Origin: a virus
Length of the DNA: 64,000 bases
Virus record (IMG/VR): IMGVR_UViG_3300042882_001508
Strand: one strand, 5' to 3'
Shown: positions 1 through 64,000 of the stretch, piece after piece
How positions within the stretch are numbered: position 1 is the stretch's first letter
How the letters are laid out: each line of letters begins with the position of its first letter
Made by a program: the position numbers and the translations under genes
Notes under the pieces: generated by a model
Told to the model about the DNA's origin: nothing
Seen by the model: the letters and a program-made list of their open reading frames with translations, nothing else
The model's database searches: none

Positions 1-934
1 TCCTTGACTAACAATTTTTTTCTTATCCTTAATGTATTTCTTCAGTTTTTGAATCATCTCCTCCATCTTGTCAAGTCTTTTCTCTCCGTGAAAAATAAGT
101 AAATTCTCTTCATGTGAAGGTATTCTAATCCAATGACTAAGATGTTCTTCTGTACCTGTGAATTTGGAATTGCCATATATTTCATCAATTTCATCTGACC
201 CACCATTGACGTATACGTAAGGTAATCCATCAAGGAAATTATATTTCCAAAGTAATACATTTAAAATAGTTTCTTCATGGAATGGGGCATACCACTCAAA
301 GTTTTTCAAGACCTTCGGATGGTTACACATCCAATACCATTCATCCAAAAAGTCGATAGTTTTCTGTCCCGCGACAAAAATATTTGTTGTTCTGTACCTT
401 TGTCTAACATATTGGTTAATACCAAATAGTTCACAGGCGGGATGCTCTAACGTTGTACTTAAATCATCTCTACTATCAGCACCACCTCTAGTACCCACAA
501 AAAGATAATCGTAAACACCTTCAGTGGCGTAAGGATAAACTTTATCGGTATCGTACAAATCGAAAACTCTATCAATGTACGGTGTTACAATCACATCACT
601 ATCAATATAAGCTATGGTTTCCGAATAATTCAATAATGCGTGTCGAGTCACATTTGGTCTTTGTATCAAAAGTTTGAATATTCTCTCATTTGACCTATTG
701 ATATAAAAATTAGAATCTGAGTCATGATACATGTTCCCACCATCCTCACCTAAATCACAATCCCATTTTATAGTTATAACGTTTTCGAAATCTAACTTCA
801 AATCACAGTTTAAAAAATAAACTATAACGGGTAAATCACTAAATTCACGAATTGATTTTACACAAGTTTTAACGATATCAAAATAGTTTTCATTTGCATA
901 AAGAACGAATGATTTTTCGAATTTAACTTTCATA
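1..934 (-). CDS. Glycosyltransferase, probably GT-A fold with a DxD motif. It runs off the left edge of the window and has no stop inside it
   Basis: Hand translation of the minus strand from the ATG at 934..932 stays open to position 1. It begins MKVKFEKSFVLYANENYFDIVKTCVKS...IAYIDSDVIV... and contains a DSD (DxD) motif typical of nucleotide-sugar transferases. It is not in the ORF track because it has no stop in the window. Confidence 0.45.
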
Positions 935-936
935 AT

Positions 937-1554
937 TTAGTAACTTTTTTTTACTGACCAAGTTCCAAACCATTCATTTGTCAACGTTAATTCATATCCA
1001 TAATCTTCACAAAACTCATCAACTGCAGGATTTACACCAAAAACACCGTGATAAAAATTTCCATTCCAAATATGTTTGTCTTTTTTATTTGGTAAATAAT
1101 TTGGGTCATTGTACCAATCTAAATCAATATAATCGTGACCAAGGATATACCCACCAATTTTCACTTTTGGAAACCATAATTTGATGTCCTGAACAACATA
1201 ATCGTAAGCGTGATTTGCATCGATATATACAAAATCTAAAGAATGGTCGTTGAATATTTTTGCGGAAATTTCAGATGAGGCCCTAATCATTACGGCTCTG
1301 TCTTCATATCCCTCAATGTTTTTCATCGCCTCCTCGTAAACATTTTCACTTTGAAGTAGATGATTACTTGAATCTATATACCCATCTTTTAGTCCTCTCC
1401 AAACATCTACCATGTAGAGTGTACCATTCCAATTTTGAATTATTTGTTTGGAGAAAGAACCCTTGAAGGTTCCAACTTCAACACCAACCCCGTTCGGAAA
1501 CTGAGAACATATTTTTGACATCAATTCTACTCTGTTCAATCCATTTTTTTTCAT
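937..1554 (-). CDS. Class I SAM-dependent methyltransferase, Methyltransf_24/TylF-FkbM-like sugar O-methyltransferase type
   Basis: Has a motif-I-like VEVGTFKGSFS, then DFVYIDANH and GGYILGHDY. This spacing is typical of glycan or antibiotic O-methyltransferases. Confidence 0.5.
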   Translation of the reverse strand: MKKNGLNRVELMSKICSQFPNGVGVEVGTFKGSFSKQIIQNWNGTLYMVDVWRGLKDGYIDSSNHLLQSENVYEEAMKNIEGYEDRAVMIRASSEISAKIFNDHSLDFVYIDANHAYDYVVQDIKLWFPKVKIGGYILGHDYIDLDWYNDPNYLPNKKDKHIWNGNFYHGVFGVNPAVDEFCEDYGYELTLTNEWFGTWSVKKSY

Positions 1555-1561
1555 ATGAAAA

Positions 1562-2506
1562 TTATATTTTTACTATTTCAATTATTTTTTTAAAAACTTG
1601 ATTTACGTTAGGATGACAAAGAAATTCTTTTTTATTTTCTAAGCATCCAACCAAAGAAGGTATGCCTTTAATTGTATTCCAATATTTTACACCATATTTC
1701 ATATCAGATGCACAGGCTAGTTCACATTCACCTGAAATATAATGGTATTTGTAATTTTGTGTACCTTTTCTATAAGGGGCTCTCAGTTTGTAATTAACAG
1801 AACTACCAAGTTGAAAAATATTTGCATCGGTGGTTCCTGCCAAATGTAACATACCCGAATCCATAGTAACCACCCCTAATGATTTTTGCATCAACCACCA
1901 TGTTTGAGAAATATCCGCCTTGTTCAATAAATTTAAACCTAGATTTATTGGAAAATCAAATACAGGTTTTTGGACGTTGGAATTTCCAATCTCACTTGAG
2001 TTTTTACCAACAGACACGACTGAAATTCCAACATCATTGAGGAGAGAGGTTAATAAAACCCACTTATCATATGACCAAGTTCTTGAAGCCCAAGTCTGTA
2101 CGGGATGAATTATTATAAAATCTTTTGGTAAATTTTCAATTTCTATAAATTTGTCAGGAATAAATTCCATCTCCATCTCGTTTGGTAAAAGCTGAAACCC
2201 TAAGCCAGCGGCATGAAATTGTCTTATATCGAATTGATTATGACGTAAAGAAATTCCAAATTTGTTTTCTACATTTGGTAAAAAACTATTTAGCATTTCA
2301 TATCTATCCTCAAGTACCTCTCTGTTACTATTTTGGGTTGACCACAACTCACTAACAAAAGTATTGTTTTTGAAAATAATGGGATGGTGTGTAAGGACTG
2401 CAATCTTTTTACCATATGAGTAGTATAGTTTTTTTAATGTAGGGGTTGCACATATTGTGTCTCCCAATCCTCTTGACTCAGTTAAATCCAAACAGACTTC
2501 ACTCAT
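1562..2506 (-). CDS. GT9-like glycosyltransferase (heptosyltransferase family)
   Basis: N-terminal GLGDTICATPTLKKL resembles the GT9 family signature (LGD..xxTP). The protein is 314 aa, a typical GT9 size. Confidence 0.4.
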   Translation of the reverse strand: MSEVCLDLTESRGLGDTICATPTLKKLYYSYGKKIAVLTHHPIIFKNNTFVSELWSTQNSNREVLEDRYEMLNSFLPNVENKFGISLRHNQFDIRQFHAAGLGFQLLPNEMEMEFIPDKFIEIENLPKDFIIIHPVQTWASRTWSYDKWVLLTSLLNDVGISVVSVGKNSSEIGNSNVQKPVFDFPINLGLNLLNKADISQTWWLMQKSLGVVTMDSGMLHLAGTTDANIFQLGSSVNYKLRAPYRKGTQNYKYHYISGECELACASDMKYGVKYWNTIKGIPSLVGCLENKKEFLCHPNVNQVFKKIIEIVKI

Positions 2507-2568
2507 ATGAGAAAATTTAAATTTTTAATCCTGATTTACAAAAATAAAATTTAATTTAGTTTTTTCAT

Positions 2569-3495
2569 ATGGAAAGCCTAGCCAATGTGACCTCACTTTT
2601 CAAGTTTGATATTGTGGGTGATAAATATAAAATAACTTATCTCGGAAAGCCACCGATATATATAAATTTTTCGGTGAAACTGAAAGGTCTCAGTGTCCCT
2701 GTACAAACAATTAGGCACGAATATCAAACAAAAGGGGAATGGTTTATACCAAGTATTGATTATACGGGTTGTGCTATTTTGGAGGTAAGAAACTATGAAA
2801 CTAAGCAATACCTGTTCGATAAAGTTATAAACCCTGTGGTTAGTAAAAAAAGAAAAGAACAAAATATTATTTGTATTGGACTTAATAAGACAGGCACTAG
2901 TTCTTTCTCTGAATCCCTTCAAAAATTAGGATTTAGACTATCACCGGAAGGACTTAATTTTATGACTTGCGTTCAAGATGTACTTTTTGATGATTTAAAT
3001 TCTACATTTTCAATCTTGGAAAACGAGAGATATAATCTCTATGAAGACATGCCATATTCATTTCCATTACTTTACGAAAAAATTTACGAAAGAAGGCCTG
3101 AAGATGTTTTTGTTCTCACAGTAAGAAATGATGTCGAAACATGGATAAAATCTGTGATTAATTTTTATCCCTTACTCCAAAATAAAACAGAAAAAGAATG
3201 GGAAGACAAATCTTATATGAGATATGTGTGGAGTAATGAAAAAGACGATATTTTACTCAATAATCAATTTCCTTTATTAGATGCTTGGGGAATAAAAGAT
3301 ACCACAAATTTGGAGTCAAAACTTAGGGAAATTTATAATACTCATAATCAAAGTGCCATAGAATTTTTTTCACGGAAAAAATCAAATTTCATTGTAATCG
3401 ATGTGTCAAAAAAGAACGAACTTAAAAGATTGTCTAATTGGTTGGGAATTGAAACAAATCAAAATGATTTTGATTGGGTAAACAAAAACAGTTAA
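2569..3495 (+). CDS. Sulfotransferase-domain protein; the ~95 aa N-terminal domain is unknown
   Basis: IICIGLNKTGTSSFSE matches the sulfotransferase 5'-phosphosulfate-binding loop (xKTGTT). FVLTVRNDVETWIKS resembles the 3'-phosphate-binding RxxxxxxxS motif. The C-terminus has the L..WLGIE pattern typical of the family. Confidence 0.45.
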   Translation: MESLANVTSLFKFDIVGDKYKITYLGKPPIYINFSVKLKGLSVPVQTIRHEYQTKGEWFIPSIDYTGCAILEVRNYETKQYLFDKVINPVVSKKRKEQNIICIGLNKTGTSSFSESLQKLGFRLSPEGLNFMTCVQDVLFDDLNSTFSILENERYNLYEDMPYSFPLLYEKIYERRPEDVFVLTVRNDVETWIKSVINFYPLLQNKTEKEWEDKSYMRYVWSNEKDDILLNNQFPLLDAWGIKDTTNLESKLREIYNTHNQSAIEFFSRKKSNFIVIDVSKKNELKRLSNWLGIETNQNDFDWVNKNS

Positions 3496-3781
3496 TTCTT
3501 GGAAATTTTCTTTTTTTCTTTTCCATTATAAAGTCTAAGAAGCTTCAAGGAATCTTTATAATGCTTTTCCAACCTATCCAATTCTTCGATAGGAGTGTTT
3601 GTTTCACAAGCCGAATTATATTGTTCTTCAGCTTCTTGTATTATCTTCTTTATTGTTTTGAGAAGTTTCATATCCTATAAATATTGTCAATTCCTTCCTT
3701 TATTTAACAAGTTAAGAAATTATATTTTGAAGTGTATAAAAACATCGGAACGGGTTATTTATAAGGTAAGAGTAATTTTAA

Positions 3782-6700
3782 ATGGCAGGTTATTATAATT
3801 TTTCAGGAACAAGTTGTACCGATGGACTAGACTATGAATTGTGGACCTTTTATCCACCAGGAGTAACAATTAGTATAGGTTCTGTTTTAAGCGGGGTTAC
3901 GACTTTGGATTATTATACAGTAATTTCTACACCTGTAATTACTCTATCACAACCAGGTTTTGAAGTAGATGGAAACGTAGATTATGGAAGTTGTCCAGCA
4001 ACTCCTACACCTACCGAAACACCCACAAATACTCCAACTCCGAGCGTAACCGAAAGTGAAACTCCAACTCAAACACCTACTCAAACTCCAACTCCCACAA
4101 CATATTGTCTTTGTAATTATTTCGACATGACTATAAGTCAAGCCGATTTGGATGCTGCCATTGGTAACATCACTTTCTTGAATAACACGGTTTATGTTCA
4201 ATATCTTGATTGTTATGGAAATTTTCAAATAACAACATACTCATCTGCAGGTAGTTTCCCAAATACTTTCTGTGCAAGATATGTTCAAGCAACATATTAT
4301 TATGTGAGTGATACACCTGTTGTAGCTGGTACTTCATTCCCTACTGACACATTTAATGATTGTTGTCCGACACCAACACCAACTGAAACATCTACTCAGA
4401 CCCCTACTGAAACACCATCCAATACTCCCACAGAAACCCCAACTCAGACACCTTCACAAACAACTAGCCAAACTCCAACTCAGACTGAAACGGCAACTCA
4501 AACTCCAACTGAGACGCCCACTCAAACCGCAACGCCATCTGCAACAGAAACGCCAACCCAAACTCCAACGGAAACTCCTACACAAACAGAGACAGCAACA
4601 CAAACTCCGACGGAAACTCCTACACAAACAGAAACACCTACACAAACCCCGACACCTGATAGTTCACCAACTCCAACACAAACTGAAACTCCGACAGAGA
4701 CTCCTACTGAAACCCCAACTCAGACTGCAAGTGAAACACCTACTGAAACTCCAACGCAAACCGAGACGCCTACACAAACTCCAACGCCTAATAGTACCCT
4801 AACACCTACTGCCACGGAGACTCCTACAGAAACTCCAACAGCGACCGAAACTCCAACGCAGACACCAAGTGATACGCCAACTCAAACTCCCACTGAAACA
4901 CCAACAGAAACTCCTACACAAACAGCTTCAGAAACTCCTACACAAACAGCCTCAGAAACTCCTACACAAACAGCTTCAGAAACTCCTACACAAACAGCTT
5001 CAGAAACTCCAACTGAGACGCCGACTCAAACTGCTACACCATCTACAACTCCAACGTTTGGGTTAACACCTACCTCAACAGAGACACAAACCCCTACTCA
5101 AACAGAGACCCCAACTCAGACCCCATCAAACACTTCTACTGAAACGCCAACACAAACAGAAACCCCAACAGAGACACCTACTGAAACTCCAACTCAAACT
5201 GCGAGTGAAACACCAACTGAGACCCCAACTCAAACAGAAACGGCCACACAAACTCCGACACCTGATAGTACCCAAACACCGACTGCGACGGAGACTCCTA
5301 CAGAAACTCCAACGGCGACCGAAACTCCTACACAAACCTCAACTCCAACACAAACACCTGGATTGACACCTACACAAACTACAACTCCAACTTTAACACC
5401 TGAGTTAGTCATTCAATTTGAGGAATGTGATTCAAACTTTGTATTTCGTTTTGCAGGTAGTCCGATGGCTTATCTCCCCGTTGATTCGGTTTATTTGATT
5501 GAGGGTAGTTTGGATTTTTCGGGCTGTGCTACGGTTGTGGCATATACTTCAGAAGGTCCACTTTATAATTCTGCTGGAGTTACATTTACTGAAATTGATT
5601 ACTGTGGTAATACGACTTACTGTCCAAGAACTGATAGAAAGGCTGCACAACTTGCAAGATGTAGGGATGGTCTGTTGAGTTATTTCATGGTGGATGTAGA
5701 CACTGCATTCCAATATGGTGTTTATTTCTATCAAGGAGATTGTTGGAAATTTGTAAGATTTGATGGACCTGGTGGTCCATACCTTGGTTCACCAAGTTAT
5801 TTCAGCTGCGAAGATACTGTATGTATACCAACACCAACACCAACTGTAACGCCAAGAGAAACACCAACACAAACTCCAACACCATCCCCAACTCCAACTG
5901 CTTGTCCTTATTCAACTTTTTGTTTTAGAACAACTCAACCTGACCTTGAGGACTTCAGTGGAAATTATACTGAGTATGGCTACGTATATAATGATGAACT
6001 AACTTATTCAGGAGATGGAATTAACATTGGAGTAATTTATTATTTCACATCTTCAACTGAGAGTTATTGGTGTTTAAGCACTTCTTTGGGTGGTTCATGT
6101 GTACTTAGAGGTTCATCACCTTGTAATTCGAACTGTCCTGACATCAGTGGAAACTTCTTCACTTCAGGTGTTTGTCCTACACCTACACCTTCACCATCTG
6201 CCTGCACAATTGACTTTGTTGCATATTTTGATTGTGATTGGGAACCTGTCCCGACGCCGACCTTGACTGTCACAGATGTTGATTTTGATGTAACAAGCAT
6301 TGGACTAACTCCAACACCAACCTCTACAAATCCATGTTTAGGTAAGGCTGTGGAATTCCAATTATATGAGTCTACACCTACACCAACACCATCAAACACC
6401 GCAACACCAACTAGCTCAAGAGTTTATGAACCAGTTGGAGGTAAAGTGTCGTTCGAAATCTTTGATTCACCAATCTCTTGTCCTGAAGTGGCTATTCTCA
6501 AAGAATGCACTCAAGGAACAGATTTCTACTTCTGCGCACAAAATCAATTGGTATTCAACGGTCTTGTTGTGGAACCTGGTACAATAATGAATGCAATTAT
6601 CAACGGACAGTATGTTTGCGTTGAATATATTGGTAATCGTTCTAACACTTCATCAAATTCTGTAATCACCTCTATTATCAACCTTTATTCAGATTGTCAG

Positions 6701-7657
6701 AGCTGTGTTGTTTTTCCAACACCAACAGTTACTCTCACTCCTACTCAAACTCAAACGCCATCTAATACTGCAACACCAACTCAAACCGCGACAGTAACAC
6801 CAACTACTACAACAACAAGAACACCAGATTTGACCCCTGACCCAACAACATCAATAACACCGACAAATACGGCTTCAAACACTCCTACACCGTCTTATAC
6901 TCAAACACCAACCCCAACCAATTTGCAAAAGTATTATGTGTTTACCCTCTGTCCTAATCAAGAAAGTACAATAAGATTTAATAGATTGTTCCAAACTTCA
7001 CCACTCACGGTTCCAATCCTTCCAACCAAAGTATTCACCGATGACAATGGTTTGTGCTGGACATATGAAGGATTCACAACAGCAATTGTTCCAAATCCAA
7101 ATTATGTTGACTTGATTTGGCAAGACAATTATTTCGGTACCGCGGGAGAATTGCAATCGGATACTTGTGACGAGTGCCTCACAACATCTACAAAAATAAA
7201 TCTTCAACTTCAAGTTTTCCCAAGCTTTGAGGGATATATCCCAAGTGGGGCAACAACAACATTTGATAGTCCAAACTTTGGCGTCTCTTTCTATGATGGA
7301 ATTGACCCGAATAATGGAACATTATTTTATCCACCATCTGATGTGTTGAACGACGGTGTAATTGTATTTAATTTGATTACCTTAATTGGTTCAGACCCTT
7401 ATTCAATTTCTAAGTTAGCGGTGGGAGTAATTCACGGAAGATTTTTCTCAAAGGCAAATGTTATTGTTAAAGCATATATTAATGGAGTTTTAGCAAGCCA
7501 AGTAACACAACTTATTGAAGGAAATAGTGAAAACTTCGGAATTCAAATTGGAGGTTTGTTTGAAGAAATAAACTGTGTATCGAACCCGTGTTTGAGAGAA
7601 TTAAATAGAGGAGACATATTACTTATAACAGTAGAACAAAATTCAGAAATAGGATAA
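3782..7657 (+). CDS. Giant Thr/Pro-repeat protein (1291 aa) with several Cys-bounded modules. Putative virion fibre or adhesin
   Basis: Long [11 protein letters not shown] linker blocks alternate with ~90 aa Cys-containing modules (CLCNYF...DCCPTP; ...CIPTPTPT). A ~400 aa non-repetitive C-terminal region follows. Confidence 0.7.
4922..5012 (+). repeat. Tandem 24 nt coding repeat (about 4 copies) encoding (TQTASETP)n
   Basis: acagcttcagaaactcctacacaa repeated four times with one or two substitutions. Confidence 0.8.
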
Positions 7658-7873
7658 ATGGCACTTACAATAACCATATCATCAATAACTGGCACGTCAC
7701 CTTACAATGTATATCTCTGTGAGGGAGATGGAACTGGATGTTTTTATATAAATCAGATTTCATCCACACCCTACACATTTGACATACCAGCACCCTATGA
7801 TACATCAACATCATATATGGTAAAAATAGTAGATGCTGTAGGTTGTATTATAACTTCCACTCAATCATTATGA
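7658..7873 (+). CDS. Small protein (71 aa) homologous to the N-terminal module of the next gene
   Basis: ITISSITGTSPYNVYLCEGDGTGCFYINQISSTPYTFDIPAPYD aligns with VTITSVTANTPVNIYYCDSLSASCVFVSSVATFPFVFDVPAPYD of the downstream protein. Its start codon abuts the upstream stop (TAAATG). Confidence 0.5.
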   Translation: MALTITISSITGTSPYNVYLCEGDGTGCFYINQISSTPYTFDIPAPYDTSTSYMVKIVDAVGCIITSTQSL

Positions 7874-9423
7874 GCCAACAAGTAACCATAACATCAGTAA
7901 CCGCAAACACACCAGTGAACATCTATTATTGTGATTCACTCAGTGCTTCCTGTGTTTTTGTTTCTAGTGTGGCTACATTCCCATTTGTATTTGACGTGCC
8001 AGCACCATACGACGAACAAAATTTTGTAATAAAAATTGAAGATACCTCAGGATTTGAAGATTATAAAACAATCGACATCACTCCTACCTCCACAAGTCAA
8101 CCCACCACAACTCCAACTAATACTCCGAGCCAAACTCCTACTCAGACACCAACGAATACACCCTCAAATACTACAACACCATCTCAAACGGGGACACCAA
8201 CTCAAACACCTTCTACATCAATTGAGGTATATCCCCCAATTCAACCGAGTCCAAATGTTGTTCAACACCCTGTAGGACAGAGTGTTGTTTGTGAAGCGGC
8301 AAATGCGTGTGATGATACCTTGACAACTAGAGTTCTATACAATTATGAAGCAGATGCTTCGGTGCAACCTGTGATAGGTATTACAATTTATTCTGCTTAT
8401 TTCAGTTCAGCTTTATACGACCCTTATAATGGCAACAACGAGTGGATTTTGATGAGTTGGATTAATGGAACCTATGCCGTACAGATTACACCACAGGGAA
8501 CAATCAAAAGTTTTGTTCTTTGTCAAGAAAATCCAACTCCTTCACCAACAAAAACGCCAACTACTACACCCACTAATACACCAACTCAAACTCAAACTCA
8601 GACACAAACACCAACGCAAACAGCAACACCTTCAACAACAGCAACGATAGGTCTAACCCCAACATCAACTGAAACACCAAGTCAAACCCCAACCCAAACT
8701 CCATCTACAACAACAACACTAACTGCAACACCAACCCAAACACCATCTCAAACTCAAACGCAAACCCAAACTCCATCTACAACAACAACACTAACTGCAA
8801 CACCAACCCAAACACCATCTCAAACTCAAACGCAAACCCAAACTCCTTCTAATACAGAAACACCGACACAAACTCCAACACCTTCAACTACTCCAATTTG
8901 TTGTAATTGCTTTGCATTGACAAACGAAGGAGACCCAACCAATACAAATACTACAAATTATACAGATTGTGATGGTAATCCACAATCTATTATAAATAAA
9001 ATACAATTTGCAACTGCAACTTACTTCTGTGCAGTTCCAGGGTCAATTACAACATCTGGAGGTTTGACCGTGCTCCAAGTTCCTGATGACCTACTCACTT
9101 GTGGTGGTTCTTGTCAACCATGTCCAACTCCTACACAAACCCCATCACAAACGGAAACACAAACCCAAACACCAACACCTTCACCAACACCAAATACTGG
9201 TTGTTATTCTTTAACAAATGAAGGAGACCCCACAGAAACCAATCTGACCACTTACACAGATTGTGATGGAAATCCACAATCAATTGTAAATAAAGCGTTC
9301 GAGTCAGGAGCAACTTACTTCTGTGCTCTTCCTGGTACAATCACATTTTCATCAGGTTTGACAGTAATAATGGTTGATGATAATTTAGGAACATGTGGAT
9401 ATAGTTGTGGAGGTTGTACATAA
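7870..9423 (+). CDS. Thr/Pro-repeat Cys-module protein. Putative fibre component
   Basis: Start revised to MSQQVTITS, an ATGA overlap with the upstream stop. It has TP/TQ linker blocks and two tandem ~80 aa Cys modules (CCNCFALTNEGDPT...CQPCPTP; GCYSLTNEGDPT...CGGCT). Confidence 0.7.
   Translation: MSQQVTITSVTANTPVNIYYCDSLSASCVFVSSVATFPFVFDVPAPYDEQNFVIKIEDTSGFEDYKTIDITPTSTSQPTTTPTNTPSQTPTQTPTNTPSNTTTPSQTGTPTQTPSTSIEVYPPIQPSPNVVQHPVGQSVVCEAANACDDTLTTRVLYNYEADASVQPVIGITIYSAYFSSALYDPYNGNNEWILMSWINGTYAVQITPQGTIKSFVLCQENPTPSPTKTPTTTPTNTPTQTQTQTQTPTQTATPSTTATIGLTPTSTETPSQTPTQTPSTTTTLTATPTQTPSQTQTQTQTPSTTTTLTATPTQTPSQTQTQTQTPSNTETPTQTPTPSTTPICCNCFALTNEGDPTNTNTTNYTDCDGNPQSIINKIQFATATYFCAVPGSITTSGGLTVLQVPDDLLTCGGSCQPCPTPTQTPSQTETQTQTPTPSPTPNTGCYSLTNEGDPTETNLTTYTDCDGNPQSIVNKAFESGATYFCALPGTITFSSGLTVIMVDDNLGTCGYSCGGCT
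8701..8844 (+). repeat. Tandem 72 nt coding repeat (2 copies) encoding [24 protein letters not shown]
   Basis: Two near-identical 72 nt units read directly from the sequence. Confidence 0.8.
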
Positions 9424-9455
9424 AAATCTGAAAAATATACTTATAGAATATATAA

Positions 9456-11654
9456 ATGTCTTGTAATTGTTACCATATCGAAATCCCACAATCCGTACAA
9501 ACCAACGGTGTTAATGAAATATATCTTTGGCAAAAACTTTGTAACTTATACTATATTGCTGGAGTTTGGAACGGCTCTCTTTTGACTTATATGGATGGAA
9601 CTACCGCGGTTTATGACCTGTGTTTGGACAACGAATATGGTATTGAATTTAGTTATGGGTTTAGTGGACCCAAATTCACAACATCTGAGGTTCCTGAAAT
9701 TACAGTAAATATTTTGGGTACTTGTACGGTAATTGGAGATTGTTATACACCACCAACACCCACTCAAACACAAACCCAAACTCAAACGCCATCGCCGACT
9801 CTTACATTAACAGCATCTCCAACCCAAACACCAAGCCAAACTCAGACACCATCACAAACCGGCACACCACCACCAACACCTACTCAAACACAAACCCAAA
9901 CTCAAACACCTTCACCCACAAAAGTTGTCTGTGGCATAGGAGTAACATCTCAAAGTTTTTATTATTATGATTGTTGTGGAAATCTGATATCATCTACTGG
10001 TGCAGGTCAAGAAGTGTCTTTTGATTACACTAAACCTTACCAAGGAGTTACAAAATTGAACCTCTCTACTTCCTCAGTTTGTCCAACTCCAACGCAGACT
10101 CAGACACCGAGCCAAACTCCAAGTCAAACCCAAACTCCAACACAAACACCATCTCAAACTCAAACGCAAACCCAAACGCCAACATCCACCCCTGTACCTA
10201 CGTGTTCTGCTCAACCAAATTTAGCCAACGAGTGTGAAGTTTTCACTCTATTCGATATGGGAGTTCAATGTAACTTGATTAAAGAGCCAACTGTCGGAAG
10301 ATTTGATGGTATATTATCAGTTAATGTGACAGGTGGAACAGCACCTTATACTTTCTATTGGAATACTGGTGAAAGGACTCAAACCATTTCTAACATACCT
10401 TATGGAAGGTACACAGTTCTTGTTGTGGATTATTATGGAGATTATTCCGCCACAACTGCGTGTAATATATTGGCTCCAACACCAACAGCTACTACCACAC
10501 CAACAATCACACCCACACCGTCAACAACACCACCTAACGCTCCACCGTTGTGTTTAAGATTTGTTTCACCTCCGAGTTTTGGAGGGTCTGGTGGCTCTGC
10601 TATGTATAAGGAATTACCTCTGACTTTCGTGACCTCTGGAAACCAAAACGGGAAACCAACGTGGTATAATTATTCAAAAAATCTTTCGATTATTTGGAAT
10701 GACTCAGTAACTCCTAACAGATGGGATATAACAAATTGGCCTTACGGAGGAACACCTATTTCAACAAACCAAGGAACAATACCAGATACAGGATGGCAGT
10801 TCTTGGGTACACCGGGTGTTTATTCCCAAATTGTTTCATCAAGGGGTCAATGTCCTTCGGTTTCTCCATTAGTTTTTGAATATCAAATAACACCAGCTTC
10901 TTGTCCAGGAGTTTGTAACGGAAGTTTGGTGGTTGTGCCAGGAGGAGGAATGACACCATTCAGCTACTCGGTTGATGGCGTTAATTTCCAAAGTTCAAAT
11001 ATTTTCAACAACTTGTGTCCTTCTACTTTCGGTCTTACAATAAAAGATGCTGTAAATCAAACTTATAGTCAATCCATAACAATTGGTTCAGGAACAGCAA
11101 CTACTTTGCAATTGAAACCTGAAATCATTACAAGTAATGGACCTGTCGCAAGTGGACCAAGTGTACAGACAGTAACATGGAAAATAACTTCTAATCCACC
11201 AATACCTGCTGGTGTTTCTTTAACAGGTCAAATCTTGTTCGAAATTTCACAAACAGAACAAGGTCCGACTAGCAGTTCAGGTCCAGCGACAACTTATTTA
11301 ATCAATGCATCTAACGTTGCAATTCAAAATAATTCTACATTAACTTTGTTGACATCTCCTATCATAACTCAAAGTGTCCCGAGTACTTGTAATTCAGCTC
11401 TTGTTTCAGCTTCGAATGAAAATTACTCACAATCAACTCTTGTTACTTTAGGAAATGGATTTATTTTGACAGGTACAACTGTTTCATCATTGAATATTAC
11501 GGGTGGAATTACTCAATTTAACTGTTCAACTACAGCTAAACAAACAATTTCGTTGACCCTTTCAAATTTCAAAGTTTTAGGAAATCCGTGTTACACGGTA
11601 CAAACACAGAATTTGGTATTGGTCAATAATCATACTTACACAATTTCGAGTTAG
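9456..11654 (+). CDS. Thr/Pro-linker protein carrying SprB-type repeats. Putative adhesin-like fibre or receptor-binding protein
   Basis: Two segments fit the SprB repeat pattern of Flavobacterium gliding adhesins: GRFDGILSVNVTGGTAPYTFYWNTGERTQTISNIPYGRYTVLVVDYYGDY and CNGSLVVVPGGGMTPFSYSVDGVNFQSSNIFNNLCPSTFGLTIKDAVNQ. TP/TQ linkers and an N-terminal Cys module (SCNCYHI...GDCYTPPTP) are also present. Confidence 0.7.
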   Translation: MSCNCYHIEIPQSVQTNGVNEIYLWQKLCNLYYIAGVWNGSLLTYMDGTTAVYDLCLDNEYGIEFSYGFSGPKFTTSEVPEITVNILGTCTVIGDCYTPPTPTQTQTQTQTPSPTLTLTASPTQTPSQTQTPSQTGTPPPTPTQTQTQTQTPSPTKVVCGIGVTSQSFYYYDCCGNLISSTGAGQEVSFDYTKPYQGVTKLNLSTSSVCPTPTQTQTPSQTPSQTQTPTQTPSQTQTQTQTPTSTPVPTCSAQPNLANECEVFTLFDMGVQCNLIKEPTVGRFDGILSVNVTGGTAPYTFYWNTGERTQTISNIPYGRYTVLVVDYYGDYSATTACNILAPTPTATTTPTITPTPSTTPPNAPPLCLRFVSPPSFGGSGGSAMYKELPLTFVTSGNQNGKPTWYNYSKNLSIIWNDSVTPNRWDITNWPYGGTPISTNQGTIPDTGWQFLGTPGVYSQIVSSRGQCPSVSPLVFEYQITPASCPGVCNGSLVVVPGGGMTPFSYSVDGVNFQSSNIFNNLCPSTFGLTIKDAVNQTYSQSITIGSGTATTLQLKPEIITSNGPVASGPSVQTVTWKITSNPPIPAGVSLTGQILFEISQTEQGPTSSSGPATTYLINASNVAIQNNSTLTLLTSPIITQSVPSTCNSALVSASNENYSQSTLVTLGNGFILTGTTVSSLNITGGITQFNCSTTAKQTISLTLSNFKVLGNPCYTVQTQNLVLVNNHTYTISS

Positions 11655-11692
11655 ACTATAAAATGAAATCTAAAAAACTATATTTATAAGGG

Positions 11693-13942
11693 ATGGGTTA
11701 CGTAATTAAAAATACATCTGGTTTAATTAACACAAGATTGACTGACGTTGGAAGAAGACAAATCTCCCAAGGAAGTTTCAATATTTCTTATTTTCAAATT
11801 GGAGATAGTGAAGTTTGTTACACCGCAGCTACGAATTACAATCAGGTTAACAACAACATCTTAATGCCTTCTTTTGATGCTCAAAATAACACAGGTTATC
11901 CAGAAGCAAACAAAGAGAATATCAAATACCCATATTATGTTTCAGGTGGACAGGGTGGTACATTTGGAATACCATTCATGGCTAGTGATTACCAATTGGT
12001 TTACAACAGTGCCGGTTTAAAAGGATTTTTCAACACGGGCTCAACCACACCTTGGGTTGCTCAGATAAGTACAGCTTACACAATAACCTCCAATTATGTT
12101 GTAGATATGTCTACATGTTCAGGTCAGACTTCAATTTCAATTGAACTTGACCCTACTATTTGTGCGACCACAACAGGAACACCTTCAATAGGTGATTTTA
12201 TAACAATTTTCTTTGACGGAGTGGGTAGTTGTCAAGATGTTAACAATGTGCCAATATTGACTTACAAGATTATCAATTTATCACCGTCAGTTGGAACTAC
12301 AAGTCAGAGCCCTTGGGTTGTTACATTAGATAGAGAGGTCCCTAATTATACTGCACTTACATCAGGAAGTTATGCGAGAACACTAATTTACCCTTCGGGT
12401 ATGACTGTTCTTTATGATTTTATTACACCAGCACCTTATTGGCAAACTGATACCTTGAATTTTGAATCTCCGTGTGATGTGACTAATAGAGAAAATACTT
12501 TGATTTGGAATATGAATATTCCTTGGTCAGAGAGTCCAGCGGGAGTGTTTTCAAACACGGTACAGGGGTATCAATATTACGATTCAATTTCTTATTTAGG
12601 TTCAAAAGAATATTTGGGATATTCAACACAATCAGGTCAAACATTTGAAATTTCCACCACAAGAGCAAACGAACTAACTGACACATATTATTATAATTCC
12701 TATGGTGAAGAGGTTAAAGTATACCCAAATCAACAGAAAGCCATTGCAATAATCCATTACACAAATCAAGATATTGATTTTGTCTATGGTGAAAAGTTTG
12801 CTACAGTTCCTTTTGACCCACAAAACCCAACAGACGATACAGGACTTGCTCGTCATTTCAAACTTTATATTCCAACATTGATGTGGCATAAATCGACAGG
12901 AGCTACAATCGGTCAGACTTTCATGATTGACCCACCGAATTATGATTTGTGTAAACCACATTATATGAAGTCTACCAAAAACCTGAGAATGAATGAACCA
13001 GGTATGAGGTATTTCCAACTTTGGGATTTAAATCCAGATGCTAATAATAATTTGAACAGGGTAGGTAAAGTTTTCCCTGACCAACAAATTATTGTAATCG
13101 ATGATGAAGAGATTGTTGCTGCGTTATCTAACAAGTCTAATAGAAATTGGACCCTTACAGCCCCAAAAGTAAGTGCAGTTGTTCCAAATGTTTGTAGTAC
13201 AAATAATAATCTTCCTTTGTTTACACAGGCCTCAGATACAATTTGGCTGTCATATAGATTAGACTCAAATTCAAGTGGTTTTACAAATTCATTACATTGT
13301 AACTACTACTCCAAGGTAAATGCGCCAAGTAACACTACGGCAACAAATTGTTATAATTTGGCTGTTCAATTTGGAAACGAATTTCCCTATTTGAACTCAA
13401 ATTGGAGTTCTACTAACGTCACAGGTTTTAGTGCAAACTCAATCAAATTATTGGTTCAGAAAGTAAGTGGAGATACAAAACCTTCACAAACTGAATGGAG
13501 AGAAATCGACGTTACTTCAGATATTTCAAGTACGTTGTTGAACGGATACTTAACCGTAAGTGGAATAACAGGAAACACTTTCCAAATAGACGGTACAACT
13601 TTTGACAATGCGGCTCCTAACACCTACAACCTTTCCAATTATATCGATATTCCCTTACTTGGTGCAACAGGACCAACTTTAAACTTTGGTGGTGAGTATT
13701 ATTTTTACGGGAGTTTGGAAACTGATATTGCGGCAACTATCTACGAAATGAAATATCTTGTGAATTTGGGTAGAAACCAATTTACAAATACTTCGAACCC
13801 TACATGGATGTCAGGGACAACATCTTATGTCACCGAAATTGGTCTTTACGATTCAAATTATAATCTTATAGTTATATCTAAACTACAATCTCCTGAGAAA
13901 AGACAAGGTGTTCAGCAGTATGTAGTTAAATTAGATTTCTAA
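11693..13942 (+). CDS. Large virion-associated protein (749 aa), function unknown. Possibly fibre or baseplate associated
   Basis: A long ORF with uniform codon usage that follows the fibre-like genes. No motif was recognised. Confidence 0.5.
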   Translation: MGYVIKNTSGLINTRLTDVGRRQISQGSFNISYFQIGDSEVCYTAATNYNQVNNNILMPSFDAQNNTGYPEANKENIKYPYYVSGGQGGTFGIPFMASDYQLVYNSAGLKGFFNTGSTTPWVAQISTAYTITSNYVVDMSTCSGQTSISIELDPTICATTTGTPSIGDFITIFFDGVGSCQDVNNVPILTYKIINLSPSVGTTSQSPWVVTLDREVPNYTALTSGSYARTLIYPSGMTVLYDFITPAPYWQTDTLNFESPCDVTNRENTLIWNMNIPWSESPAGVFSNTVQGYQYYDSISYLGSKEYLGYSTQSGQTFEISTTRANELTDTYYYNSYGEEVKVYPNQQKAIAIIHYTNQDIDFVYGEKFATVPFDPQNPTDDTGLARHFKLYIPTLMWHKSTGATIGQTFMIDPPNYDLCKPHYMKSTKNLRMNEPGMRYFQLWDLNPDANNNLNRVGKVFPDQQIIVIDDEEIVAALSNKSNRNWTLTAPKVSAVVPNVCSTNNNLPLFTQASDTIWLSYRLDSNSSGFTNSLHCNYYSKVNAPSNTTATNCYNLAVQFGNEFPYLNSNWSSTNVTGFSANSIKLLVQKVSGDTKPSQTEWREIDVTSDISSTLLNGYLTVSGITGNTFQIDGTTFDNAAPNTYNLSNYIDIPLLGATGPTLNFGGEYYFYGSLETDIAATIYEMKYLVNLGRNQFTNTSNPTWMSGTTSYVTEIGLYDSNYNLIVISKLQSPEKRQGVQQYVVKLDF

Positions 13943-13944
13943 TT

Positions 13945-14547
13945 ATGGGACGTAAACAAATCAAAGAGGATTCACCGAAGGTCCTCGGTCTAGATATTTC
14001 CACAAAAACAATCGGATGGGCACTTTTCGATATCGGGACAAAAAATTTATTGGAACTCACCCATGTTTCTCCAAGACCGAAAGATGTTGAAAATAAAATT
14101 GAGGAATTAATTCTCAAAGCAATTATTTTTAGAAACAAGTTGGAACAATACGTTGGACTTGGAATACAAAAGGTTGTAATCGAAGAACCGTTACTTAACT
14201 CAAATAACATTTGGACCGTAAGCACACTTATGAGATATAATACTCTGATTTGCAAAGAAGTGTATGATGTTTTGGGTATAGTTCCTGAATTTATTTCAAC
14301 TTATAACTCAAGAAAATTTGCATTCCCGCACTTGGTTCAAAAAAATGAAAAAGGAAAGTTTGTATTATTTGGCGGTTTTTCAAAAGACATAGACAAAAAA
14401 GTTGTAATTTGGGAACTTGTTGCAAAAAGGGAACCACAAATAACTTGGCAATACACCAAAAATAATACCCTGAAAAAAGAAAATTACGACCAAACAGATG
14501 CCTATTGTGCAGTCTTAGGATACATGAAATCACAAGACCTTTGGTAA
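13945..14547 (+). CDS. RuvC-like Holliday-junction resolvase
   Basis: N-terminal VLGLDISTKTIGWALFD resembles the RuvC/A22 GxDxGxxxxGxA motif. C-terminal DQTDAYCAVLGY resembles the RuvC terminal acidic motif. Confidence 0.55.
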   Translation: MGRKQIKEDSPKVLGLDISTKTIGWALFDIGTKNLLELTHVSPRPKDVENKIEELILKAIIFRNKLEQYVGLGIQKVVIEEPLLNSNNIWTVSTLMRYNTLICKEVYDVLGIVPEFISTYNSRKFAFPHLVQKNEKGKFVLFGGFSKDIDKKVVIWELVAKREPQITWQYTKNNTLKKENYDQTDAYCAVLGYMKSQDLW

Positions 14548-14554
14548 AATTTTT

Positions 14555-14585
14555 TTTGTGAATTACAAAACATATCTTATCTTTG
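14555..14585 (+). promoter_or_regulatory. Bacteroidetes sigma-A-type promoter (-33 TTTG, 19 nt spacer, -7 TATCTTTG)
   Basis: TTTG at 14555..14558, a 19 nt spacer, TATCTTTG at 14578..14585. The ATG at 14590 implies a near-leaderless transcript. Confidence 0.5.
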
Positions 14586-14589
14586 TAAT

Positions 14590-14979
14590 ATGTTAAGATG
14601 TGAAAAATCAAACGAAACTCAATTTCTCAAGTCAAAAATTCTGAAGTTTTCTCAAGAATTGAAAATCAAGGAACAAAACATTGAAGGAAAAATTTTTATT
14701 GAAAACCTCAGATTTTACAAGACCTCTTTTTCTTACAACTCAAAATTTCCTTACACTTTAGAGGTAGACGTTTCTTTCCAAGGAAAAATCAGAGCAAGAG
14801 GAACTTCAAAAGGTTTGGAGTGGTTTTCTTCCAAAATTTTAACCCAAAATGGATTTTCTAAAATCAAAATCAATAGATTTATAAGAAAATCTATTGTAGA
14901 CAAAATACAAAACCGCCTATCATATTTTGGTTTAGGATTGAATGGTTACTATGAAATAAAAAGAATAAATTGGAAATAA
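14590..14979 (+). CDS. Hypothetical protein
   Basis: This ORF sits 4 nt downstream of a perfect Bacteroidetes -7 box, so it would be near-leaderless. Confidence 0.45.
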   Translation: MLRCEKSNETQFLKSKILKFSQELKIKEQNIEGKIFIENLRFYKTSFSYNSKFPYTLEVDVSFQGKIRARGTSKGLEWFSSKILTQNGFSKIKINRFIRKSIVDKIQNRLSYFGLGLNGYYEIKRINWK

Positions 14980-14980
14980 T

Positions 14981-15166
14981 ATGGAAATTTTGAAACTTGT
15001 TGGAATTGTTTGGCTATGTTTACTATTCTTGACCTGTTTAGGAATGGTCGTTGGTGTAATAATTGAGAGAAAGGTCGATGAGTCCCACCCAATAAAAAAA
15101 TGGTGGAGGAAACATATTTTGGCTCCTGACCCTGACGATAATAATTGGAAAAACTTTGCGGGTTAA
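14981..15166 (+). CDS. Small membrane protein
   Basis: A hydrophobic N-terminal helix (VGIVWLCLLFLTCLGMVVGVII). Confidence 0.3.
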   Translation: MEILKLVGIVWLCLLFLTCLGMVVGVIIERKVDESHPIKKWWRKHILAPDPDDNNWKNFAG

Positions 15167-16080
15167 TGCAAGACGAAGTAGAAGTACTTATTGAACTTTT
15201 GAGTGATGTTTTAGGAGACCCCAAAAATCACTATGAATCGAAAGCACAAATCTCATTCGATTGTCCTGTCTGTGCGGCAGAAAAAGGATTGGAAAACGGT
15301 GATGGTAAAGGGAACTTCGAAGTCAATTATTCAAGGCACGTTTACAAGTGTTGGGCTTGTGGAGATACATTAGGAACACACGGACCACTAGGTAAATTGT
15401 TTGACAAGTGGGGAACCAAGAAACAGAAAAAACTTTACGATTTAGTTAAACCCGAAGAACTCAAAATCGAAGACAAAAAGAAAGTTTATCTAAGACTTCC
15501 CGAAGGTTACACCCAATTCAAAGATTCAAATTCAAGATTTATTCCTCACAGAGAGGCTCACAGTTATTTAAAGGACAGAGGAATTACCGATGAGATGATT
15601 GAGAAATATAAAATTGGATATACTGTCAAAGGGGATTTTGCATACAGAGTTATTGTTCCTTCCTATAACTCCCAAGGTAATTTGAATTATTTTGTTGCGA
15701 GGGCTTGGGTTCCCAAAAAAATGAAATACAAAAACCCAACCGCTCAAAAAGACGAGATTATTTTCAATGAAGGTTTAATTGATTGGAGTAAAGATATCTT
15801 TCTTTGTGAAGGTGTCTTTGATAGTTTTTTCTTAGACAATCCTTTGGTCATGCTCGGTAAGAAGTTATCAAAACTAGCATTTACTACAATTTACGAGAAG
15901 GCTCAGGGAAATATAATTGTCTGCACGGATGGGGATGCTTGGGAAGATGGTTTGAAGATTTATCACGAACTGAACGGTGGAAGGCTCTATAACAAAATTA
16001 AAATTGTTAAATTGCCAAAAGATAAGGATATTTGTGACTTGAAAGGAAACATTTCCGAATTTTATCACGAAATAAAATAA
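15166..16080 (+). CDS. DNA primase with a Cys4 zinc ribbon and a Toprim domain
   Basis: CPVC...CWAC zinc ribbon; RGITDEMIEKYKIGY resembles the DnaG/T7 primase motif; Toprim-like IFLCEGVFD and IVCTDGDAWEDG. Start revised to the TAATG overlap at 15166. Confidence 0.6.
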   Translation: MQDEVEVLIELLSDVLGDPKNHYESKAQISFDCPVCAAEKGLENGDGKGNFEVNYSRHVYKCWACGDTLGTHGPLGKLFDKWGTKKQKKLYDLVKPEELKIEDKKKVYLRLPEGYTQFKDSNSRFIPHREAHSYLKDRGITDEMIEKYKIGYTVKGDFAYRVIVPSYNSQGNLNYFVARAWVPKKMKYKNPTAQKDEIIFNEGLIDWSKDIFLCEGVFDSFFLDNPLVMLGKKLSKLAFTTIYEKAQGNIIVCTDGDAWEDGLKIYHELNGGRLYNKIKIVKLPKDKDICDLKGNISEFYHEIK

Positions 16081-16083
16081 TAC

Positions 16084-16926
16084 ATGGACTTAAAACTTGT
16101 TGCTTCTGAGATTAGAGAATTAATCAAAAAACGTCAAGACGAATTAGGATTAGTTTTCGAAGAGGAAAAACACATCTATACTATGAATGGTCGTAGGGAC
16201 TATCCATCAGTTTCCAAAGTTTTGAAAAAATTCTATAAGGCATTTCCCACTGAAGAAGCCGCTTATAACAAAGCAGGTGGTGACCCTGAAAGACAAAAAC
16301 AATTGATGGAAGAATGGGCGGCTGCGGGTAGTTATTCAACTAACCTTGGAAGTAGAGTTCACTTTGTTTTAGAAGATGAGGTTGTCAAAAAAAATGGTTC
16401 CTACAAAGATTTAAGAAAACCAATTTTTGATTGTGACTTAACCCAATTAATGACAAGCGATAAAATGATTGTTGCCGGTAAAAGATATTTGGAGTTACTT
16501 GAGCAGAGAAAGGTTGTTTTATTAGATACTGAAATGGTTTTAGGTGACCCTGACCTTGGATATACAGGTCAACCCGATAAGGTATGGTTGACGATGAATA
16601 AGGCGGGAACTGAATTCGGGTTTTTAATTACTGATTGGAAAACAAACAAACCCAAAAACTTCCAAGAGACCTCTTATACTGAAAGAATGTATAAACCTTT
16701 TGATAGTTTACCGAACACAGCTTTAGGACACTATTACGTCCAATTACCTCTATATGGTAAACTATTGGTAAAGATGCTTCAAGGTACAAAGTATGAGAAT
16801 TTAAAACTCTATGGATGTATTATTGCACATTTGAGAGAAGATACACAGTTCGAAGAATTCAGAGTTCCAAAAAATGTTATTGATACTGTAATGAATATGG
16901 ACGTAAGTAAGTACATTAAGAAGTAA
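16084..16926 (+). CDS. PD-(D/E)xK-type nuclease-like protein, lambda-exonuclease/YqaJ-like
   Basis: GQPDKVWL ... FLITDWKTNK gives the PD ... DxK pattern at appropriate spacing. Confidence 0.35.
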   Translation: MDLKLVASEIRELIKKRQDELGLVFEEEKHIYTMNGRRDYPSVSKVLKKFYKAFPTEEAAYNKAGGDPERQKQLMEEWAAAGSYSTNLGSRVHFVLEDEVVKKNGSYKDLRKPIFDCDLTQLMTSDKMIVAGKRYLELLEQRKVVLLDTEMVLGDPDLGYTGQPDKVWLTMNKAGTEFGFLITDWKTNKPKNFQETSYTERMYKPFDSLPNTALGHYYVQLPLYGKLLVKMLQGTKYENLKLYGCIIAHLREDTQFEEFRVPKNVIDTVMNMDVSKYIKK

Positions 16927-16976
16927 CTCAGTTGAATTTGGTGTAAATTTTTACTATATTTAAACAAACTATTTTT

Positions 16977-17219
16977 ATGGACCAACAAGACTTATTGGCA
17001 CCAAGGATTAACATCCGAGAGTGTCCCACAATTAAATGTGAGAAATGCGGAAGTGTATATTTCAAAGAAGCCCTTTACCTCAAATGGGTTTCAAAACTTC
17101 AAGGAGCGTCTCATGACCAGCCAGTTCCCTTTCCCGTTTATATGTGTATTGAGTGTAATCATGTAAACAAAGGGTTCAACCCATTAGAAGAAGAAAAAAT
17201 TGTAGAAAGTGATAAATAA
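16977..17219 (+). CDS. Small zinc-ribbon protein
   Basis: CPTIKCEKCGS ... CIECNH supplies four Cys ligands. Confidence 0.4.
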   Translation: MDQQDLLAPRINIRECPTIKCEKCGSVYFKEALYLKWVSKLQGASHDQPVPFPVYMCIECNHVNKGFNPLEEEKIVESDK

Positions 17220-17988
17220 ATTAGTCCACTTTTCTGACTTACATATAAGGCTCTTCAAGGACCATGATTTGTATAAAAAAGTCCTCGAACAGGCACTACA
17301 TGAGTGGAAGTCTATCAAACCAGATAGGATTGTCTTCACAGGTGATTTGGTTCATTCGAAAAATCAAATGACACCTGAACTCATTGAGTTTGTTGCATGG
17401 ATTTTGACCGAGTGTTCCAAAATAACAAAAACGATAGTTATCATAGGAAACCACGATTTTTTGGAAAATAACACATCGAGGTTGGATGCTTTAACACCAA
17501 TTATAGAATCCCTAAAAAATGAAAATATAGTTTACTACAAAGAAAGAGGTGTATATGAAGATGACAACATCAACTGGTGTGTTTTTTCCTTGATGGACCA
17601 TAATGTTCCCCCACAAATTATTAAGTCTGATAAGTTAAACATAGGTCTTTTTCATGGACCAGTACAAGGACTTTATACAGATATCGGATACAAATTTGAA
17701 GAAGGATTTGATGTTAATAAATTCAAGGGGTGCGATTTAGTCCTGTGTGGTGATATTCACAAAAGACAAATTTTTGATATACCTAGTGGTAAGAAGGCTT
17801 ATATGGTCGGTTCTACTATTCAACAGAATTTTGGTGAGACCGTTAGAAAACACGGATATGGAGTTTATCAGATTGATAAGGACCAATATGACTTTGTAGA
17901 TTTACCAAACCCCAAACCATTCCTTTCATTTTATATAAACTCAATAGATTGTCTTGTTGAAGGAACTGAAAAGTTAATCAACTTCTAA
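17209..17988 (+). CDS. SbcD/Mre11-like metallophosphoesterase nuclease
   Basis: Calcineurin-like motifs in order: FSDLH, FTGDLVH, IIGNHD, GDIH. Confidence 0.65.
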   Translation: MINKLVHFSDLHIRLFKDHDLYKKVLEQALHEWKSIKPDRIVFTGDLVHSKNQMTPELIEFVAWILTECSKITKTIVIIGNHDFLENNTSRLDALTPIIESLKNENIVYYKERGVYEDDNINWCVFSLMDHNVPPQIIKSDKLNIGLFHGPVQGLYTDIGYKFEEGFDVNKFKGCDLVLCGDIHKRQIFDIPSGKKAYMVGSTIQQNFGETVRKHGYGVYQIDKDQYDFVDLPNPKPFLSFYINSIDCLVEGTEKLINF

Positions 17989-17989
17989 A

Positions 17990-18805
17990 ATGGAAGTAAA
18001 ACTCAAACTTACGACTGAAGAACACAAGGATTTAGTTGCATATTGTAATCTAAATGACCTTCTTATAAGTTCAGTTGTCAAGGATTCCTTTACAACTGGA
18101 TTTAACATAGAAAGGTATGGTCTTTTGAATGCTAGTCCTCAAGTCAAAGAGAAGATTGTTGAGAAGGAAGTGGTGAAATATGTCGAGGTACCGAAAATAG
18201 AGGAAAGAGAGATTGTAAAAATCGAGTATGTTGAGGTTGAAAAACCTGTAGAAGTTGTTAAGGAAGTCTCAGTCGAAAAAGTTGTAGAGGTGATAAAAGA
18301 GGTTCCCGTAGACAGAGTGGTAGAGAAAGTTGTAGAAATCATAAAAGAAGTACCCGTTGAAAAAGTTGTGGTTCAAGAGGTTGTGAAAGAAGTACCGGTT
18401 GAAAAAGTTGTAGAAAAAATAGTTAAAGTTTCCGATGACACACAAATTAACGAGTTGTTATCAAAAATACAACAGCTTGAAAACCAACCTCCGAAGGTGG
18501 TGGAGGTTATTAAAGAAATACCCGTGGAGAAAGTTGTGGTACACGAAAAAAGGGTGGAAGTACCAGTTGAAAAAATCGTCGAAGTCGTAAAAGAAGTGAT
18601 TGTTGAAAAGGAGACTGTGGGTGTAGACAAAAATAAATTCGATGCACTTCAACAAACGGTTATGAAACTCAGACAGGAAACTTTGGAGAAAGACCGTCTG
18701 ATTAAAGAATATCAAAAAACAATTGAAGATATTCAAAAGTTTCAAGATAACAAACAAGCCGCCTTTATGAAAGGTTCCAATTTGGATGATAAACTTTATA
18801 AATAA
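17990..18805 (+). CDS. Repeat protein with about ten VEKVVEVIKEVPV-type units
   Basis: EVVKEVSVEKVVEVIKEVPVDRVVEKVVEIIKEVPVEKVV... continues for about 150 aa, then a coiled-coil C-terminus. Confidence 0.5.
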   Translation: MEVKLKLTTEEHKDLVAYCNLNDLLISSVVKDSFTTGFNIERYGLLNASPQVKEKIVEKEVVKYVEVPKIEEREIVKIEYVEVEKPVEVVKEVSVEKVVEVIKEVPVDRVVEKVVEIIKEVPVEKVVVQEVVKEVPVEKVVEKIVKVSDDTQINELLSKIQQLENQPPKVVEVIKEIPVEKVVVHEKRVEVPVEKIVEVVKEVIVEKETVGVDKNKFDALQQTVMKLRQETLEKDRLIKEYQKTIEDIQKFQDNKQAAFMKGSNLDDKLYK

Positions 18806-18810
18806 AACAA

Positions 18811-19158
18811 ATGACACAATTATTTTTATGGATGGTAATGGCTTATGGATTGAGCAACATCCTCGTTTACGGAAGTATTTTTAACAGACCAAGAACTTAC
18901 ATCTTTAATGAAGCCGAACACGGCAAAGGTCTATTTAATGGATTATACGTATTTTTAGCGGACATGCTAAAATGTATGATGTGCACACCAACTTGGGTTG
19001 GATTTTTCTTCGGAATTTTCTTATATTCTCCTACGAGTGAGATTCTTTTGGTTACACCTTGGGTTTCTTGGTTTTTCGACGGAATGCTTGCTTCAGGCTC
19101 AACATGGGCAATAAACTCAATTATAGAATGGTTTGAAACAAACAGACCAAAAAATTAA
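18811..19158 (+). CDS. Membrane protein
   Basis: Two to three predicted transmembrane helices. Confidence 0.4.
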   Translation: MTQLFLWMVMAYGLSNILVYGSIFNRPRTYIFNEAEHGKGLFNGLYVFLADMLKCMMCTPTWVGFFFGIFLYSPTSEILLVTPWVSWFFDGMLASGSTWAINSIIEWFETNRPKN

Positions 19159-19163
19159 AAATT

Positions 19164-19364
19164 ATGATAGTAGACGCAGAATTCAAATTGACCATTAAAA
19201 TTAATGATATGGTCGTATCAAACAACATTTCAGGTTTTGAACTCAAAAGCAAAATCATGGAAGAAGGCGAAAAGAGGGTAAGACTTCTCTGTTCAGGTTT
19301 CCTTCAGGACCCTCAAGGGAAAGTAATCCATAAAGACGTGACTTATGTAATTAAAGAAGATTAA
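19164..19364 (+). CDS. Hypothetical protein
   Basis: ORF tightly packed between neighbouring genes. Confidence 0.3.
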   Translation: MIVDAEFKLTIKINDMVVSNNISGFELKSKIMEEGEKRVRLLCSGFLQDPQGKVIHKDVTYVIKED

Positions 19365-19365
19365 A

Positions 19366-19566
19366 ATGCCACAAAGTAAAAAAAGAGGTGGTGCCAAGGC
19401 CCACAGAAAAAAAGTCAGTTCAAGAAACGAGACTATCAAAAAACAACAAGGTGCAATCCAAAAATTGTTTGAAGAATCTATTAAACTACAAGTAGAGGAG
19501 TTAAAGAAAAAAAATGCAGAATCCTCAGGAAATACGGTCTCAGACGAAGGAGTGGAATCTGTTTAA
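19366..19566 (+). CDS. Small basic protein
   Basis: Lys/Arg-rich N-terminus (MPQSKKRGGAKAHRKKVSSR). Confidence 0.3.
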   Translation: MPQSKKRGGAKAHRKKVSSRNETIKKQQGAIQKLFEESIKLQVEELKKKNAESSGNTVSDEGVESV

Positions 19567-19594
19567 TCCGAAACCAGAATATAATTATAAAAAG

Positions 19595-21925
19595 ATGGCT
19601 ACAAAGCTGGACATTTCTCAATTAGAAAATCCCAATATTCAAGTCATTTGGGAGGATACTGCGGAGAACTTTACACAAGAAAGAATCAAGTCAGTCAAAC
19701 AATACTTCTACAAAAAGTATGGTTCAACTAATGTAAACGTTATCACCAAGGTTAAAGTAACTGACGATTCACAGCAAACCATCGACGTGTCCATTAACCT
19801 TATGGACAAGAACTATCTTAGAGAACTTATTAAAAATCTATTGGAGTCCAAATCACTTGAGAAATATTACGAACAAGTGATGAATATAGATTTAGCAGTG
19901 GAGAACAAAATGACTGCTGAAGAAATTGAAGTATCACCATTCAAAAGGTGGTATATTAAAAAGATAGAGTTCAGTAACTTTTTATCTTATGGTGAAAATC
20001 AAATTTTGGACTTCGAAAAGTGTAATGGAATTTCTGTAGTTGAATCAGACCCACCAAACTTCGGAGGAAAAACAGTTCTAACGGTAGACCTTCTACTATT
20101 TTTATTTTTTAATACCACAACTAAAACTCAAAAAGCTGAGGAAATATTCAACAGATTTACGGACAAAAATAAGGTATCAGTCAGGGGAGAAATTCAAATT
20201 GATGGTGAGGAATATATAATTGCTCGTCAGATAGAAAGGAAGAAAGCGAAGTCTGGTGAATGGAATGTCAAAACAGAGTTAGATTTCTTCAAAAAACTTC
20301 CAAACGGAGAATTACAAAATTTCACAGGAGAACAAAGAAGAGAAACTGAGAACTTCATCAAAAACTCAATTGGAACAATGGATGACTTTTTGATGACTAT
20401 CTTAACAACGGCATCCAATCTTGAAGACTTACTCGAAGCTAAACCAACAGCAAGAGGACAAGTTTTATCAAGATTTTTGGGTTTGGAATTTTTGAGAAAG
20501 AAAGAAGAGTCTGCAAAAGAAATCTATTCTGATTTTTCAAAATCCATGATGTCCAATGTCTATAATACGGAAACCCTCAAACAAAACAACGAAGAACATA
20601 GTTCGGAGATTGAAACTCTAAACACTCAAATAGAATCAGCTCAAAAAAATATAGTTGACGTTGACAATAGATTGCAGAAAGGACAGGAATATAAAGAAAA
20701 CCTTCTCAAATCCAAGTTCAGTGATTTGGACCAAGAACTTGTCATTTTAAATCCAGCAAAACTCCAAGATGATATTCATTCTTTGGAAACTCAACAAAAT
20801 CAAACACAAAAAAGTATTGATGAGATTGAAATCGTTGAACCAAAAGAGTTTTATCATGAAGACAAACATGATGAGATTAAAGAGGAAATGAAGAGAGTAA
20901 ACGGTGAATTAGTTCTTGCTCAGAATAAGGTTGAAGAGATTGAACAACTTGTTAAAAAGTTTGGGGACGGCATTCAATGTGAACACTGCGGTATCAAACT
21001 TATGGAAGCTGCGCTAACCAAGAAGAAGATTGATGAGTTGGGTGATTGGGAAAAGAAAGTTGATAGTTTATCAAAAAAATGGAAGACCCTCGACTCCAAA
21101 GAAAAATCTTACACAAAAATTAAAAAAGATTTTGATGAGTATGAAAGAAAAAAATTGATTAGAGAAAAGTATGAAATCTCTTTGGAATCAATTAAGTTGA
21201 AGCTGGAGCAACAAAAATCAAAATTAAAAAAATACGAAGAGGTTCAGGATAAAATAAAGAAGAACAAAGAAATTGAGGCTCAATTAGTCAAAGCTAATCT
21301 TCGAATTGATGAATTAATAATTGAGAAGAGAGATTATGAAAGGGTCCAAACCTCAAACCAAACTCAAATAAAAAATTTACAAAGTCGGATTGAAAACAAT
21401 AACGACATCATTTTGAAAATCGCTGAAGAGTTTGAAAAAGAAAAAATATTCAAAATCTACCTCGATGTGTTTGGGAAGAACGGAATATCCAAAATCATCA
21501 TGAAAACAATGATGCCAATCATCAATCAAGAACTTCAGTTTCTATTGATGGATTCTTGTTACTTCAATTTGGAAATCAGAATTAATGATAAAAATGAAGT
21601 TGAATTCATTATGATTGACAATTCAACAGGGGTTGAAAAACTAATGACAAGTGGGAGTGGTTACGAAAAAACAATTGCCGCGCTGGCTCTTAGAGCTGTG
21701 TTGACAAAGGTATGTTCTTTACCGAAACCAAATATTATAGCGTTCGATGAGGTTTTCGGAAAAATATCAAATGACAACTTAGATTTGGTTGGTGAGTTTT
21801 TCACCAAATTGAAAAACTATTTCGAGAAAATTTTTGTAATTACACACAACCCAATGGTTAACAATTGGGCAAACAATATCATTAGGATTACAAAAGTTGA
21901 CAATATTTCAAAAGTTTCACAATAA
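19595..21925 (+). CDS. SbcC/Rad50-like SMC ATPase
   Basis: N-terminal P-loop (PNFGGKTVL); long central coiled coil containing a CxxC hook-like CEHCG; C-terminal signature SGSGYEK and Walker B IIAFDEVFG. Start revised to MATKL at 19595. Confidence 0.6.
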   Translation: MATKLDISQLENPNIQVIWEDTAENFTQERIKSVKQYFYKKYGSTNVNVITKVKVTDDSQQTIDVSINLMDKNYLRELIKNLLESKSLEKYYEQVMNIDLAVENKMTAEEIEVSPFKRWYIKKIEFSNFLSYGENQILDFEKCNGISVVESDPPNFGGKTVLTVDLLLFLFFNTTTKTQKAEEIFNRFTDKNKVSVRGEIQIDGEEYIIARQIERKKAKSGEWNVKTELDFFKKLPNGELQNFTGEQRRETENFIKNSIGTMDDFLMTILTTASNLEDLLEAKPTARGQVLSRFLGLEFLRKKEESAKEIYSDFSKSMMSNVYNTETLKQNNEEHSSEIETLNTQIESAQKNIVDVDNRLQKGQEYKENLLKSKFSDLDQELVILNPAKLQDDIHSLETQQNQTQKSIDEIEIVEPKEFYHEDKHDEIKEEMKRVNGELVLAQNKVEEIEQLVKKFGDGIQCEHCGIKLMEAALTKKKIDELGDWEKKVDSLSKKWKTLDSKEKSYTKIKKDFDEYERKKLIREKYEISLESIKLKLEQQKSKLKKYEEVQDKIKKNKEIEAQLVKANLRIDELIIEKRDYERVQTSNQTQIKNLQSRIENNNDIILKIAEEFEKEKIFKIYLDVFGKNGISKIIMKTMMPIINQELQFLLMDSCYFNLEIRINDKNEVEFIMIDNSTGVEKLMTSGSGYEKTIAALALRAVLTKVCSLPKPNIIAFDEVFGKISNDNLDLVGEFFTKLKNYFEKIFVITHNPMVNNWANNIIRITKVDNISKVSQ

Positions 21926-21961
21926 TTAATTTTTTCAATTTAATTACCCTACATTTGCATC

Positions 21962-22453
21962 ATGCAAATCTTTTTACCATATCCCAACTTCAGACAATCT
22001 CTGAAAGTGCTGGACAATAAGAGATTAGGAAAACAAAGGGTAGAAACCTATCAAATAATCTCTGCTATAACACGTAGGCCCAAATTGGACGGAACCCCCT
22101 ATAAAGGTTGGTTAAATCATCCTTGTACTGTAATGTGGAAAGACTATGTGCCTGCGCTCAAACTTTATTTGAAAATTTCAATAACGGAGTGGGTTGAAAG
22201 AGGTTTCAAAAACACAATGTTTGTTGAGGACTTGTCAGAAAAAGATATCATAATTCCACATTTCATTGGAAATGAAAAATTTCATTCGTCACATAGAGCA
22301 AATTTATTGAAAAAAGACCCTGAGTTTTACTCCAAATATGGTTGGACAGAAAATCCTTCAGACCCCTATGTTTGGATGGATGCTGAAGGAAAATGGTACG
22401 AACAACACTCAGGAAAAAATGGGAGAAAATATTATGAAGAAACTTACGTATAA
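21962..22453 (+). CDS. Possible pyrimidine-dimer DNA glycosylase (T4 DenV-like)
   Basis: N-terminal MQIFLPYPNFRQSLKVLDNKRLGKQRVE resembles the endoV-family N-terminus (M.RI.L.P..L.D.HL..E.RE). Weak call. Confidence 0.3.
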   Translation: MQIFLPYPNFRQSLKVLDNKRLGKQRVETYQIISAITRRPKLDGTPYKGWLNHPCTVMWKDYVPALKLYLKISITEWVERGFKNTMFVEDLSEKDIIIPHFIGNEKFHSSHRANLLKKDPEFYSKYGWTENPSDPYVWMDAEGKWYEQHSGKNGRKYYEETYV

Positions 22454-22964
22454 GAGAAAAGGAATTGTCCATCAACCTATTAAACATTGGAAAATGAACG
22501 ATGGGACAATAATTGCAATGTACCAAGGAGAAAGAGGGGTTAACCCAGATTTGGATTTCGTGGTAAAGTATCTTGCACCGAACAAACGATTGAGAGCTAT
22601 CTCACACACCCATTGGATTGTTGATTTACTCGTAAAATCATTTTCCAACAATATAAATGTAGAAGGGTTTGTGAATGATTGGTTGAAGCTTTACGATTCA
22701 ATAGAACCTTTCAAATCCGTCGAAGAGAGAAACAATTACCAACTTTTATACACAGAACAATTTTCTGAAAGTTATGATATTGCTCTCAATCACTATGGCA
22801 CATATAAAGTTGATTTTCTTTCCACAATAATAGAGCTCTTTACAAAATGTGAAAAACAAACTCCCAATGCTTTCATGTTCAAAGGTCTTTTACTTCTTAT
22901 GAAAGATTTTTGTGAGGGAAAGAAAGATTTCTATCAAATTATTTCTCATTCAAAAAGAGTTTAA
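22434..22964 (+). CDS. Hypothetical protein
   Basis: Start revised to MKKLTYK at 22434, a 20 nt overlap with the upstream gene. Confidence 0.4.
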   Translation: MKKLTYKRKGIVHQPIKHWKMNDGTIIAMYQGERGVNPDLDFVVKYLAPNKRLRAISHTHWIVDLLVKSFSNNINVEGFVNDWLKLYDSIEPFKSVEERNNYQLLYTEQFSESYDIALNHYGTYKVDFLSTIIELFTKCEKQTPNAFMFKGLLLLMKDFCEGKKDFYQIISHSKRV

Positions 22965-22986
22965 CCTATATTTGTAAAAATTAATT

Positions 22987-23499
22987 ATGAAAAAATATTT
23001 TTTGATTTTGTTTGGAGATTTTGAGTCTGAGGATATATGTAAGAAAGCGGCTTTAGCTTTAACCCCTCTTGTTGACTCCTCACATTTAAAATTCAATCAC
23101 ACCAAAGGGGCAATTGTGTTCCACTTTGCTACCGAAGTGTGTCAAGAAGAGATGTATGATTATATTATGGTAAGTCTTTTTGACATGGTTTCATCTTTTG
23201 TTCTCGCAGAAAATACTGACAAAGTGTCATTATATTTACCAAAAAAAGTAAGAGAACACTTGTTAGATTTAGACAACGACAGTGATGATGTTGAAATGAA
23301 GATTAATATTAATCAAACCCGTACCTTTGACGAGTTGGAGAAGGACGATGAGTTTGTGGCACTTCTTTTGGATGAAGTAAAAAAACAAATTAAAACTCCT
23401 ACCTTAGACCAACTTTTAGATAAGGTATTAGAAAAAGGAGTTGAATCTTTGACCCCATATGAAAAAGACACATTAGATTCTTACTCAAAGAACAAGTAA
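22987..23499 (+). CDS. Hypothetical acidic protein
   Basis: ORF with an acidic C-terminal half. Confidence 0.4.
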   Translation: MKKYFLILFGDFESEDICKKAALALTPLVDSSHLKFNHTKGAIVFHFATEVCQEEMYDYIMVSLFDMVSSFVLAENTDKVSLYLPKKVREHLLDLDNDSDDVEMKININQTRTFDELEKDDEFVALLLDEVKKQIKTPTLDQLLDKVLEKGVESLTPYEKDTLDSYSKNK

Positions 23500-23524
23500 A
23501 TATATAAATCCGTAAACCCACTTT

Positions 23525-24322
23525 ATGAAAGAAAAATCAGTAATCCCTATCAATCAAGAAGAAATTTCGAGTTACCTCAAAGACATTCGTAAAATTACTG
23601 TCATGACTCCTGAGAGAGAAAGAGAATTGGCAGAGAAAATGCTCAATCCCAATACATCTAATAAGGAAAAAGATGAAATTAAGAAAGAACTATTGGAAGG
23701 AAATCTCCGATTTGTAATTACTGTTTCTAAACAGTATCAAAATCAAGGATTAGATTTCCCTGACTTGGTTGCAGAAGGCAATTACGGATTAATGAAGGCA
23801 ATCGAAAATTTCGATTGGTCAAAAAAACTAAGATTTATTTCATACGCCGTTTGGTGGGTACGTCAGTCCATTCTTCAATCATTGAACGAGAACGCTAGAA
23901 CCATACGTCTTCCTGTAAACGTTGTACAAGAACTCCAAAAAGCAAAAAAAGAATTAGACAATGCTGGAGTTGAACTCCCTGATAAGTTTGTAAATCTTCC
24001 CTATACAGTAGATTTGGATAGTCCTCTCAACGAGGATGGTGACACACTTATGGATGTTTTGATAAACCCAAATGCAGATGCTGCTGATACTTGTGAATCA
24101 ACCGAGCAAACTCTTAAAGATAAATTGTTGTCTATGTTAGATGTCTTGGACGAACGAGAGAGGGTGATTATTGAGGATTATTTCGGTCTCACAGGTAACA
24201 CTAGAACCCTTGAAGATATTGGTAATGATTTTGATTTAACTAAGGAGAGGGTCCGACAAATTAAGGAGAAAGCCCTTCGAAAACTCCGAAATGAAACAGG
24301 AATTCTATTTGACTTCCTATAA
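23525..24322 (+). CDS. Sigma-70 family RNA polymerase sigma factor, Bacteroidetes sigma-A-like
   Basis: Region 2 RFVITVSKQYQNQGLDFPDLVAEGNYGLMKAIENFD and FISYAVWWVRQSI are close to Bacteroidetes RpoD. Region 4 helix-turn-helix is TLEDIGNDFDLTKERVRQIKEKALRKLR. A hairpin terminator follows the gene. Confidence 0.8.
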   Translation: MKEKSVIPINQEEISSYLKDIRKITVMTPERERELAEKMLNPNTSNKEKDEIKKELLEGNLRFVITVSKQYQNQGLDFPDLVAEGNYGLMKAIENFDWSKKLRFISYAVWWVRQSILQSLNENARTIRLPVNVVQELQKAKKELDNAGVELPDKFVNLPYTVDLDSPLNEDGDTLMDVLINPNADAADTCESTEQTLKDKLLSMLDVLDERERVIIEDYFGLTGNTRTLEDIGNDFDLTKERVRQIKEKALRKLRNETGILFDFL

Positions 24323-24330
24323 ATTGGATA

Positions 24331-24361
24331 AAAGGTGTATTTATATGATACACCTTTTATA
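24331..24361 (+). terminator. Intrinsic terminator after the sigma-factor gene
   Basis: aaaggtgtat / ttatatg / atacaccttt forms a 10 bp stem followed by ttat att. Confidence 0.55.
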
Positions 24362-24390
24362 TTTAAAGGATGTATTAAAATTATAATATT

Positions 24391-24675
24391 ATGAAAAAAT
24401 TTATCGAAACAAATTTTACCGTAATTGTACTTGTCATTGCCCTTCTCAGTTTCTTCAAAGGTTGTGGAGATTCTAGAGAGATTACAAAAATCAAAAAAGA
24501 AATTCAATCAATCAAAGATTCAACGTACACCAAACGTGAATTGAGTATTGAACTCAAAATTTCTGGATTGGAGGCTGAAAAAAGAATGATTCAGGCTACC
24601 GACAGAAAACTTTTGGATGTTAGAAGACAGACTGAAATTGAAGAAGAGATAAAAAAATTAAACAGTCTTAAATAA
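24391..24675 (+). CDS. Small membrane protein with a coiled-coil tail (holin or lysis-regulator candidate)
   Basis: N-terminal transmembrane helix FTVIVLVIALLSFF, followed by a charged coiled coil. Confidence 0.35.
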   Translation: MKKFIETNFTVIVLVIALLSFFKGCGDSREITKIKKEIQSIKDSTYTKRELSIELKISGLEAEKRMIQATDRKLLDVRRQTEIEEEIKKLNSLK

Positions 24676-25355
24676 TGAATTGGTTTCAGAAAAACTTCAA
24701 AACCCTTATATATTTTGCATTTTTGGTGCCAATTATAACGGTTGCGATAGTTTCTATTTCACACGTAACAAAATGGTACGGAATATCAAATCCATTTAGT
24801 TGGGCAATCTATCTATCTGTAGGTATAGAAATTGCTGCACTTTCTGCTCTTGCTGCGATTGCTGCACAGATGGGTAAGAAAGTTTATTTTCCTTTTATAA
24901 TTGTAACTCTTATACAGTTTATCGGTAACATATTTTTTGCTTACCAATACATTGACATCAATAGTCAGTCTTTTAAAGATTGGGTTGATATGGTTGACCC
25001 GATAGTAAGTTTTATGGGAGTTGAGTCAGGAGATTTTGTAGGTCACAAAAGATTTTTGGCATTATTTGCTGGTGGGATGCTTCCTATAATTTCCCTTTCA
25101 TTCTTGCACATGTTAGTTAAATTTGAAGAAGAGGGAAAAAAAGATAAAACCCTTGAGATTAATATTGAGGAACTAAGTAGAAAAGCAGGGAAAATGGAAG
25201 CTGAGATTGAAGAGGAAAGATATGTTCCATCAGAAGAAGACTTACAAAAACTAAACGAAGAACTTAATAAAATTCAACAGTTTCAAGAAATCGAACCTGA
25301 GGAAATTAGAAATAAAAGAAGATTGAGTTATTTAAAAAGGGATGCTCAAACTTGA
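24675..25355 (+). CDS. Multi-pass membrane protein (holin candidate)
   Basis: At least four hydrophobic helices and a charged C-terminal coiled coil. Confidence 0.4.
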   Translation: MNWFQKNFKTLIYFAFLVPIITVAIVSISHVTKWYGISNPFSWAIYLSVGIEIAALSALAAIAAQMGKKVYFPFIIVTLIQFIGNIFFAYQYIDINSQSFKDWVDMVDPIVSFMGVESGDFVGHKRFLALFAGGMLPIISLSFLHMLVKFEEEGKKDKTLEINIEELSRKAGKMEAEIEEERYVPSEEDLQKLNEELNKIQQFQEIEPEEIRNKRRLSYLKRDAQT

Positions 25356-25959
25356 GAAATACGGAAATTTTAAGTCTTTAGGCAAACACAAAGATAAGAC
25401 ACAAATAATTCTTTGTCATACATCAAGGGAGGTGGGGGATTATCTCACCTCCCTTAAATTTAGATACAATGGTAGGTATGATAAGATACCCAATTTTGTG
25501 CTCACAAACAAAGGGGAAATAATACAACTTTTGGACGTCCATGGATATTCTAATTACATCGGGGACGATGTAATGAACAAGAAATCTGTGACCGTAGTTT
25601 TGGAGAATTTAGGTTGGTTGGAGAAGAAACCCCTTACCGACTATTATATTAACTGGAATGCGAGTATTTATAAGGGTAAGGTTTTCGAGAAAAAGTGGAG
25701 AGATTATTTTTTTTGGGAACCATATAGGGAAGAACAAATTTTGAGTTTAGGTCAACTTTGTTCGGACTTATGTGAGGACCTACGAATACCTAAAACTTGT
25801 GTCGGACACAATACGAGAGTTGAGGGAATGACAAAGTTTGAAGGTATATGTTCAAGAAGTAATTACGACACAAGGTTTACAGACTTAAGTCCCTCATTTG
25901 ATTTCGAAACTTTAATTAAAAAAATTGAAAATGAACAATATACACAACGAGAGATATGA
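25342..25959 (+). CDS. Putative N-acetylmuramoyl-L-alanine amidase (Amidase_2/PGRP-like endolysin)
   Basis: IILCHTS ... VGHNTRVEG ... EGICSRS resembles the T7-lysozyme-type arrangement IFVHCSAT...HHEVAPKACP. It sits among membrane-protein genes. Confidence 0.4.
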   Translation: MLKLEKYGNFKSLGKHKDKTQIILCHTSREVGDYLTSLKFRYNGRYDKIPNFVLTNKGEIIQLLDVHGYSNYIGDDVMNKKSVTVVLENLGWLEKKPLTDYYINWNASIYKGKVFEKKWRDYFFWEPYREEQILSLGQLCSDLCEDLRIPKTCVGHNTRVEGMTKFEGICSRSNYDTRFTDLSPSFDFETLIKKIENEQYTQREI

Positions 25960-26503
25960 TGAAATCAAATCATTATTGAAAAAGTCGAGAATGATTTTTG
26001 AACAAACTGATTTGAATGGTCAAACTGACACTCAAATTGATGTTGCAAAAGACATCGAAACTAAAATAACTCAGGATGATGAGGAATTCAAAGATGAGGA
26101 AAAAACACCTGAGGACAAAGTTCAGAAATATAGAGTTTCTGGAGGTATTTTAGCTTTACACGGAAAGTACAAAACTGATTTGGATATTACTTCTGATGAC
26201 AAGATTGCCTTTCAACAAACAATGGATGAGTTCATTGATGAAGTTTCAGATTTAGTAGATTTCAACACTTTAGATGTATACCCTAACAATGTACAATGGT
26301 CAGGTAAATTAATTGATGAGAATATAGATTTTATTTTCTCAATAGGTGAGGATAGTGGAATTTATGTTCAAGGTAATATGATTAAAGTCGACGAAGATTT
26401 TATTGATACACTTAATAAACTTCAATCCTTCTTTGAAAAATTCAAATCCAAGTGGGCAAAAATTTTGGCTGGAAGGAAAAAAACCAGAGAACAAAATGTC
26501 TAA
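25925..26503 (+). CDS. Hypothetical acidic protein
   Basis: ORF with an Asp/Glu-rich composition. Confidence 0.4.
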   Translation: MKMNNIHNERYDEIKSLLKKSRMIFEQTDLNGQTDTQIDVAKDIETKITQDDEEFKDEEKTPEDKVQKYRVSGGILALHGKYKTDLDITSDDKIAFQQTMDEFIDEVSDLVDFNTLDVYPNNVQWSGKLIDENIDFIFSIGEDSGIYVQGNMIKVDEDFIDTLNKLQSFFEKFKSKWAKILAGRKKTREQNV

Positions 26504-26858
26504 AATTTTAAATTTTCTTAATTCAAACTACAAATTAATCCTCCAAGTTTCTTTTGGGATATTTGTATTATACTATTTAATATTCTTTTTGACACCGAAT
26601 GTTAGAATGTCTGCGAGTCAAAAACAACAACTCGACTCTTTGAATGTTGTGATAAATAAATTACACGAGGACAATTTGAAATTGGAGGGTAAAATCTCAG
26701 AGTTCAATGAGGAAATCAAGGAAGTTGATAACCATATTGGAAAAATAAAAGGTCAAAAAACCATAGTAAAAGAAATTTACCATGAAAAGATTAATAGCGT
26801 TGACAAGCTTACTGTTCGTGAGCTTGACAGTTTTTTCACAGACAGATACAACAAGTAA
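26496..26858 (+). CDS. N-terminal transmembrane plus coiled-coil protein (i-spanin-like topology)
   Basis: Start revised to MSKILNF at 26496. Transmembrane helix VSFGIFVLYYLIFFL, then a coiled coil. Confidence 0.35.
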   Translation: MSKILNFLNSNYKLILQVSFGIFVLYYLIFFLTPNVRMSASQKQQLDSLNVVINKLHEDNLKLEGKISEFNEEIKEVDNHIGKIKGQKTIVKEIYHEKINSVDKLTVRELDSFFTDRYNK

Positions 26859-27192
26859 TGTAAAATGTTTCCCAATTCCAGTTGTGAAACAAATTATGAA
26901 AGATGTTCTCAGTGGAGACTCCGCAAAAGCACAATTGAAACTAGCCGAGGAACAACTCATCCAAACTGAAAAGAAAGTTGTTTTGAAAGATAGCATCATT
27001 AATACTCTTAGATTGAAAGAGGAGAATTATAATACAATCATAGGCGCTGAAAGACAAAAGTTTGACATAATGGAAAAATACTCCAAGAAATTGGAATTCG
27101 ACTTGAAGAAAGAGAGAGTAAAAAATAAATTTAAATCAATTTTGGGAACCGGTGTAATCGCAGTGCTAGGTTTCTTTTTAATAACTAAGTAA
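26782..27192 (+). CDS. Secreted/membrane protein encoded in an alternate frame overlapping the previous gene (o-spanin-like arrangement)
   Basis: Signal-peptide-like MKRLIALTSLLFVSLTVFSQ, a coiled coil and a C-terminal transmembrane helix. A 77 nt out-of-frame overlap with the upstream gene recalls embedded spanin genes. It has no lipobox Cys. Confidence 0.3.
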   Translation: MKRLIALTSLLFVSLTVFSQTDTTSNVKCFPIPVVKQIMKDVLSGDSAKAQLKLAEEQLIQTEKKVVLKDSIINTLRLKEENYNTIIGAERQKFDIMEKYSKKLEFDLKKERVKNKFKSILGTGVIAVLGFFLITK

Positions 27193-27437
27193 TGGCACTC
27201 ACAAATTCAGAAATCAAAGAGATTGAAAGATTAATCCGTAAAGAGATAAGAGACTTTATGGAAACGTCTACAATCAAACAGTACGAAGATAAAATTTTGG
27301 ACAAAGTTCAAAAAGAAATCAAAAGGGGGAAGCTTGAAGGTGAGATTAAAGAAATTACTATAAAAATGTTCAGAGAATTTTATCAATTCATGTGGCAGAA
27401 CAGAAGTTATTGGGAACCAAGATTAAAAAATGCTTGA
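27192..27437 (+). CDS. Hypothetical protein
   Basis: ORF with tight coupling to its neighbours. Confidence 0.35.
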   Translation: MALTNSEIKEIERLIRKEIRDFMETSTIKQYEDKILDKVQKEIKRGKLEGEIKEITIKMFREFYQFMWQNRSYWEPRLKNA

Positions 27438-28572
27438 TATGAAAAGTAGTAGGAATGAATTTACAAATGCATTGAAATCCAATTTTTCCGCAGCGATGGG
27501 AGGGGCACAAACCCAAACTTTAATGCAAGACCTCAACAAGTTTTCAAAAGAAATGAAAGAAGATTTGGAAGGTGGAAAATCGGACAAAAAAACTCTTTTG
27601 GACCTTGCAATCAAACATGCAATGAAAGACAAAGTTTTGACCACTGGTCATAAAATAAATTCAATACTTGGAATTTTGAAATCTGAATTAAAAAAGGGTT
27701 TAGAAGTAGAAAAGGAACATACTGACAATGAGGAAACCGCTCGAGAAATTGCTATGGACCATTTGGCTGAAGACCCTCACTATTACACAAAGCTCAAAAA
27801 AATGGAAAACAATGAACAGATTATAAGAAAATCCGTTAAGAAAGGAATTGCGGACAAATTAATAGGAACAAATAAAATGGAAAAACCAATCGGTAAACTT
27901 TATTCTATAGGTAAATCTGAGACCAAAGAAAATGTTGGAAACTCAGCTAAAAGAGAATTTGCAAAAGATTTACAAATGGATAAAGATTATTTGGAATTTA
28001 AAAAGAACGCAAAAAAAAAGGAGGGGTATAAAGAATTCAATTATGGTGTTCCGAATGTAACGGTAGACGACCCATACATAAAGAAAACTAAATACAGTAG
28101 ACCCGGGAAGGAAGAAGCCACAGAAGCAACAAGTTCTGGTTCGAGTGGAGCTTATTCGGCACCTTTATTTGGTGGAGATAATGAATTTATTAAAAAAAGT
28201 GATAAAGAAACTCCGAAACTTGAAGAGGGTATCGCCGTTGGTGCTATGGGGTTAGACAAAGTTGAAGCGACTGAGGCAACAAGTTCGAGTTCAGTAGGTG
28301 GATATTCTACACCAGCAATGTGGGCAAAATCTACGAAGAAAAAGGACTGGGGACCTTCAAGAAAGACTCAGTATAAAGGAGGACAGTTTGTTCAAGTAAA
28401 GAAAAAATGTACCAAGTTTCCTTATTGCAATCAGGGAGACATCAACGCACTCAAACTTTCCAAAAACGAATCAGTTCAAAAAGCAATTAAAGAAGTTTCT
28501 AAAAAACATAATATTAGTGAAGACGTAATCAAAACAATTTTAGAGTATGAATATTCTAAAATTAAACCATAA
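27430..28572 (+). CDS. Lys/Glu-rich protein (scaffold or internal virion protein candidate)
   Basis: Highly charged low-complexity sequence. It contains the duplicated motif EATEATSSGSSGAYSAP / EATEATSSSSVGGYSTP. Confidence 0.45.
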   Translation: MLDMKSSRNEFTNALKSNFSAAMGGAQTQTLMQDLNKFSKEMKEDLEGGKSDKKTLLDLAIKHAMKDKVLTTGHKINSILGILKSELKKGLEVEKEHTDNEETAREIAMDHLAEDPHYYTKLKKMENNEQIIRKSVKKGIADKLIGTNKMEKPIGKLYSIGKSETKENVGNSAKREFAKDLQMDKDYLEFKKNAKKKEGYKEFNYGVPNVTVDDPYIKKTKYSRPGKEEATEATSSGSSGAYSAPLFGGDNEFIKKSDKETPKLEEGIAVGAMGLDKVEATEATSSSSVGGYSTPAMWAKSTKKKDWGPSRKTQYKGGQFVQVKKKCTKFPYCNQGDINALKLSKNESVQKAIKEVSKKHNISEDVIKTILEYEYSKIKP

Positions 28573-28599
28573 AACTAGATATTTATAAAGAAAAATAGA

Positions 28600-30093
28600 A
28601 TGGAAAATTTCGAAAAAAATTTAGACAATATGATTTCGAAGATACTCAAAGAGGAAATCGAAACAAAAAGTAAAACTATATTGGAAAGACTCGAAGAGGG
28701 TGGTGAGTGGACTGAGATTGAAGTTGATGAAGCACTTCATGGTGGTCAAAAAAAATTAGACAAAAACAAAAACGGTAAAATTGATGCCGAGGATTTCAAA
28801 CTTTTGAGAAAAAAGAAATCTCATAAAAAAGAGATGGACGAATTTTTCTTCGAAGACGAAGCTATAGAAGATGCTGAAGAAGCTTCGCAACAAGAACCAA
28901 CTTATGTTGGTAAAGGTTTGGAGGAAGCTGAAACTGAAGAAGGAAATGCATTTACAGGTGCTTTAGCCGATGCTAAGAAAGAAGGAAAAAAAACATTCAA
29001 AGTTGGAGAAAAAACCTTTGACGTTAAAGAAGAAAGACATGATTTTGACGGAAGAAAAAGTGAAGTTATCGGGGTATATTCGAACATCGACAAACAAAGA
29101 AAAGAAATGGGTGAAAAGTGGGAAGGTGATGTTGAAGTAAAACAAACAGGTGAATATTCTGGCATGTCAATTGAGGAATTGAATGCGGCAATAAAAAAAT
29201 TGAAAACTAAAAACGACAAAGCTAAAGATGCGGGTAAAAAAGTCCCTCATGCGGACAGAACCAAAATGAGTCAACTTTATTTTGCTAAAAGAGCAAAACA
29301 AGGATGGAAAGGTAAAGGTAAAGCTGCGGTTAAGGAAAGTTTACAATTAAGTGAGGAAGAACTTATTGACTTGATTGAGACTATTGTTATGGAACAGAAA
29401 GTAAAAGACATTGCAGAAAAAAATAATATTACCAATAAAAAAGCTGAAGGTTTGAAAAAAACAGAGAAAGTTTTGAAAGCCGATAAGAAAGAAAATGATG
29501 ATTATGCTAAAGAGGTAGTAAAGAAAATGAAAGAGTATGTAAAAGCTGGTTCTGTCGGTGAATATAACGAATCTCCTGAGAGTTTTCCTCAAAGTAATTA
29601 CACTATGGGTAAAATGAAAGAGAAAACTATGAAGTATCATCCATCTCAAGCGGTGGACGAGTATATAGAGGCTTTTGCTTTCCCTGGTATGACAAATTTG
29701 GTTTATGATGAAATTAAACCTGATGAGAAAAAAATTGAAAAACATTTGAAGGGCGACAGTACTACAGGAAATGCTGTTAAAGATAAAGACGGAAAAGCTT
29801 TAGGTAATGTTGTTCCTAGTGAAGTCGGAGAAAGATTCATGAAGAATTTCGAGGATAACTTATATGGTGCAGAACAAATGAATGTTTCTTATAAAAGACA
29901 ACCACAACCAGTTGATGTTGGTGGAACAGATAAAATGGATGGTTCTTTGAAGAGTATAAGAAAAGGTTCTACCAAGAAGGCTGAAAAAATCATGAACCAA
30001 CTTGAGTCTTCTGAAGATAGAAAAGATGAAATTATAAAAGAAGAGATGAATAAGATGATGAATCTCATTACTTACAACAAAAAGACGCAGTAA
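28600..30093 (+). CDS. Lys/Glu-rich protein
   Basis: 497 aa with a strongly charged composition. A strong hairpin plus T-run terminator follows it. Confidence 0.45.
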   Translation: MENFEKNLDNMISKILKEEIETKSKTILERLEEGGEWTEIEVDEALHGGQKKLDKNKNGKIDAEDFKLLRKKKSHKKEMDEFFFEDEAIEDAEEASQQEPTYVGKGLEEAETEEGNAFTGALADAKKEGKKTFKVGEKTFDVKEERHDFDGRKSEVIGVYSNIDKQRKEMGEKWEGDVEVKQTGEYSGMSIEELNAAIKKLKTKNDKAKDAGKKVPHADRTKMSQLYFAKRAKQGWKGKGKAAVKESLQLSEEELIDLIETIVMEQKVKDIAEKNNITNKKAEGLKKTEKVLKADKKENDDYAKEVVKKMKEYVKAGSVGEYNESPESFPQSNYTMGKMKEKTMKYHPSQAVDEYIEAFAFPGMTNLVYDEIKPDEKKIEKHLKGDSTTGNAVKDKDGKALGNVVPSEVGERFMKNFEDNLYGAEQMNVSYKRQPQPVDVGGTDKMDGSLKSIRKGSTKKAEKIMNQLESSEDRKDEIIKEEMNKMMNLITYNKKTQ

Positions 30094-30122
30094 AAATTCA
30101 CAAATAGTGTTAAATTATTATA

Positions 30123-30157
30123 TTCTCCATAGATGAACTCTATGGAGAATTTTTTTA
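30123..30157 (+). terminator. Intrinsic terminator: 10 bp perfect stem, 7 nt loop, T7 run
   Basis: ttctccatag / atgaact / ctatggagaa followed by ttttttt. The loop contains the ATG of the next annotated ORF. Confidence 0.55.
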
Positions 30158-30600
30158 ATTGGGTTTCCAAACCTGTTCCAAAGGAAGAGGTTATTGTTTG
30201 GTTCAACATTAATAATATTAATTATGAAAAAGTTGAACTTTATGGTGATTTTTTTAAGTCCTTGAATATGAAAGTCACCGACACATTTTTCGAGGAAGAC
30301 CATCATGAAACAAAAATAAATCTATCAGAACAAAATAAAAAGGAACATTTTGAGTGGTGTTGGATAAAAACAATCGAAGACTTCTCTAAAGAAAATATTT
30401 TATTCAACACTGTTGGGGAACATAAAAATTATTTTGAAAAATTTTTTTTCGATACATTTTATAATCAGAATCAAAAGAATATAAAAGAAGCAATCCCAAG
30501 TTTTTTAGAAGAAGTTTTCAATTTGGATAAACCCTGTAGCAAATCTGATTTGGAGATTATTACCGAAATTTATAAATTAATGGAAAAAAATATAAAGTGA
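30133..30600 (+). CDS. Hypothetical protein
   Basis: The annotated ATG lies inside the loop of the upstream terminator hairpin. Confidence 0.35.
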   Translation: MNSMENFFNWVSKPVPKEEVIVWFNINNINYEKVELYGDFFKSLNMKVTDTFFEEDHHETKINLSEQNKKEHFEWCWIKTIEDFSKENILFNTVGEHKNYFEKFFFDTFYNQNQKNIKEAIPSFLEEVFNLDKPCSKSDLEIITEIYKLMEKNIK

Positions 30601-30679
30601 AAAAAAACCCTCTTTATATTGACAATATTCAGGAATTTTTTACTTTTACCCTCAAATAAACTACACAATTTTTTTAAAA

Positions 30680-30862
30680 ATGGAAACATTAGAGAAAATC
30701 AAAGAATTGACTGAACTCCTCTCTGTAGATGCAACAAAATTCTACAAAGGAAATAAAAGTGCTGGTACAAGAGCAAGAAAGTCTGCTCAAGAACTCAAAG
30801 CATTACTTCAGAAATTCAGAGCAGAAATTTTGGAACACAAAAAAACTGAACCTAATGCATAA
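30680..30862 (+). CDS. Histone H1/Hc1-like small DNA-binding protein of the Bacteroidetes type
   Basis: FYKGNKSAGTRARKSAQELKALLQKFRAEI matches the ~60 aa Bacteroidetes histone-H1-like family pattern (KF..KGNK.AGTRARKA.QE.K.L.QE.R). Confidence 0.5.
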   Translation: METLEKIKELTELLSVDATKFYKGNKSAGTRARKSAQELKALLQKFRAEILEHKKTEPNA

Positions 30863-31039
30863 TATAGAATCTGTATATTTTTTTATATTCATATTCTCAA
30901 TATTAGTATTATCAAATTTCTTAAGCAAATTTTTAAGAGCCCTGTTACTCCCAAATCCAAAACCATTTGTATTGAGTGACAGGGAGCTTATAATTTTATC
31001 TTGTTCAATTAGTTACTTTATCACATATTTAAATTTCAA

Positions 31040-31471
31040 ATGAACTTTTATCAAAATATTACACCTTTCATAGATTATCTTTTTTCAATAAGAAAATTGA
31101 AAGATTATATCAGTATCGACCTTTTGATACCAAACAAATGGTCAATTCCTAAAAGTCTTTCAGATTCTTCTGAAATAGTTCCGTTCAATTCTGAAACACC
31201 TGAGACAAAAGGAATATCTTTCGTTTGTTTATCTGAAGAAGCAAATCTAAATACCACTATTTCTAAGATAATAAAATTGATAACCCTTAATAAAGAAAAA
31301 GAATTGAAAGAACTTTTATTTAAGGAAACAATTGATACTCTTAAGAAAACATTTGAAAAAAATGACCTTGAAACCCTAAAGAGACTTTATTTCGATTTTG
31401 AAACTGACATAGAAAATTTAGATGAAAATGGAGACGACGCCTCAGAACCAACGACTCTTGAATTGGCTTGA
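31040..31471 (+). CDS. Hypothetical protein
   Basis: ORF. Confidence 0.35.
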   Translation: MNFYQNITPFIDYLFSIRKLKDYISIDLLIPNKWSIPKSLSDSSEIVPFNSETPETKGISFVCLSEEANLNTTISKIIKLITLNKEKELKELLFKETIDTLKKTFEKNDLETLKRLYFDFETDIENLDENGDDASEPTTLELA

Positions 31472-31585
31472 CAAAGAAAAAAAGAAAGACACCTTCAATG
31501 TTGAAGTCGAGAAAAAGAAGTTCATTGAGCAAATTAAAAAATTCAAAAAAGAGGACTTAATTAAAGTCCCCAAAAAACCTTCAAT

Positions 31586-31837
31586 ATGGCAGAGAATAAA
31601 AATAATGATTTGGGGACATTAGAAAAACTAGCACTTATTGCTGAGTCTGTTCAAACTTTATTCAGAGGAAAAGGAACAATAATTTTCGAGTTGGAAAAAG
31701 ATGAGTATGTTCCTGTGATATCACACTTTAGAGAAATAGACAGACACCACAAACAATTTTCAATAGAAATTTCTGGAACGGAATTTCATTTTGTTTTAGA
31801 TGAAAAAAACGAACCTAAAACTACCGAGGGTGAGTAG
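31586..31837 (+). CDS. Hypothetical protein
   Basis: ORF. Confidence 0.35.
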   Translation: MAENKNNDLGTLEKLALIAESVQTLFRGKGTIIFELEKDEYVPVISHFREIDRHHKQFSIEISGTEFHFVLDEKNEPKTTEGE

Positions 31838-32459
31838 TCGACTTACGGTAAAGAACTTTCTTATCAAATCCCTTTTCTGATAGTAAATTCAACAAATATT
31901 TTTTTTGAGCAGTTGAATTGTCTTTTACAACCAAACAATCCTTTTTGTTATTTTTTTGGAAGTGAATAGTGAGACAGTCCAAAAATCTATGGACTTCGCT
32001 CTCGTTTTTCAAACTGAAAAGTTTACTGTCATCATCATTTTGTACAACAACTTTATTATTCAAAGACGAAATCATTTTGAGTCCTGAACCTCTTAAATTT
32101 TTCTGAATGAATTCTTGAGTGGTTATTTTTTTGTTTTGACCAATGTCGAAAATTTTTTCTTCTTTTCTATATAAAGAAATTTCTGAAATGGTTTTTCCCG
32201 AGTTTTCTAATTTAACCTTTTTACTTCTACCCATTTCATCCGTTAAATAAACAGGAATAAGTTTACTATGGGAGTTCTCAACAATTGCAATCTCATATTT
32301 GCAACTTTTACCATTTTCTATAATAACTTCGAATATAACATCATTGGTTTCTTTTAGAACACTATCATAAAAGTTCTTTGCATTTTTAAAAGTAACAAAT
32401 TCCTTTAGAATTTTTTTTGATGTTTTATCCTTGAATAAGACTACGGAATAATTTACCAT
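31821..32459 (-). CDS. Hypothetical protein on the minus strand, divergent from DnaJ
   Basis: 212 aa minus-strand ORF. Its ATG lies 1 nt from the DnaJ ATG. Confidence 0.45.
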   Translation of the reverse strand: MVNYSVVLFKDKTSKKILKEFVTFKNAKNFYDSVLKETNDVIFEVIIENGKSCKYEIAIVENSHSKLIPVYLTDEMGRSKKVKLENSGKTISEISLYRKEEKIFDIGQNKKITTQEFIQKNLRGSGLKMISSLNNKVVVQNDDDSKLFSLKNESEVHRFLDCLTIHFQKNNKKDCLVVKDNSTAQKKYLLNLLSEKGFDKKVLYRKSTTHPR

Positions 32460-32460
32460 A

Positions 32461-33378
32461 ATGAAAGATTACTATAAAATATTAGAAGTTGAAGAGAATG
32501 CGACTGATGACGAAATCAAAAAAAGTTTTAGAAATCTGTCCAAAAGATATCATCCCGATTTAAATCCCGAAGGGGCTGAAAAATTTAAAGAAATTAATGA
32601 GGCTTATGAGGTTCTTGGGGACCAACAAAAAAGGTCAAACTACAACAACCAAAAAAACAATCCCTATGGTGGTACACCTTTCGAAGCAATTTTTTCTCAA
32701 ATGTTTGGAAACAGAGGTCCCAACCAACCAAGAAGAAAGCAAGCACCCGATAAGATTGTAAAAGTCAGTGTTTCACCAATTGAGTCATATCGAGGCTCTC
32801 AAAAAAATATAATGTATTTCAGAGACACTCATTGTGCTACTTGTAACGGTACAGGGGGTGACCAAAGAATTTGTAATACTTGTGAGGGAAGTGGTTTTAT
32901 AATAAAAACTTTTGGAACAGGTTTTATGGTTCAACAAATAAGAACCGCATGTCCTTCTTGTCAGGGAAAGGGATATAATTTAATTTCAAGGTGTTATGAC
33001 TGTCAAGGAAGAGGAACAAAATCATCCAAAAATGAAATTTCAATAAATCTACCTGTTGGGGTTGATAATGGTCAGTTTGTTAAAATTCCTAACGTGGGAG
33101 ATTTCAAAAGTGGAGACTATGGAGATTTGATTTTACAAATTGAACTTGAACCAAAAGATGGTTTCGAAAAGATTAATAGTGATTTGGTTTACACTTTATA
33201 TTTGGATTTGAATGGGATAAATTCCGACAAATATAAAATCCCTCATCCCGACGGGGAACTTCAAATTCCGGCACCCAAATCCTTTGATACCTCCAAACCA
33301 CTCAGACTGAGAGGTAAGGGATATAGTGGAGGGGATATGTATGTTAAATTACAAGTAAAGTTTGAAAGAACTAATTAA
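32461..33378 (+). CDS. dnaJ: DnaJ-like co-chaperone with a J domain and a CxxCxGxG zinc-finger domain
   Basis: J domain DYYKILEVEENATDDEIKKSFRNLSKRYHPDLN carries the HPD motif. Four CxxCxGxG repeats follow (CATCNGTGG, CNTCEGSGF, CPSCQGKGY, CYDCQGRGT). Confidence 0.75.
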   Translation: MKDYYKILEVEENATDDEIKKSFRNLSKRYHPDLNPEGAEKFKEINEAYEVLGDQQKRSNYNNQKNNPYGGTPFEAIFSQMFGNRGPNQPRRKQAPDKIVKVSVSPIESYRGSQKNIMYFRDTHCATCNGTGGDQRICNTCEGSGFIIKTFGTGFMVQQIRTACPSCQGKGYNLISRCYDCQGRGTKSSKNEISINLPVGVDNGQFVKIPNVGDFKSGDYGDLILQIELEPKDGFEKINSDLVYTLYLDLNGINSDKYKIPHPDGELQIPAPKSFDTSKPLRLRGKGYSGGDMYVKLQVKFERTN

Positions 33379-33467
33379 AAAAATCTATCAAAAGTTTTAC
33401 AATATAGTATATTCCGAAAACAGAGAGGGAAAATAAAAGCATTCCTGAAAATAAAATTCTGTTTTTA

Positions 33468-33704
33468 ATGGTCGACATTTTTAATTTCTTACAACTATTG
33501 CATCCTTTTTTTTCCATGATATTTATAAATATGATTTCTGAACAATTAATAAGAAGAGTAATTCATCAATTCGTGGAAGAAAAGGAAAAAAAATTTAAGA
33601 AACCAAGAAAGTATAGTAAATCCTATTGTAAATCCACAGCATGTTCTGAAATGGGTTTTACACAAAAAGCTTCTTGTAGACCCTACAAAAATTGTTACAA
33701 ATAG
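33468..33704 (+). CDS. Small basic Cys-containing protein
   Basis: ORF with a KKFKKPRKYSKSYCKSTAC segment. Confidence 0.3.
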   Translation: MVDIFNFLQLLHPFFSMIFINMISEQLIRRVIHQFVEEKEKKFKKPRKYSKSYCKSTACSEMGFTQKASCRPYKNCYK

Positions 33705-33741
33705 ATTTGCTTTTTGAGTTTTTTTGTGTTATATTTTATTC

Positions 33742-34581
33742 ATGTTAAGTTATATTGGTGGTAAATCCAAAATAGGTAAGTGGATTGTACCTTATTATCT
33801 TGAAGACATGGAAACATATGTCGAAACATTTGGAGGTATGTTTTGGTGTTACTTCAACATGGACCTATCAAAATTCGAAAATCTAAAAAGAGTTGTTTAC
33901 AATGATTTCAACCCTTTGAATTACAATTTATTTAGATGTGTTCAAAACCCTTCTAAATTACAAAGACACTTAGATAATATACCTGTGCAAGAATTCGGTG
34001 TTTCACCTACCGACCAAATTTATAAGATTAGATTTCAGGAGTTTCAAACAGAACTATTTTCGTCTGGTCTCACGATAAATTATCCTGATTATACGATTGC
34101 TGCAAAGTATGTTTATGTTGTGACACAAGTCTTCAGTGGTAGTAAACCTGAAAGTTCAAGTTTTATTGATTTGAAGGGGAAATACCGTTCTAAATATTTG
34201 GCTTTCAGAGACAAACTTTCCAATCCAAAATGGGTTGACCATTTCAGTAAAATTACTCACGTTGAAAATCTTGATTTCCAGCAGGTAATTGAAAAATACG
34301 ACTCCCCTTCAACTTACATTTATTTAGACCCTCCCTATTGGAAAACCGAAAATTATTATTCTAATCACGATTTCGATAGAAATGACCATGAAAGACTCGC
34401 TCAAAATTTGAGGTGTATACAAGGAAAATTTTCTCTATCATATTATGATTTCCCTTTATTACACGACTGGTTTCCTGAAGATAGATTTAGATGGGAAAAA
34501 AAACAATTTGCAAAAGCGGCTTCGGCAAAAAAAGGTGTAAAACAAAATTTAGGGGAAGAGCTTTTGATATTAAATTATTAG
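33742..34581 (+). CDS. Dam-family (D12 class) N6-adenine DNA methyltransferase
   Basis: N-terminal SYIGGKSK (Dam Y.GGK motif) and the catalytic DPPYW. Start revised to MLSYIGGK. Confidence 0.6.
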   Translation: MLSYIGGKSKIGKWIVPYYLEDMETYVETFGGMFWCYFNMDLSKFENLKRVVYNDFNPLNYNLFRCVQNPSKLQRHLDNIPVQEFGVSPTDQIYKIRFQEFQTELFSSGLTINYPDYTIAAKYVYVVTQVFSGSKPESSSFIDLKGKYRSKYLAFRDKLSNPKWVDHFSKITHVENLDFQQVIEKYDSPSTYIYLDPPYWKTENYYSNHDFDRNDHERLAQNLRCIQGKFSLSYYDFPLLHDWFPEDRFRWEKKQFAKAASAKKGVKQNLGEELLILNY

Positions 34582-34615
34582 TTATTTTTGTTGTTCCATT
34601 ATATTTATTATTAAA

Positions 34616-35947
34616 TTGTTTTCAATGAAATTCACATCGTTGTTGAAAAAACTTATTGTTGAGGCATCCGCTTATGAAATAAAGCTGGCCCAAAACACAA
34701 AATCTGGTCCTGCGAAAGATGGTAAAAAGAAAAAACCAAAGATGAGTAAAGAGGTTTTTGACCTCCTTGTTCAAGCTGACCCAACAACTCGTCTTAACGA
34801 TGTTGATTTACAAACAAAGGATGAAAAAGAACTTGGTAAAGTAAAAGCGGGTAAATATGTAGATTGGATTATTCAATCTTATTTGAAAGTTCCAACAGAG
34901 GTACAACCCGACCATCCCAATTATGAGAAAGAGTTGAAAGTAATGAGAGAAAGGTTTTTGGAAGACCTTTATAAGGTTACTGATGACTTGAAGAAATTTG
35001 ATAGATTTAAAGGAAGATTACCATTAGAACAAAGACAAATACAAAAACTTACTCCTGAACAATTATATCATGCGGTCAAGGATTTTGACCTTACAATGGT
35101 CACAACATCTAAAGCAGAAAGAAAATCTGCACCTGTTCATCCTGGTGGTAAACTTATCTTTGATTCTCCTAACTTACGAGTAATCGAGATAACAGACAAA
35201 GGACCCACGGGTAAGGAAGCGGCTTGTTTTTATGGTGGAAACAATAAGGAAACTAGATGGTGTACATCTGCACCTGGTTTGAGCCACTTTGATTACTATA
35301 TTGGTAAGGGGCCTTTATACGTTATATTCGACCCTAGTGACCCTAATGTGGCACCAACCACAGGGTTACCTGTTGAGAGATATCAGCTTAACTTTGAGAC
35401 TGATTCTTACATGGACAGACATGACTCAAGAATAGATATTATTGAGAAACTCAACGGACCTTGGAAAGAATTGAAACCATTATTCAAATCTAAGTTTGCG
35501 AAAGGACTTACTGAAGCTGGTGGAACAACACTCAGAATTAATGGATTTAGCAGTGGTAACGTTGGAAAATTTGTTGCCCTTTATGGTCTTGAAGAACTTA
35601 TCAATTCACAACCTGATACTTTAGAGGAGTTACAAATCAGAAATAACGAAAAAAATGGAATGACAATTGAAATTCCAAGTTCAATTAAAAGGTTTAAAAA
35701 TCTTCAATTGATTTTATTTGATAATTGTGTTGAAACTATACCTGACGCCATTTGTGAATTGGATAATTTAAATTTCCTTTCATTGATGAACAACCCTAAA
35801 TTGAAAACAGTTCCTGAGTGTATTGCGGATATGCCGAATTTGATGTTCCTTAATACAAAAGGGAGTGAAAACCTTGTAGTTCCTGAAAAAATTAGGGACA
35901 GGGCTAAATCAAAATTGGGTAATTACATGTATGATTTTCAACCTTAA
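34616..35947 (+). CDS. Protein with a WCTS-motif domain and C-terminal leucine-rich repeats
   Basis: The C-terminus has LRR units (IPSSIKRFKNLQLILFDNCVETIPDAICELDNLNFLSLMNNPKLKTVPECIADMPNLMFL). The central domain (ACFYGGNNKETRWCTSAPGLSHFDYYIGKGPLYVIFD) is shared with the protein at 50242..51984. Confidence 0.45.
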   Translation: MFSMKFTSLLKKLIVEASAYEIKLAQNTKSGPAKDGKKKKPKMSKEVFDLLVQADPTTRLNDVDLQTKDEKELGKVKAGKYVDWIIQSYLKVPTEVQPDHPNYEKELKVMRERFLEDLYKVTDDLKKFDRFKGRLPLEQRQIQKLTPEQLYHAVKDFDLTMVTTSKAERKSAPVHPGGKLIFDSPNLRVIEITDKGPTGKEAACFYGGNNKETRWCTSAPGLSHFDYYIGKGPLYVIFDPSDPNVAPTTGLPVERYQLNFETDSYMDRHDSRIDIIEKLNGPWKELKPLFKSKFAKGLTEAGGTTLRINGFSSGNVGKFVALYGLEELINSQPDTLEELQIRNNEKNGMTIEIPSSIKRFKNLQLILFDNCVETIPDAICELDNLNFLSLMNNPKLKTVPECIADMPNLMFLNTKGSENLVVPEKIRDRAKSKLGNYMYDFQP

Positions 35948-35957
35948 AATTTAATTT

Positions 35958-36239
35958 ATGAATGTTGATTTAGAAATTTATATCAACAATCTCACAAAAT
36001 TTTTTAAGAAAAACCCTAAGGAGTTAATGTCTTTGGTTCCCAAAGAAAAAGAAAAAGAATTATTAAGTCGTATTAGACAACGTGCCGCTCGAAATATCGA
36101 AGAGGGCCTCAATCTTGTTTTAACACAAAAACAAATAATAGAAATTTGTGTTGATATAAATCAAGATAGGCCTAAAGAACTTGATATTGAATCCAAAATT
36201 TTTCAAAACACACCTTTTGGTACTATCTGTTTGAATTGA
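35958..36239 (+). CDS. Hypothetical protein
   Basis: ORF. Confidence 0.3.
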   Translation: MNVDLEIYINNLTKFFKKNPKELMSLVPKEKEKELLSRIRQRAARNIEEGLNLVLTQKQIIEICVDINQDRPKELDIESKIFQNTPFGTICLN

Positions 36240-36272
36240 GGTTATTTTTCATTTTTTTCTTATATTTGTGGT

Positions 36273-37898
36273 ATGAAAGAGACTATTCTTAAAAAAGAAG
36301 TCAAAGTTTATCGTACAGAAAAAATGTTTGACAAAACTGAACTTAATTCAGGGATGAGTGGCAATTCATTTTCAAAAAAACACCCTTATTTTCAGATTGA
36401 AACTATTTTTACAGACGAACAGAGCTTTGTCGAAAATTTCGCCAATTCATTGTGTAATGTATTTTTAGATTACCGAATGGTCGTGATAGAAAAGGATGCA
36501 GATAAAATTTCAATTAAACTTTTCCAAGGTTACAAAGCAAGAAGGGCGGGGGTTGTTTGGTTCAAAAAATCAAAAAATTGTGATTTTATATCTGTTAATT
36601 TGAAAACAGGAAATGTCTACAATGGGTGCATTCAAAATTATCACTTGAAAAAAAAGGTGATTAAAAAAATAAGTTGTAATACTTTTATAAGTCAAGTCGT
36701 AGAAAATTTCCAAATAAAATTGAAAAATTCTTTAACTCCGAACCCAGATTTTTATTTACAACCTTTGGAAGATTTCATCAATTTAATTGATGTGAGAAAT
36801 GATTTTAAGTTATCTCTCGGTCAAAGATTACTCAAATTTCATTTGGATAAAAAAGGTGTAAAGTACCCGAATAATTTTTATTTATTCAACGAGTATACTT
36901 TTGGTAAGGAATACAGAAAAATTCTTAAAAAGAATGACAATAAATTAATAGATTCTGTTATGGAATTATTGAAAATAAAGGGAAATAAATTAAAAAAAAC
37001 TTTACATCAAACAACACAAAAAATTAATCTCAACAATTACTTGACCGTAAAATCTTTGTTTGGAGAGGATTGGTTGAACCAAGATGAAAATATAATATAT
37101 CTACTAATCAATTCACAGAACAGTATAATGTCTGCGGATTTGTATAATACATATTTTTATTTGAATGCTACCAAAAAAGAAAAAAGAAACGCATTCGACC
37201 TATTAAAAGATTCTTTGATAAATTTTTCAACTGATGTATATTCACTTTCCGACCACTTCAGATTTTGGGTTGAGCTGAAAAGATACGGTGATACAGAGAT
37301 AGTTTGGAAGTCCGATGGAAAAAATGAAAAATTCTTCAGGGAAGAACACTTAGATTGGGCTGACAAATTGGAACACTACAAAAGAGGACACTACGAGAGG
37401 ATTTATCCCGATATATTCAATGAAACTATTAAGACCATTGAATATGAAGGTGTAAAATATTTTCCTGTAGTTCTAATGAATTCAACGGATTATAATAATG
37501 AAAGTGCGATGCAATCGAATTGTGTAAAGGGGTACATAGGTAGATGTTCTTCCTTGATAATCTCTCTCAGGAAAGGAAATGAAGATTCAGAGGACAGACT
37601 GACAGTCGAATATTCTGTAAGTAAATTACCCGATGTAAAATGGGTTGTTATAAAAAGAATTCAAACTCGTGCTAGATATAATTCCGAACCATCTTCGGAA
37701 TGGAACCAACCCTTACATTCTTTGGATTGTATGATGAATGAGATTGCACTTAGTCCAAAATTTGAACCTCACAAATTGATAAAGATTTGCTCAAACGGTG
37801 TTCAAATGGAATCAGATTCTCATTTTGACGAAAAAGGTTATTTAAAATGGTCTTATACTCCTATTGACCAATACGGATTTGACCCTTATTTTATCTGA
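36273..37898 (+). CDS. Hypothetical large protein (541 aa)
   Basis: Long ORF. No motif was recognised. Confidence 0.45.
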   Translation: MKETILKKEVKVYRTEKMFDKTELNSGMSGNSFSKKHPYFQIETIFTDEQSFVENFANSLCNVFLDYRMVVIEKDADKISIKLFQGYKARRAGVVWFKKSKNCDFISVNLKTGNVYNGCIQNYHLKKKVIKKISCNTFISQVVENFQIKLKNSLTPNPDFYLQPLEDFINLIDVRNDFKLSLGQRLLKFHLDKKGVKYPNNFYLFNEYTFGKEYRKILKKNDNKLIDSVMELLKIKGNKLKKTLHQTTQKINLNNYLTVKSLFGEDWLNQDENIIYLLINSQNSIMSADLYNTYFYLNATKKEKRNAFDLLKDSLINFSTDVYSLSDHFRFWVELKRYGDTEIVWKSDGKNEKFFREEHLDWADKLEHYKRGHYERIYPDIFNETIKTIEYEGVKYFPVVLMNSTDYNNESAMQSNCVKGYIGRCSSLIISLRKGNEDSEDRLTVEYSVSKLPDVKWVVIKRIQTRARYNSEPSSEWNQPLHSLDCMMNEIALSPKFEPHKLIKICSNGVQMESDSHFDEKGYLKWSYTPIDQYGFDPYFI

Positions 37899-38234
37899 GT
37901 GAAAAAACCTGAATTCATACAAAAAATCGAAGGTGAAAGAAAAACTTTTTCATCGTATGTTCTAAAAGATATGAAAATAACTTTTCCTAAGAACTTACAA
38001 GAAAAAAAATATTTTCCTGTCTATTCTGAAAGGATACATGAACAAGACGGTAAAACAGTACTTTTACGTTATATACTCAAATCTGCTCAGGGATTTTATC
38101 TATGTTTTGATAAATCCGTAGAAAACAATTCATATCAAATTACTATTTATTTTGAGGAGTCACAGGACACGGAATTACAATTTTTCATTAAAAATTTTCT
38201 TAAAACATTTAAAAATGATACAACTGACAACTGA
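37899..38234 (+). CDS. Hypothetical protein
   Basis: ORF. Confidence 0.35.
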   Translation: MKKPEFIQKIEGERKTFSSYVLKDMKITFPKNLQEKKYFPVYSERIHEQDGKTVLLRYILKSAQGFYLCFDKSVENNSYQITIYFEESQDTELQFFIKNFLKTFKNDTTDN

Positions 38235-38538
38235 AGAACTAAAACAAAAAATTAACAATGGTGAAAACTTCGTCTTGGATTTATATGCAACATGGTGTGG
38301 TCCTTGCAAAGTGATGTTAAGAAACTTGGAACAAGTGAATGAATCCTTGATAAAAGAATCAACAAATCAACCAAAATATAAAATTTATAAGTACGATATC
38401 GACACTGACAAAGAGTTTGTCGTATCTGAACTTGGAATTAGAAGTGTCCCAACGATAAAAATCTTCAAGGAGGGAAAAGAAGTTTTTTCAAGACCTGGCG
38501 TAATGATGCCAACTGAACTACTCACTTTATTAAATTAA
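38215..38538 (+). CDS. trx: Thioredoxin
   Basis: WCGPC active site in a ~105 aa protein. Start revised to MIQLTTEEL at 38215. Confidence 0.75.
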   Translation: MIQLTTEELKQKINNGENFVLDLYATWCGPCKVMLRNLEQVNESLIKESTNQPKYKIYKYDIDTDKEFVVSELGIRSVPTIKIFKEGKEVFSRPGVMMPTELLTLLN

Positions 38539-38543
38539 TTTGT

Positions 38544-38828
38544 ATGAAAAAAGTTAATGTCATTGTCTATACCATGAAAGGGTGTCCTTTTTGTCAGGAC
38601 TTCAAAAAATTATTGGAAGATGAAAATATTGATTTCGTGGACAGGGACATTCACGAACACGAACAAGAATACGATACATACTCCAAAATTACTGGTAATG
38701 ATATGATTCCCGCACTTCTTATAATTGAAGGGGATGAGAAAAATCATAAGTCCTATCTTTACGCGCCAGAAAAAAACTATAATGAGTTGACCGAGGCTTT
38801 GGAATTAGTGAAAAAACACTTAGTTTAA
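38544..38828 (+). CDS. Glutaredoxin/NrdH-like redoxin
   Basis: CPFC active site near the N-terminus (YTMKGCPFCQDFKKLL), ~90 aa. This is the T4 NrdC-like class. Confidence 0.6.
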   Translation: MKKVNVIVYTMKGCPFCQDFKKLLEDENIDFVDRDIHEHEQEYDTYSKITGNDMIPALLIIEGDEKNHKSYLYAPEKNYNELTEALELVKKHLV

Positions 38829-39520
38829 AAAAGGATTAAATCTTTGTTAAGTTCTTTTACAAAATCAAATTCTTTTTCTTTGTCAATTATTGGTTCCCAC
38901 CAATCGGAGTTAATAATTTTTTTCTCGAAAATTCCATAGTTGAAAGTAAAACAATCCAATATTGAAGATTTCAGTTCTTCATTTGGTTCATCACAATTGT
39001 CCAAATACAACTTCAAATTTTCTTCATTATTTTTATAACTAATTTCAATTACTAATCTGTCCCAAGTATATTTCGATTGGAGATTATATGCAATGTGTTT
39101 TGCATAATAAAAAAGATTTTTTCCCATTTTGAATGAGTGACCAAACGGAAACTCCGATTTGAAGGTCAAAGATGTGTTTGGGATATTGCACTTGTTGGAT
39201 GACAAATCAATCGTATTGAAAAATTCGAAAGTCATTTTTTCTTTTGACTCCAATTCGGAGCCATACTCAATTAAATCAATTGTGTTTCCAATTTTAAATT
39301 TTTCGGAAACATTGGAAAACTTTTCATGAAATTCCTCTTTTATTTTGTTCAAATCCAAAACCTCCTTACTAGAAGTTTCACCTTTGACAACAAAAAAATT
39401 TTCACAATCTACCACTTCAATCACCGTTTCAGAAGTAATATTAATTTTGTTTAAAATAAATTCAGAGAATAAGTTTACCACAGATAATTTTATCTGTTGA
39501 TTCTGTCTTTCATTATTCAT
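38825..39520 (-). CDS. Hypothetical protein on the minus strand
   Basis: 231 aa ORF lying between plus-strand genes. Confidence 0.45.
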   Translation of the reverse strand: MNNERQNQQIKLSVVNLFSEFILNKINITSETVIEVVDCENFFVVKGETSSKEVLDLNKIKEEFHEKFSNVSEKFKIGNTIDLIEYGSELESKEKMTFEFFNTIDLSSNKCNIPNTSLTFKSEFPFGHSFKMGKNLFYYAKHIAYNLQSKYTWDRLVIEISYKNNEENLKLYLDNCDEPNEELKSSILDCFTFNYGIFEKKIINSDWWEPIIDKEKEFDFVKELNKDLILF

Positions 39521-39625
39521 TTAGTTATATTTATTAATTGAGATTTTTTATGTCTCGGAATTATATTCAAAAATAATGACAAGATAAATCTAATTTAAAA
39601 TATTTATTCAAGTATACACAAATAG

Positions 39626-42313
39626 ATGGGTGAAAACATTTTTATAAGACCGAGTAATAGTATTTCAAGAACAGTTGATAGAATCCCTTTTATTGATTTT
39701 ATTAACGAGGCTTCTGATGCACCACTTAGAATGAGGATTTATGACCAACTCCCAAATGGTGCTTTTAAACAAATTATCAATTTTTCCAGTAGTACAACTC
39801 CAAATGTACTGACCATAAACTCATCTGCCCAAAAATTAGAAATCTATTCCGTAAATGTTATAAATAACTTAACTATTGGTTCAACTCAAGTTATTAATGC
39901 AACAGCGGATTGGATAGGACCAACAACAGGAATAGTCGGTACACAAGGAGCAACGGGAAACAAAGGAGCTCAAGGTACTCAAGGAGCTCAAGGTAATACA
40001 GGTGCTCAAGGTTCAGTTGGTGCAAACGGCGCACAAGGTGGACAGGGAGCACAAGGTAGCATTGGACCACAAGGTTCACAAGGAACTCAAGGAGCTCAGG
40101 GTAATACTGGTGCTCAGGGCAACGTAGGACCTCAAGGAGCTCAAGGTACCAAAGGACCTTTCGGAGATACAGGTGCACAGGGAGCCGTTGGACCACAAGG
40201 TGCACAAGGACCAACTGGAGCTCAAGGAAATACAGGAGCTCAAGGACACACTGGAGCACAGGGTGCGGTTGGACCTGTTGGTGCACAAGGAAGTACTGGT
40301 GCTCAGGGAAATGTTGGTCCACAAGGTGCCACAGGTCCTACAGGAGCTCAAGGAAACACAGGTGCTCAAGGAAACACAGGAGCCCAGGGTGCCACGGGTC
40401 TTACAGGAGCTCAAGGAAACACAGGTGCTCAAGGAAACACAGGAGCCCAGGGTGCCACGGGTCCTACAGGAGCTCAAGGAAATACAGGTGCTCAAGGACT
40501 TACTGGAGCACAGGGAGCAACAGGTCCAACTGGTGCTCAAGGTCCAACCGGAGCTCAGGGTAATACTGGTGCACAAGGAGCCATAGGTACAACAGGACCA
40601 CAAGGGGATACAGGTGCACAAGGGGCCGTGGGTCCACAAGGAGCAACAGGAGATATCGGTGCGCAAGGAGCCACAGGAGCACAGGGTAATTTGGGACCAC
40701 AAGGGGCTCAGGGAATTCAAGGTACTCAGGGAAAAGTTGGTGCTCAAGGAGCGGTTGGACCACAAGGTGCAACAGGACCAACAGGACCACAAGGTGCACA
40801 AGGTGGAACCGGACATCCGGGTGCGCAAGGAGCCATAGGTCCAACAGGTCCACAAGGTGCGCAAGGAGGTACAGGACATCCTGGTGCTCAAGGTGCGTTG
40901 GGTCCAACAGGTCCACAAGGTGCACAAGGAGGGACAGGACATCCTGGTGCTCAAGGTGCTATCGGACCCGCCGGACCTACAGGATTTCAAGGAGCTACAG
41001 GACATCCTGGTGCTCAAGGTGCCACCGGACCAACAGGACCAACAGGTGCACAAGGTGCTACAGGACATCCGGGAGCTCAAGGTGCAAAAGGTTCTATTGG
41101 ACCACAGGGTGCTGGAGGTGCGACTGGAGCTCTTGGTCCAGCAGGTAACACAGGTCCAATTGGACCAACTGGTCCTCAAGGTGCAACTGGACCCATCGGG
41201 GCTACTGGTAACACAGGACCAGGGGGACCTACAGGACCTCAAGGTGCACCGGGAGCCACAGGAGCTGGTGGTAACACTGGTCCTCAAGGACCAACCGGTC
41301 CACAAGGAGCACCAGGTACCAAAGGTGCGAACGGAGCTACGGGTCCCCAAGGCCCTACAGGTCCACAAGGAGCTACAGGAGCAACGGGTGCTACTGGTGC
41401 AACTGGTCCTACTGGGCCAACTGGACCGACAGGACCGCAAGGTGCTCAAGGGGCAGCAGGAGCTAAAGGACCACAAGGTCCAACAGGAGCACAAGGTGCA
41501 ACTGGTACAGCCGGTCCCCTTGGACCACAGGGTGGACAAGGTGCACAAGGTCCTACAGGACCTCAGGGTCCTGCTGGCGGAACTGGACCTACTGGTCCTA
41601 CAGGTGCTCAAGGTGCTCAGGGAGCTACGGGTGTGACTGGTCCTACGGGACCAACAGGTCCAACAGGTGCAACGGGCTCTCAGGGAGCTCAAGGTGCAAC
41701 GGGACCTGGAAGTGTAACATGTTATTCAGCTTACATCATAGCAAGAGGTGGAAGAGGTGGTAGCTGTGCGAATGTTTGTTCTACAACTTTTACTGTAGGT
41801 CCAGTCTACACGCAAAACGCAATTTATACACCATCATCGAATAAATACTTTAGTAACACAAACTGTCAAAATTCTACTTGTGATTGGGGTGGCTTATACT
41901 CTCACGAAAATTTTAATTCTGATTGCTACACATTGAATGCGACCTGTGGTAATGGTACCTTCGATTCTGTTTGCGCCTATTCAGATGTCAATCTCAAACA
42001 AAGTATAGAGACTTTAGAAGGGGTCATGGAAAAAATCTTGGAAATAGAAACAGTTGAGTATGATTGGAATGAAAACATTGGTAAAGAAAAATATGACATA
42101 TTTGAAAAAAATAAAAAACTTCACCAAATAGGTCTAATTGCCCAAAACGTAAGGTTACATTTCCCACAGGTAGTGAAAATGGGCTCTGACGGATATTATT
42201 TTATTGATTATACAAAATTAAATGCTGTAATAGTAGAGGGAATTAAAGAACAACAATTATTTATAGAAGATATTGATAATAAACTTGAAGAATTAGAAAA
42301 AAGATTTAGCTGA
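39626..42313 (+). CDS. Collagen-like tail-fibre protein with a C-terminal peptidase-S74 intramolecular-chaperone domain
   Basis: About 590 residues of uninterrupted Gly-X-Y ([10 protein letters not shown]...). A Cys-rich ~90 aa domain comes next. From 41981 the protein reads [14 protein letters not shown]...IGLIAQNV...YTKL, the S74 autoproteolytic chaperone signature (S-D-x-x-L-K). Confidence 0.8.
40793..40985 (+). repeat. Tandem 63 nt coding repeat (about 3 copies) encoding [21 protein letters not shown]
   Basis: Three units with minor substitutions inside the first collagen-like gene. Confidence 0.7.
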
Positions 42314-44772
42314 TGCCGAATGAACTGAAGATATTTCCACAGGGTAATGCTTACGATAGTAGACCTTGGTTTTATTGGGATGATAATTCCAATCAGGTGG
42401 CGTTTTTTGTTACAGCTAGAACTTTAAATTTTTCAGCGGGAACATTTACTCAAGGTTTGATGATTGGTCCTCAAGGAGTAAGAACTTCAGGACTAACAAT
42501 TAATAACTCGGGTTTATATATTGGGGTAAATCAGATGATTAATGCATCGGGGGTATGGACGGGACCCACGGCAGGAATAGCTGGTGCTCAAGGAGCGCAA
42601 GGTGCAACAGGAGCAACAGGAAAACAAGGTGCACAAGGTACTCAAGGGGCAAACACAGGTGCTCAAGGTGCAACAGGGGCTCAAGGAGCAACAGGTGCCA
42701 AAGGAACAGCAAGCGCTGTTTCAGGACCGACAGGGGACACAGGTGCACAAGGTACACAGGGTTCCCAAGGAGCTCAGGGAGCAACTCAGGGTGCCCAAGG
42801 TGCTGTTGGATTTCAAGGTGCTCAAGGAGCTCAAGGAGACCAAGGTGCCACAGTCGGAGCTCAAGGCAAACAAGGGGCTCAAGGCGCTCAGGGTGCTCAG
42901 GGAGCCCAAGGAGCTAAACAAGGTTCTCAAGGTGCAACAGGAAATACAGGTGCTCAAGGTTCACAAGGGGCGCAAGGAGCAACCACAGGTGCCCAAGGTA
43001 ACACAGGGGCTCAGGGGGTTCAAGGTTCTCAAGGTGCACAAGGTGCGAACACGGGTGCACAAGGTAACACAGGTGCTCAAGGTGCTCAAGGCTCTCAGGG
43101 TGCACAAGGAGCAAACACAGGTGCTCAAGGAAATACAGGTGCTCAAGGTGCTCAAGGAAACATAGGTGCTCAAGGAAGTCCTATTGGTGCACAAGGAAAT
43201 ACAGGTGCACAAGGTAAGCAAGGTGCTCAAGGAGCTCAAGGCACACCGACAGGTGCACAAGGTGCAACAGGAAAGCAGGGTGCCCAAGGTTCACAAGGTG
43301 CTCAAAGTGGGGTTCAGGGTTTACAAGGTGCCCAAGGTGCTCAAGGAGCAGTCGGGAGTCAAGGTGCTCAAGGAGGAACTACAGGTGCACAAGGAGACCT
43401 TGGAGTTTTTGGTGCACAAGGTTCACAAGGTGCTCAAGGGGGAACAACGGGAGCGCAAGGTGCTACAGGACCTACAGGTGCTCAAGGTGCTCAAGGAACT
43501 CAGGGTGCGAACCAAGGTGCCCAAGGGGCTACAGGACCTACAGGTGCTCAAGGTGCTCAAGGAACTCAGGGTGCGAACCAAGGTGCTCAAGGGGCTACAG
43601 GACCGACAGGACCCACAGGAGCTCAAGGTTCTCAGGGTGCAAGCCAAGGTGCTCAAGGTGCCTTAGGTGCTCAGGGTAATCAGGGTGCTCAGGGTTCTCA
43701 AGGTGCAAACCAAGGTGCACAGGGGGCAACTGGTCCAACAGGACCAACGGGAGCACAAGGTTCTCAGGGTGCGAATACAGGAGCTCAAGGAGCTACAGGA
43801 CCAACAGGAGCTCAAGGAGCACAAGGTTCTCAGGGTGCAAGCCAAGGTGCACAGGGAGCAACGGGACCAACAGGTAACACGGGTGCACAAGGTGCTGGAC
43901 CTGGTCCGCAAGGTGCACAGGGAGCAACGGGACCAACAGGTAATACGGGTGCACAAGGTGCTGGACCTGGTCCGCAAGGTGCCCAAGGGGCAACGGGACC
44001 AACAGGTAACACGGGTGCACAAGGTGCTGGGCCTGGTCCGCAAGGTGCACAGGGAGCAACGGGACCAACAGGTAACACAGGAGCTCAAGGCGCGGGACCC
44101 GGTCCACAAGGCGCTCAAGGTGCTCCAGGTGGTACAGGACCACAAGGAGCTACTGGTGCTCAGGGTACTCAGGGGTCAGGACCTGGTCCTATAGGACCGC
44201 AAGGAGCACAAGGTGCTCAAGGTGCTGCAAGTGGAACTGCGGGTGCACCAGGACCAACAGGACCTACAGGTCAACCAGGACCGACAGGATTAGCGGGTTC
44301 TACAGGACCAACTGGTCCACAAGGACCTACGGGAGCTCAAGGGGCTCAAGGTGGTGGAGGTTCAACAGGTCCTACAGGTCCACAGGGACCAACAGGTGGT
44401 CAGGGAGCTCAAGGTGCTCAAGGTCCATCTTCTGATATCAGATTGAAGGATAATATTATTCCGTTAAGAGAACCTGAGAAAAAAATTAAAACAATTGAAA
44501 GTGTGTCATTTGAGTGGGATACAGAACACAGGAAAATCAAAGAACATCCCGCAATAGTTTTCAAAGAAGCTTTCACAGGTAATACCTTTGGTTTCATCGC
44601 TCAAGAAGTGGAAAAGATTATACCTGAGGTAGTAGATACCGATGACGAGGGTTATAAAAGTATGCATTACGGACCTCTTGTTAGTTTGGGACTTGCGAAT
44701 CTCAAAATAAATCAAAAACGTATAGACTCTATTTATGAGAGGATAAATAAGTTGACTGAAATAATGAAGTAA
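42313..44772 (+). CDS. Collagen-like tail-fibre protein with regularly interrupted Gly-X-Y and a C-terminal S74 chaperone domain
   Basis: The Gly repeats carry frequent single-residue insertions ([21 protein letters not shown]). The S74 domain starts at 44431 (SDIRLKDNI...GFIAQEV...HYGPL). Confidence 0.8.
43846..44109 (+). repeat. Tandem 66 nt coding repeat (4 copies) encoding [22 protein letters not shown]
   Basis: Four near-identical 66 nt units. 22 aa per unit shifts the Gly register by one per repeat. Confidence 0.8.
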
Positions 44773-44773
44773 G

Positions 44774-47272
44774 ATGGCATCACCAGGAACATGTAGAATA
44801 TATAAAGTGGTTGGTGGAACCGGTGGAGGTTCATGGAGTGGACAACTCTGTGCATCTGCTACCGCGGTGAGTAGTAATGTTAACCAAGGAGTAACTCTTT
44901 ATACCCCTTGTATTAAAATAAGCTCTACATCATTTACAAACGTGACGACTACCGCTGTCGATTGTGATGGTACAGGAACAGGTGAAAATATAATAGTGGT
45001 ACCATCTCTATCATTAATGCAACTTGTAAGTAGTGCTGATACTTTCGTGAATTGGGTTTTGGAAAGTGGAGTTCTTAAATTTATACCATACAATGCATCT
45101 GAAGGAACATCCAGTCTAAGTATCCATACAACTGGTAATGTTTTGAGGTCCGATTTTGGAGTTTTCTTGGATACATCATTGAGCAATAATGCTCTAAGCC
45201 CATTAATTAATTCTACAGGGTGGTTAGGAAACAAACTGGCTCAGGGTGCACAAGGTGCACAAGGGGCTCAAGGAGACCAAGGTGCTCAGGGAAATGTTGG
45301 AGGTCAAGGTGCACAGGGAGGCCAAGGTTCTCAAGGAGCTCAAGGTTCTCAAGGGGCGGTAGGTGCTCAAGGAGTACAAGGAGCACAGGGAGCACAAGGT
45401 GCGGTTGGTGGACAAGGTTCCCAAGGAGGGACAGGTGCACAAGGAGCTCAAGGTGTGCAGGGAATAACCGGTGTTCAAGGTGCACAGGGTGGACAAGGTG
45501 CGCAGGGAGTACAAGGTGCCCAAGGGGCTCAAGGTGATATTGGTCAACCTGGAAGTCAGGGAGCACAAGGAGCCCAAGGAGGACAAGGGGCCCAAGGAGG
45601 ACAAGGTTCTCAAGGTGGTCAAGGTGCTCAAGGTGGTCAAGGTTCACAGGGTCTTACAGGTGGTCAAGGTTCACAAGGTGGTCAAGGTTCACAAGGTGGA
45701 CAAGGTGCCCAAGGTTCCAAAGGTGGACAAGGTTCACAAGGTGGTCAGGGTTCACAAGGACCCGTAGGTGCTCAAGGTTCTCAAGGAGGACAAGGTGCTC
45801 AAGGAGGACAAGGTGCTCAAGGAGGACAAGGTGCTCAAGGGGTACAAGGAGCTCAGGGTTCTCAGGGAGGTCAAGGAGCACAAGGTGCCCAAGGTGGTCA
45901 AGGTGCTCAAGGTGGTCAAGGTGCTCAAGGGGCAAAAGGAGTACAAGGTTCTCAAGGTGCTCAGGGTTCTAAAGGTGGACAAGGTGCACAAGGTGGACAA
46001 GGAACACAGGGTGCTCAAGGTGGACAAGGTGCTCAAGGTGGACAAGGTGCTCAAGGGGGTCAAGGTGCTCAAGGTGCTCAAGGTACCCAAGGTCTAACGG
46101 GAGCACAGGGTCCAGCTGGTGGTCAAGGTGCTCAAGGTGCTCAAGGACCTCAAGGTTCAACAGGTGCACAAGGACCTACAGGAGGACAAGGTGCCCAAGG
46201 TGCTCAAGGACCTCAAGGTTCAACAGGTGCTCAAGGTCCCACAGGAGGACAAGGAGCTCAAGGTGCTAAAGGGCCTCTTGGACCTACAGGTGCCCAAGGA
46301 CCTGCTGGAGGTCAAGGAGCACAAGGTGCACAGGGTCCACAAGGCGGACAGGGTGCACAAGGACCAACGGGAGGACAAGGTGCCCAAGGATTAATAGGTG
46401 GGACGGGTGGTCAAGGTGCGCAAGGACCAGCTGGTGGACAAGGTGCTCAAGGGGCTCAGGGTCCACAAGGTGGACAAGGTTCACAAGGACCAGCTGGTGG
46501 ACAAGGTGCTCAAGGGGCTCAGGGTCCACAAGGTGGACAAGGTTCACAAGGACCAGCTGGTGGACAAGGTGCTCAAGGTGCGCAGGGTCCACAAGGTGGA
46601 CAAGGTTCACAAGGACCAGCTGGTGGACAAGGTGCTCAAGGGGCTCAAGGTGGTGGAGGAGGTACTGGTGGTCAAGGAGCACAAGGTGCTACAGGACCAG
46701 CCGGACCAACAGGTCTTACAGGTTTCCAAGGAGCTCAAGGGCCAGGGGGTGGTCAAGGAGCACAAGGCCCAACAGGAGCAACTGGTGCGCAAGGTGCCCA
46801 AGGTGCTAAAGGTCCAATTGGACCTACAGGTTCACCTGGGGGAACAGGAGCTCAAGGTGCACAAGGGCCAGTAGGACCTACAGGTCCCCAAGGTCCAGCA
46901 GGTGGAACGGGACCTCAAGGTGCTCAGGGTGCTCAGGGTGCTACAGGACCCTCGGACTATAGGGTAAAGAATAACATTCAGCGGATAGAGAATGTTTTAC
47001 CTAAAGTTTTGAAGTTGAGAGGTGTTTCTTTTGAATGGAAAAATGTTGATACCAAAACACATGGTCCTGTATCAAGTGACATCGGATTTATTGCCCAAGA
47101 AATTCAACAAATTTTCCCTGAACTTGTATTCAAAAAGAATCACAAGGACTCTCATTATATGGTGAAATACTCTGAAGTTATTGCTTTATGTTTGGAGGCA
47201 ATAAAAGAACAATCCCTATTGTTAGATGAAAAAGAGGAAAGACTTGAAAAACTTGAAATGAAAGTTAAGTAA
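44774..47272 (+). CDS. Collagen-like tail-fibre protein with a C-terminal S74 chaperone domain
   Basis: About 570 residues of uninterrupted Gly-X-Y that are GGQ/GAQ-rich. The S74 domain starts at 46952 (SDYRVKNNI...GFIAQEI). A bidirectional terminator follows the gene. Confidence 0.8.
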   Translation: MASPGTCRIYKVVGGTGGGSWSGQLCASATAVSSNVNQGVTLYTPCIKISSTSFTNVTTTAVDCDGTGTGENIIVVPSLSLMQLVSSADTFVNWVLESGVLKFIPYNASEGTSSLSIHTTGNVLRSDFGVFLDTSLSNNALSPLINSTGWLGNKLAQGAQGAQGAQGDQGAQGNVGGQGAQGGQGSQGAQGSQGAVGAQGVQGAQGAQGAVGGQGSQGGTGAQGAQGVQGITGVQGAQGGQGAQGVQGAQGAQGDIGQPGSQGAQGAQGGQGAQGGQGSQGGQGAQGGQGSQGLTGGQGSQGGQGSQGGQGAQGSKGGQGSQGGQGSQGPVGAQGSQGGQGAQGGQGAQGGQGAQGVQGAQGSQGGQGAQGAQGGQGAQGGQGAQGAKGVQGSQGAQGSKGGQGAQGGQGTQGAQGGQGAQGGQGAQGGQGAQGAQGTQGLTGAQGPAGGQGAQGAQGPQGSTGAQGPTGGQGAQGAQGPQGSTGAQGPTGGQGAQGAKGPLGPTGAQGPAGGQGAQGAQGPQGGQGAQGPTGGQGAQGLIGGTGGQGAQGPAGGQGAQGAQGPQGGQGSQGPAGGQGAQGAQGPQGGQGSQGPAGGQGAQGAQGPQGGQGSQGPAGGQGAQGAQGGGGGTGGQGAQGATGPAGPTGLTGFQGAQGPGGGQGAQGPTGATGAQGAQGAKGPIGPTGSPGGTGAQGAQGPVGPTGPQGPAGGTGPQGAQGAQGATGPSDYRVKNNIQRIENVLPKVLKLRGVSFEWKNVDTKTHGPVSSDIGFIAQEIQQIFPELVFKKNHKDSHYMVKYSEVIALCLEAIKEQSLLLDEKEERLEKLEMKVK
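46424..46650 (+). repeat. Tandem 63 nt coding repeat (about 3.5 copies) encoding [21 protein letters not shown]
   Basis: Near-identical units inside the third collagen-like gene. Confidence 0.75.
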
Positions 47273-47277
47273 AAAAA

Positions 47278-47305
47278 GAAAGGGGTTTTTTTAAACCCCT
47301 TTTAT
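47278..47305. terminator. Bidirectional intrinsic terminator between the convergent fibre gene and the minus-strand cassette
   Basis: aaaaaaag-aaaggggttt-tttt-aaacccctttt. The hairpin has an A-run on the 5' side and a T-run on the 3' side. Confidence 0.6.
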
Positions 47306-48145
47306 ATTAATCTTACTTTTTGTATCTTCAATTGATTTGTATAACATAGTCAAAAATCTCGGCCAAATTTTTGGGTTATGTTTCTTAATAAGTTCCACAT
47401 AGGTCAAATAATAAGGTTCATTACCCTCTCTCGCCGAAATAAAATCTGAAAGACCAGGATTTACAGTCGCAATGTCACTTAAAGACTTTGAAATTCTATT
47501 TTCCAATACCTCTTCATCATTAACTCTCCTTAAAATGTCCAAAGAAAGTTTGGAAAGTTTTTCGCCATTGGCAAAATAATTCAGAATGTTATCCAAGCTT
47601 TGGACCAAATACTTTTTATTTTCAGGATTTTTTAACATCAAGGTTCTTCTATCCATCTCAAGTTCCAAACCTTCCAAAAACTCATTTGAAATTGCTCTGA
47701 ATTCGATTGGATGACCCCAATACTTCTCATCACTTTTCTCGTCGTAAGTAAGACTGTATTTCGGGCTGAATTTTGTAGATTGACTAGGGTCCGTGGCGTG
47801 AAGCATTTCGTGGTAAATTGTAAGGTATAAGTTTCTTCTCGAAACATATTCTTTTGGTTGTAATTCCATTACAAAATCCATCGGGTCTCTCGACTCTTTT
47901 GGGTTGGTATCCATATAACCCAAATAAGGAAGTCTTGGGTTGATTATTACTTTCACATAACCATCAACACCGTCAGAAGTTTTAAATGGAAATCCGTCAA
48001 CAAGAGTTTTTCTTGTAAACTTTTTATCTCTCATACTCCACAATCTATCAGCTAAATCTTGAATGTAGAAATTTAGTTCAGGGTCCATTTTGAACCTTGA
48101 TGCTTCAGTTAGAATAGAAGTTAATATGTTTAATATTTTAGGCAT
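47291..48145 (-). CDS. HExxH-motif protein (putative metallopeptidase-like)
   Basis: LYLTIYHEMLHATD contains HEMLH. Confidence 0.45.
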   Translation of the reverse strand: MPKILNILTSILTEASRFKMDPELNFYIQDLADRLWSMRDKKFTRKTLVDGFPFKTSDGVDGYVKVIINPRLPYLGYMDTNPKESRDPMDFVMELQPKEYVSRRNLYLTIYHEMLHATDPSQSTKFSPKYSLTYDEKSDEKYWGHPIEFRAISNEFLEGLELEMDRRTLMLKNPENKKYLVQSLDNILNYFANGEKLSKLSLDILRRVNDEEVLENRISKSLSDIATVNPGLSDFISAREGNEPYYLTYVELIKKHNPKIWPRFLTMLYKSIEDTKSKINIKGV

Positions 48146-48911
48146 TTAAGTCAGTTCTCCAATCAATAGGTATGCTCTTTGTATACATTTTGGAGGCATA
48201 CTTCTGAAATGTGTCTTTAAATTTTATTACATATTTTTTTATTTCCTTTATACTCGTCAAAGGGGCTTCAATCCCTGTAGATAAATAGGCTTGAATCTCA
48301 TCATCTATCACGTTTGGTCCATAACCCATTTTGGCAATCTTGTTTCTCAAAGGCTCCTCAACAAAATCAGGAAGTTCATCTATATTCATAGTCTGTTCTG
48401 CTTTATATTGGGGGGATGAAAACCACAGACCGTGTGCGAGTTCGTGTTGAATTAAAGAAGCGTCCTCACCATTTTCTTGGTCAATTCCAATAAGATAAAA
48501 CTTATCTCCTCCAACCTTTGATTTGATTGTATCAACAATACTGAACATTATTAAGTCGTAAAAATTAATGTCAGGGATTAGAGCCATACACGATTCAATT
48601 GAATCACAAGGGATATTATATCCAGCCCAATCTTCATGATATGTTAAGATGTCATTCTTTGTTTTTCTTTTGTAATAATCTACAAACTCTGTCCACTTGA
48701 AACCTTTCCCTCTGAAAGTATCCGAGTCAGATTCATAAAACTCTTGATACCTCATAAACACTCTCCCTCTCAATTTATTGTCTTTAATAACAACGGCATA
48801 TATTCTCGGATAGACCTCAAATAATTTAATTTGAGATAGTAAGTTACCTATGTACTTCGGTGGGGTTTTGGAAGGGCTCCTCGATATTTCTTTCAAATAA
48901 TTTTTCATCAA
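48138..48911 (-). CDS. HExxH-motif protein (putative metallopeptidase-like)
   Basis: SLIQHELAHGLW contains HELAH. Confidence 0.45.
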   Translation of the reverse strand: MMKNYLKEISRSPSKTPPKYIGNLLSQIKLFEVYPRIYAVVIKDNKLRGRVFMRYQEFYESDSDTFRGKGFKWTEFVDYYKRKTKNDILTYHEDWAGYNIPCDSIESCMALIPDINFYDLIMFSIVDTIKSKVGGDKFYLIGIDQENGEDASLIQHELAHGLWFSSPQYKAEQTMNIDELPDFVEEPLRNKIAKMGYGPNVIDDEIQAYLSTGIEAPLTSIKEIKKYVIKFKDTFQKYASKMYTKSIPIDWRTDLNA

Positions 48912-49921
48912 ATATAATCTCTGAAATACAAATTTATGTTTTTATCAACCGTGGAATAATTTGGATAGTCAGGAATACTAACCGAGAGACAATCATGGTC
49001 TTCTCTGATTATGGTCAGTAAAGCTCCTTGATATTCCAAAGTACCTCGATAAAAACCTTTATTATTATATAAATATTCGTTCACAACCCCTTCTAAATCT
49101 CTTATCGGTAATTTGAATTTCTGAACCATCGTATTTTCTTTGAAAGGATGTGGTTTGGAAAACCATTCACCTTGTCCATCAAAATAATCATTCAACTCTG
49201 ACCAAATTTCATCGTAAATTGTAGTTTCATAAGCTGAATTGTAAGCATTTGAGTGTATACTATATAGCTCTGATTTCAGGTCAGATAGTTCATCATCCAA
49301 TAATGAATTCATAGATTCTTCATCGTCAATTATTCTTGATACAACTTCTGAATTAATTTCCCAATAATCATTATGACCTTGTTCTGTAGCAATTAGTTCC
49401 ATTTCTTCTGTTTCGGGGGAAAGTTGTTTATCCTTGAGATTTTCGATGATGTATTCTTTCAAACGTTCAATATTTTCTGAATTCAATTCCTCAATTACGT
49501 CTCTGTATAAATCGTCAGTTGTATCCCAATAACTGTCATACCAGTCTCCGTCGTCCGAGAGAATTTTTCTTATAGTATCTTGTGATACGTCATTTCTGTG
49601 ACCACCACAAAAAAGGTCCGCTAAATCTTCCCTATCACCAATCCAATAAGCTTTTCTCGTTTTTGGGTCAATTTCAACATCTCCCAAAAATCTTCCAACC
49701 CAAAAATAATATCTTGGTTTATCATTTTCGTATAACCACAAGAGATAATCGTTTTGCCAACCTTCAGAATCGTAACTTTCTATGTCTAATTTTGTGTAAA
49801 GACCTCTTGATTTGAGAACATCAAAAAAAGTTTCTAAATCTCCGAAATAAGATATAACATCATCTTGTTCCTTATTTAGGAAGTCATCAAGTATTCTGTT
49901 TAGATTATCATTTACACTCAT
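48908..49921 (-). CDS. Highly acidic hypothetical protein
   Basis: 337 aa, Asp/Glu-rich, no motif recognised. Confidence 0.45.
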   Translation of the reverse strand: MSVNDNLNRILDDFLNKEQDDVISYFGDLETFFDVLKSRGLYTKLDIESYDSEGWQNDYLLWLYENDKPRYYFWVGRFLGDVEIDPKTRKAYWIGDREDLADLFCGGHRNDVSQDTIRKILSDDGDWYDSYWDTTDDLYRDVIEELNSENIERLKEYIIENLKDKQLSPETEEMELIATEQGHNDYWEINSEVVSRIIDDEESMNSLLDDELSDLKSELYSIHSNAYNSAYETTIYDEIWSELNDYFDGQGEWFSKPHPFKENTMVQKFKLPIRDLEGVVNEYLYNNKGFYRGTLEYQGALLTIIREDHDCLSVSIPDYPNYSTVDKNINLYFRDYI

Positions 49922-49933
49922 ACATTATAAATA

Positions 49934-49960
49934 CAAAAAAAGGGACAAATTTTGTCCCTT
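49934..49960 (-). terminator. Hairpin plus T-run on the minus strand (terminator for the small minus-strand ORF)
   Basis: Near-palindromic gggacaaa-t-tttgtccc, preceded on the plus strand by aaaaaaa. Confidence 0.45.
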
Positions 49961-49985
49961 ATAATGATTAGAAGTTATATCTTTT

Positions 49986-50150
49986 TATTTGTTGGTCTTA
50001 TTCGCTTGGTAATACTTTTCAATTGTTTTTTTCACGGAGGCTTTTACGTTGTCCTGTTGAATTTTTTGTTGCTCTTGTATTTGTCTTTGTTGAGCCGCGG
50101 CCTCAGCTGCAGAAACAGGTTGTTGTTGACCTTTATTTTTACATCCACAT
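49986..50150 (-). CDS. Small Gln-rich protein (54 aa), not in the ORF track
   Basis: Hand translation gives MGCGCKNKGQQQPVSAAEAAAQQRQIQEQQKIQQDNVKASVKKTIEKYYQANKT. A hairpin plus T-run lies immediately downstream on the minus strand. Confidence 0.3.
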
Positions 50151-50166
50151 CCCATAAAAAATTATT

Positions 50167-50197
50167 TTTGTTGAGTTTATTTAGATAAATATATTTG
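50167..50197 (+). promoter_or_regulatory. Bacteroidetes sigma-A-type promoter (-33 TTTG, 19 nt spacer, -7 TATATTTG)
   Basis: TTTG at 50167..50170, a 19 nt spacer, TATATTTG at 50190..50197, upstream of the gene starting at 50242. Confidence 0.5.
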
Positions 50198-50241
50198 TAG
50201 GGGAAATATAATTTAGAAAAGATATTTATTAAATAAAAAAA

Positions 50242-51984
50242 GTGAAATTTTTTCAAATTTTAAAAGAATCGAGAGCTGATGAGTTTACCCTCAAATATGC
50301 AAACAAGTTTACCGGTGAACAACTTAGAAGAATGATTGATTTGATTAAGCCAAAATTTTTAGATTGGTCGGGTCGGGTCTTGGATGCAATCTCCTTTGAA
50401 AAACAAATTTTACAACTCAATGAATATTTAAATATTTTCGAAAACATTTCATCAAATTTACCTCAAACAGATATTAATCGTTATAAGTCATTGGATGAGT
50501 TAATCCAAGAGATTAAAAAGTATCAAGACAAGCCGAAAAGAAATTATACTCAAACGGAGGGTGGAAATTTAGTTTTTCAAGATGATAGATTTTATATTAT
50601 TAATCCACTTAATCATAAATCATCTTGTTATTATGGTGCTGGAACCAAATGGTGTACAAGTACAACTGACAGTGATGCAAATTTCAACAAATACAATAGT
50701 GATGGAAAACTTTTTTATTTTATTGATAAAAAGTTAAAAACAGATGACCCTTTCTATAAAGTTGCTCTCCTTTATAAATTTGATAAAGAGAAATCTTGGT
50801 GGGATGCCCAAGACAATTCTTTCTCTAAGGGATGGATACTTGGTTCCGAAGAACTTGATAAAATTATGGGACAAATCGAAGAATATCTCAGAAATCAATA
50901 CCCAGAACAAATTCAAAAGTTTGAGGATGAAAAAAGAAAAAAAGAAGAGAAGGAAAGACAGAGACGATTAGAAATCCAAAGAATTCAAAGACAAAGGTAC
51001 GAGGATGCTGAAGAAAGAAGAGCGGAGGGAGAATGGGATTTAGGACCCGATTGTCCTGAGGAAGGGTTGAAAGCTCATGCACTTCTCGATTGGTTGGTTG
51101 ATACAAGTGATATTGAAGTCTTAACCAACGCAGACAGAATTGAAATTCAGAGAATTAATGATGAAATTGAAAGGTTGAACACAGAATACGACACATCTGA
51201 TGAAGTAAGAACAGACCTTTTAGATACAATAAGTGATTTAGAAGATGAAAGAGATGAGTTAGTTTCAAAAATTGATGTTTATAATATTGTACCAACAGGA
51301 GAATACTACCAAATGACTGAATTCGAAGTTATAGAAAGTGCGGATTTGGAAGGAAGAAGATATGTTGTTGGAACTTTAGATGAAACAAGAGAGAGTGCTG
51401 AAGAAGCTTTGAGACAACAAATAGATGATATGGGTGTGGATGCATTCAATCATGGGTTTGCGAAAGGGCATTTGGATAAGGATAAAATTGAGGACACCGC
51501 TAGAGATTATTTTTATCAAGACATTTGGGATAATCCAGAAGCGTTCTTAGATGATTCACAAAGGGAATTATCTAACAAACAAGATGATAATATAAATTTA
51601 TTAGAAAGAAAAATAAAACAAGCTGAAGACTCAATTGAAAGTCTTGAAGAATTAGATGGTACTGAGGAAAAAATAGAGGAGTTACAAGATATGATTGTGG
51701 ATTGGGAGGAAGAAATTCAAGAAATAAAAGATGACCCTCAAGGAGATTTTCCAAGTGAACTAATAGATGAGAAAATAGATGAGATGGTGGAAGACGCGGT
51801 AAGTGACCCTGAATATTTTTTGAGTAACTATGGTTTAGATTGGGCGGATTTTATAGACGTTGAAGCGTTAATTGAGGAGGCGATTGATGTGGATGGTGAA
51901 GCTCACTTCATTAATTCTTATGACGGAAATTCTGATGAAGTTACAGTACAAGACCAAACCTTTGTGGTTATGAGAATTGATTAA
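50242..51984 (+). CDS. WCTS-motif domain protein with a long acidic coiled-coil C-terminus
   Basis: SSCYYGAGTKWCTSTTDSDANFNKYNSDGKLFYFID is homologous to the central domain of 34616..35947. An E/D-rich coiled coil follows. A perfect Bacteroidetes promoter lies upstream. Confidence 0.5.
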   Translation: MKFFQILKESRADEFTLKYANKFTGEQLRRMIDLIKPKFLDWSGRVLDAISFEKQILQLNEYLNIFENISSNLPQTDINRYKSLDELIQEIKKYQDKPKRNYTQTEGGNLVFQDDRFYIINPLNHKSSCYYGAGTKWCTSTTDSDANFNKYNSDGKLFYFIDKKLKTDDPFYKVALLYKFDKEKSWWDAQDNSFSKGWILGSEELDKIMGQIEEYLRNQYPEQIQKFEDEKRKKEEKERQRRLEIQRIQRQRYEDAEERRAEGEWDLGPDCPEEGLKAHALLDWLVDTSDIEVLTNADRIEIQRINDEIERLNTEYDTSDEVRTDLLDTISDLEDERDELVSKIDVYNIVPTGEYYQMTEFEVIESADLEGRRYVVGTLDETRESAEEALRQQIDDMGVDAFNHGFAKGHLDKDKIEDTARDYFYQDIWDNPEAFLDDSQRELSNKQDDNINLLERKIKQAEDSIESLEELDGTEEKIEELQDMIVDWEEEIQEIKDDPQGDFPSELIDEKIDEMVEDAVSDPEYFLSNYGLDWADFIDVEALIEEAIDVDGEAHFINSYDGNSDEVTVQDQTFVVMRID

Positions 51985-52012
51985 GAAAATTTTTTAATTA
52001 TTTTTCTCATAT

Positions 52013-52591
52013 ATGAATGGAAAAGAAAAGTTAGTTTTTGGTGACAATTATATTTTTTTACCTGAGTTAGATGGATATGTAATGCATGTTGCAGAAAAAA
52101 AATTAATGAGGGAGTTGGCACTTCTTGCAACAAGAAATGGAGGACATATACTCGAGATTGGTTTTGGGTTAAATATAACAGCCGACTTTGTGCAAGAAAA
52201 TCCCAACGTTCTTTCCCACACCATAATTGAAGTACATCCTGAGATTTATGAGAGAGCTGTGAAATGGGCTGAGAATAAAAAAAATGTTACTTTATTATTA
52301 GGAAGTTGGGAAGAGGTTATTCCCAAATTAGATAAAAAGTTTGACGGTGTTTTACATGATACACATGAGGACCCTAACATTCCATTTTTCCTTACCGATG
52401 TTAAAAAAAATTGTAATGAAAACTGCATCGTTGCATTTTTCGAATATCTAATAATAGATTATAGATTAGGTGAGGTTATCTATGAGTTCGAAAATGAAAG
52501 TATAAATAATTTACCTTATTCGCTTCCAAAAAAATATCCGTTGAAATATACAATTTTCCGAAATGGTGAGTTCAGTTCGGATAATTATTAA
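52013..52591 (+). CDS. GAMT/RMT2-family SAM-dependent methyltransferase (guanidino-group N-methyltransferase-like)
   Basis: MHVAEKKLM...GGHILEIGFGLNITA...LLGSWEEVIPKLDKKFDGVLHDTH aligns motif by motif with guanidinoacetate N-methyltransferase (YMHALA...GGRVLEVGFGMAIAA...[23 protein letters not shown]). Confidence 0.55.
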   Translation: MNGKEKLVFGDNYIFLPELDGYVMHVAEKKLMRELALLATRNGGHILEIGFGLNITADFVQENPNVLSHTIIEVHPEIYERAVKWAENKKNVTLLLGSWEEVIPKLDKKFDGVLHDTHEDPNIPFFLTDVKKNCNENCIVAFFEYLIIDYRLGEVIYEFENESINNLPYSLPKKYPLKYTIFRNGEFSSDNY

Positions 52592-52594
52592 AAA

Positions 52595-53374
52595 ATGCCA
52601 AGAAAAAAGAAAATATCATTTCAGTTGGACCCCGAGTGGATGTTAAAATCTCCCGTGGATTTTGAGTTTAACAAGTATACTCTTTTGGACTACATTCAAA
52701 AGTGTGAAAAAAGGTTTGAAAAACTTGAGATTTACCCTGATTTTGTTGAACTCTCTCTTCATTTAGCAAATCTACAATCACTTACGAAAGAGAAGACATT
52801 ACTTCTGACTGATAAAAAATTCAATTCTTGTGATGATGAGATTTTACTCAAAGAACTTTATCCAAAAAAACCGAGAGACCTTTCTAAAGAAGAGGAGGAA
52901 CAACTTGACAAAACAATAATGTATTCAGGAAACAAACTTTTTGATACTTTCAATATTGGAAAATCTATTTGGAATCTTGCGTTTGATAACATTTTTATCA
53001 ATTTGAAAAAAAATAGAGATAGTTTACATTTGGGTAAGGGGTTTTGTTACTTTGTTGAACAAGATACAAGGAAATTGTACATTTGGCAATATGAGATTAA
53101 GAGAGATAGGAAAAAAGGTGGTGACCACAAAACAAATCTTACACTCATATTCGAAAACAATTTGTCCGATAACTCAATAACAGAATTAATCACCAATTTT
53201 TCAACTTGGAAAAATGATGTAACAATTTATCCAATTTTTGAAATCAAATCCAAAATAGCCTTCCCGATGGAACAAACCTTCGTTCCGATGATGAAAAGAA
53301 AAATTTTGACTTTTATATTTCAAGTTGCCAATGCGGAACTTATGAAATCCTTTGATTCTTCTCCGAAAGTTTAA
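52595..53374 (+). CDS. Hypothetical protein
   Basis: ORF. Confidence 0.4.
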   Translation: MPRKKKISFQLDPEWMLKSPVDFEFNKYTLLDYIQKCEKRFEKLEIYPDFVELSLHLANLQSLTKEKTLLLTDKKFNSCDDEILLKELYPKKPRDLSKEEEEQLDKTIMYSGNKLFDTFNIGKSIWNLAFDNIFINLKKNRDSLHLGKGFCYFVEQDTRKLYIWQYEIKRDRKKGGDHKTNLTLIFENNLSDNSITELITNFSTWKNDVTIYPIFEIKSKIAFPMEQTFVPMMKRKILTFIFQVANAELMKSFDSSPKV

Positions 53375-53386
53375 TATATTTGTTTT

Positions 53387-53602
53387 ATGGGATTTAATAG
53401 AAGATATGTCGACAAAGACACTTCAATCCACGCTTTGAAAAATGGTGGACTGAAAAATTATTACGGAAAGTCCGACGCACTTATTTTCGAAGATGATATC
53501 AGTTCAAAAATTTACGAACTCTATAAATCTGGTCACAATTCCGAAGAAATTCTTATCATTATAAATCAAAACATGGAGGAAAAAACCAATGAAATCTATT
53601 AA
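53387..53602 (+). CDS. Hypothetical small protein
   Basis: ORF. Confidence 0.3.
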   Translation: MGFNRRYVDKDTSIHALKNGGLKNYYGKSDALIFEDDISSKIYELYKSGHNSEEILIIINQNMEEKTNEIY

Positions 53603-53846
53603 ATCAATCAAAGAAACAAAAGACGTAGCTCTCGGGACCATTAAGAGAGTTGATGACAAAACTGCAATTAATATGGTTGGAAATATGTGGGCTTACATAT
53701 CTAAAGCAGAATGGAAAGCGGCTACGAGAAAATCCAAACCAACCGAGGTAAAAGGAGAAGAAAATTCTCAACAACCTCAAGAACAAACTGACAAAAAACC
53801 TTATAAAAAGGGCCAAAAGTCCGACAAACATAAAAACAAACAATAA
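53589..53846 (+). CDS. Hypothetical small basic protein
   Basis: ORF with a Lys-rich C-terminus. Confidence 0.3.
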   Translation: MKSIKSIKETKDVALGTIKRVDDKTAINMVGNMWAYISKAEWKAATRKSKPTEVKGEENSQQPQEQTDKKPYKKGQKSDKHKNKQ

Positions 53847-54076
53847 TGGGAAACGTATCTGAACAGTTGATTAGAATGCTTCGTTGTGAAGCTTTTGCAC
53901 AAAGAGCCAAAGCTCTTCTTACATTTAAATTATTATCTGAGAATGCTGTAGGGATTGGAGACCACTCAACAGGTGATTTTTATAAAAACGCAGAAGAAGC
54001 ATTACAAATGCTCGTCGATGCTGATGATAAATTGGAGGCTTTGCAAAAATACTTTCCAAATGAAAAAGATAATTAA
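53846..54076 (+). CDS. Hypothetical small protein
   Basis: ORF. Confidence 0.3.
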   Translation: MGNVSEQLIRMLRCEAFAQRAKALLTFKLLSENAVGIGDHSTGDFYKNAEEALQMLVDADDKLEALQKYFPNEKDN

Positions 54077-54180
54077 GAAATTGGAGTGGATATTCGATTA
54101 TTATTTCGTTTGGATGTTATATAACGGAAATAAAACACACAAGTACATAGAGTACATGGAGAAAAAGTGGGGAAATAAAA

Positions 54181-54411
54181 ATGATTGACAATACAGAATG
54201 GGTCAATGGACCCTCTCACTACGGAGGAAAAGAAAACCCATACGAAGTAATTAAAGTTTGTGAAGCTTGGGAGCTCGATAAAGACGCTTATTTATTCAAC
54301 GTGGTCAAATATGTTGCTCGAGCAGGAAAGAAAGACGTCTCTAAAGAAATTGAAGACCTTAAGAAAGCGGCTTTTTATTTAGATAGAAAAATTAAAAATT
54401 TAGAAAAATGA
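54181..54411 (+). CDS. DUF3310-like phage protein
   Basis: SHYGGKENPYEVIKVCEAW...FNVVKYVARAGKK...DLKKAAFYL fits the DUF3310 pattern (HYGG...IE...F..GNAIKY..RAG.K..EDL.KA..Y) that is often found beside phage nucleotide kinases. Confidence 0.45.
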   Translation: MIDNTEWVNGPSHYGGKENPYEVIKVCEAWELDKDAYLFNVVKYVARAGKKDVSKEIEDLKKAAFYLDRKIKNLEK

Positions 54412-54860
54412 TTATTTGGTTAACAGGTCAACCCGGTGCGGGTAAAACAACAATTTGTAAAAAAATTTTACTTAGAGACGCTAGTATTTTCCACATCGAT
54501 GGAGATGACCTCAGAGATTTATTTGAGAACAAAGACTACTCCGAACAAGGTAGAAGAAAAAACATTGAGTTAGCCCAACAAATTGCTCAGTATCTCACTA
54601 ACAAGGGTGAAGATGTATTAGTATCTTTGGTTTCCCCCTACAAAGACCAAAGAAATAAATTCAAAGAAAAGATGGGGGATAAATTGGTAGAGGTTTATGT
54701 TCATACTTCTGAAAAAAGAGGGAGAGAAGATTTCTTCGTAAAAGAATATGGACAACCCACCGAAAATTACCTTGACATTGATACAACAAATGAAAGTGTT
54801 GAGGAGTCAGCTCAAAAAGTATTAGAATATGCGAAGAATAAACCAAACACAACCAAATAA
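54408..54860 (+). CDS. P-loop kinase, adenylyl-sulfate (APS) kinase-like
   Basis: Walker A GQPGAGKTT, then IDGDDLR and SLVSPYKDQR...LVEVYV. These line up with APS kinase LDGDNVR / FISPYRADR / FIEVFV. Confidence 0.5.
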   Translation: MIIWLTGQPGAGKTTICKKILLRDASIFHIDGDDLRDLFENKDYSEQGRRKNIELAQQIAQYLTNKGEDVLVSLVSPYKDQRNKFKEKMGDKLVEVYVHTSEKRGREDFFVKEYGQPTENYLDIDTTNESVEESAQKVLEYAKNKPNTTK

Positions 54861-54896
54861 AAATGTTCTTTTTGGTTAATCCTCATATTTATTAAT

Positions 54897-55439
54897 ATGA
54901 AAGCAATTGATTTAAAAGGACAAAAATTTGGTAAACTGTTGGTTAAAGAGTTTGCGGGACATAAAAACAACTTAAGACAATGGTTATGTGTCTGTGAGTG
55001 TGGAAATGAAAAAATTGTTAGAGGGGGACATTTAACTAAAGGGTTTACAAAAACCTGCGGTTGTGAAGCTCACCCAACACAATTTAACCATAAATCTTGG
55101 AAAGGTTATGGAGAGATTCCCTTAGATTTTTTTACTACCATTAAGAAAAACGCAGAACGTAGAAACATTGAATTTTATATTACAATTGAATATCTTTGGG
55201 AAATCTTCGTAAAACAAAATAAAAAATGTGCATTATCTGGTAGAGACTTAAAATTTGGGAGAATTGTAAAAGATAGAAAGGGTAAAAATGTTTCTGTTGA
55301 TAGAATTGATTCTTCTAAAGGTTATGTAAACGGAAATATCCAATGGATAGATAAACAAATAAACATTATGAAGAATAATTTGGATGAAAATGAATTCTTA
55401 CAGCTTTGTAATGATATTGTAAACTATAAAAAAATATGA
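54897..55439 (+). CDS. HNH-family (homing) endonuclease-like protein
   Basis: N-terminal Cys cluster CVCECGNE...CGC. The C-terminus (SGRDLKFGR...VSVDRIDSSKGYVNGNIQWIDKQINIMKNN) matches the HNH_3-type pattern. Confidence 0.5.
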   Translation: MKAIDLKGQKFGKLLVKEFAGHKNNLRQWLCVCECGNEKIVRGGHLTKGFTKTCGCEAHPTQFNHKSWKGYGEIPLDFFTTIKKNAERRNIEFYITIEYLWEIFVKQNKKCALSGRDLKFGRIVKDRKGKNVSVDRIDSSKGYVNGNIQWIDKQINIMKNNLDENEFLQLCNDIVNYKKI

Positions 55440-55837
55440 AAAAAATTCACGTTGAGGGAGACCCAAAATTAAAAAACACAGGAGGAAAACAGTATTCAAT
55501 GGTAGTCGGACGATTTCAACCTTTTCACGATGGACACAAATGGTTGGTTAATCAATGTTTAGAGGATGGTAAAAATGTTCTGATTTGTATTAGAGACATC
55601 CAACCAGATGAAAAAAATCCATTTTCACCTGAAGACGTTCAAAGAAATATCATGAACGAACTTTGGAAACTTATAGGAGAAGAAAAAGTTAAGGTCATGA
55701 TTATACCCGATATTGAGTCAGTGAATTTCGGAAGAGGTGTTGGATATGATATCATTGAGCATGTACCACCTCAAGAAGTTCATGATATTTCTGCAACAAA
55801 AATCCGTGAACAAATGAGACAGGAGGGAAAGTTATGA
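55436..55837 (+). CDS. Nicotinamide/nicotinate mononucleotide adenylyltransferase-like nucleotidyltransferase (archaeal NadM type)
   Basis: The HxGH motif GRFQPFHDGH is identical in form to the archaeal/NadM NMNAT GRFQPFHxGH. The ~130 aa size suits a minimal NMNAT. Confidence 0.5.
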   Translation: MKKIHVEGDPKLKNTGGKQYSMVVGRFQPFHDGHKWLVNQCLEDGKNVLICIRDIQPDEKNPFSPEDVQRNIMNELWKLIGEEKVKVMIIPDIESVNFGRGVGYDIIEHVPPQEVHDISATKIREQMRQEGKL

Positions 55838-56067
55838 TAGATGTCAAAGTTAGATGGAATACACAATGTAAAGACGGTCACAACTTTTGGAGAATTCTAA
55901 TTGATAGTGAAGAGAGAATTTGTTCTAATATAATTTTTGAAGTTCCCGTTCATACGACCCGAGACATTGTTTGGGATTCTTTAAGGAATATGGAAGTCGA
56001 AAAACACCATGTTAGTTGTCAGGCCAATGATGTTATTTGGAAAGGGGATGTTGTGATTGTAAAATAG
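55834..56067 (+). CDS. Hypothetical small protein
   Basis: ORF. Confidence 0.3.
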   Translation: MIDVKVRWNTQCKDGHNFWRILIDSEERICSNIIFEVPVHTTRDIVWDSLRNMEVEKHHVSCQANDVIWKGDVVIVK

Positions 56068-56134
56068 AAAATATTTTCAATTTACTGGACTTAGTGGAAA
56101 AAAATCATTAAAATTGAATTATTAAACTGTTATA

Positions 56135-56998
56135 ATGGAAAATTTTTTAGGTAATATAATAAATGGTGACTGTATAGTAGAGATGGCTAAAATGCCTGAA
56201 AACTCAATCGATTTAATTGTCACTTCCCCACCATACGGAGTCGGGATTGAATATGACTCATTCGATGATGATATGAACATAGAAGACTACAAAGAGTTTT
56301 CGAAGAAATGGCTCACTGAGGCTTATAGACTTCTGAAGGCGGATGGTAGAATTGCTCTCAATGTTCCTTATGAAATCAACCGACAGGATAAAGGAGGAAG
56401 AGTTTTTATTGCCTCTGAACTTTGGCAGATTATGCAAAGAATTGGTTACAAATTTTATGGTATTGTGGATTTGGATGAAGATTCTCCACACAGAAGTAAG
56501 ACCACGGCTTGGGGTTCATGGATGTCTCCTTCTGCACCTTACATCTACAATCCGAAAGAGTGTGTTATCTTGGCTTACAAATCTAAACATATTAAGATTG
56601 TTAAAGGTGAACCCGAGTGGGTTGGCGTGATTGATGAGATTGAACAAGAGGATGGAACAAAAAAGAAAAAAACTCTTTATACTGAAGAACAGAAGAAAGA
56701 ATTTATGGATTTGGTTTATGGACAGTGGACGTATTTTGCAGACACAAAACAAATGACCAAAGCAACCTTTTCTTTGGATATCCCAATGAAAGCTATGAAG
56801 ATACTCACATATAAAAATGACGTCGTCTTGGACCCTTTCTGTGGGTCTGGTACAACTCCAGTTGCTGCAGTGATATCAGGAAGAAATTGGGTGGGTATTG
56901 AACTCAGTCCGAACTATTGTGAAATAGCCCGTCAAAGAGTTAAACAATTCGTGGATAAAAAGAAACAAACTAAATTAGATTTCGAAGAAGGGGTTTAA
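56135..56998 (+). CDS. DNA methyltransferase, beta class N6-adenine/N4-cytosine (N6_N4_Mtase family)
   Basis: The catalytic IVTSPPY precedes the AdoMet motif DPFCGSGTT, which is the beta-class order. A terminator follows the gene. Confidence 0.75.
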   Translation: MENFLGNIINGDCIVEMAKMPENSIDLIVTSPPYGVGIEYDSFDDDMNIEDYKEFSKKWLTEAYRLLKADGRIALNVPYEINRQDKGGRVFIASELWQIMQRIGYKFYGIVDLDEDSPHRSKTTAWGSWMSPSAPYIYNPKECVILAYKSKHIKIVKGEPEWVGVIDEIEQEDGTKKKKTLYTEEQKKEFMDLVYGQWTYFADTKQMTKATFSLDIPMKAMKILTYKNDVVLDPFCGSGTTPVAAVISGRNWVGIELSPNYCEIARQRVKQFVDKKKQTKLDFEEGV

Positions 56999-57015
56999 AA
57001 ACCCCTTTTTTTATT
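56987..57015 (+). terminator. Intrinsic terminator after the DNA methyltransferase gene
   Basis: aaggggttt-aa-aaacccctt followed by tttttttatttttt. Confidence 0.6.
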
Positions 57016-57043
57016 TTTTGGATATTTATAGGAAATTATTCCT

Positions 57044-57415
57044 ATGAAAGAAGAACTCATAAAAAAACTCGTTCAAATTCAACTTCAATTTAAATTTTTA
57101 CATTGGCAAACTTTTGGAGATGCTAAACATAGACTTTATGGAGAAATCTATGATAAGTTGGGAGACTTTATTGATGAGTTCACTGAAACAATGATGGGAA
57201 AATACGGAAGACCAGAGTTTGACTCTGAATTTGGAATTATGTTTCAAGATATTTCGGCATTGAGTATGCAGAATTTTATAGATGGAATTACTGAATTTTT
57301 TGTTGGGATGTCAGACCAACTCGACTCAAGATATGATACAGACTTACTCAACATTAGAGATGAGATGTTGGGTCTCATAAATAAATCTAAGTACTTATTA
57401 ACACTCAAATACTAA
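57044..57415 (+). CDS. Hypothetical protein
   Basis: ORF. Confidence 0.35.
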   Translation: MKEELIKKLVQIQLQFKFLHWQTFGDAKHRLYGEIYDKLGDFIDEFTETMMGKYGRPEFDSEFGIMFQDISALSMQNFIDGITEFFVGMSDQLDSRYDTDLLNIRDEMLGLINKSKYLLTLKY

Positions 57416-57711
57416 TGGCACAGAAAATTGTAAGACTAAGCGAAGGTGACTTAATTAATCTTGTAAAAAGGGTTATCACCGAACAAAAAAAATTCGAACT
57501 ATTCATGAATCCTGGTCAAACAGCTGAAGCAGAATTGATTGGAGACATATTGACTATTTTTTCTCAGATGGGGAAAGACCAAATCTTTAAAGTAAAAACA
57601 TCTTTACCGAAAGGAAAATTTATGTTTGAATATTCGAAAGATGGAAAATATTACGGATACGATAAGAGAGGAAAAAAACATGAAATCCTTTTGATAGAAA
57701 AAAGAAAATGA
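57415..57711 (+). CDS. Hypothetical protein
   Basis: ORF. Confidence 0.35.
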   Translation: MAQKIVRLSEGDLINLVKRVITEQKKFELFMNPGQTAEAELIGDILTIFSQMGKDQIFKVKTSLPKGKFMFEYSKDGKYYGYDKRGKKHEILLIEKRK

Positions 57712-59132
57712 AAAAACTATTAAAAGAGTCTGGTTTAAGAGATATTTCGGCTTTGAGGAAAAGATACCCTAAAGCCGAAATTTATTTTCACCTTGACCTT
57801 GATGGTGTGACCACCGCAATTGCAATGAAAAAATACCTTGAGGACAATGGAATCAAGGTGGTTGGAGCACACACCATTCAATATGGGGACAAAGAATTTG
57901 CTGTTAAAAAGTTGGATGCTGAAGGTGATACAATGCCGGTACTTGTAGATTTCGCTCATGGTAAACCCATGTTCGTTATTCATACTGACCACCACGACAG
58001 ACAGGTAGGAGCTGAACCCGAGGCCTCTAAATCATTCAGACAAGCCCGTTCCAACGTAGAGACAATATCTCAAATAGTTTCTCCTAAAGAAATATTTCCA
58101 ACCGCAGATATCCTCCTAATAAGCACCGTTGACTCGGCTAACTTTTTGAAACATGAAATTACACCCGAGGACGTTGTGAATTATATTTTCAGATTGGATA
58201 AAGATAAGACCCTTCAGAAAAATAAAATGTTACTTGGGTTGGTTATCAACAAACTGATTTTAGCTTTCAAAAACCGAAAAGGTTTTATGGAGAGTTTGGT
58301 TATGGATTCAGAACCTTCCCTTATGTCCATTTTCAATAACATTAAGAAATGGATGAAAATGACAAGTGCTGAGGACTTTGCTACCCTTCAACAAAGGTCC
58401 GATGATTACTTGGAACAAATGAAAAAATATCCGAAGGTAAGAGTTGAAGACGGAATAATTTTTCAATACGGTGCAGGAAATATGAAGTCTGGTTCATATG
58501 ATAGATACACTCCTTTTAGAGTGAATCCAAATGCAGACTTTCTTATTCTAATGTGGCCGATGGGACTTTTACAAGTCTCTTGTAACCCTTTTAAAAAAGA
58601 CAGAAAGTTGAAAGGAGTTAATTTGGGAGAGATGGCTCAGGACGTTCTTAAACCTTTTGAAAGCCAACTCAAATCAAGAACAATCCCTCTTTCGACAATC
58701 AAATGGTTGAGTGAAATAAGTACAAAACCCGGTGATGTTGGATTTACATTCAAAGATTTCAATGCCCTTTTCGGTGGTAAAATTGCTTTCATTGATGGAG
58801 GTAACGAAATTTTAGATAGAATCAAACCGATGATGGACAAACCTTTTTCCGAACTCAAGGAAGAAGAAAAACAACTTTTGGATAAAATTGGAATTAACAT
58901 GTGGGATTTTATTCAATCAAATTCAGGGGGACACAAATGTATTACGAATATTTCAGGTCTAAATTTTCTTGGAAGAAAGACAAGACCATCAGAGGACCCA
59001 TACAGATATGACCCAGATAAGCCAGATGTTCCATATATCAAATTCATGAGACAACTTGGAACAAAATTTTTCAATATATTGAAAGATAAAATTCAAGAGG
59101 AACAACAAAAAGAAAAAGAAGTATCGAATTAA
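57708..59132 (+). CDS. DHH-DHHA1 family phosphoesterase (NrnA/RecJ-core-like)
   Basis: DHH motifs YFHLDLDGVTTA (DxD) and VIHTDHHD (DHH). The C-terminus has the DHHA1 motif SNSGGHK (GGGH-like). Confidence 0.55.
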   Translation: MKKLLKESGLRDISALRKRYPKAEIYFHLDLDGVTTAIAMKKYLEDNGIKVVGAHTIQYGDKEFAVKKLDAEGDTMPVLVDFAHGKPMFVIHTDHHDRQVGAEPEASKSFRQARSNVETISQIVSPKEIFPTADILLISTVDSANFLKHEITPEDVVNYIFRLDKDKTLQKNKMLLGLVINKLILAFKNRKGFMESLVMDSEPSLMSIFNNIKKWMKMTSAEDFATLQQRSDDYLEQMKKYPKVRVEDGIIFQYGAGNMKSGSYDRYTPFRVNPNADFLILMWPMGLLQVSCNPFKKDRKLKGVNLGEMAQDVLKPFESQLKSRTIPLSTIKWLSEISTKPGDVGFTFKDFNALFGGKIAFIDGGNEILDRIKPMMDKPFSELKEEEKQLLDKIGINMWDFIQSNSGGHKCITNISGLNFLGRKTRPSEDPYRYDPDKPDVPYIKFMRQLGTKFFNILKDKIQEEQQKEKEVSN

Positions 59133-59500
59133 AAATGATACTCAACCCAATCTCCGGGTTCTATTCCAACAGTTTCACAATAACCACCGGGTAACTCCAA
59201 AACAATATTTCCATTTCCACAATATGTTGGACATGGTGCTTCATCGCAAGGGGGACAATCGGAGTGAATATTAACAATTACATTATTTTTTATTATGATG
59301 ATGTCCAAGGGTATAATACAATTTTTCATCCAAAAACATTGTTTGTTACCACCCATCAAAAATAATAGGGCTTCGAAGTCTTTGTTGAAAGTTTTACCCA
59401 TCATCCCAATTGCTTGAGATTTTTTATCAGTTAAAACTTTTGTTTTGAAAATATTTTTGTTAATTTTGACAAACACAATAATAAATACAAATGGAATCAA
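59129..59500 (-). CDS. Hypothetical Cys-rich protein on the minus strand
   Basis: Minus-strand ORF containing HSDCPPCDEAPCPTYCGNG. Confidence 0.35.
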   Translation of the reverse strand: MIPFVFIIVFVKINKNIFKTKVLTDKKSQAIGMMGKTFNKDFEALLFLMGGNKQCFWMKNCIIPLDIIIIKNNVIVNIHSDCPPCDEAPCPTYCGNGNIVLELPGGYCETVGIEPGDWVEYHF

Positions 59501-59910
59501 AAAGGTACGCTGGCGTTTTAGTTAAATGTGGAGACGAAGTTCTCCTCTGCAAAAGAAATAATTTGGGTTCTTTTCCAGGTATGTGGTCAATACCAGGAGG
59601 AAAAATGGAAGAAGGAGAAAACTCTCAAGATAGTGCAAAGCGAGAGTTTGTAGAAGAAACTGCCGTGGACATTTCAGATAGAAACATAAAGTTCATCGGA
59701 CTTCTCCCAAGACACACAAGAGACGGAAAAAAAGTAAAAGGGATGATGTATGTTTACCAACTTGACACTGACCAACCAATTGAACCTGATTTTGCGGCTG
59801 CAAAGGACGGTGAAGAACACACCGAATGGAAATATTTCAAATTAGATGAAATTGATTTCAGACAGTGTGGCGAATTCATGTATAAACTTATTGAAATCGT
59901 ATTACAATGA
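59491..59910 (+). CDS. Nudix hydrolase
   Basis: Nudix box GGKMEEGENSQDSAKREFVEETAV (Gx5Ex7REUxEExGU). Confidence 0.7.
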   Translation: MESKRYAGVLVKCGDEVLLCKRNNLGSFPGMWSIPGGKMEEGENSQDSAKREFVEETAVDISDRNIKFIGLLPRHTRDGKKVKGMMYVYQLDTDQPIEPDFAAAKDGEEHTEWKYFKLDEIDFRQCGEFMYKLIEIVLQ

Positions 59911-60144
59911 AACTTTTATTGATATCCTTAACAATTATAATTGTCATTGGAGTTTTCGGTTGGTTCAAAATAAATCAACAAATCAAAAAAAATATTGATA
60001 GGTTAGGATGATTTTCCGAAACTTGGAGATATTTATATGTTCTTATCCGAAAGGATGAACATCCCCAACACGAGAACTGAAGAAACTGAGAAGTTTCGAT
60101 AAAATCGGTCCTCACGAGATGAATGAAGCAGTAATCTCGAAAAA

Positions 60145-60198
60145 AAGTCCCACAAAATTTGGAAGTATAATTTTCTCACCTTATTTTTGTGGGACTTT
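60145..60198. other. Long hairpin (12-13 bp stem, ~26 nt loop) at the start of the ORF-free region
   Basis: agtcccacaaaa ... ttttgtgggact are perfect inverted repeats. Confidence 0.5.
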
Positions 60199-60199
60199 A

Positions 60200-61370
60200 T
60201 TATCAAAGTAGTTCTTTAACATACTTCTACTCAAGGTTCAACCAGAGCATGACTTGGATGGTGACACGGGGACTTGGGTAGTTTTATAATACGGCGGGCG
60301 GAGGGCAAGGTGTCCTGTTGGTCTCATAAGCCAATTTAGCTCAGTTCGATTCTGAGGCGTCGCAACAAAAAAAGTTTTATAAAAATTTGACGAATTGAAA
60401 AGTTCTTCTTAATTTTGTAAGACAATTGAGGGAAAGGGGTTGTAAAGTTCCTTACCGAAGTCGGGGGTTGTAAAAATTTCCACTCTCCTTCAATACTTGA
60501 TAGTTCTTTGTTTTAAGATATTGGCCGCCTATGGTCATTAAATAAACTACGAAAGTAGTATAAAGTGGGACACCAGGTTTTAGTGTTCTGCGGTATCAAA
60601 GGGGTACTCGAGTAGGCAATCAGGATATGTTCTGACCTTTAGTACTGAGGGTAACACTGTAGGGAAAGTGGTTGGAATACGGGGCGATACGGGTCGTCTC
60701 GTTGAGGTCGGAAGACTAATAAGAATAATCTGAGGAATCTATGTGAGAAATTATGGCTTCCACCATAGTCATCACGTAATTCAATATGAAAGTTGACTTA
60801 AAACCGAAAGGTAAGTTGATGTACAGGTGGTGCTGTTATTAACCTTGAAACGTCTCTACCAAGAGCGTATCACTGAAGTTGACTTGAAGTATGGAGGTCG
60901 GGAGACTTCAGAGAGTAGTTTAGTATCGTGTCGTTCAAAAGGCGACACGGCTGGTGACAGACCGCTACTTTCCACATCCGTAAACCAACCCTTAATTGTT
61001 AATTCTGGTTTAACAACTTATAATTAAAATCAAGGAAAAGTGTCTGTCAGTCGTTGGAAACAGGTGACTACTTAGTCTTGAGATGTTCATGACCGCGTTG
61101 GGTCCCAAGCCCTTCACGATTTTCACGAAAGTTCTCTATTCCCGCAAGGAAGAATTGGGGTGGCAACCTCGAAGAGTGATGAGTAAGGAGAGAGTATTCA
61201 ACGATTTAAGGATTGGTTAATCTAATTGACCGTCACTGAGAGTTACTGTTCAAAAGACAGTGGAAACGGAGGGAATAAATAATCCTTCTAAAGATTCTCA
61301 ACAAAGCTTGTATTCTCAGAGTTTTTTGCCAAACCCTGACCGTTTCTACGGTTGGGGTTTTTTGTTTTCT
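60200..61370. ncRNA. Candidate large structured non-coding RNA or RNA-element cluster. Strand and class undetermined
   Basis: A ~1.4 kb stretch (59911..61394) has no credible ORF. It is visibly G+C- and purine-richer than flanking genes. A hand count of a few 60 nt lines gives mid-40s %GC versus roughly one third nearby. It contains a T-arm-like hairpin (ctcag-ttcgatt-ctgag at 60339..60355) and a hairpin plus T-run near 61346..61368. Confidence 0.3.
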
Positions 61371-61394
61371 GAAGTATTTATAAGAAAAAATACG

Positions 61395-62444
61395 ATGTAC
61401 ATAAAAAAACTTTCGCCTCAGGAGGCTTTGGAAACAATCAAATTGAGAATGAATTATGATTCATCAAAAACTTTGAACGAAAATAAGTTGATAGTCCTCG
61501 AACAAAAAGCCAATCTCACAACAAACCAACAAGCAGCATTAACTCAAGGTTTTGGTCCTGTGACAGCCAAAGCAGCTGACGATTTAGCTAAACAGGGAAA
61601 GTTGAAAACAAACACATTAAAATCTGTTTTTGGGGGCACTCAAACTCCTACCTCCGCGGTTGATACAAGTACCGCTAACAAACAAACCTCTGACACAGGA
61701 GTTGGAAAAGCTATACAACAAGGTGTTCAAGCGGCAAACCTCAAAATAGATGTATCTTGTATTGGATTCAACGGTGAAGAATATAAAGAAATCACAACAG
61801 CTTTAGTAAGCTCTGACGGCATTGGAAAACCGGTTCACGTTTGGAGATTTTGGCCTGACGGAAAAGCAATATATGTCGAAAGTGGGGATAAGTATAAGTA
61901 TACATACAAATGTAGTAAAACTAAACCTGGTGTTGTTGAAATAACAGATGTTGATTCTTCAGAAGTGGATGAATACAAATTATTTGATAAGAAAAATTCA
62001 CAAACAGTTGCCCCTAAAAAAGCTGTTCCAATTCCATCAGAATTGAAAGACATCGAGGGTGTAAAAAAATTCCAAGATTGGTTAGATAAAAACCATGAGG
62101 GTTGGCATGACAAATACAAAGTTTTGAATAGTAGTGTTCCTAAAGGTTATGGTAAATTTGGTCCGAGAACCAATAAATGGTGGAAACTTGAGGGTCCTGA
62201 ATTTATAGGTTCAGTTAAACCAACGACACAAGCTCCTGATACCACTAAGGCACAAACACAGACCTCCCCAAAAATTGATACAACACCACCAAAAGCTGAA
62301 ATACCTAAACCCGTAAAAGGCTTTCAAAAATTTGCTCAAACTCAATTCGGTGCAAATGGACCTCAAACCACTGCTCAATCGGCAACTGGTGGACCTGCTA
62401 CCCAAGAAACAAAAAGAGTTGCAAATCAAGATACTGAATTCTAA
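61395..62444 (+). CDS. Hypothetical protein. Start revised downstream of the track ORF start
   Basis: The track ORF begins at 61260, but a hairpin plus T-run (ccgtttctacgg-ttggggttttttg) lies inside its first 45 codons. The in-frame MYIKKLSPQ at 61395 follows that element. Confidence 0.4.
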   Translation: MYIKKLSPQEALETIKLRMNYDSSKTLNENKLIVLEQKANLTTNQQAALTQGFGPVTAKAADDLAKQGKLKTNTLKSVFGGTQTPTSAVDTSTANKQTSDTGVGKAIQQGVQAANLKIDVSCIGFNGEEYKEITTALVSSDGIGKPVHVWRFWPDGKAIYVESGDKYKYTYKCSKTKPGVVEITDVDSSEVDEYKLFDKKNSQTVAPKKAVPIPSELKDIEGVKKFQDWLDKNHEGWHDKYKVLNSSVPKGYGKFGPRTNKWWKLEGPEFIGSVKPTTQAPDTTKAQTQTSPKIDTTPPKAEIPKPVKGFQKFAQTQFGANGPQTTAQSATGGPATQETKRVANQDTEF

Positions 62445-62473
62445 ATTATTGATAGTCAATTTCTAATAATAAT

Positions 62474-62504
62474 TTTGTAGTCTCACAAAATTAACCTATC
62501 TTTG
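62474..62504 (+). promoter_or_regulatory. Bacteroidetes sigma-A-type promoter (-33 TTTG, 19 nt spacer, -7 TATCTTTG)
   Basis: TTTG at 62474..62477, a 19 nt spacer, TATCTTTG at 62497..62504, upstream of the ATG at 62524. Confidence 0.5.
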
Positions 62505-62523
62505 TGTTTCAAAAACACGGGAT

Positions 62524-63066
62524 ATGTTTGATAAACTTATTGACGTAATAGTAACTTTCATTAATGACATTCTACCTTGGAAAATCGTTGACCAGTGGGA
62601 ACAAGGAGTTCATCTTAGAACTGGAAAGTTTCTTAGAGTAGTTATTCCCGGTTTGAATTGGAAAATTCCCTTTTTCGACCAAATTTTAACTACACCTGTC
62701 ATTACTCAGACAGTAAACCTAAAACCTCAAACTGTAACATCTTTGGACGAGAGAAGTGTCGTTCTCTCAAGCATTGTTCGTTATCACATCGATGACGTTG
62801 AAAAATTTTTGTTGGGTGTAATGCACGCAAACGATGTTCTAATCGATACAACACAGGGAATTATCAGAGACGTAGTAGAGAGCTCAAACTGGAGCGACCT
62901 CTACGAACTTGGTAACACTGTTACACCTGCTGTTAATAATGAAGTGGAGAAGTGGGGTATTGTGGTGGAACAAATAAGTTTTCCTGACTTAGGGGAAATT
63001 GTGACTTATAGGATTATGGGAGACTCCTATAAAAATCCATCGGGAATTTTGCCATTAGTAGAGTAA
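62524..63066 (+). CDS. Hypothetical protein
   Basis: ORF preceded by a perfect TTTG-N19-TATCTTTG promoter. Confidence 0.45.
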   Translation: MFDKLIDVIVTFINDILPWKIVDQWEQGVHLRTGKFLRVVIPGLNWKIPFFDQILTTPVITQTVNLKPQTVTSLDERSVVLSSIVRYHIDDVEKFLLGVMHANDVLIDTTQGIIRDVVESSNWSDLYELGNTVTPAVNNEVEKWGIVVEQISFPDLGEIVTYRIMGDSYKNPSGILPLVE

Positions 63067-63082
63067 TCTGTATATTTGAACC

Positions 63083-63343
63083 ATGAACCAAACAATAAAA
63101 ATACAACACAAGACACTTGGTGTAATCACAGAAGAAACTTTTGTTGACCCAATTCAGTTTAAAATTTTCTTACAAACTGTACATGGATGTCTTACGTCAT
63201 CAAGTGATTTGGATTTTTTCAACGGTACAACCTTTCTCTTACACATTCCATATGAAGTATTGAAAGAAAGTGTTGTTACTACAAAGTTCGCACCTCAAAC
63301 ACTAACTGAAAAATTCATCACTAAATCTTTAATTGAATCATGA
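63083..63343 (+). CDS. Hypothetical protein
   Basis: ORF. Confidence 0.4.
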   Translation: MNQTIKIQHKTLGVITEETFVDPIQFKIFLQTVHGCLTSSSDLDFFNGTTFLLHIPYEVLKESVVTTKFAPQTLTEKFITKSLIES

Positions 63344-63633
63344 TTACAATAGAAAATATCAAGGATTGGTCCCGACCTCACAGCCGCTCTACAGAAGGCA
63401 GAAGAACAGTTATCGGGAATGATTTATTTGATTTCTCAATAGTTGGAGGTGCTAGCGGGCTTTATGGTGATTTCGAAAAAGACTTCGAGGTTGCCGTAAT
63501 CAATCGTAAAACCAAAGAGTTTATGACAAACTTCTTTTTTTCTGTGTCCGATGACGTAATTCCTTACATGGAAGGTCATGAGCTTGTAAAATCATTAAAT
63601 GAAATTCTCGGAGAAAATTTCCAAGTTAGATAA
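63340..63633 (+). CDS. Hypothetical protein
   Basis: ORF followed by a bidirectional terminator. Confidence 0.4.
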   Translation: MITIENIKDWSRPHSRSTEGRRTVIGNDLFDFSIVGGASGLYGDFEKDFEVAVINRKTKEFMTNFFFSVSDDVIPYMEGHELVKSLNEILGENFQVR

Positions 63634-63665
63634 ACTTGGTGGTGGAGGCGTAAACCAACGCCCTA

Positions 63666-63688
63666 AAGGGACTTCGGTCCCTTTTTTT
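63666..63688. terminator. Bidirectional intrinsic terminator with a UUCG-type tetraloop
   Basis: agggac-ttcg-gtccct followed by ttttttt. It lies between convergent genes. Confidence 0.6.
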
Positions 63689-63962
63689 ATTCCCACCAAA
63701 TATAAAAACCACAATTATCGTAAACGTAACTACCAGCCTTATCTTTTATACCGTCAATCAATTCGTCCAAATCCCCCCATTCTCCTATACCGACATCATC
63801 AATTATCTCTTGAATTGTTGCATAATACTGAACACCATCCTCGCTTACTGTTAATATTTTTGAATCACCCCATCTACCCTCTGAAATTATACCATTTTCA
63901 CTTTCGTTTTCATCATAGTATTTTGGGTTTATATGGATATTACAAAATTCACCCAAACTCAA
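63687..63962 (-). CDS. Hypothetical acidic protein on the minus strand
   Basis: Minus-strand ORF convergent with the upstream genes and sharing their terminator. Confidence 0.4.
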   Translation of the reverse strand: MSLGEFCNIHINPKYYDENESENGIISEGRWGDSKILTVSEDGVQYYATIQEIIDDVGIGEWGDLDELIDGIKDKAGSYVYDNCGFYIWWE

Positions 63963-64000
63963 ATCAACATTTATACCGTCTTTTCCTGATATCTTTTCAA

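What the first reader, a model, noticed from the sequence alone, without database searches (positions are those of the whole stretch)
39626..47272. Three tandem collagen-like tail-fibre paralogues, each with a C-terminal S74 intramolecular-chaperone domain
Each gene encodes a distinct N-terminal ~100-150 aa domain, ~570-590 residues of Gly-X-Y, and then a ~105-115 aa C-terminus. The C-terminus begins S-D-x-x-(L/V)-K and contains GFIAQE/GLIAQN, the hallmark of the self-cleaving chaperone of endosialidase/L-shaped tail fibres. Three such fibres in a row with different heads implies three distinct triple-helical fibre species on one virion, or alternative fibres. Genes 1 and 2 share the junction motif INA(T/S)xxWxGPTxGIxG just before the collagen.
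Basis: partly seen in the sequence, partly recalled or inferred. Interest (0 to 1): 0.65.

Follow-up and report, generated by a model that had tools for sequence, protein, structure and literature searches.

The report
Length-locked three-chain phage collagen fibre
Three adjacent genes of a large freshwater-type phage each encode a collagen-like chain ending in a self-cleaving folding domain, and across related phages the three chains keep the same number of collagen triplets, which points to one three-chain fibre rather than three separate fibres.

Summary
Three co-oriented ORFs (39626-42313, 42313-44772, 44774-47272) each score above Pfam cut-offs for Collagen and Peptidase_S74 and carry the S-D-x-x-x-K dyad.

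Three details need correcting:
- Gene 2 is interrupted 25 times, with one extra residue about every 7 triplets (a 22-residue period).
- Gene 1 has an extra ~90-aa Cys-rich knob between the collagen and S74.
- The N-domains of genes 1 and 2 are homologous.

Collagen followed by a C-terminal S74 domain is a known architecture (cyanophage S-CAM9 tail fibre, polinton-like viruses).

The new finding comes from about 100 related metagenome loci. The cluster is always three genes or none. Exactly one chain carries the knob. In 18 of 26 clusters the chains agree within 2 triplet-equivalents, while length ranges from 72 to 362 triplets between phages. Examples are 161/161/160, 195/195/194, 233/233/232 and 268/268/267; the window itself is 198/198/190. 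The match ignores gene 2's inserted residues and 180-220-aa domains inserted in one chain.

Best reading (about 0.55): the genes encode the three chains of one in-register ABC heterotrimeric collagen fibre, nucleated and then released by paralogue-specific S74 domains. This was not shown directly. Location on the tail is unproven, because the cassette is accessory and lies among non-structural genes.

The parts
39538..39567 (+). sigma-70-like promoter candidate (TTGAGA-18-TATATT) about 60 nt upstream of gene 1
   Evidence: Consensus scan, 10 of 12 matches. This is a pattern match only. The host promoter type is unknown.
39626..42313 (+). Gene 1 (895 aa), the knob-bearing chain
   Evidence: ORF. 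Pfam Collagen and Peptidase_S74. The exact protein is found on NCBI, ENA and JGI metagenome contigs.
39626..39928 (+). Gene 1 N-terminal all-beta domain (aa 1-101), ending in the pre-collagen motif [13 protein letters not shown]
   Evidence: Homologous to the gene 2 N-domain (hhalign 98.3%). AF2 model mean pLDDT 78, 8 strands. No specific PDB match. Only 69 relatives among 1.84 billion representatives.
39929..41710 (+). Gene 1 collagen region: 198 uninterrupted Gly-X-Y triplets, 21-residue sequence period
41711..41980 (+). Gene 1 Cys-rich knob (aa 696-785, 8 Cys) between the collagen and the cleavage Ser
   Evidence: Modelled with pLDDT 75-92. Far more variable than the adjacent S74 domain, but with conserved Cys. 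No Pfam match.
41981..42310 (+). Gene 1 S74 intramolecular-chaperone domain (aa 786-895), with Ser786 and Lys791. The gene 1 stop codon (42311-42313) overlaps the gene 2 ATG (TGATG).
42313..44772 (+). Gene 2 (819 aa), the periodically interrupted chain
42313..42573 (+). Gene 2 N-terminal domain (aa 1-87), homologous to that of gene 1
42574..44430 (+). Gene 2 collagen region: 197 triplets plus 25 interruptions (24 single residues, mostly T, Q or P, and one SAVS). The period is 22 residues (66 nt).
   Evidence: The periodic interruptions are conserved in orthologues.
44431..44769 (+). Gene 2 S74 domain (aa 707-819), with Ser707 and Lys712. The collagen runs straight into it (…GAQGPS|SDIRLK).
44774..47272 (+). 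Gene 3 (832 aa), the uninterrupted plain chain. Its ATG lies 1 nt after the gene 2 stop.
44774..45244 (+). Gene 3 N-terminal region (aa 1-157). It comprises a lineage-specific ~70-aa extension with 4 Cys, then a domain that starts ENIIVVPS and ends INSTGWLG.
   Evidence: The extension is also present in the near-identical relative L034 but absent from orthologues in L004, L006, L010 and L011. It is not homologous to the gene 1 knob.
45245..46954 (+). Gene 3 collagen region: 190 uninterrupted triplets, 21-residue period. It is one 7-triplet unit short of the value expected from the rule gene 3 = gene 1 minus 1.
46952..47269 (+). Gene 3 S74 domain (aa 727-832), with Ser727 and Lys732. The Ser is the last residue of the final triplet (…GATGP|SDYRVK).
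47279..47302 (.). Hairpin (AAAGGGGTTT-AAAA-AAACCCCTTT) between the convergent stops of gene 3 and gene 47291-48145: a likely bidirectional terminator

Best explanation
The three genes form one operon. They most likely encode the three different chains (A, the knob chain; B, the periodically interrupted chain; C, the plain chain) of a single collagen-like fibre in which the chains lie in register, most simply as an ABC heterotrimeric triple helix.

Proposed steps (all inferred unless marked as shown):
1. The chains are made in near-equal amounts by translational coupling.
2. The three paralogue-specific C-terminal S74 domains associate and bring the collagen C-termini together.
3. The triple helix zips from the C-terminus to the N-terminus over about 198 triplets (about 170 nm).
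4. Each S74 domain removes itself by cleavage just before its Ser (786, 707, 727), using the Ser-Lys dyad as in phage T5 pb1 and the K1F endosialidase.
5. The mature fibre then has an N-terminal beta-domain complex for attachment to the virion at one end. At the other end is a single Cys-rich knob, contributed by chain A only, which is the probable glycan or receptor binder.
6. The extra residue in chain B every 7 triplets would form regularly spaced bulges or kinks.

Shown here: the domain architecture, the catalytic residues, the operon structure, the all-or-none presence of the cluster, the one-knob rule and the triplet-number locking.
For: Length locking:
- Among 26 distinct clusters with at least 2 complete chains, 18 agree within 2 triplet-equivalents, while cluster means range from 72 to 362. 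Pearson r is 0.984. Shuffling chains among clusters gave a mean of 0.9 such clusters and never more than 8 in 20,000 trials. L102 adds 215/216/215.
- Chains 1 and 3 are both uninterrupted, so their match does not depend on my counting rule: 483/480, 586/582, 699/696, 804/801 and 1083/1084 residues.
- Between the window and a near-identical strain (L034, neighbour protein 98% identical), each gene differs by one block of ten repeat units: 210, 220 and 210 aa. Lengths also change in step in pairs I take to be close relatives: gene 2 and gene 3 are 233 and 232 in L031 but 275 and 274 in L030, and 140 and 139 in L046 but 172 and 171 in L036.
- The match is in triplets, not residues or nanometres. 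It ignores chain B's 20-39 inserted residues, and it ignores 180-221-aa domains inserted in one chain only. These inserts include a PA14 domain (Pfam E 2.6e-11).
- Paralogues share almost no 18-mers, so gene conversion does not explain the match.

Cluster organisation:
- Every cluster has exactly one knob chain and two chains that end flush at the cleavage Ser.
- With both flanking genes present, a locus holds either 3 genes or none.
- In L050 the N-domain types and S74 types are recombined on different chains. The third chain is cut off at the locus end, so a complete set is assumed, not seen.

Chain-type differences:
- S74 domains form three orthologue groups (46-93% identity within a group, 24-38% between groups).
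- Net charge of the last 40 residues of the S74 domain is type-specific: -3.0, +1.7 and -1.6.
- The offset of the Ser from the last Gly is mostly +3 in chain B and +2 in chain C.
- Overlapping or adjacent stop and start codons, one promoter-like site and one terminator.

S74 identity:
- Searches support S74 identity and fold. The cleavage chemistry is taken from PMC4690869.
Against: - No heteromeric assembly was observed or modelled.
- Every S74 protein solved so far is a homotrimer (T5 pb1; the others from my own knowledge). [quoted passage not shown]
- A single-residue insertion in only one of three chains cannot keep the one-residue stagger unless it bulges out. In a homotrimer it is accommodated naturally.
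- Chain A has 82-94 residues between its collagen and its S74 domain, which would have to loop out.
- Eight of 26 clusters, including the window itself (198/198/190), are mismatched by about 7n triplets. So mismatch is tolerated, or some assemblies are wrong.
- Charged residues are too few (1.2-1.5%) to show inter-chain pairs.
- A test for compensating Gly-Gly-X opposite chain B's Gly-less triplets gave no consistent offset.
- The triplet-equivalent counting rule was fixed after the data were seen.
Confidence: 0.55

Rival explanations
1. Each gene makes its own homotrimeric collagen fibre (A3, B3, C3), as in all known S74 fibres. The three fibres then pack side by side in register, or are tied together at both ends, so that they must contain the same number of repeat units.
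For: - Homotrimers are the rule for S74 proteins and bacterial collagens.
- Periodic single-residue insertions are easily accommodated when all three chains carry them (established collagen knowledge).
- Length locking, all-or-none presence and a shared repeat period within a genome are also expected for an in-register bundle.
Against: - B3 would be about 4% longer than A3 and C3 in residues (619 against 594 and 570 in the window; 839 against 804 and 801 in L034), yet what is conserved is the triplet count.
- Large globular inserts in one chain do not disturb the match.
- B3 and C3 would be bare rods with nothing at the distal end after cleavage.
- This model needs an additional, unknown lateral interaction.
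Confidence: 0.3
2. One reading: three independent fibre species (or alternative fibres) on the virion, each a homotrimer with its own specificity. Similar lengths would simply reflect common descent or a loose need to reach the same distance.
For: - Three complete genes, each with its own N-domain, collagen and S74 domain.
- Eight of 26 clusters do differ in length by 8-36 triplets.
Against: - Matching to within 1-2 triplets in 18 of 26 clusters over a five-fold range, with repeated coordinated changes among close relatives. Shuffling never came near this.
- No partial clusters were found.
- Only one of the three has any distal domain.
- The N-domains of genes 1 and 2 are the same fold.
Confidence: 0.08
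3. The proteins are not virion fibres at all. They could be, for example, secreted or host-surface-modifying collagen-like proteins made during infection.
For: - The cassette lies among non-structural genes (thioredoxin, glutaredoxin, DnaJ, methylases, replication and recombination genes).
- It is dispensable in relatives.
- No virion data exist.
Against: - S74 domains are known from phage and virus fibres and spikes, apart from the eukaryotic factor MYRF.
- The S74 part of gene 3 matches tail-fibre genes in 761 phage records.
- I saw nothing signal-peptide-like at the N-termini on reading them; no predictor was run.
- Structural genes are often scattered in jumbo phage genomes (my own knowledge).
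Confidence: 0.07

Closest known systems
Phage fibre and spike proteins with a C-terminal intramolecular chaperone (Peptidase S74): K1F endosialidase, T5 L-shaped tail fibre pb1, phi29/GA-1 neck appendage
   Different: The domain being folded is a collagen triple helix, abutting the Ser directly in two chains, rather than a triple beta-helix. Three diverged S74 paralogues sit in one operon on length-matched chains. The known examples are single-gene homotrimers.
Collagen + S74 fibres already described: Synechococcus phage S-CAM9 'tail fiber protein' (AOV60402.1) and fibre proteins of polinton-like viruses
   Same: The order collagen-like segment, then C-terminal S74, with an optional globular domain in between, as in gene 1 (PMC12220804).
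   Different: S-CAM9 has about 170 collagen residues inside a protein of roughly 1,830 aa encoded by a single gene. Here collagen makes up about 70% of each chain, there are three chains, and their triplet numbers are locked.
Complement C1q (A, B and C chains from three tandem genes) and other heterotrimeric animal collagens
   Same: Three linked genes. Each chain has a short N-region, a collagen region of matched length and a C-terminal trimerising domain. Chain-specific interruptions are tolerated and produce a kink. (All from my own knowledge of C1q.)
   Different: There is no sequence relationship. The C-terminal domain here is a self-cleaving S74 chaperone that is discarded, not a retained gC1q head. 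There is no hydroxyproline machinery in view and almost no charged residues. The heterotrimer is inferred here, not shown.
Bacterial collagen-like proteins (Scl1/Scl2 of Streptococcus, BclA of Bacillus anthracis)
   Same: Gly-X-Y rods without hydroxyproline. The composition is rich in Thr, Gln, Ala and Pro, of the kind described for bacterial and viral collagens (my own knowledge; composition).
   Different: Those proteins are homotrimers, nucleated by a retained N- or C-terminal globular domain. They are not encoded in length-matched triplets of genes.

Membership tests
Peptidase S74 / intramolecular chaperone auto-processing domain | Profile match above the curated cut-off | tested here: met
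   39.7, 44.5 and 56.6 bits against a cut-off of 22.
Peptidase S74 / intramolecular chaperone auto-processing domain | Catalytic Ser and Lys (S-x4-K) at the N-terminal edge of the domain | tested here: met
   S786/K791, S707/K712 and S727/K732. These residues are invariant in 40 homologues and in 15 orthologues and paralogues. The spacing matches Ser1264/Lys1269 of T5 pb1.
Peptidase S74 / intramolecular chaperone auto-processing domain | Fold like the solved chaperone domains | tested here: met
Peptidase S74 / intramolecular chaperone auto-processing domain | Self-cleavage and release after trimer folding | not testable with these tools
   Needs expression and mass spectrometry. Predicted mature masses are 71.6, 62.7 and 64.5 kDa; released fragments are 13.0, 13.1 and 12.4 kDa.
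Peptidase S74 / intramolecular chaperone auto-processing domain | Homotrimeric assembly | not testable with these tools
   Only monomer prediction was available. Length locking suggests a mixed assembly instead.
Collagen triple-helix repeat proteins | Profile match and long Gly-X-Y runs | tested here: met
   Pfam Collagen at 267, 177 and 142 bits. The chains have 198, 197 and 190 triplets.
Collagen triple-helix repeat proteins | Uninterrupted Gly at every third residue | tested here: inconclusive
   Met for genes 1 and 3. Gene 2 has 25 interruptions at a 22-residue period. Interrupted collagens are known, so this does not exclude membership.
Collagen triple-helix repeat proteins | Actual triple-helix formation and stability | not testable with these tools
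   Pro is 6-11% and charged residues only 1.2-1.5% of the collagen regions. How the helix is stabilised is unknown.
Phage tail fibre | Encoded in or next to a tail or baseplate module | tested here: not met
   The neighbours are thioredoxin, glutaredoxin, DnaJ, a Dam methylase, primase, SbcCD, a sigma factor and genes of unknown function.
Phage tail fibre | N-terminal domain related to a known virion-attachment domain | tested here: inconclusive
Phage tail fibre | Presence in virions, attached to the tail | not testable with these tools
   There is no isolate and no proteome.
Phage tail fibre | Similarity of the C-terminal module to annotated tail fibres | tested here: met
   The S74 part of gene 3 matches 761 phage records, mostly annotated as tail fibre or long tail fibre. 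Foldseek against viral models gives the same picture. This reflects the S74 module only.
Heterotrimeric collagens (C1q-like organisation) | Three different chains from linked genes | tested here: met
   Three tandem paralogues in one operon. The trio is conserved in all loci that have the cassette.
Heterotrimeric collagens (C1q-like organisation) | Collagen regions of matched length | tested here: met
   18 of 26 clusters agree within 2 triplet-equivalents over a range of 72-362, with r 0.984. The window itself is 198/198/190.
Heterotrimeric collagens (C1q-like organisation) | Chain-selective trimerisation domain | tested here: inconclusive
   There are three conserved S74 types with type-specific charge in the last 40 residues and type-specific Ser offsets. 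This is suggestive only.
Heterotrimeric collagens (C1q-like organisation) | Physical ABC trimer | not testable with these tools
   Needs multimer prediction or biochemistry.

The most novel reading that the evidence does not exclude
This would be the first natural heterotrimeric (ABC) collagen outside animals. A jumbo-phage fibre would have its three chains selected, registered and nucleated by three paralogous self-cleaving S74 domains that are then discarded. The result would be an asymmetric fibre with a single monomeric receptor-binding knob and bulges every 6 nm on one chain.
Probability: 0.5. Interest if true: 0.9.

Novelty: new variant of a known kind. Interest (0 to 1): 0.75.

Why it matters
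Prokaryotic and viral collagen-like proteins are regarded as homotrimers (review PMC8968730). That review names heterotrimeric collagens as a remaining challenge for bacterial collagen systems, and it notes that correct stoichiometry and chain stagger are hard to achieve with peptides and recombinant collagen.

A natural three-gene set with built-in, self-removing registration domains would offer a ready tool for that problem. It would also be a new assembly mode for S74 chaperones. In addition, it would show how a virus builds an asymmetric fibre of 60-310 nm from very simple sequence.

Even if the chains form three homotrimers, triplet number held to within one triplet across rapidly expanding repeats is an unusually clean case of compensatory length evolution.

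The claim is directly testable with three small expression constructs.

Tried and rejected
1. Close relatives among isolated phages. None was found for the flank DNA or the gene 1 N-domain. Only distant SbcC-like matches to Microcystis phage Mel-JY01 and to uncultured 484-735 kb phages turned up.
2. Word-indexed protein searches with the N-domains gave 5 hits and 1 hit. The exhaustive profile search gave 69. Gene callers fragment these genes, so protein databases under-represent them.
3. Homology between the gene 3 N-terminal extension and the gene 1 knob is rejected (BLASTP E 0.22; hhalign probability 0.2%).
4. Gene conversion as the cause of equal lengths is rejected. The 18-mer Jaccard index between paralogues is at most 0.012 in the window and low in the other genomes.
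5. Recent horizontal acquisition as the cause of high G+C is rejected, because GC3 is 0.10-0.19, in keeping with an AT-rich genome.
6. Inter-chain opposite-charge pairing by triplet index could not be judged, because charges are too few.
7. A test for compensating Gly-Gly-X opposite chain B's Gly-less triplets gave no consistent offset across genomes.
8. In L097, interruptions of chains 1 and 3 coincide at triplets 86, 100 and 114. With equal 14-triplet periods this has about a 1 in 14 chance, so I do not count it as evidence.
9. Fold search for the knob found no specific match. All PDB and viral hits come from the S74 part. The afdb50 library was unavailable.
10. Fold search for the N-domain found only generic beta-sheets.
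Full report
**1. What is in the window**

Three co-oriented ORFs lie at 39626-42313 (gene 1, 895 aa), 42313-44772 (gene 2, 819 aa) and 44774-47272 (gene 3, 832 aa). All three score above Pfam's curated cut-offs for Collagen and for Peptidase_S74.

The genes form one unit:
- A promoter-like site lies at 39538-39567.
- The gene 1 stop overlaps the gene 2 start (TGATG).
- Gene 3 starts 1 nt after the gene 2 stop.
- A strong hairpin at 47279-47302 follows gene 3.

The raised G+C of the region comes from Gly, Ala, Pro and Gln codons. Third-position G+C is only 0.13-0.18, like an AT-rich genome. The other long ORFs listed inside the region are frame shadows of the repeat.

**2.

- **Gene 1.** N-domain 1-101, then 198 uninterrupted Gly-X-Y triplets (102-695). 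A ~90-aa knob with 8 Cys follows (696-785), then S74 (786-895).
- **Gene 2.** N-domain 1-87, then 197 triplets broken by 25 interruptions. Twenty-four of these are single residues recurring every 22 residues. S74 (707-819) starts immediately after the collagen.
- **Gene 3.** N-region 1-157, then 190 uninterrupted triplets. The last residue of the final triplet is the catalytic Ser (727).

The sequence period is 21 residues in genes 1 and 3 and 22 in gene 2. The collagen regions are Ala/Pro-rich at X and Gln/Thr-rich at Y. They contain 6-11% Pro and only 1.2-1.5% charged residues.

The N-domains of genes 1 and 2 are homologous (hhalign 98.3%). Gene 3 shares only the first motif (ENIIxxP) and the last (INSTGW).

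In an alignment of 40 homologues the knob is far more variable than the S74 domain, but it keeps its cysteines. Ser, Asp and Lys of S-D-x-x-x-K are invariant.

**3. S74 identity**

- The S74 part of gene 3 finds the MYRF ICA domain and the phage S16 long-tail-fibre chain by sequence.
- In T5 pb1 the Thr1263-Ser1264 bond is cut, with Ser1264 and Lys1269 as the dyad (PMC4690869). The spacing here is the same.
- The predicted products are mature chains of 71.6, 62.7 and 64.5 kDa and fragments of about 13 kDa.

**4. What kind of genome this is**

The window also carries primase, an exonuclease, SbcC/SbcD homologues, a sigma factor, a RuvC-like resolvase, methyltransferases, an HNH endonuclease, DnaJ, thioredoxin and glutaredoxin.

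The SbcC homologue is closest to a 190-kb Microcystis phage and to uncultured phages of 484-735 kb. Syntenic relatives lie on contigs of up to 321 kb. This is therefore a jumbo phage known only from metagenomes.

The collagen operon lies among non-structural genes, not in a recognisable tail module.

**5. The architecture is not new**

- The tail fibre protein of Synechococcus phage S-CAM9 contains a collagen-like stretch, a globular domain and a C-terminal S74 domain.
- Collagen followed by a C-terminal S74 domain has been reported in polinton-like viruses (PMC12220804).

On this level the finding is a new member of a known kind.

**6. What related loci show**

I fetched loci anchored on the conserved downstream neighbour (homologues of window 47291-48145): 15 from IMG/VR and 80 from metagenomes. 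Three more came from exact-protein look-ups.

(a) *All or none.* Where both flanking genes are present, the gap is either 4.1-8.8 kb with three collagen/S74 genes or 80-167 bp with none. Eight loci are empty. No locus had one or two genes. The cassette is accessory.

(b) *One knob.* Every cluster has exactly one chain with an 82-94-aa knob. The other two run straight from collagen into S-D-x-x-x-K.

(c) *Length locking.* I counted triplet-equivalents as follows: each Gly-X-Y triplet counts 1, a one-residue insertion counts 0, and a 2-4-residue gap counts 1. The chains of one genome then agree to within 1-2:

| Locus | Chain 1 / chain 2 / chain 3 |
|---|---|
| L004 | 161/161/160 |
| L006 | 161/161/160 |
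| L011 | 195/195/194 |
| L031 | 233/233/232 |
| L034 | 268/268/267 |
| L057 | 72/73/71 |
| L080 | 158/157/156 |
| L083 | 141/140/139 |
| L086 | 144/143/142 |
| L102 | 215/216/215 |
| L030 | -/275/274 |
| L036 | -/172/171 |
| L046 | -/140/139 |
| L064 | -/141/140 |
| L093 | -/268/267 |
| L050 | 361 and 362 (two complete chains) |

A dash means that chain is incomplete in the locus.

- Of 26 distinct clusters, 18 have a spread of 2 or less. Pearson r over 56 chain pairs is 0.984. Shuffling chains among clusters gave a mean of 0.9 matched clusters and at most 8 in 20,000 trials.
- The match between chains 1 and 3 needs no counting rule, because both are uninterrupted (for example 804 against 801 residues).
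- The eight exceptions differ by roughly 7n triplets. The window itself is one of them (198/198/190).

(d) *Coordinated change.* The window and L034 (neighbour 98% identical; fibre proteins 87-95% identical where aligned) differ by one contiguous block in each gene. The blocks are 210 aa in gene 1, 220 aa (10 × 22) in gene 2, and 210 aa plus one extra 21-aa unit in gene 3.

(e) *Triplets, not length.* Chain 2 carries 20-39 extra residues. In some relatives one chain carries a 180-221-aa inserted domain, which is a PA14 domain in L067 and L097 (Pfam E 2.6e-11). The triplet counts still match.

(f) *Shared period.* The repeat period is shared by the three chains of a genome but differs between genomes. 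It is 21/22/21 in the window, 39/41/39 in L004 and L006, and 42/44/42 in L010.

(g) *No conversion.* Paralogues share almost no 18-mers. The S74 domains fall into three orthologue groups, 46-93% identical within a group and 24-38% between groups. The triplication is therefore old and the lengths are not homogenised by gene conversion.

**7. Interpretation**

Independent fibres have no reason to keep identical triplet numbers through repeated expansions and contractions. I conclude that the three chains are physically in register.

The simplest model is one ABC heterotrimeric triple helix. It also explains three other features:
- Two of the three chains have no distal domain.
- The genes are gained or lost as a set.
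- Inserted domains and single inserted residues in one chain do not count towards the match, because they can loop out.

Weaker support:
- The S74 types differ in the net charge of their last 40 residues: -3.0, +1.7 and -1.6.
- The offset of the catalytic Ser from the last Gly is mostly +3 in chain 2 and +2 in chain 3.
- In L050 the N-domain and S74 types appear on different chains than elsewhere.

From my own knowledge, C1q is a precedent for three tandem genes encoding a heterotrimeric collagen with a chain-specific one-residue insertion that produces a kink.

**8. Caveats**

- No assembly state was observed or modelled.
- Solved S74 proteins and studied prokaryotic collagens are homotrimers.
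- A one-residue insertion in a single chain breaks the one-residue stagger unless it bulges out. Homotrimers accommodate it more naturally.
- The knob of chain 1 must loop out between its collagen and its S74 domain.
- Mismatches of one or more repeat units occur, including in the window.
- The tests for inter-chain charge pairing and for compensating glycines were uninformative.
- Short-read assemblies of tandem repeats can be wrong, although assembly errors would not create matched numbers.

I therefore give the ABC heterotrimer about 0.55 and an in-register bundle of three homotrimers about 0.3. Independent fibres get under 0.1, and a non-virion role under 0.1.

**9. Function**

The variable, Cys-rich terminal knob and the PA14 carbohydrate-binding inserts in relatives point to adhesion to a host-surface glycan. 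At 0.286 nm per residue, the fibre would be about 170 nm long in this phage and 60-310 nm across the group.

Whether it is attached to the tail or the capsid cannot be told. The N-domain is a rare all-beta domain, with 69 relatives among 1.84 billion representatives and no informative structural match. The term 'tail fibre' therefore remains an assumption.

**10. Verdict**

The domain assignment is right and already known as an architecture. The reading as three separate fibres is probably wrong. The length-locked, all-or-none trio with a single knob is a new variant, and it makes a specific, easily tested prediction of a viral heterotrimeric collagen.

Noticed in passing
window 60911-61322 (+), with tRNA-Met at 60290-60366: A full-length GOLLD RNA (Rfam RF02032, 318 bits against a gathering score of 150, model positions 1-416 of 416) lies about 550 nt downstream of the only tRNA in the window. 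The mechanical ORF 61260-62444 overlaps its 3' end.
   Followed up: no
window 3782-7657 (+); also 7843-9423, 9456-11654 and 11693-13942: A 1291-aa protein has several hundred residues of Thr-Pro-rich '[13 protein letters not shown]' mucin-like repeats between Cys-rich globular modules. It is followed by three more large proteins, one of which has an SprB repeat (Pfam 33.9 bits). G+C is raised and GC skew is negative here. These may form a second set of surface or adhesin-like proteins.
   Followed up: partly
window 47291-48145 (-) and 48138-48911 (-): The two conserved genes directly downstream of the collagen operon each contain an HExxH motif (HEMLH, HELAH), which could indicate metallopeptidases. 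Neither has a Pfam or PHROG match. The first was used as the anchor for finding related loci and is 54-98% identical across them.
   Followed up: partly
L007, L008, L060, L062, L076, L088, L090, L096 (empty sites); for example L008 10861-10937: In these relatives the two genes that flank the collagen operon are only 80-167 bp apart. The whole three-gene cassette is therefore an insertion/deletion polymorphism in this phage group.
   Followed up: partly
window 39893-39940 and 42538-42585; proteins P0183, P0187, P0190: The motif V-G-(G)-x-Q/E-V/M-I-N/D-x-x-G-x-W-x-G-P/S-x-x-G-h-x-G directly precedes the collagen here. It recurs, sometimes several times per protein, in front of collagen segments of unrelated metagenome fibre proteins. 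It looks like a general cap for the N-terminal end of a collagen helix.
   Followed up: partly
L038, L044, L093, L016/L092 (related loci): In one clade the periodically interrupted chain is the one with the gene-3-type S74 domain. Its interruptions are two-residue gaps (PQ, PT, PI: one residue missing) every 5-6 triplets, rather than one-residue insertions. Counting each gap as a triplet restores the match with the partner chain in L093 (267 against 268) and L044 (142 against 144), but L038 stays mismatched (174 against 163).
   Followed up: partly
L004 8000-14600 and L102 7440-16090: Public gene calls break these collagen genes into many short fragments. The three genes of L004 are called as more than 10 pieces, and only the S74 ends carry a Pfam label. 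Protein databases therefore under-represent the family, and word-indexed searches find few full-length relatives.
   Followed up: yes
L004 collagen triplets 148-155 of all three chains: All three chains carry the same GGP-GPA-GGP-GPA-GGP stretch at the same triplet index, 6-13 triplets before the C-terminal end. It could be a shared nucleation segment next to the S74 domains.
   Followed up: no

Follow-up and report, generated by a model that had tools for sequence, protein, structure and literature searches.

A full-length GOLLD RNA gene, very probably of the env-38 subtype, in DNA from an uncultured phage

We identify a full-length GOLLD RNA of 802 nt at 60521..61322 on the plus strand of a 64,000-nt stretch of viral DNA (the window; IMG/VR record IMGVR_UViG_3300042882_001508). 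The RNA is a fresh example of a known family rather than a novel kind, and for annotation it explains what had been a 1.4-kb gap in a phage genome. GOLLD RNAs are among the largest and most elaborate non-coding RNAs of bacteria and phages. They are expected to rise in expression during lytic growth and to form homo-oligomeric cages made of RNA only. Taken as a whole, the region is very probably a locus for stable RNAs in an uncultured phage genome, with this RNA, of the env-38 subtype, as its main product. The env-38 RNA derives from marine metagenome scaffold JCVI_SCAF_1096627009515 and was visualized by cryo-EM as a 14-mer RNA cage (PDB 9MEE; Kretsch et al. 2025, PMC12286853).

The Rfam covariance model RF02032 is matched from end to end (model positions 1-416 of 416), with 317.9 bits against a gathering score of 150. 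This model does not include the 5' domain, which corresponds to the cap domain of the env-38 structure and was delimited here by homology; nhmmer detects it in 88 IMG/VR loci. A preliminary description, made from the letters of the window alone, had proposed a large structured RNA with GOLLD named first among the candidates and had suggested an Rfam search. Both the far-above-threshold match and the env-38-homologous, covarying 5' half bear out that proposal. The extent is smaller than proposed, as the RNA occupies about 800 nt and not the entire 1.4 kb. Features of the locus are collected in Table 1.

Table 1. Features of the GOLLD locus, in window coordinates.
Feature	Coordinates	Strand	Basis
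Long hairpin, perfect 14-bp stem and 27-nt loop	60144..60198	+	stem 60144-60157 with 60185-60198
GTTCTTT block, first copy, 76 nt ahead of tRNA-like gene	60211..60217	+	
Degenerate tRNA-like cloverleaf, anticodon CAU at 60325..60327	60293..60365	+	ARAGORN tRNA-Met(CAT), 60290..60366
Promoter-like site, Bacteroidetes -33/-7 type: TTTG, 20 nt, TAATTTTG	60386..60417	+	
Leader hairpin between promoter-like site and GOLLD core	60425..60494	+	fold
GTTCTTT block, second copy, 18 nt before GOLLD core	60503..60509	+	
GOLLD 5' domain (cap domain in env-38)	60521..60910	+	alignment to env-38 residues 1-420 (numbering approximate)
5'-domain loop UACGGGU with AUCCGUA at linker start; long-range helix or kissing contact	60688..60694 + 60976..60982	+	
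GOLLD 3' domain, conserved ring domain	60911..61322	+	Rfam RF02032, 317.9 bits, E = 3e-90
GACAGAC with GUCUGUC, helix closing linker	60956..60962 + 61042..61048	+	
A/U-rich variable linker, 59 nt	60983..61041	+	alignment A1
GGUGAC with GUCACU, 3'-domain pseudoknot	61063..61068 + 61232..61237	+	
CGCAA loop, conserved, self-complementary	61143..61147	+	alignment A1
GGCA loop, inner GC dinucleotide palindromic	61162..61165	+	alignment A1
Intrinsic terminator, 13-bp stem then T-run, 9 nt past GOLLD 3' end	61331..61366	+	terminator scan

A single conserved 17-mer retrieved 109 phage loci from IMG/VR, and the relatives were drawn from this set. The same type of RNA is present in 88 of the 109, in full length in 70 (790-838 nt), and Rfam confirms GOLLD in all four relatives checked. 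Comparative alignment across related phages, also suggested in the preliminary description, was conducted with 35 non-redundant GOLLD copies and revealed compensatory change in 147 of 204 consensus pairs. Overall, 96.7% of cells were paired, versus 78% when shuffled and 34-44% when partners were slid. The window sequence itself forms 195 of the 204 consensus pairs and, for the 5' domain, 104 of 110, with covariation in most helices of that domain. The bracketed pseudoknot of the Rfam GOLLD model is likewise paired in the window.

The two strands of each of three additional long-range helices are fully complementary in the window; throughout the family these helices covary, with 98.7% of their cells paired versus 27-41% when slid. 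The contact between the 5'-domain loop and the linker start has 7 pairs, 4 of them compensatory, and 96% of cells paired. For the helix that closes the linker these values are 7, 5 and 100%, and for the 3'-domain pseudoknot 6, 4 and 100%. Computation thereby shows conservation of essentially every GOLLD helix plus the three long-range helices, and the diverse 35-sequence alignment documents the 5' domain missing from the Rfam model, complete with three covarying long-range contacts.

Within the linker, UUGUUAA (60996-61002) pairs with UUAACAA (61010-61016), and when the relatives' linkers are folded, most form a hairpin of 6-7 bp whose sequence varies between relatives. ARAGORN found no tRNA inside any GOLLD copy, and the window's linker contains none. 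In env-38 the corresponding segment (nt 497-538) is disordered and points into the cage (PMC12286853). Two 3'-domain loops may have equivalents among the self-complementary kissing loops by which the env-38 half-cages are joined, L21a with a GC/CG dinucleotide and the conserved L21b. The CGCAA loop would be L21b, which forms bridge B9 between the env-38 half-cages. The second loop reads GGCA in most sequences of alignment A1 and GCGA in L058 and L068; a GC-to-CG switch has been described for L21a of env-38, which forms bridge B8 (PMC12286853), and the loop is a candidate L21a as matched via that description, not via residue numbers.

Computation also shows the GOLLD gene to be framed by a promoter-like site, a structured leader and an intrinsic terminator. 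The upstream site fits a Bacteroidetes-type pattern (-33 TTTG, -7 TAnnTTTG, spacing about 19-21 nt) and can also be read as sigma-70-like TTGACG-17-TAATTT. The Bacteroidetes-type pattern has 14 matches in the window versus 4.0 +/- 2.0 expected, a number that 0 of 100 shuffles reached, and several matches directly precede ORF starts. A promoter-like site at the equivalent position is seen in about 20 relatives, and the pattern suggests that the window's site acts as the GOLLD promoter. The leader hairpin contains the direct repeat GGGGTTGTAAA twice (60436 and 60464); as a dispersed motif this sequence was rejected because just these two local copies exist. Equivalent hairpins are present in L081, an uncultured virus contig of 5.6 kb, and in L020, and the differences in their outer stems, read directly from the sequences, are compensatory. 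Downstream, the terminator hairpin (61331..61360; -19.2 kcal/mol, fold z = -4.66) is followed by T-rich sequence, in agreement with the terminal hairpin plus T-run noted earlier, and its stem covaries in L081, L020, L094 and L050.

A GTTCTTT block lies 17-90 nt upstream of the GOLLD core in 35 of 35 non-redundant relatives, regardless of promoter type, with no enrichment elsewhere in the window (6 matches versus 4 expected). A reading of the block as a promoter element was tried, but its spacing to any -10/-7 box varies.

Upstream of these signals is the long hairpin that the preliminary description took as the beginning of the RNA. The perfect stem is real (fold z = -3.7; 0 of 200 shuffles fold equally well), but it sits 320 nt upstream of GOLLD and is not the RNA's start. 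It is nearly identical in L081, and a pattern match to the Bacteroidetes-type promoter (60158..60189) falls in its loop and 3' arm. Weak Rfam matches to L10_leader, sar, MIR8562, MIR821 and TeloSII_ncR30 were dismissed as this hairpin or the terminator hairpin, with sar and L10_leader on the latter. Positions 60140-60168 form a 72% direct repeat of 60367-60395, in the region of the putative GOLLD promoter. The region 59911-61394 holds a few short repeats.

The tRNA-like cloverleaf is located 155 nt upstream of GOLLD. A T-arm-like stem-loop had been noticed here and is indeed present, one base from the position first given (60340..60356). It had also been stated that no complete tRNA folds; a cloverleaf does fold, and ARAGORN calls tRNA-Met(CAT), but the Rfam tRNA model (RF00005) assigns 60298..60364 only 22.7 bits, short of its gathering threshold (29 bits). 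The D, anticodon and T arms are all preserved; the anticodon loop measures 7 nt, and the T-loop, canonical in form, reads TTCGATT. The acceptor stem, unlike the uninterrupted 7-bp stem of RF00005, is imperfect in every register: a G is bulged out alongside a G1xA72 mismatch, or else the junction holds one nucleotide too many. CCA is not encoded. Bacterial initiator tRNAs are marked by a mismatch of positions 1 and 72 and by an anticodon stem with three G-C pairs in a row; G1xA72 is present here, but the anticodon stem (UUGGU/GCCAA) has two G-C pairs only. True initiator-like genes, with C1xA72 and GGG/CCC, are found in many relatives. The cloverleaf's nearest kin are tRNAs of the L090/L061 type (41.5 and 37 bits), and homologous tRNAs overall score 37-52 bits. 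Of the 35 non-redundant relatives, 19-20 have a tRNA-Met(CAT) on the same strand within about 500 nt of GOLLD, and both tRNAs and tmRNA are seen near GOLLD among relatives. The cloverleaf fills the slot of the relatives' initiator-like tRNA-Met and is most likely a decaying tRNA gene. A sigma-70 scan site (60261..60290) considered as a possible tRNA promoter was rejected, as it is not conserved in L081 across the breakpoint.

Alternatively, the cloverleaf could be a working tRNA or deliberate mimic that is co-transcribed with GOLLD and coupled to it as processing handle or cargo. We consider this unlikely. The ARAGORN call, a minimum-energy fold that is the cloverleaf itself, and perfect D, anticodon and T arms are in its favor, as are a tRNA(CAU) adjoining GOLLD in over half of relatives, on the upstream side or 12-45 nt downstream, and a promoter-like site and GTTCTTT block ahead of the cloverleaf, the same as for GOLLD. 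Set against these are the bulged acceptor stem, a score well under the 37-41 bits of the L090/L061 tRNAs, and the separate promoter-like site of GOLLD. Moreover, in the near-identical phage L081 this place is taken by another tRNA, a canonical one; thus, the window's cloverleaf sequence is dispensable. Quite unlikely, too, is a broader scheme in which the GUUCUUU block and the recurrent tRNA(CAU) or tRNA-like neighbor constitute an undescribed signal for GOLLD maturation or assembly. Enzymes of tRNA processing or a phage factor would then cut the precursor and time the cage, and the cloverleaf would be a retained handle, not a dead tRNA. Decay of a tRNA gene beside an intact GOLLD gene is the reading that we prefer. 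The invariant leader motif and the swapped tRNA cassette beside a conserved GOLLD are leads on maturation and context.

Decay might also be extended to GOLLD itself, as a non-functional remnant that has lost its expression or fold yet still scores with Rfam. Apart from the degenerate tRNA-like neighbor, the data speak against this very unlikely scenario: 195 of 204 consensus pairs persist, as does each of the three long-range helices, and the conserved promoter-like site and terminator are both undamaged. Substitutions between the window and L081 mostly preserve structure, touching 27 pairs of which 23 remain canonical, with 8 double compensatory changes. That substitutions follow base pairs rather than codons also bears on a protein-coding explanation, by way of a frameshifted, intron-containing or very small gene, which is improbable in the extreme. 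The claim that the region is ORF-free was confirmed, as 59911..61259 (1349 nt) is the window's longest run in which no frame holds an ORF of 80 aa or more. A 66-aa ORF (60827..61027) does exist and is kept in L081, the 93%-identical relative and the only one to retain it. Among 33 relatives at greater distance, the homologous segment spans 193-215 nt with length differences that are non-multiples of 3, and stop codons interrupt it in many, the longest stop-free run being 28-64 aa. A hydrophobic 34-aa ORF (59907..60011) has a positional analogue in L081; therefore, the truly non-coding part probably begins near 60012. Some other large RNA or DNA element has a negligible chance of being correct, even though the region is non-coding with hairpins and few short repeats. 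ROOL, HEARO, group I and II introns, tmRNA and RNase P had all been listed as candidates, yet none of them is matched with Rfam in 59800..61500 when E-values as high as 1 are admitted, nor at gathering threshold across the window. The replication origin likewise listed finds no iteron-like repeats or arrays in the region and no AT-rich unwinding region beyond promoter spacers, and GOLLD accounts for 802 nt with covariation.

Composition sets the locus apart less than first described. G+C enrichment is real but modest (0.390 in 59911-61394 and 0.420 in the GOLLD part versus 0.362 in the window), with the GOLLD part at the 88th percentile among 802-nt windows. Purines are not enriched (0.538 versus 0.546 window-wide), whereas G over C is raised (GC skew 0.16-0.18 versus 0.056 in the window). 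Flanking genes for collagen-repeat tail fibers, SbcC, primase and methylases identify the surrounding DNA as phage, and the promoter type and an SprB repeat indicate that the host is probably a member of the Bacteroidota. Megablast of 40000-64000 against INPHARED phages yielded zero matches. Sensitive blastn of the region matched the last ~150 nt of GOLLD only, in two huge uncultured phages, and tblastn of the SbcC-like protein gave distant matches only (23-28% identity) and no cultured relative. A scan of GTDB representative genomes with the conserved 17-mer produced 62 matches, all judged to be chance because none is GOLLD by nhmmer, and yielded no prophage host information.

Formation of RNA-only cages by GOLLD has recently been reported (PMC12286853) and reviewed (PMC12990946). 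By homology with env-38, the window transcript would have two folded domains, a 5' cap and a 3' ring, and would self-assemble to give a closed, homo-oligomeric cage held together by kissing loops and A-minor contacts. The cage would be a 14-mer if the RNA behaves as env-38 does, with the A/U-rich linker turned to the interior. Cage assembly by the window RNA is, by this analogy, probable. As a weak hypothesis, GOLLD may be made in lytic growth within a phage module of translation-related stable RNAs, comprising tRNAs and, in relatives, tmRNA, and the cage might bind or enclose a translation component.

The window RNA resembles the RF02032 family in matching the entire 3'-domain model at twice the gathering score and in its phage setting beside tRNA genes. 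The family, reportedly described by Weinberg et al. (2009), occurs in Lactobacillales prophages, lake metagenomes, Mycobacterium tRNA arrays and Caulobacter phiCbK-like phages, whereas the window's phage, judging from promoter type and SprB repeat, probably has a Bacteroidota host. ROOL (PDB 9MDS) is another large RNA that is associated with phages, occurs close to tRNAs and forms an RNA-only cage. It is likely a functional analogue of GOLLD, but it is unrelated in sequence and fold and has no Rfam match in the window. Some mycobacterial GOLLD members carry a tRNA embedded in the linker (PMC12990946), unlike the window RNA. The Streptococcus agalactiae GOLLD (PDB 9L0R), a dodecamer that lacks P9, P11a-c and P21b (PMC12990946), shares the family and the 3' ring architecture. 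The window RNA differs from it in aligning with the env-38 type, which has P9, P11a-c and P21b, the CGCAA loop being a candidate L21b.

Similarity to env-38 extends over the full length, at roughly 66% identity over 857 columns; identity and residue numbering are approximate, as the env-38 sequence used was the 816-nt text of the supplement, not 833 nt. The two-domain layout, the A/U-rich linker and the conserved loop sequences are kept, and both RNAs lie downstream of a Met-type tRNA gene, although the neighboring tRNA is degenerate in the window. Two peripheral 5'-domain hairpins (A1 columns 84-100 and 323-343) are shorter in the window; consequently, the stoichiometry of its cage could differ from that of env-38. 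Protomer number is known to vary among GOLLD RNAs, with 12 in S. agalactiae and 14 in env-38 (PMC12990946). The window copy leaves the general picture of GOLLD unchanged and adds a well-delimited env-38-type gene in a probable Bacteroidota phage. Between the window and L081, GOLLD is 93.4% and the spacer 99% identical, and flanking genes in the same order, hairpin and terminator are shared. In L081, a 67-aa ORF and a canonical initiator-like tRNA-Met (52 bits) replace the 77-nt tRNA-like gene of the window. The two constitute a near-isogenic phage pair in which one tRNA cassette beside GOLLD has been exchanged for another, with GOLLD itself remaining under structural selection.

A search of the whole window against Rfam gave one match at gathering threshold, the phage and bacterial non-coding RNA GOLLD (RF02032), at 60911..61322 (+), with 317.9 bits versus a threshold of 150 and with model positions 1-416 of 416 covered, bracketed pseudoknot included. 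The preliminary description had proposed a large structured RNA here, with GOLLD as its first guess; that guess was right, and the observation as a whole was largely correct. The Rfam model represents the conserved 3' domain only. According to the cryo-EM study of Kretsch et al. (2025, PMC12286853), the marine-metagenome GOLLD env-38 has 833 nt, of which 1-420 make up the 5' region and 421-833 the 3' region. Window positions 60522 to 61320 align at ~66% identity with the env-38 construct sequence from the supplement of that paper, the recovered text of which has 816 rather than 833 nt, making these numbers approximate. Thus, the RNA occupies 60521..61322 (802 nt), with its 5' domain ending at 60910. 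It is a complete GOLLD with an intact structure, framed by transcription signals.

Features of the GOLLD locus and its borders
Feature	Coordinates	Remarks
NUDIX hydrolase gene	59491..59910	left border of ORF-poor stretch
Hairpin with 14-bp perfect stem	60144-60157/60185-60198	fold z = -3.7
Second promoter-like site	60158..60189	within the 60144 hairpin, ahead of tRNA-like gene
GTTCTTT block, second copy	60211..60217	ahead of tRNA-like gene
Promoter-like site of GOLLD	60386..60417	TTTG-N20-TAATTTTG; alternative reading TTGACG-17-TAATTT
Leader hairpin	60425..60494	fold; between promoter-like site and GOLLD core
GTTCTTT block, copy at GOLLD	60503..60509	3' of leader hairpin
Long-range helix	60688-60694 with 60976-60982	perfect complementarity in window
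Linker-closing helix	60956-60962 with 61042-61048	perfect complementarity in window
A/U-rich linker	60983..61041	59 nt
Long-range helix	61063-61068 with 61232-61237	perfect complementarity in window
CGCAA loop, putative L21b	61143-61147	present in window
GGCA loop, putative L21a	61162-61165	GC-to-CG switch in relatives L058, L068
Terminator hairpin and T-run	61331..61366	starts 9 nt past GOLLD 3' end
Next long ORF right of GOLLD	61395	probable start ATG

The window's longest stretch lacking any ORF of >=80 aa lies here (59911..61259, 1349 nt). G+C enrichment was confirmed and is mild: 0.390 for 59911-61394 and 0.420 for 60521..61322 (88th percentile among same-size windows) versus 0.362 for the window. 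Purine enrichment was not borne out (0.538 versus 0.546 for the window); the actual bias is of G over C, with a skew of 0.16-0.18 versus 0.056. The most G+C-rich DNA of the window is found at 39626-47272, where three large ORFs in succession (895, 819 and 832 aa) of collagen-like Gly-X-Y repeats, the first with a C-terminal Peptidase_S74 chaperone domain, look like tail fibres and are the source of many spurious overlapping ORFs. At the left border, a 34-aa hydrophobic ORF (59907-60011) overlaps the NUDIX stop codon (ATGA) and is probably a genuine small membrane protein gene, as a small transmembrane-like ORF occupies the matching position in L081, an uncultured virus contig. A small GAAA-loop hairpin in the NUDIX 3' region (~60045-60062) shows a compensatory change relative to L081 (ATCC/GGAT versus ACCC/GGGT), and segment 60022-60287 has 82-97% identity to that contig, exceeding the flanking protein-coding genes.

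Relatives were collected by scanning IMG/VR with a 17-mer common to env-38 and the window, yielding 109 loci (L001-L109). With an nhmmer profile, GOLLD of the env-38/window type was recognized in 88 loci, 70 of which have a full-length copy, and Rfam GOLLD scores were 260-338 bits in four of four loci checked. L081 is the nearest relative (93.4% identity), with a gene order matching that of window 54173-61363. Covariation across related phages, a check proposed in the preliminary description, was evident in 35 copies with pairwise identity <95%: the RNAalifold consensus has 204 pairs, 147 with compensatory changes. Standard pairs fill 96.7% of cells in this structure, a level that 0 of 500 partner shuffles attain (78% paired after shuffling); sliding the partners by 1-3 columns lowers the figure to 34-44%. 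Of the 204 pairs, the window forms 195; for the 5' domain alone, the count is 104 out of 110. A search of the alignment for non-nested covarying stacks added three helices (Table), which are 98.7% paired versus 27-41% for slid partners.

These data bear directly on whether the element could be a dead GOLLD remnant, which is unlikely given the pairs that the window retains. Moreover, substitutions between the window and L081 touch 27 pairs, of which 23 are still canonical and 8 carry double compensatory changes; the GOLLD gene is therefore under present-day structural selection and not a relic. The alternative of a protein gene across the region, raised in the preliminary description, is rejected because length variation, stop codons and substitution pattern all oppose it. 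The 66-aa ORF inside GOLLD showed no conservation among relatives. Likewise, the other RNA classes and the replication origin listed there as candidates have no support: a permissive Rfam scan of 59800..61500 revealed nothing credible beyond GOLLD, and a repeat search gave no backing for an origin.

Upstream of GOLLD lies the single gene that ARAGORN called across the window, a tRNA-Met(CAT) spanning 60290..60366. The T-arm-like stem-loop recognized by eye is present in it, at 60340..60356. Anticodon and T arms are perfect, and no register gives a flawless acceptor stem; at minimum energy, 60293..60365 folds as the cloverleaf, in which the acceptor stem has a bulged G and G1/A72 stay unpaired. 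Window-type GOLLD typically has a tRNA(CAT) nearby on the same strand (19-20 of 35 non-redundant relatives), at a distance of 150-470 nt on the upstream side or 12-45 nt on the downstream side. Most of these tRNAs are initiator-like: they have C1xA72, and their anticodon stem carries GG(G)/CC(C). Similarly, env-38 was found downstream of a Met-tRNA (PMC12286853). The window cloverleaf resembles a rarer type in L090 and L061, where scores are 41.5 and 37 bits. A functional role for it is less likely, as its Rfam tRNA score of 22.7 bits is below the threshold of 29 and L081 has another cassette at this position, combining a 67-aa ORF with a canonical, initiator-like tRNA-Met (52 bits). With the spacer 99% and the upstream hairpin region 97% shared, this different cassette indicates exchange between near-identical phages. 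The swap is clean, between window 60288-60366 (a 77-nt degenerate tRNA-like gene) and L081 3677-3979 (reverse complement). Collectively, the window cloverleaf looks like a decaying tRNA gene.

The promoter-like site of GOLLD has the TTTG-N20-TAATTTTG arrangement, as in Bacteroidetes promoters of the -33/-7 type. Matches to TTTG-N18-22-TAnnTTTG in the window number 14 versus 4.0 +/- 2.0 expected (0 of 100 shuffles reach 14), several copies immediately precede ORF starts, and ~20 relatives have it in the equivalent position ahead of GOLLD. Examples lie at 14555-14585, 50167-50197, 59439-59468, 62474-62504 and 63048-63078. This enrichment and the SprB repeat found in ORF 9456-11654 jointly suggest a Bacteroidota host. 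The promoter regions of GOLLD and of the tRNA-like gene are direct repeats, 72% identical. The leader hairpin has equivalents in L081 and L020 whose outer stem differs by compensatory changes. Beyond it, the GTTCTTT(G/A) block is invariant: each of the 35 non-redundant relatives has it, 17-90 nt ahead of the core. It is kept even without a Bacteroidetes-type promoter, with variable hairpins, often UUCG- or GAAA-looped, inserted on either side, and is thus probably transcribed. Both conspicuous hairpins reported earlier, the long perfect one at 60144 and the terminal one before a T-run, are real; the latter (61331..61360, z = -4.66) has a stem that covaries in L081, L020, L094 and L050. Weak Rfam matches falling on the terminator hairpin (L10_leader, sar) and on the 60144 hairpin (two miRNA families) were rejected.

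Other elements accompany GOLLD in relatives. A phage tmRNA lies ~500 nt upstream in L058, L086 and L098; L060 has one at 7779-8171 (Rfam, 86.8 bits) and an array of >25 tRNAs. ARAGORN tag peptides of these tmRNAs end in YAVAA. In L006, L008, L087 and L070, GOLLD is directly followed, within 20-60 nt, by a hairpin resembling a T-arm (TTGGTTCGATTCCAA), the flanks of which are partly complementary; this hairpin drew no ARAGORN tRNA call and may be a tRNA-like minihelix acting as a 3' processing signal. One clade (L045, L009, L027, L034, L019, L059 and others) has a ~60-nt conserved element (...TGGTGGA...CCGTnCGGCCC...) between the GOLLD 3' end and a terminator; this element is missing from the window.

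By analogy with the env-38 and Streptococcus agalactiae structures (PMC12286853, PMC12990946), the RNA is predicted to fold into two domains, a cap (5') and a ring (3'), and to assemble protein-free into a closed cage via kissing loops and A-minor contacts. Its linker, which contains no embedded tRNA, would point into the cage interior, by homology with the disordered, inward-facing linker of env-38 (nt 497-538; PMC12286853). In most copies, this supposedly disordered segment contains a small hairpin of 6-7 bp (60996-61016 in the window) whose sequence varies (UUGUUAA/UUAACAA, UUUUUAC/GUAAAAA, UUUGCA/UGCAAA), hinting that some structure within the cage is conserved. Such a phage-encoded cage might be made in lytic growth and act within a translation-related stable-RNA module, a role weakly suggested by the tRNAs that regularly accompany GOLLD and by the phage tmRNA seen in relatives. 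Interest in this copy stems from the question of what the family does, a documented 5' domain with long-range contacts, and the invariant leader block. The GOLLD here is otherwise an unremarkable, well-preserved representative of a family already known. Cryo-EM revealed env-38 as a D7 14-mer cage (PMC12286853); two peripheral 5' hairpins are shorter in the window than in env-38, so cage stoichiometry could differ.
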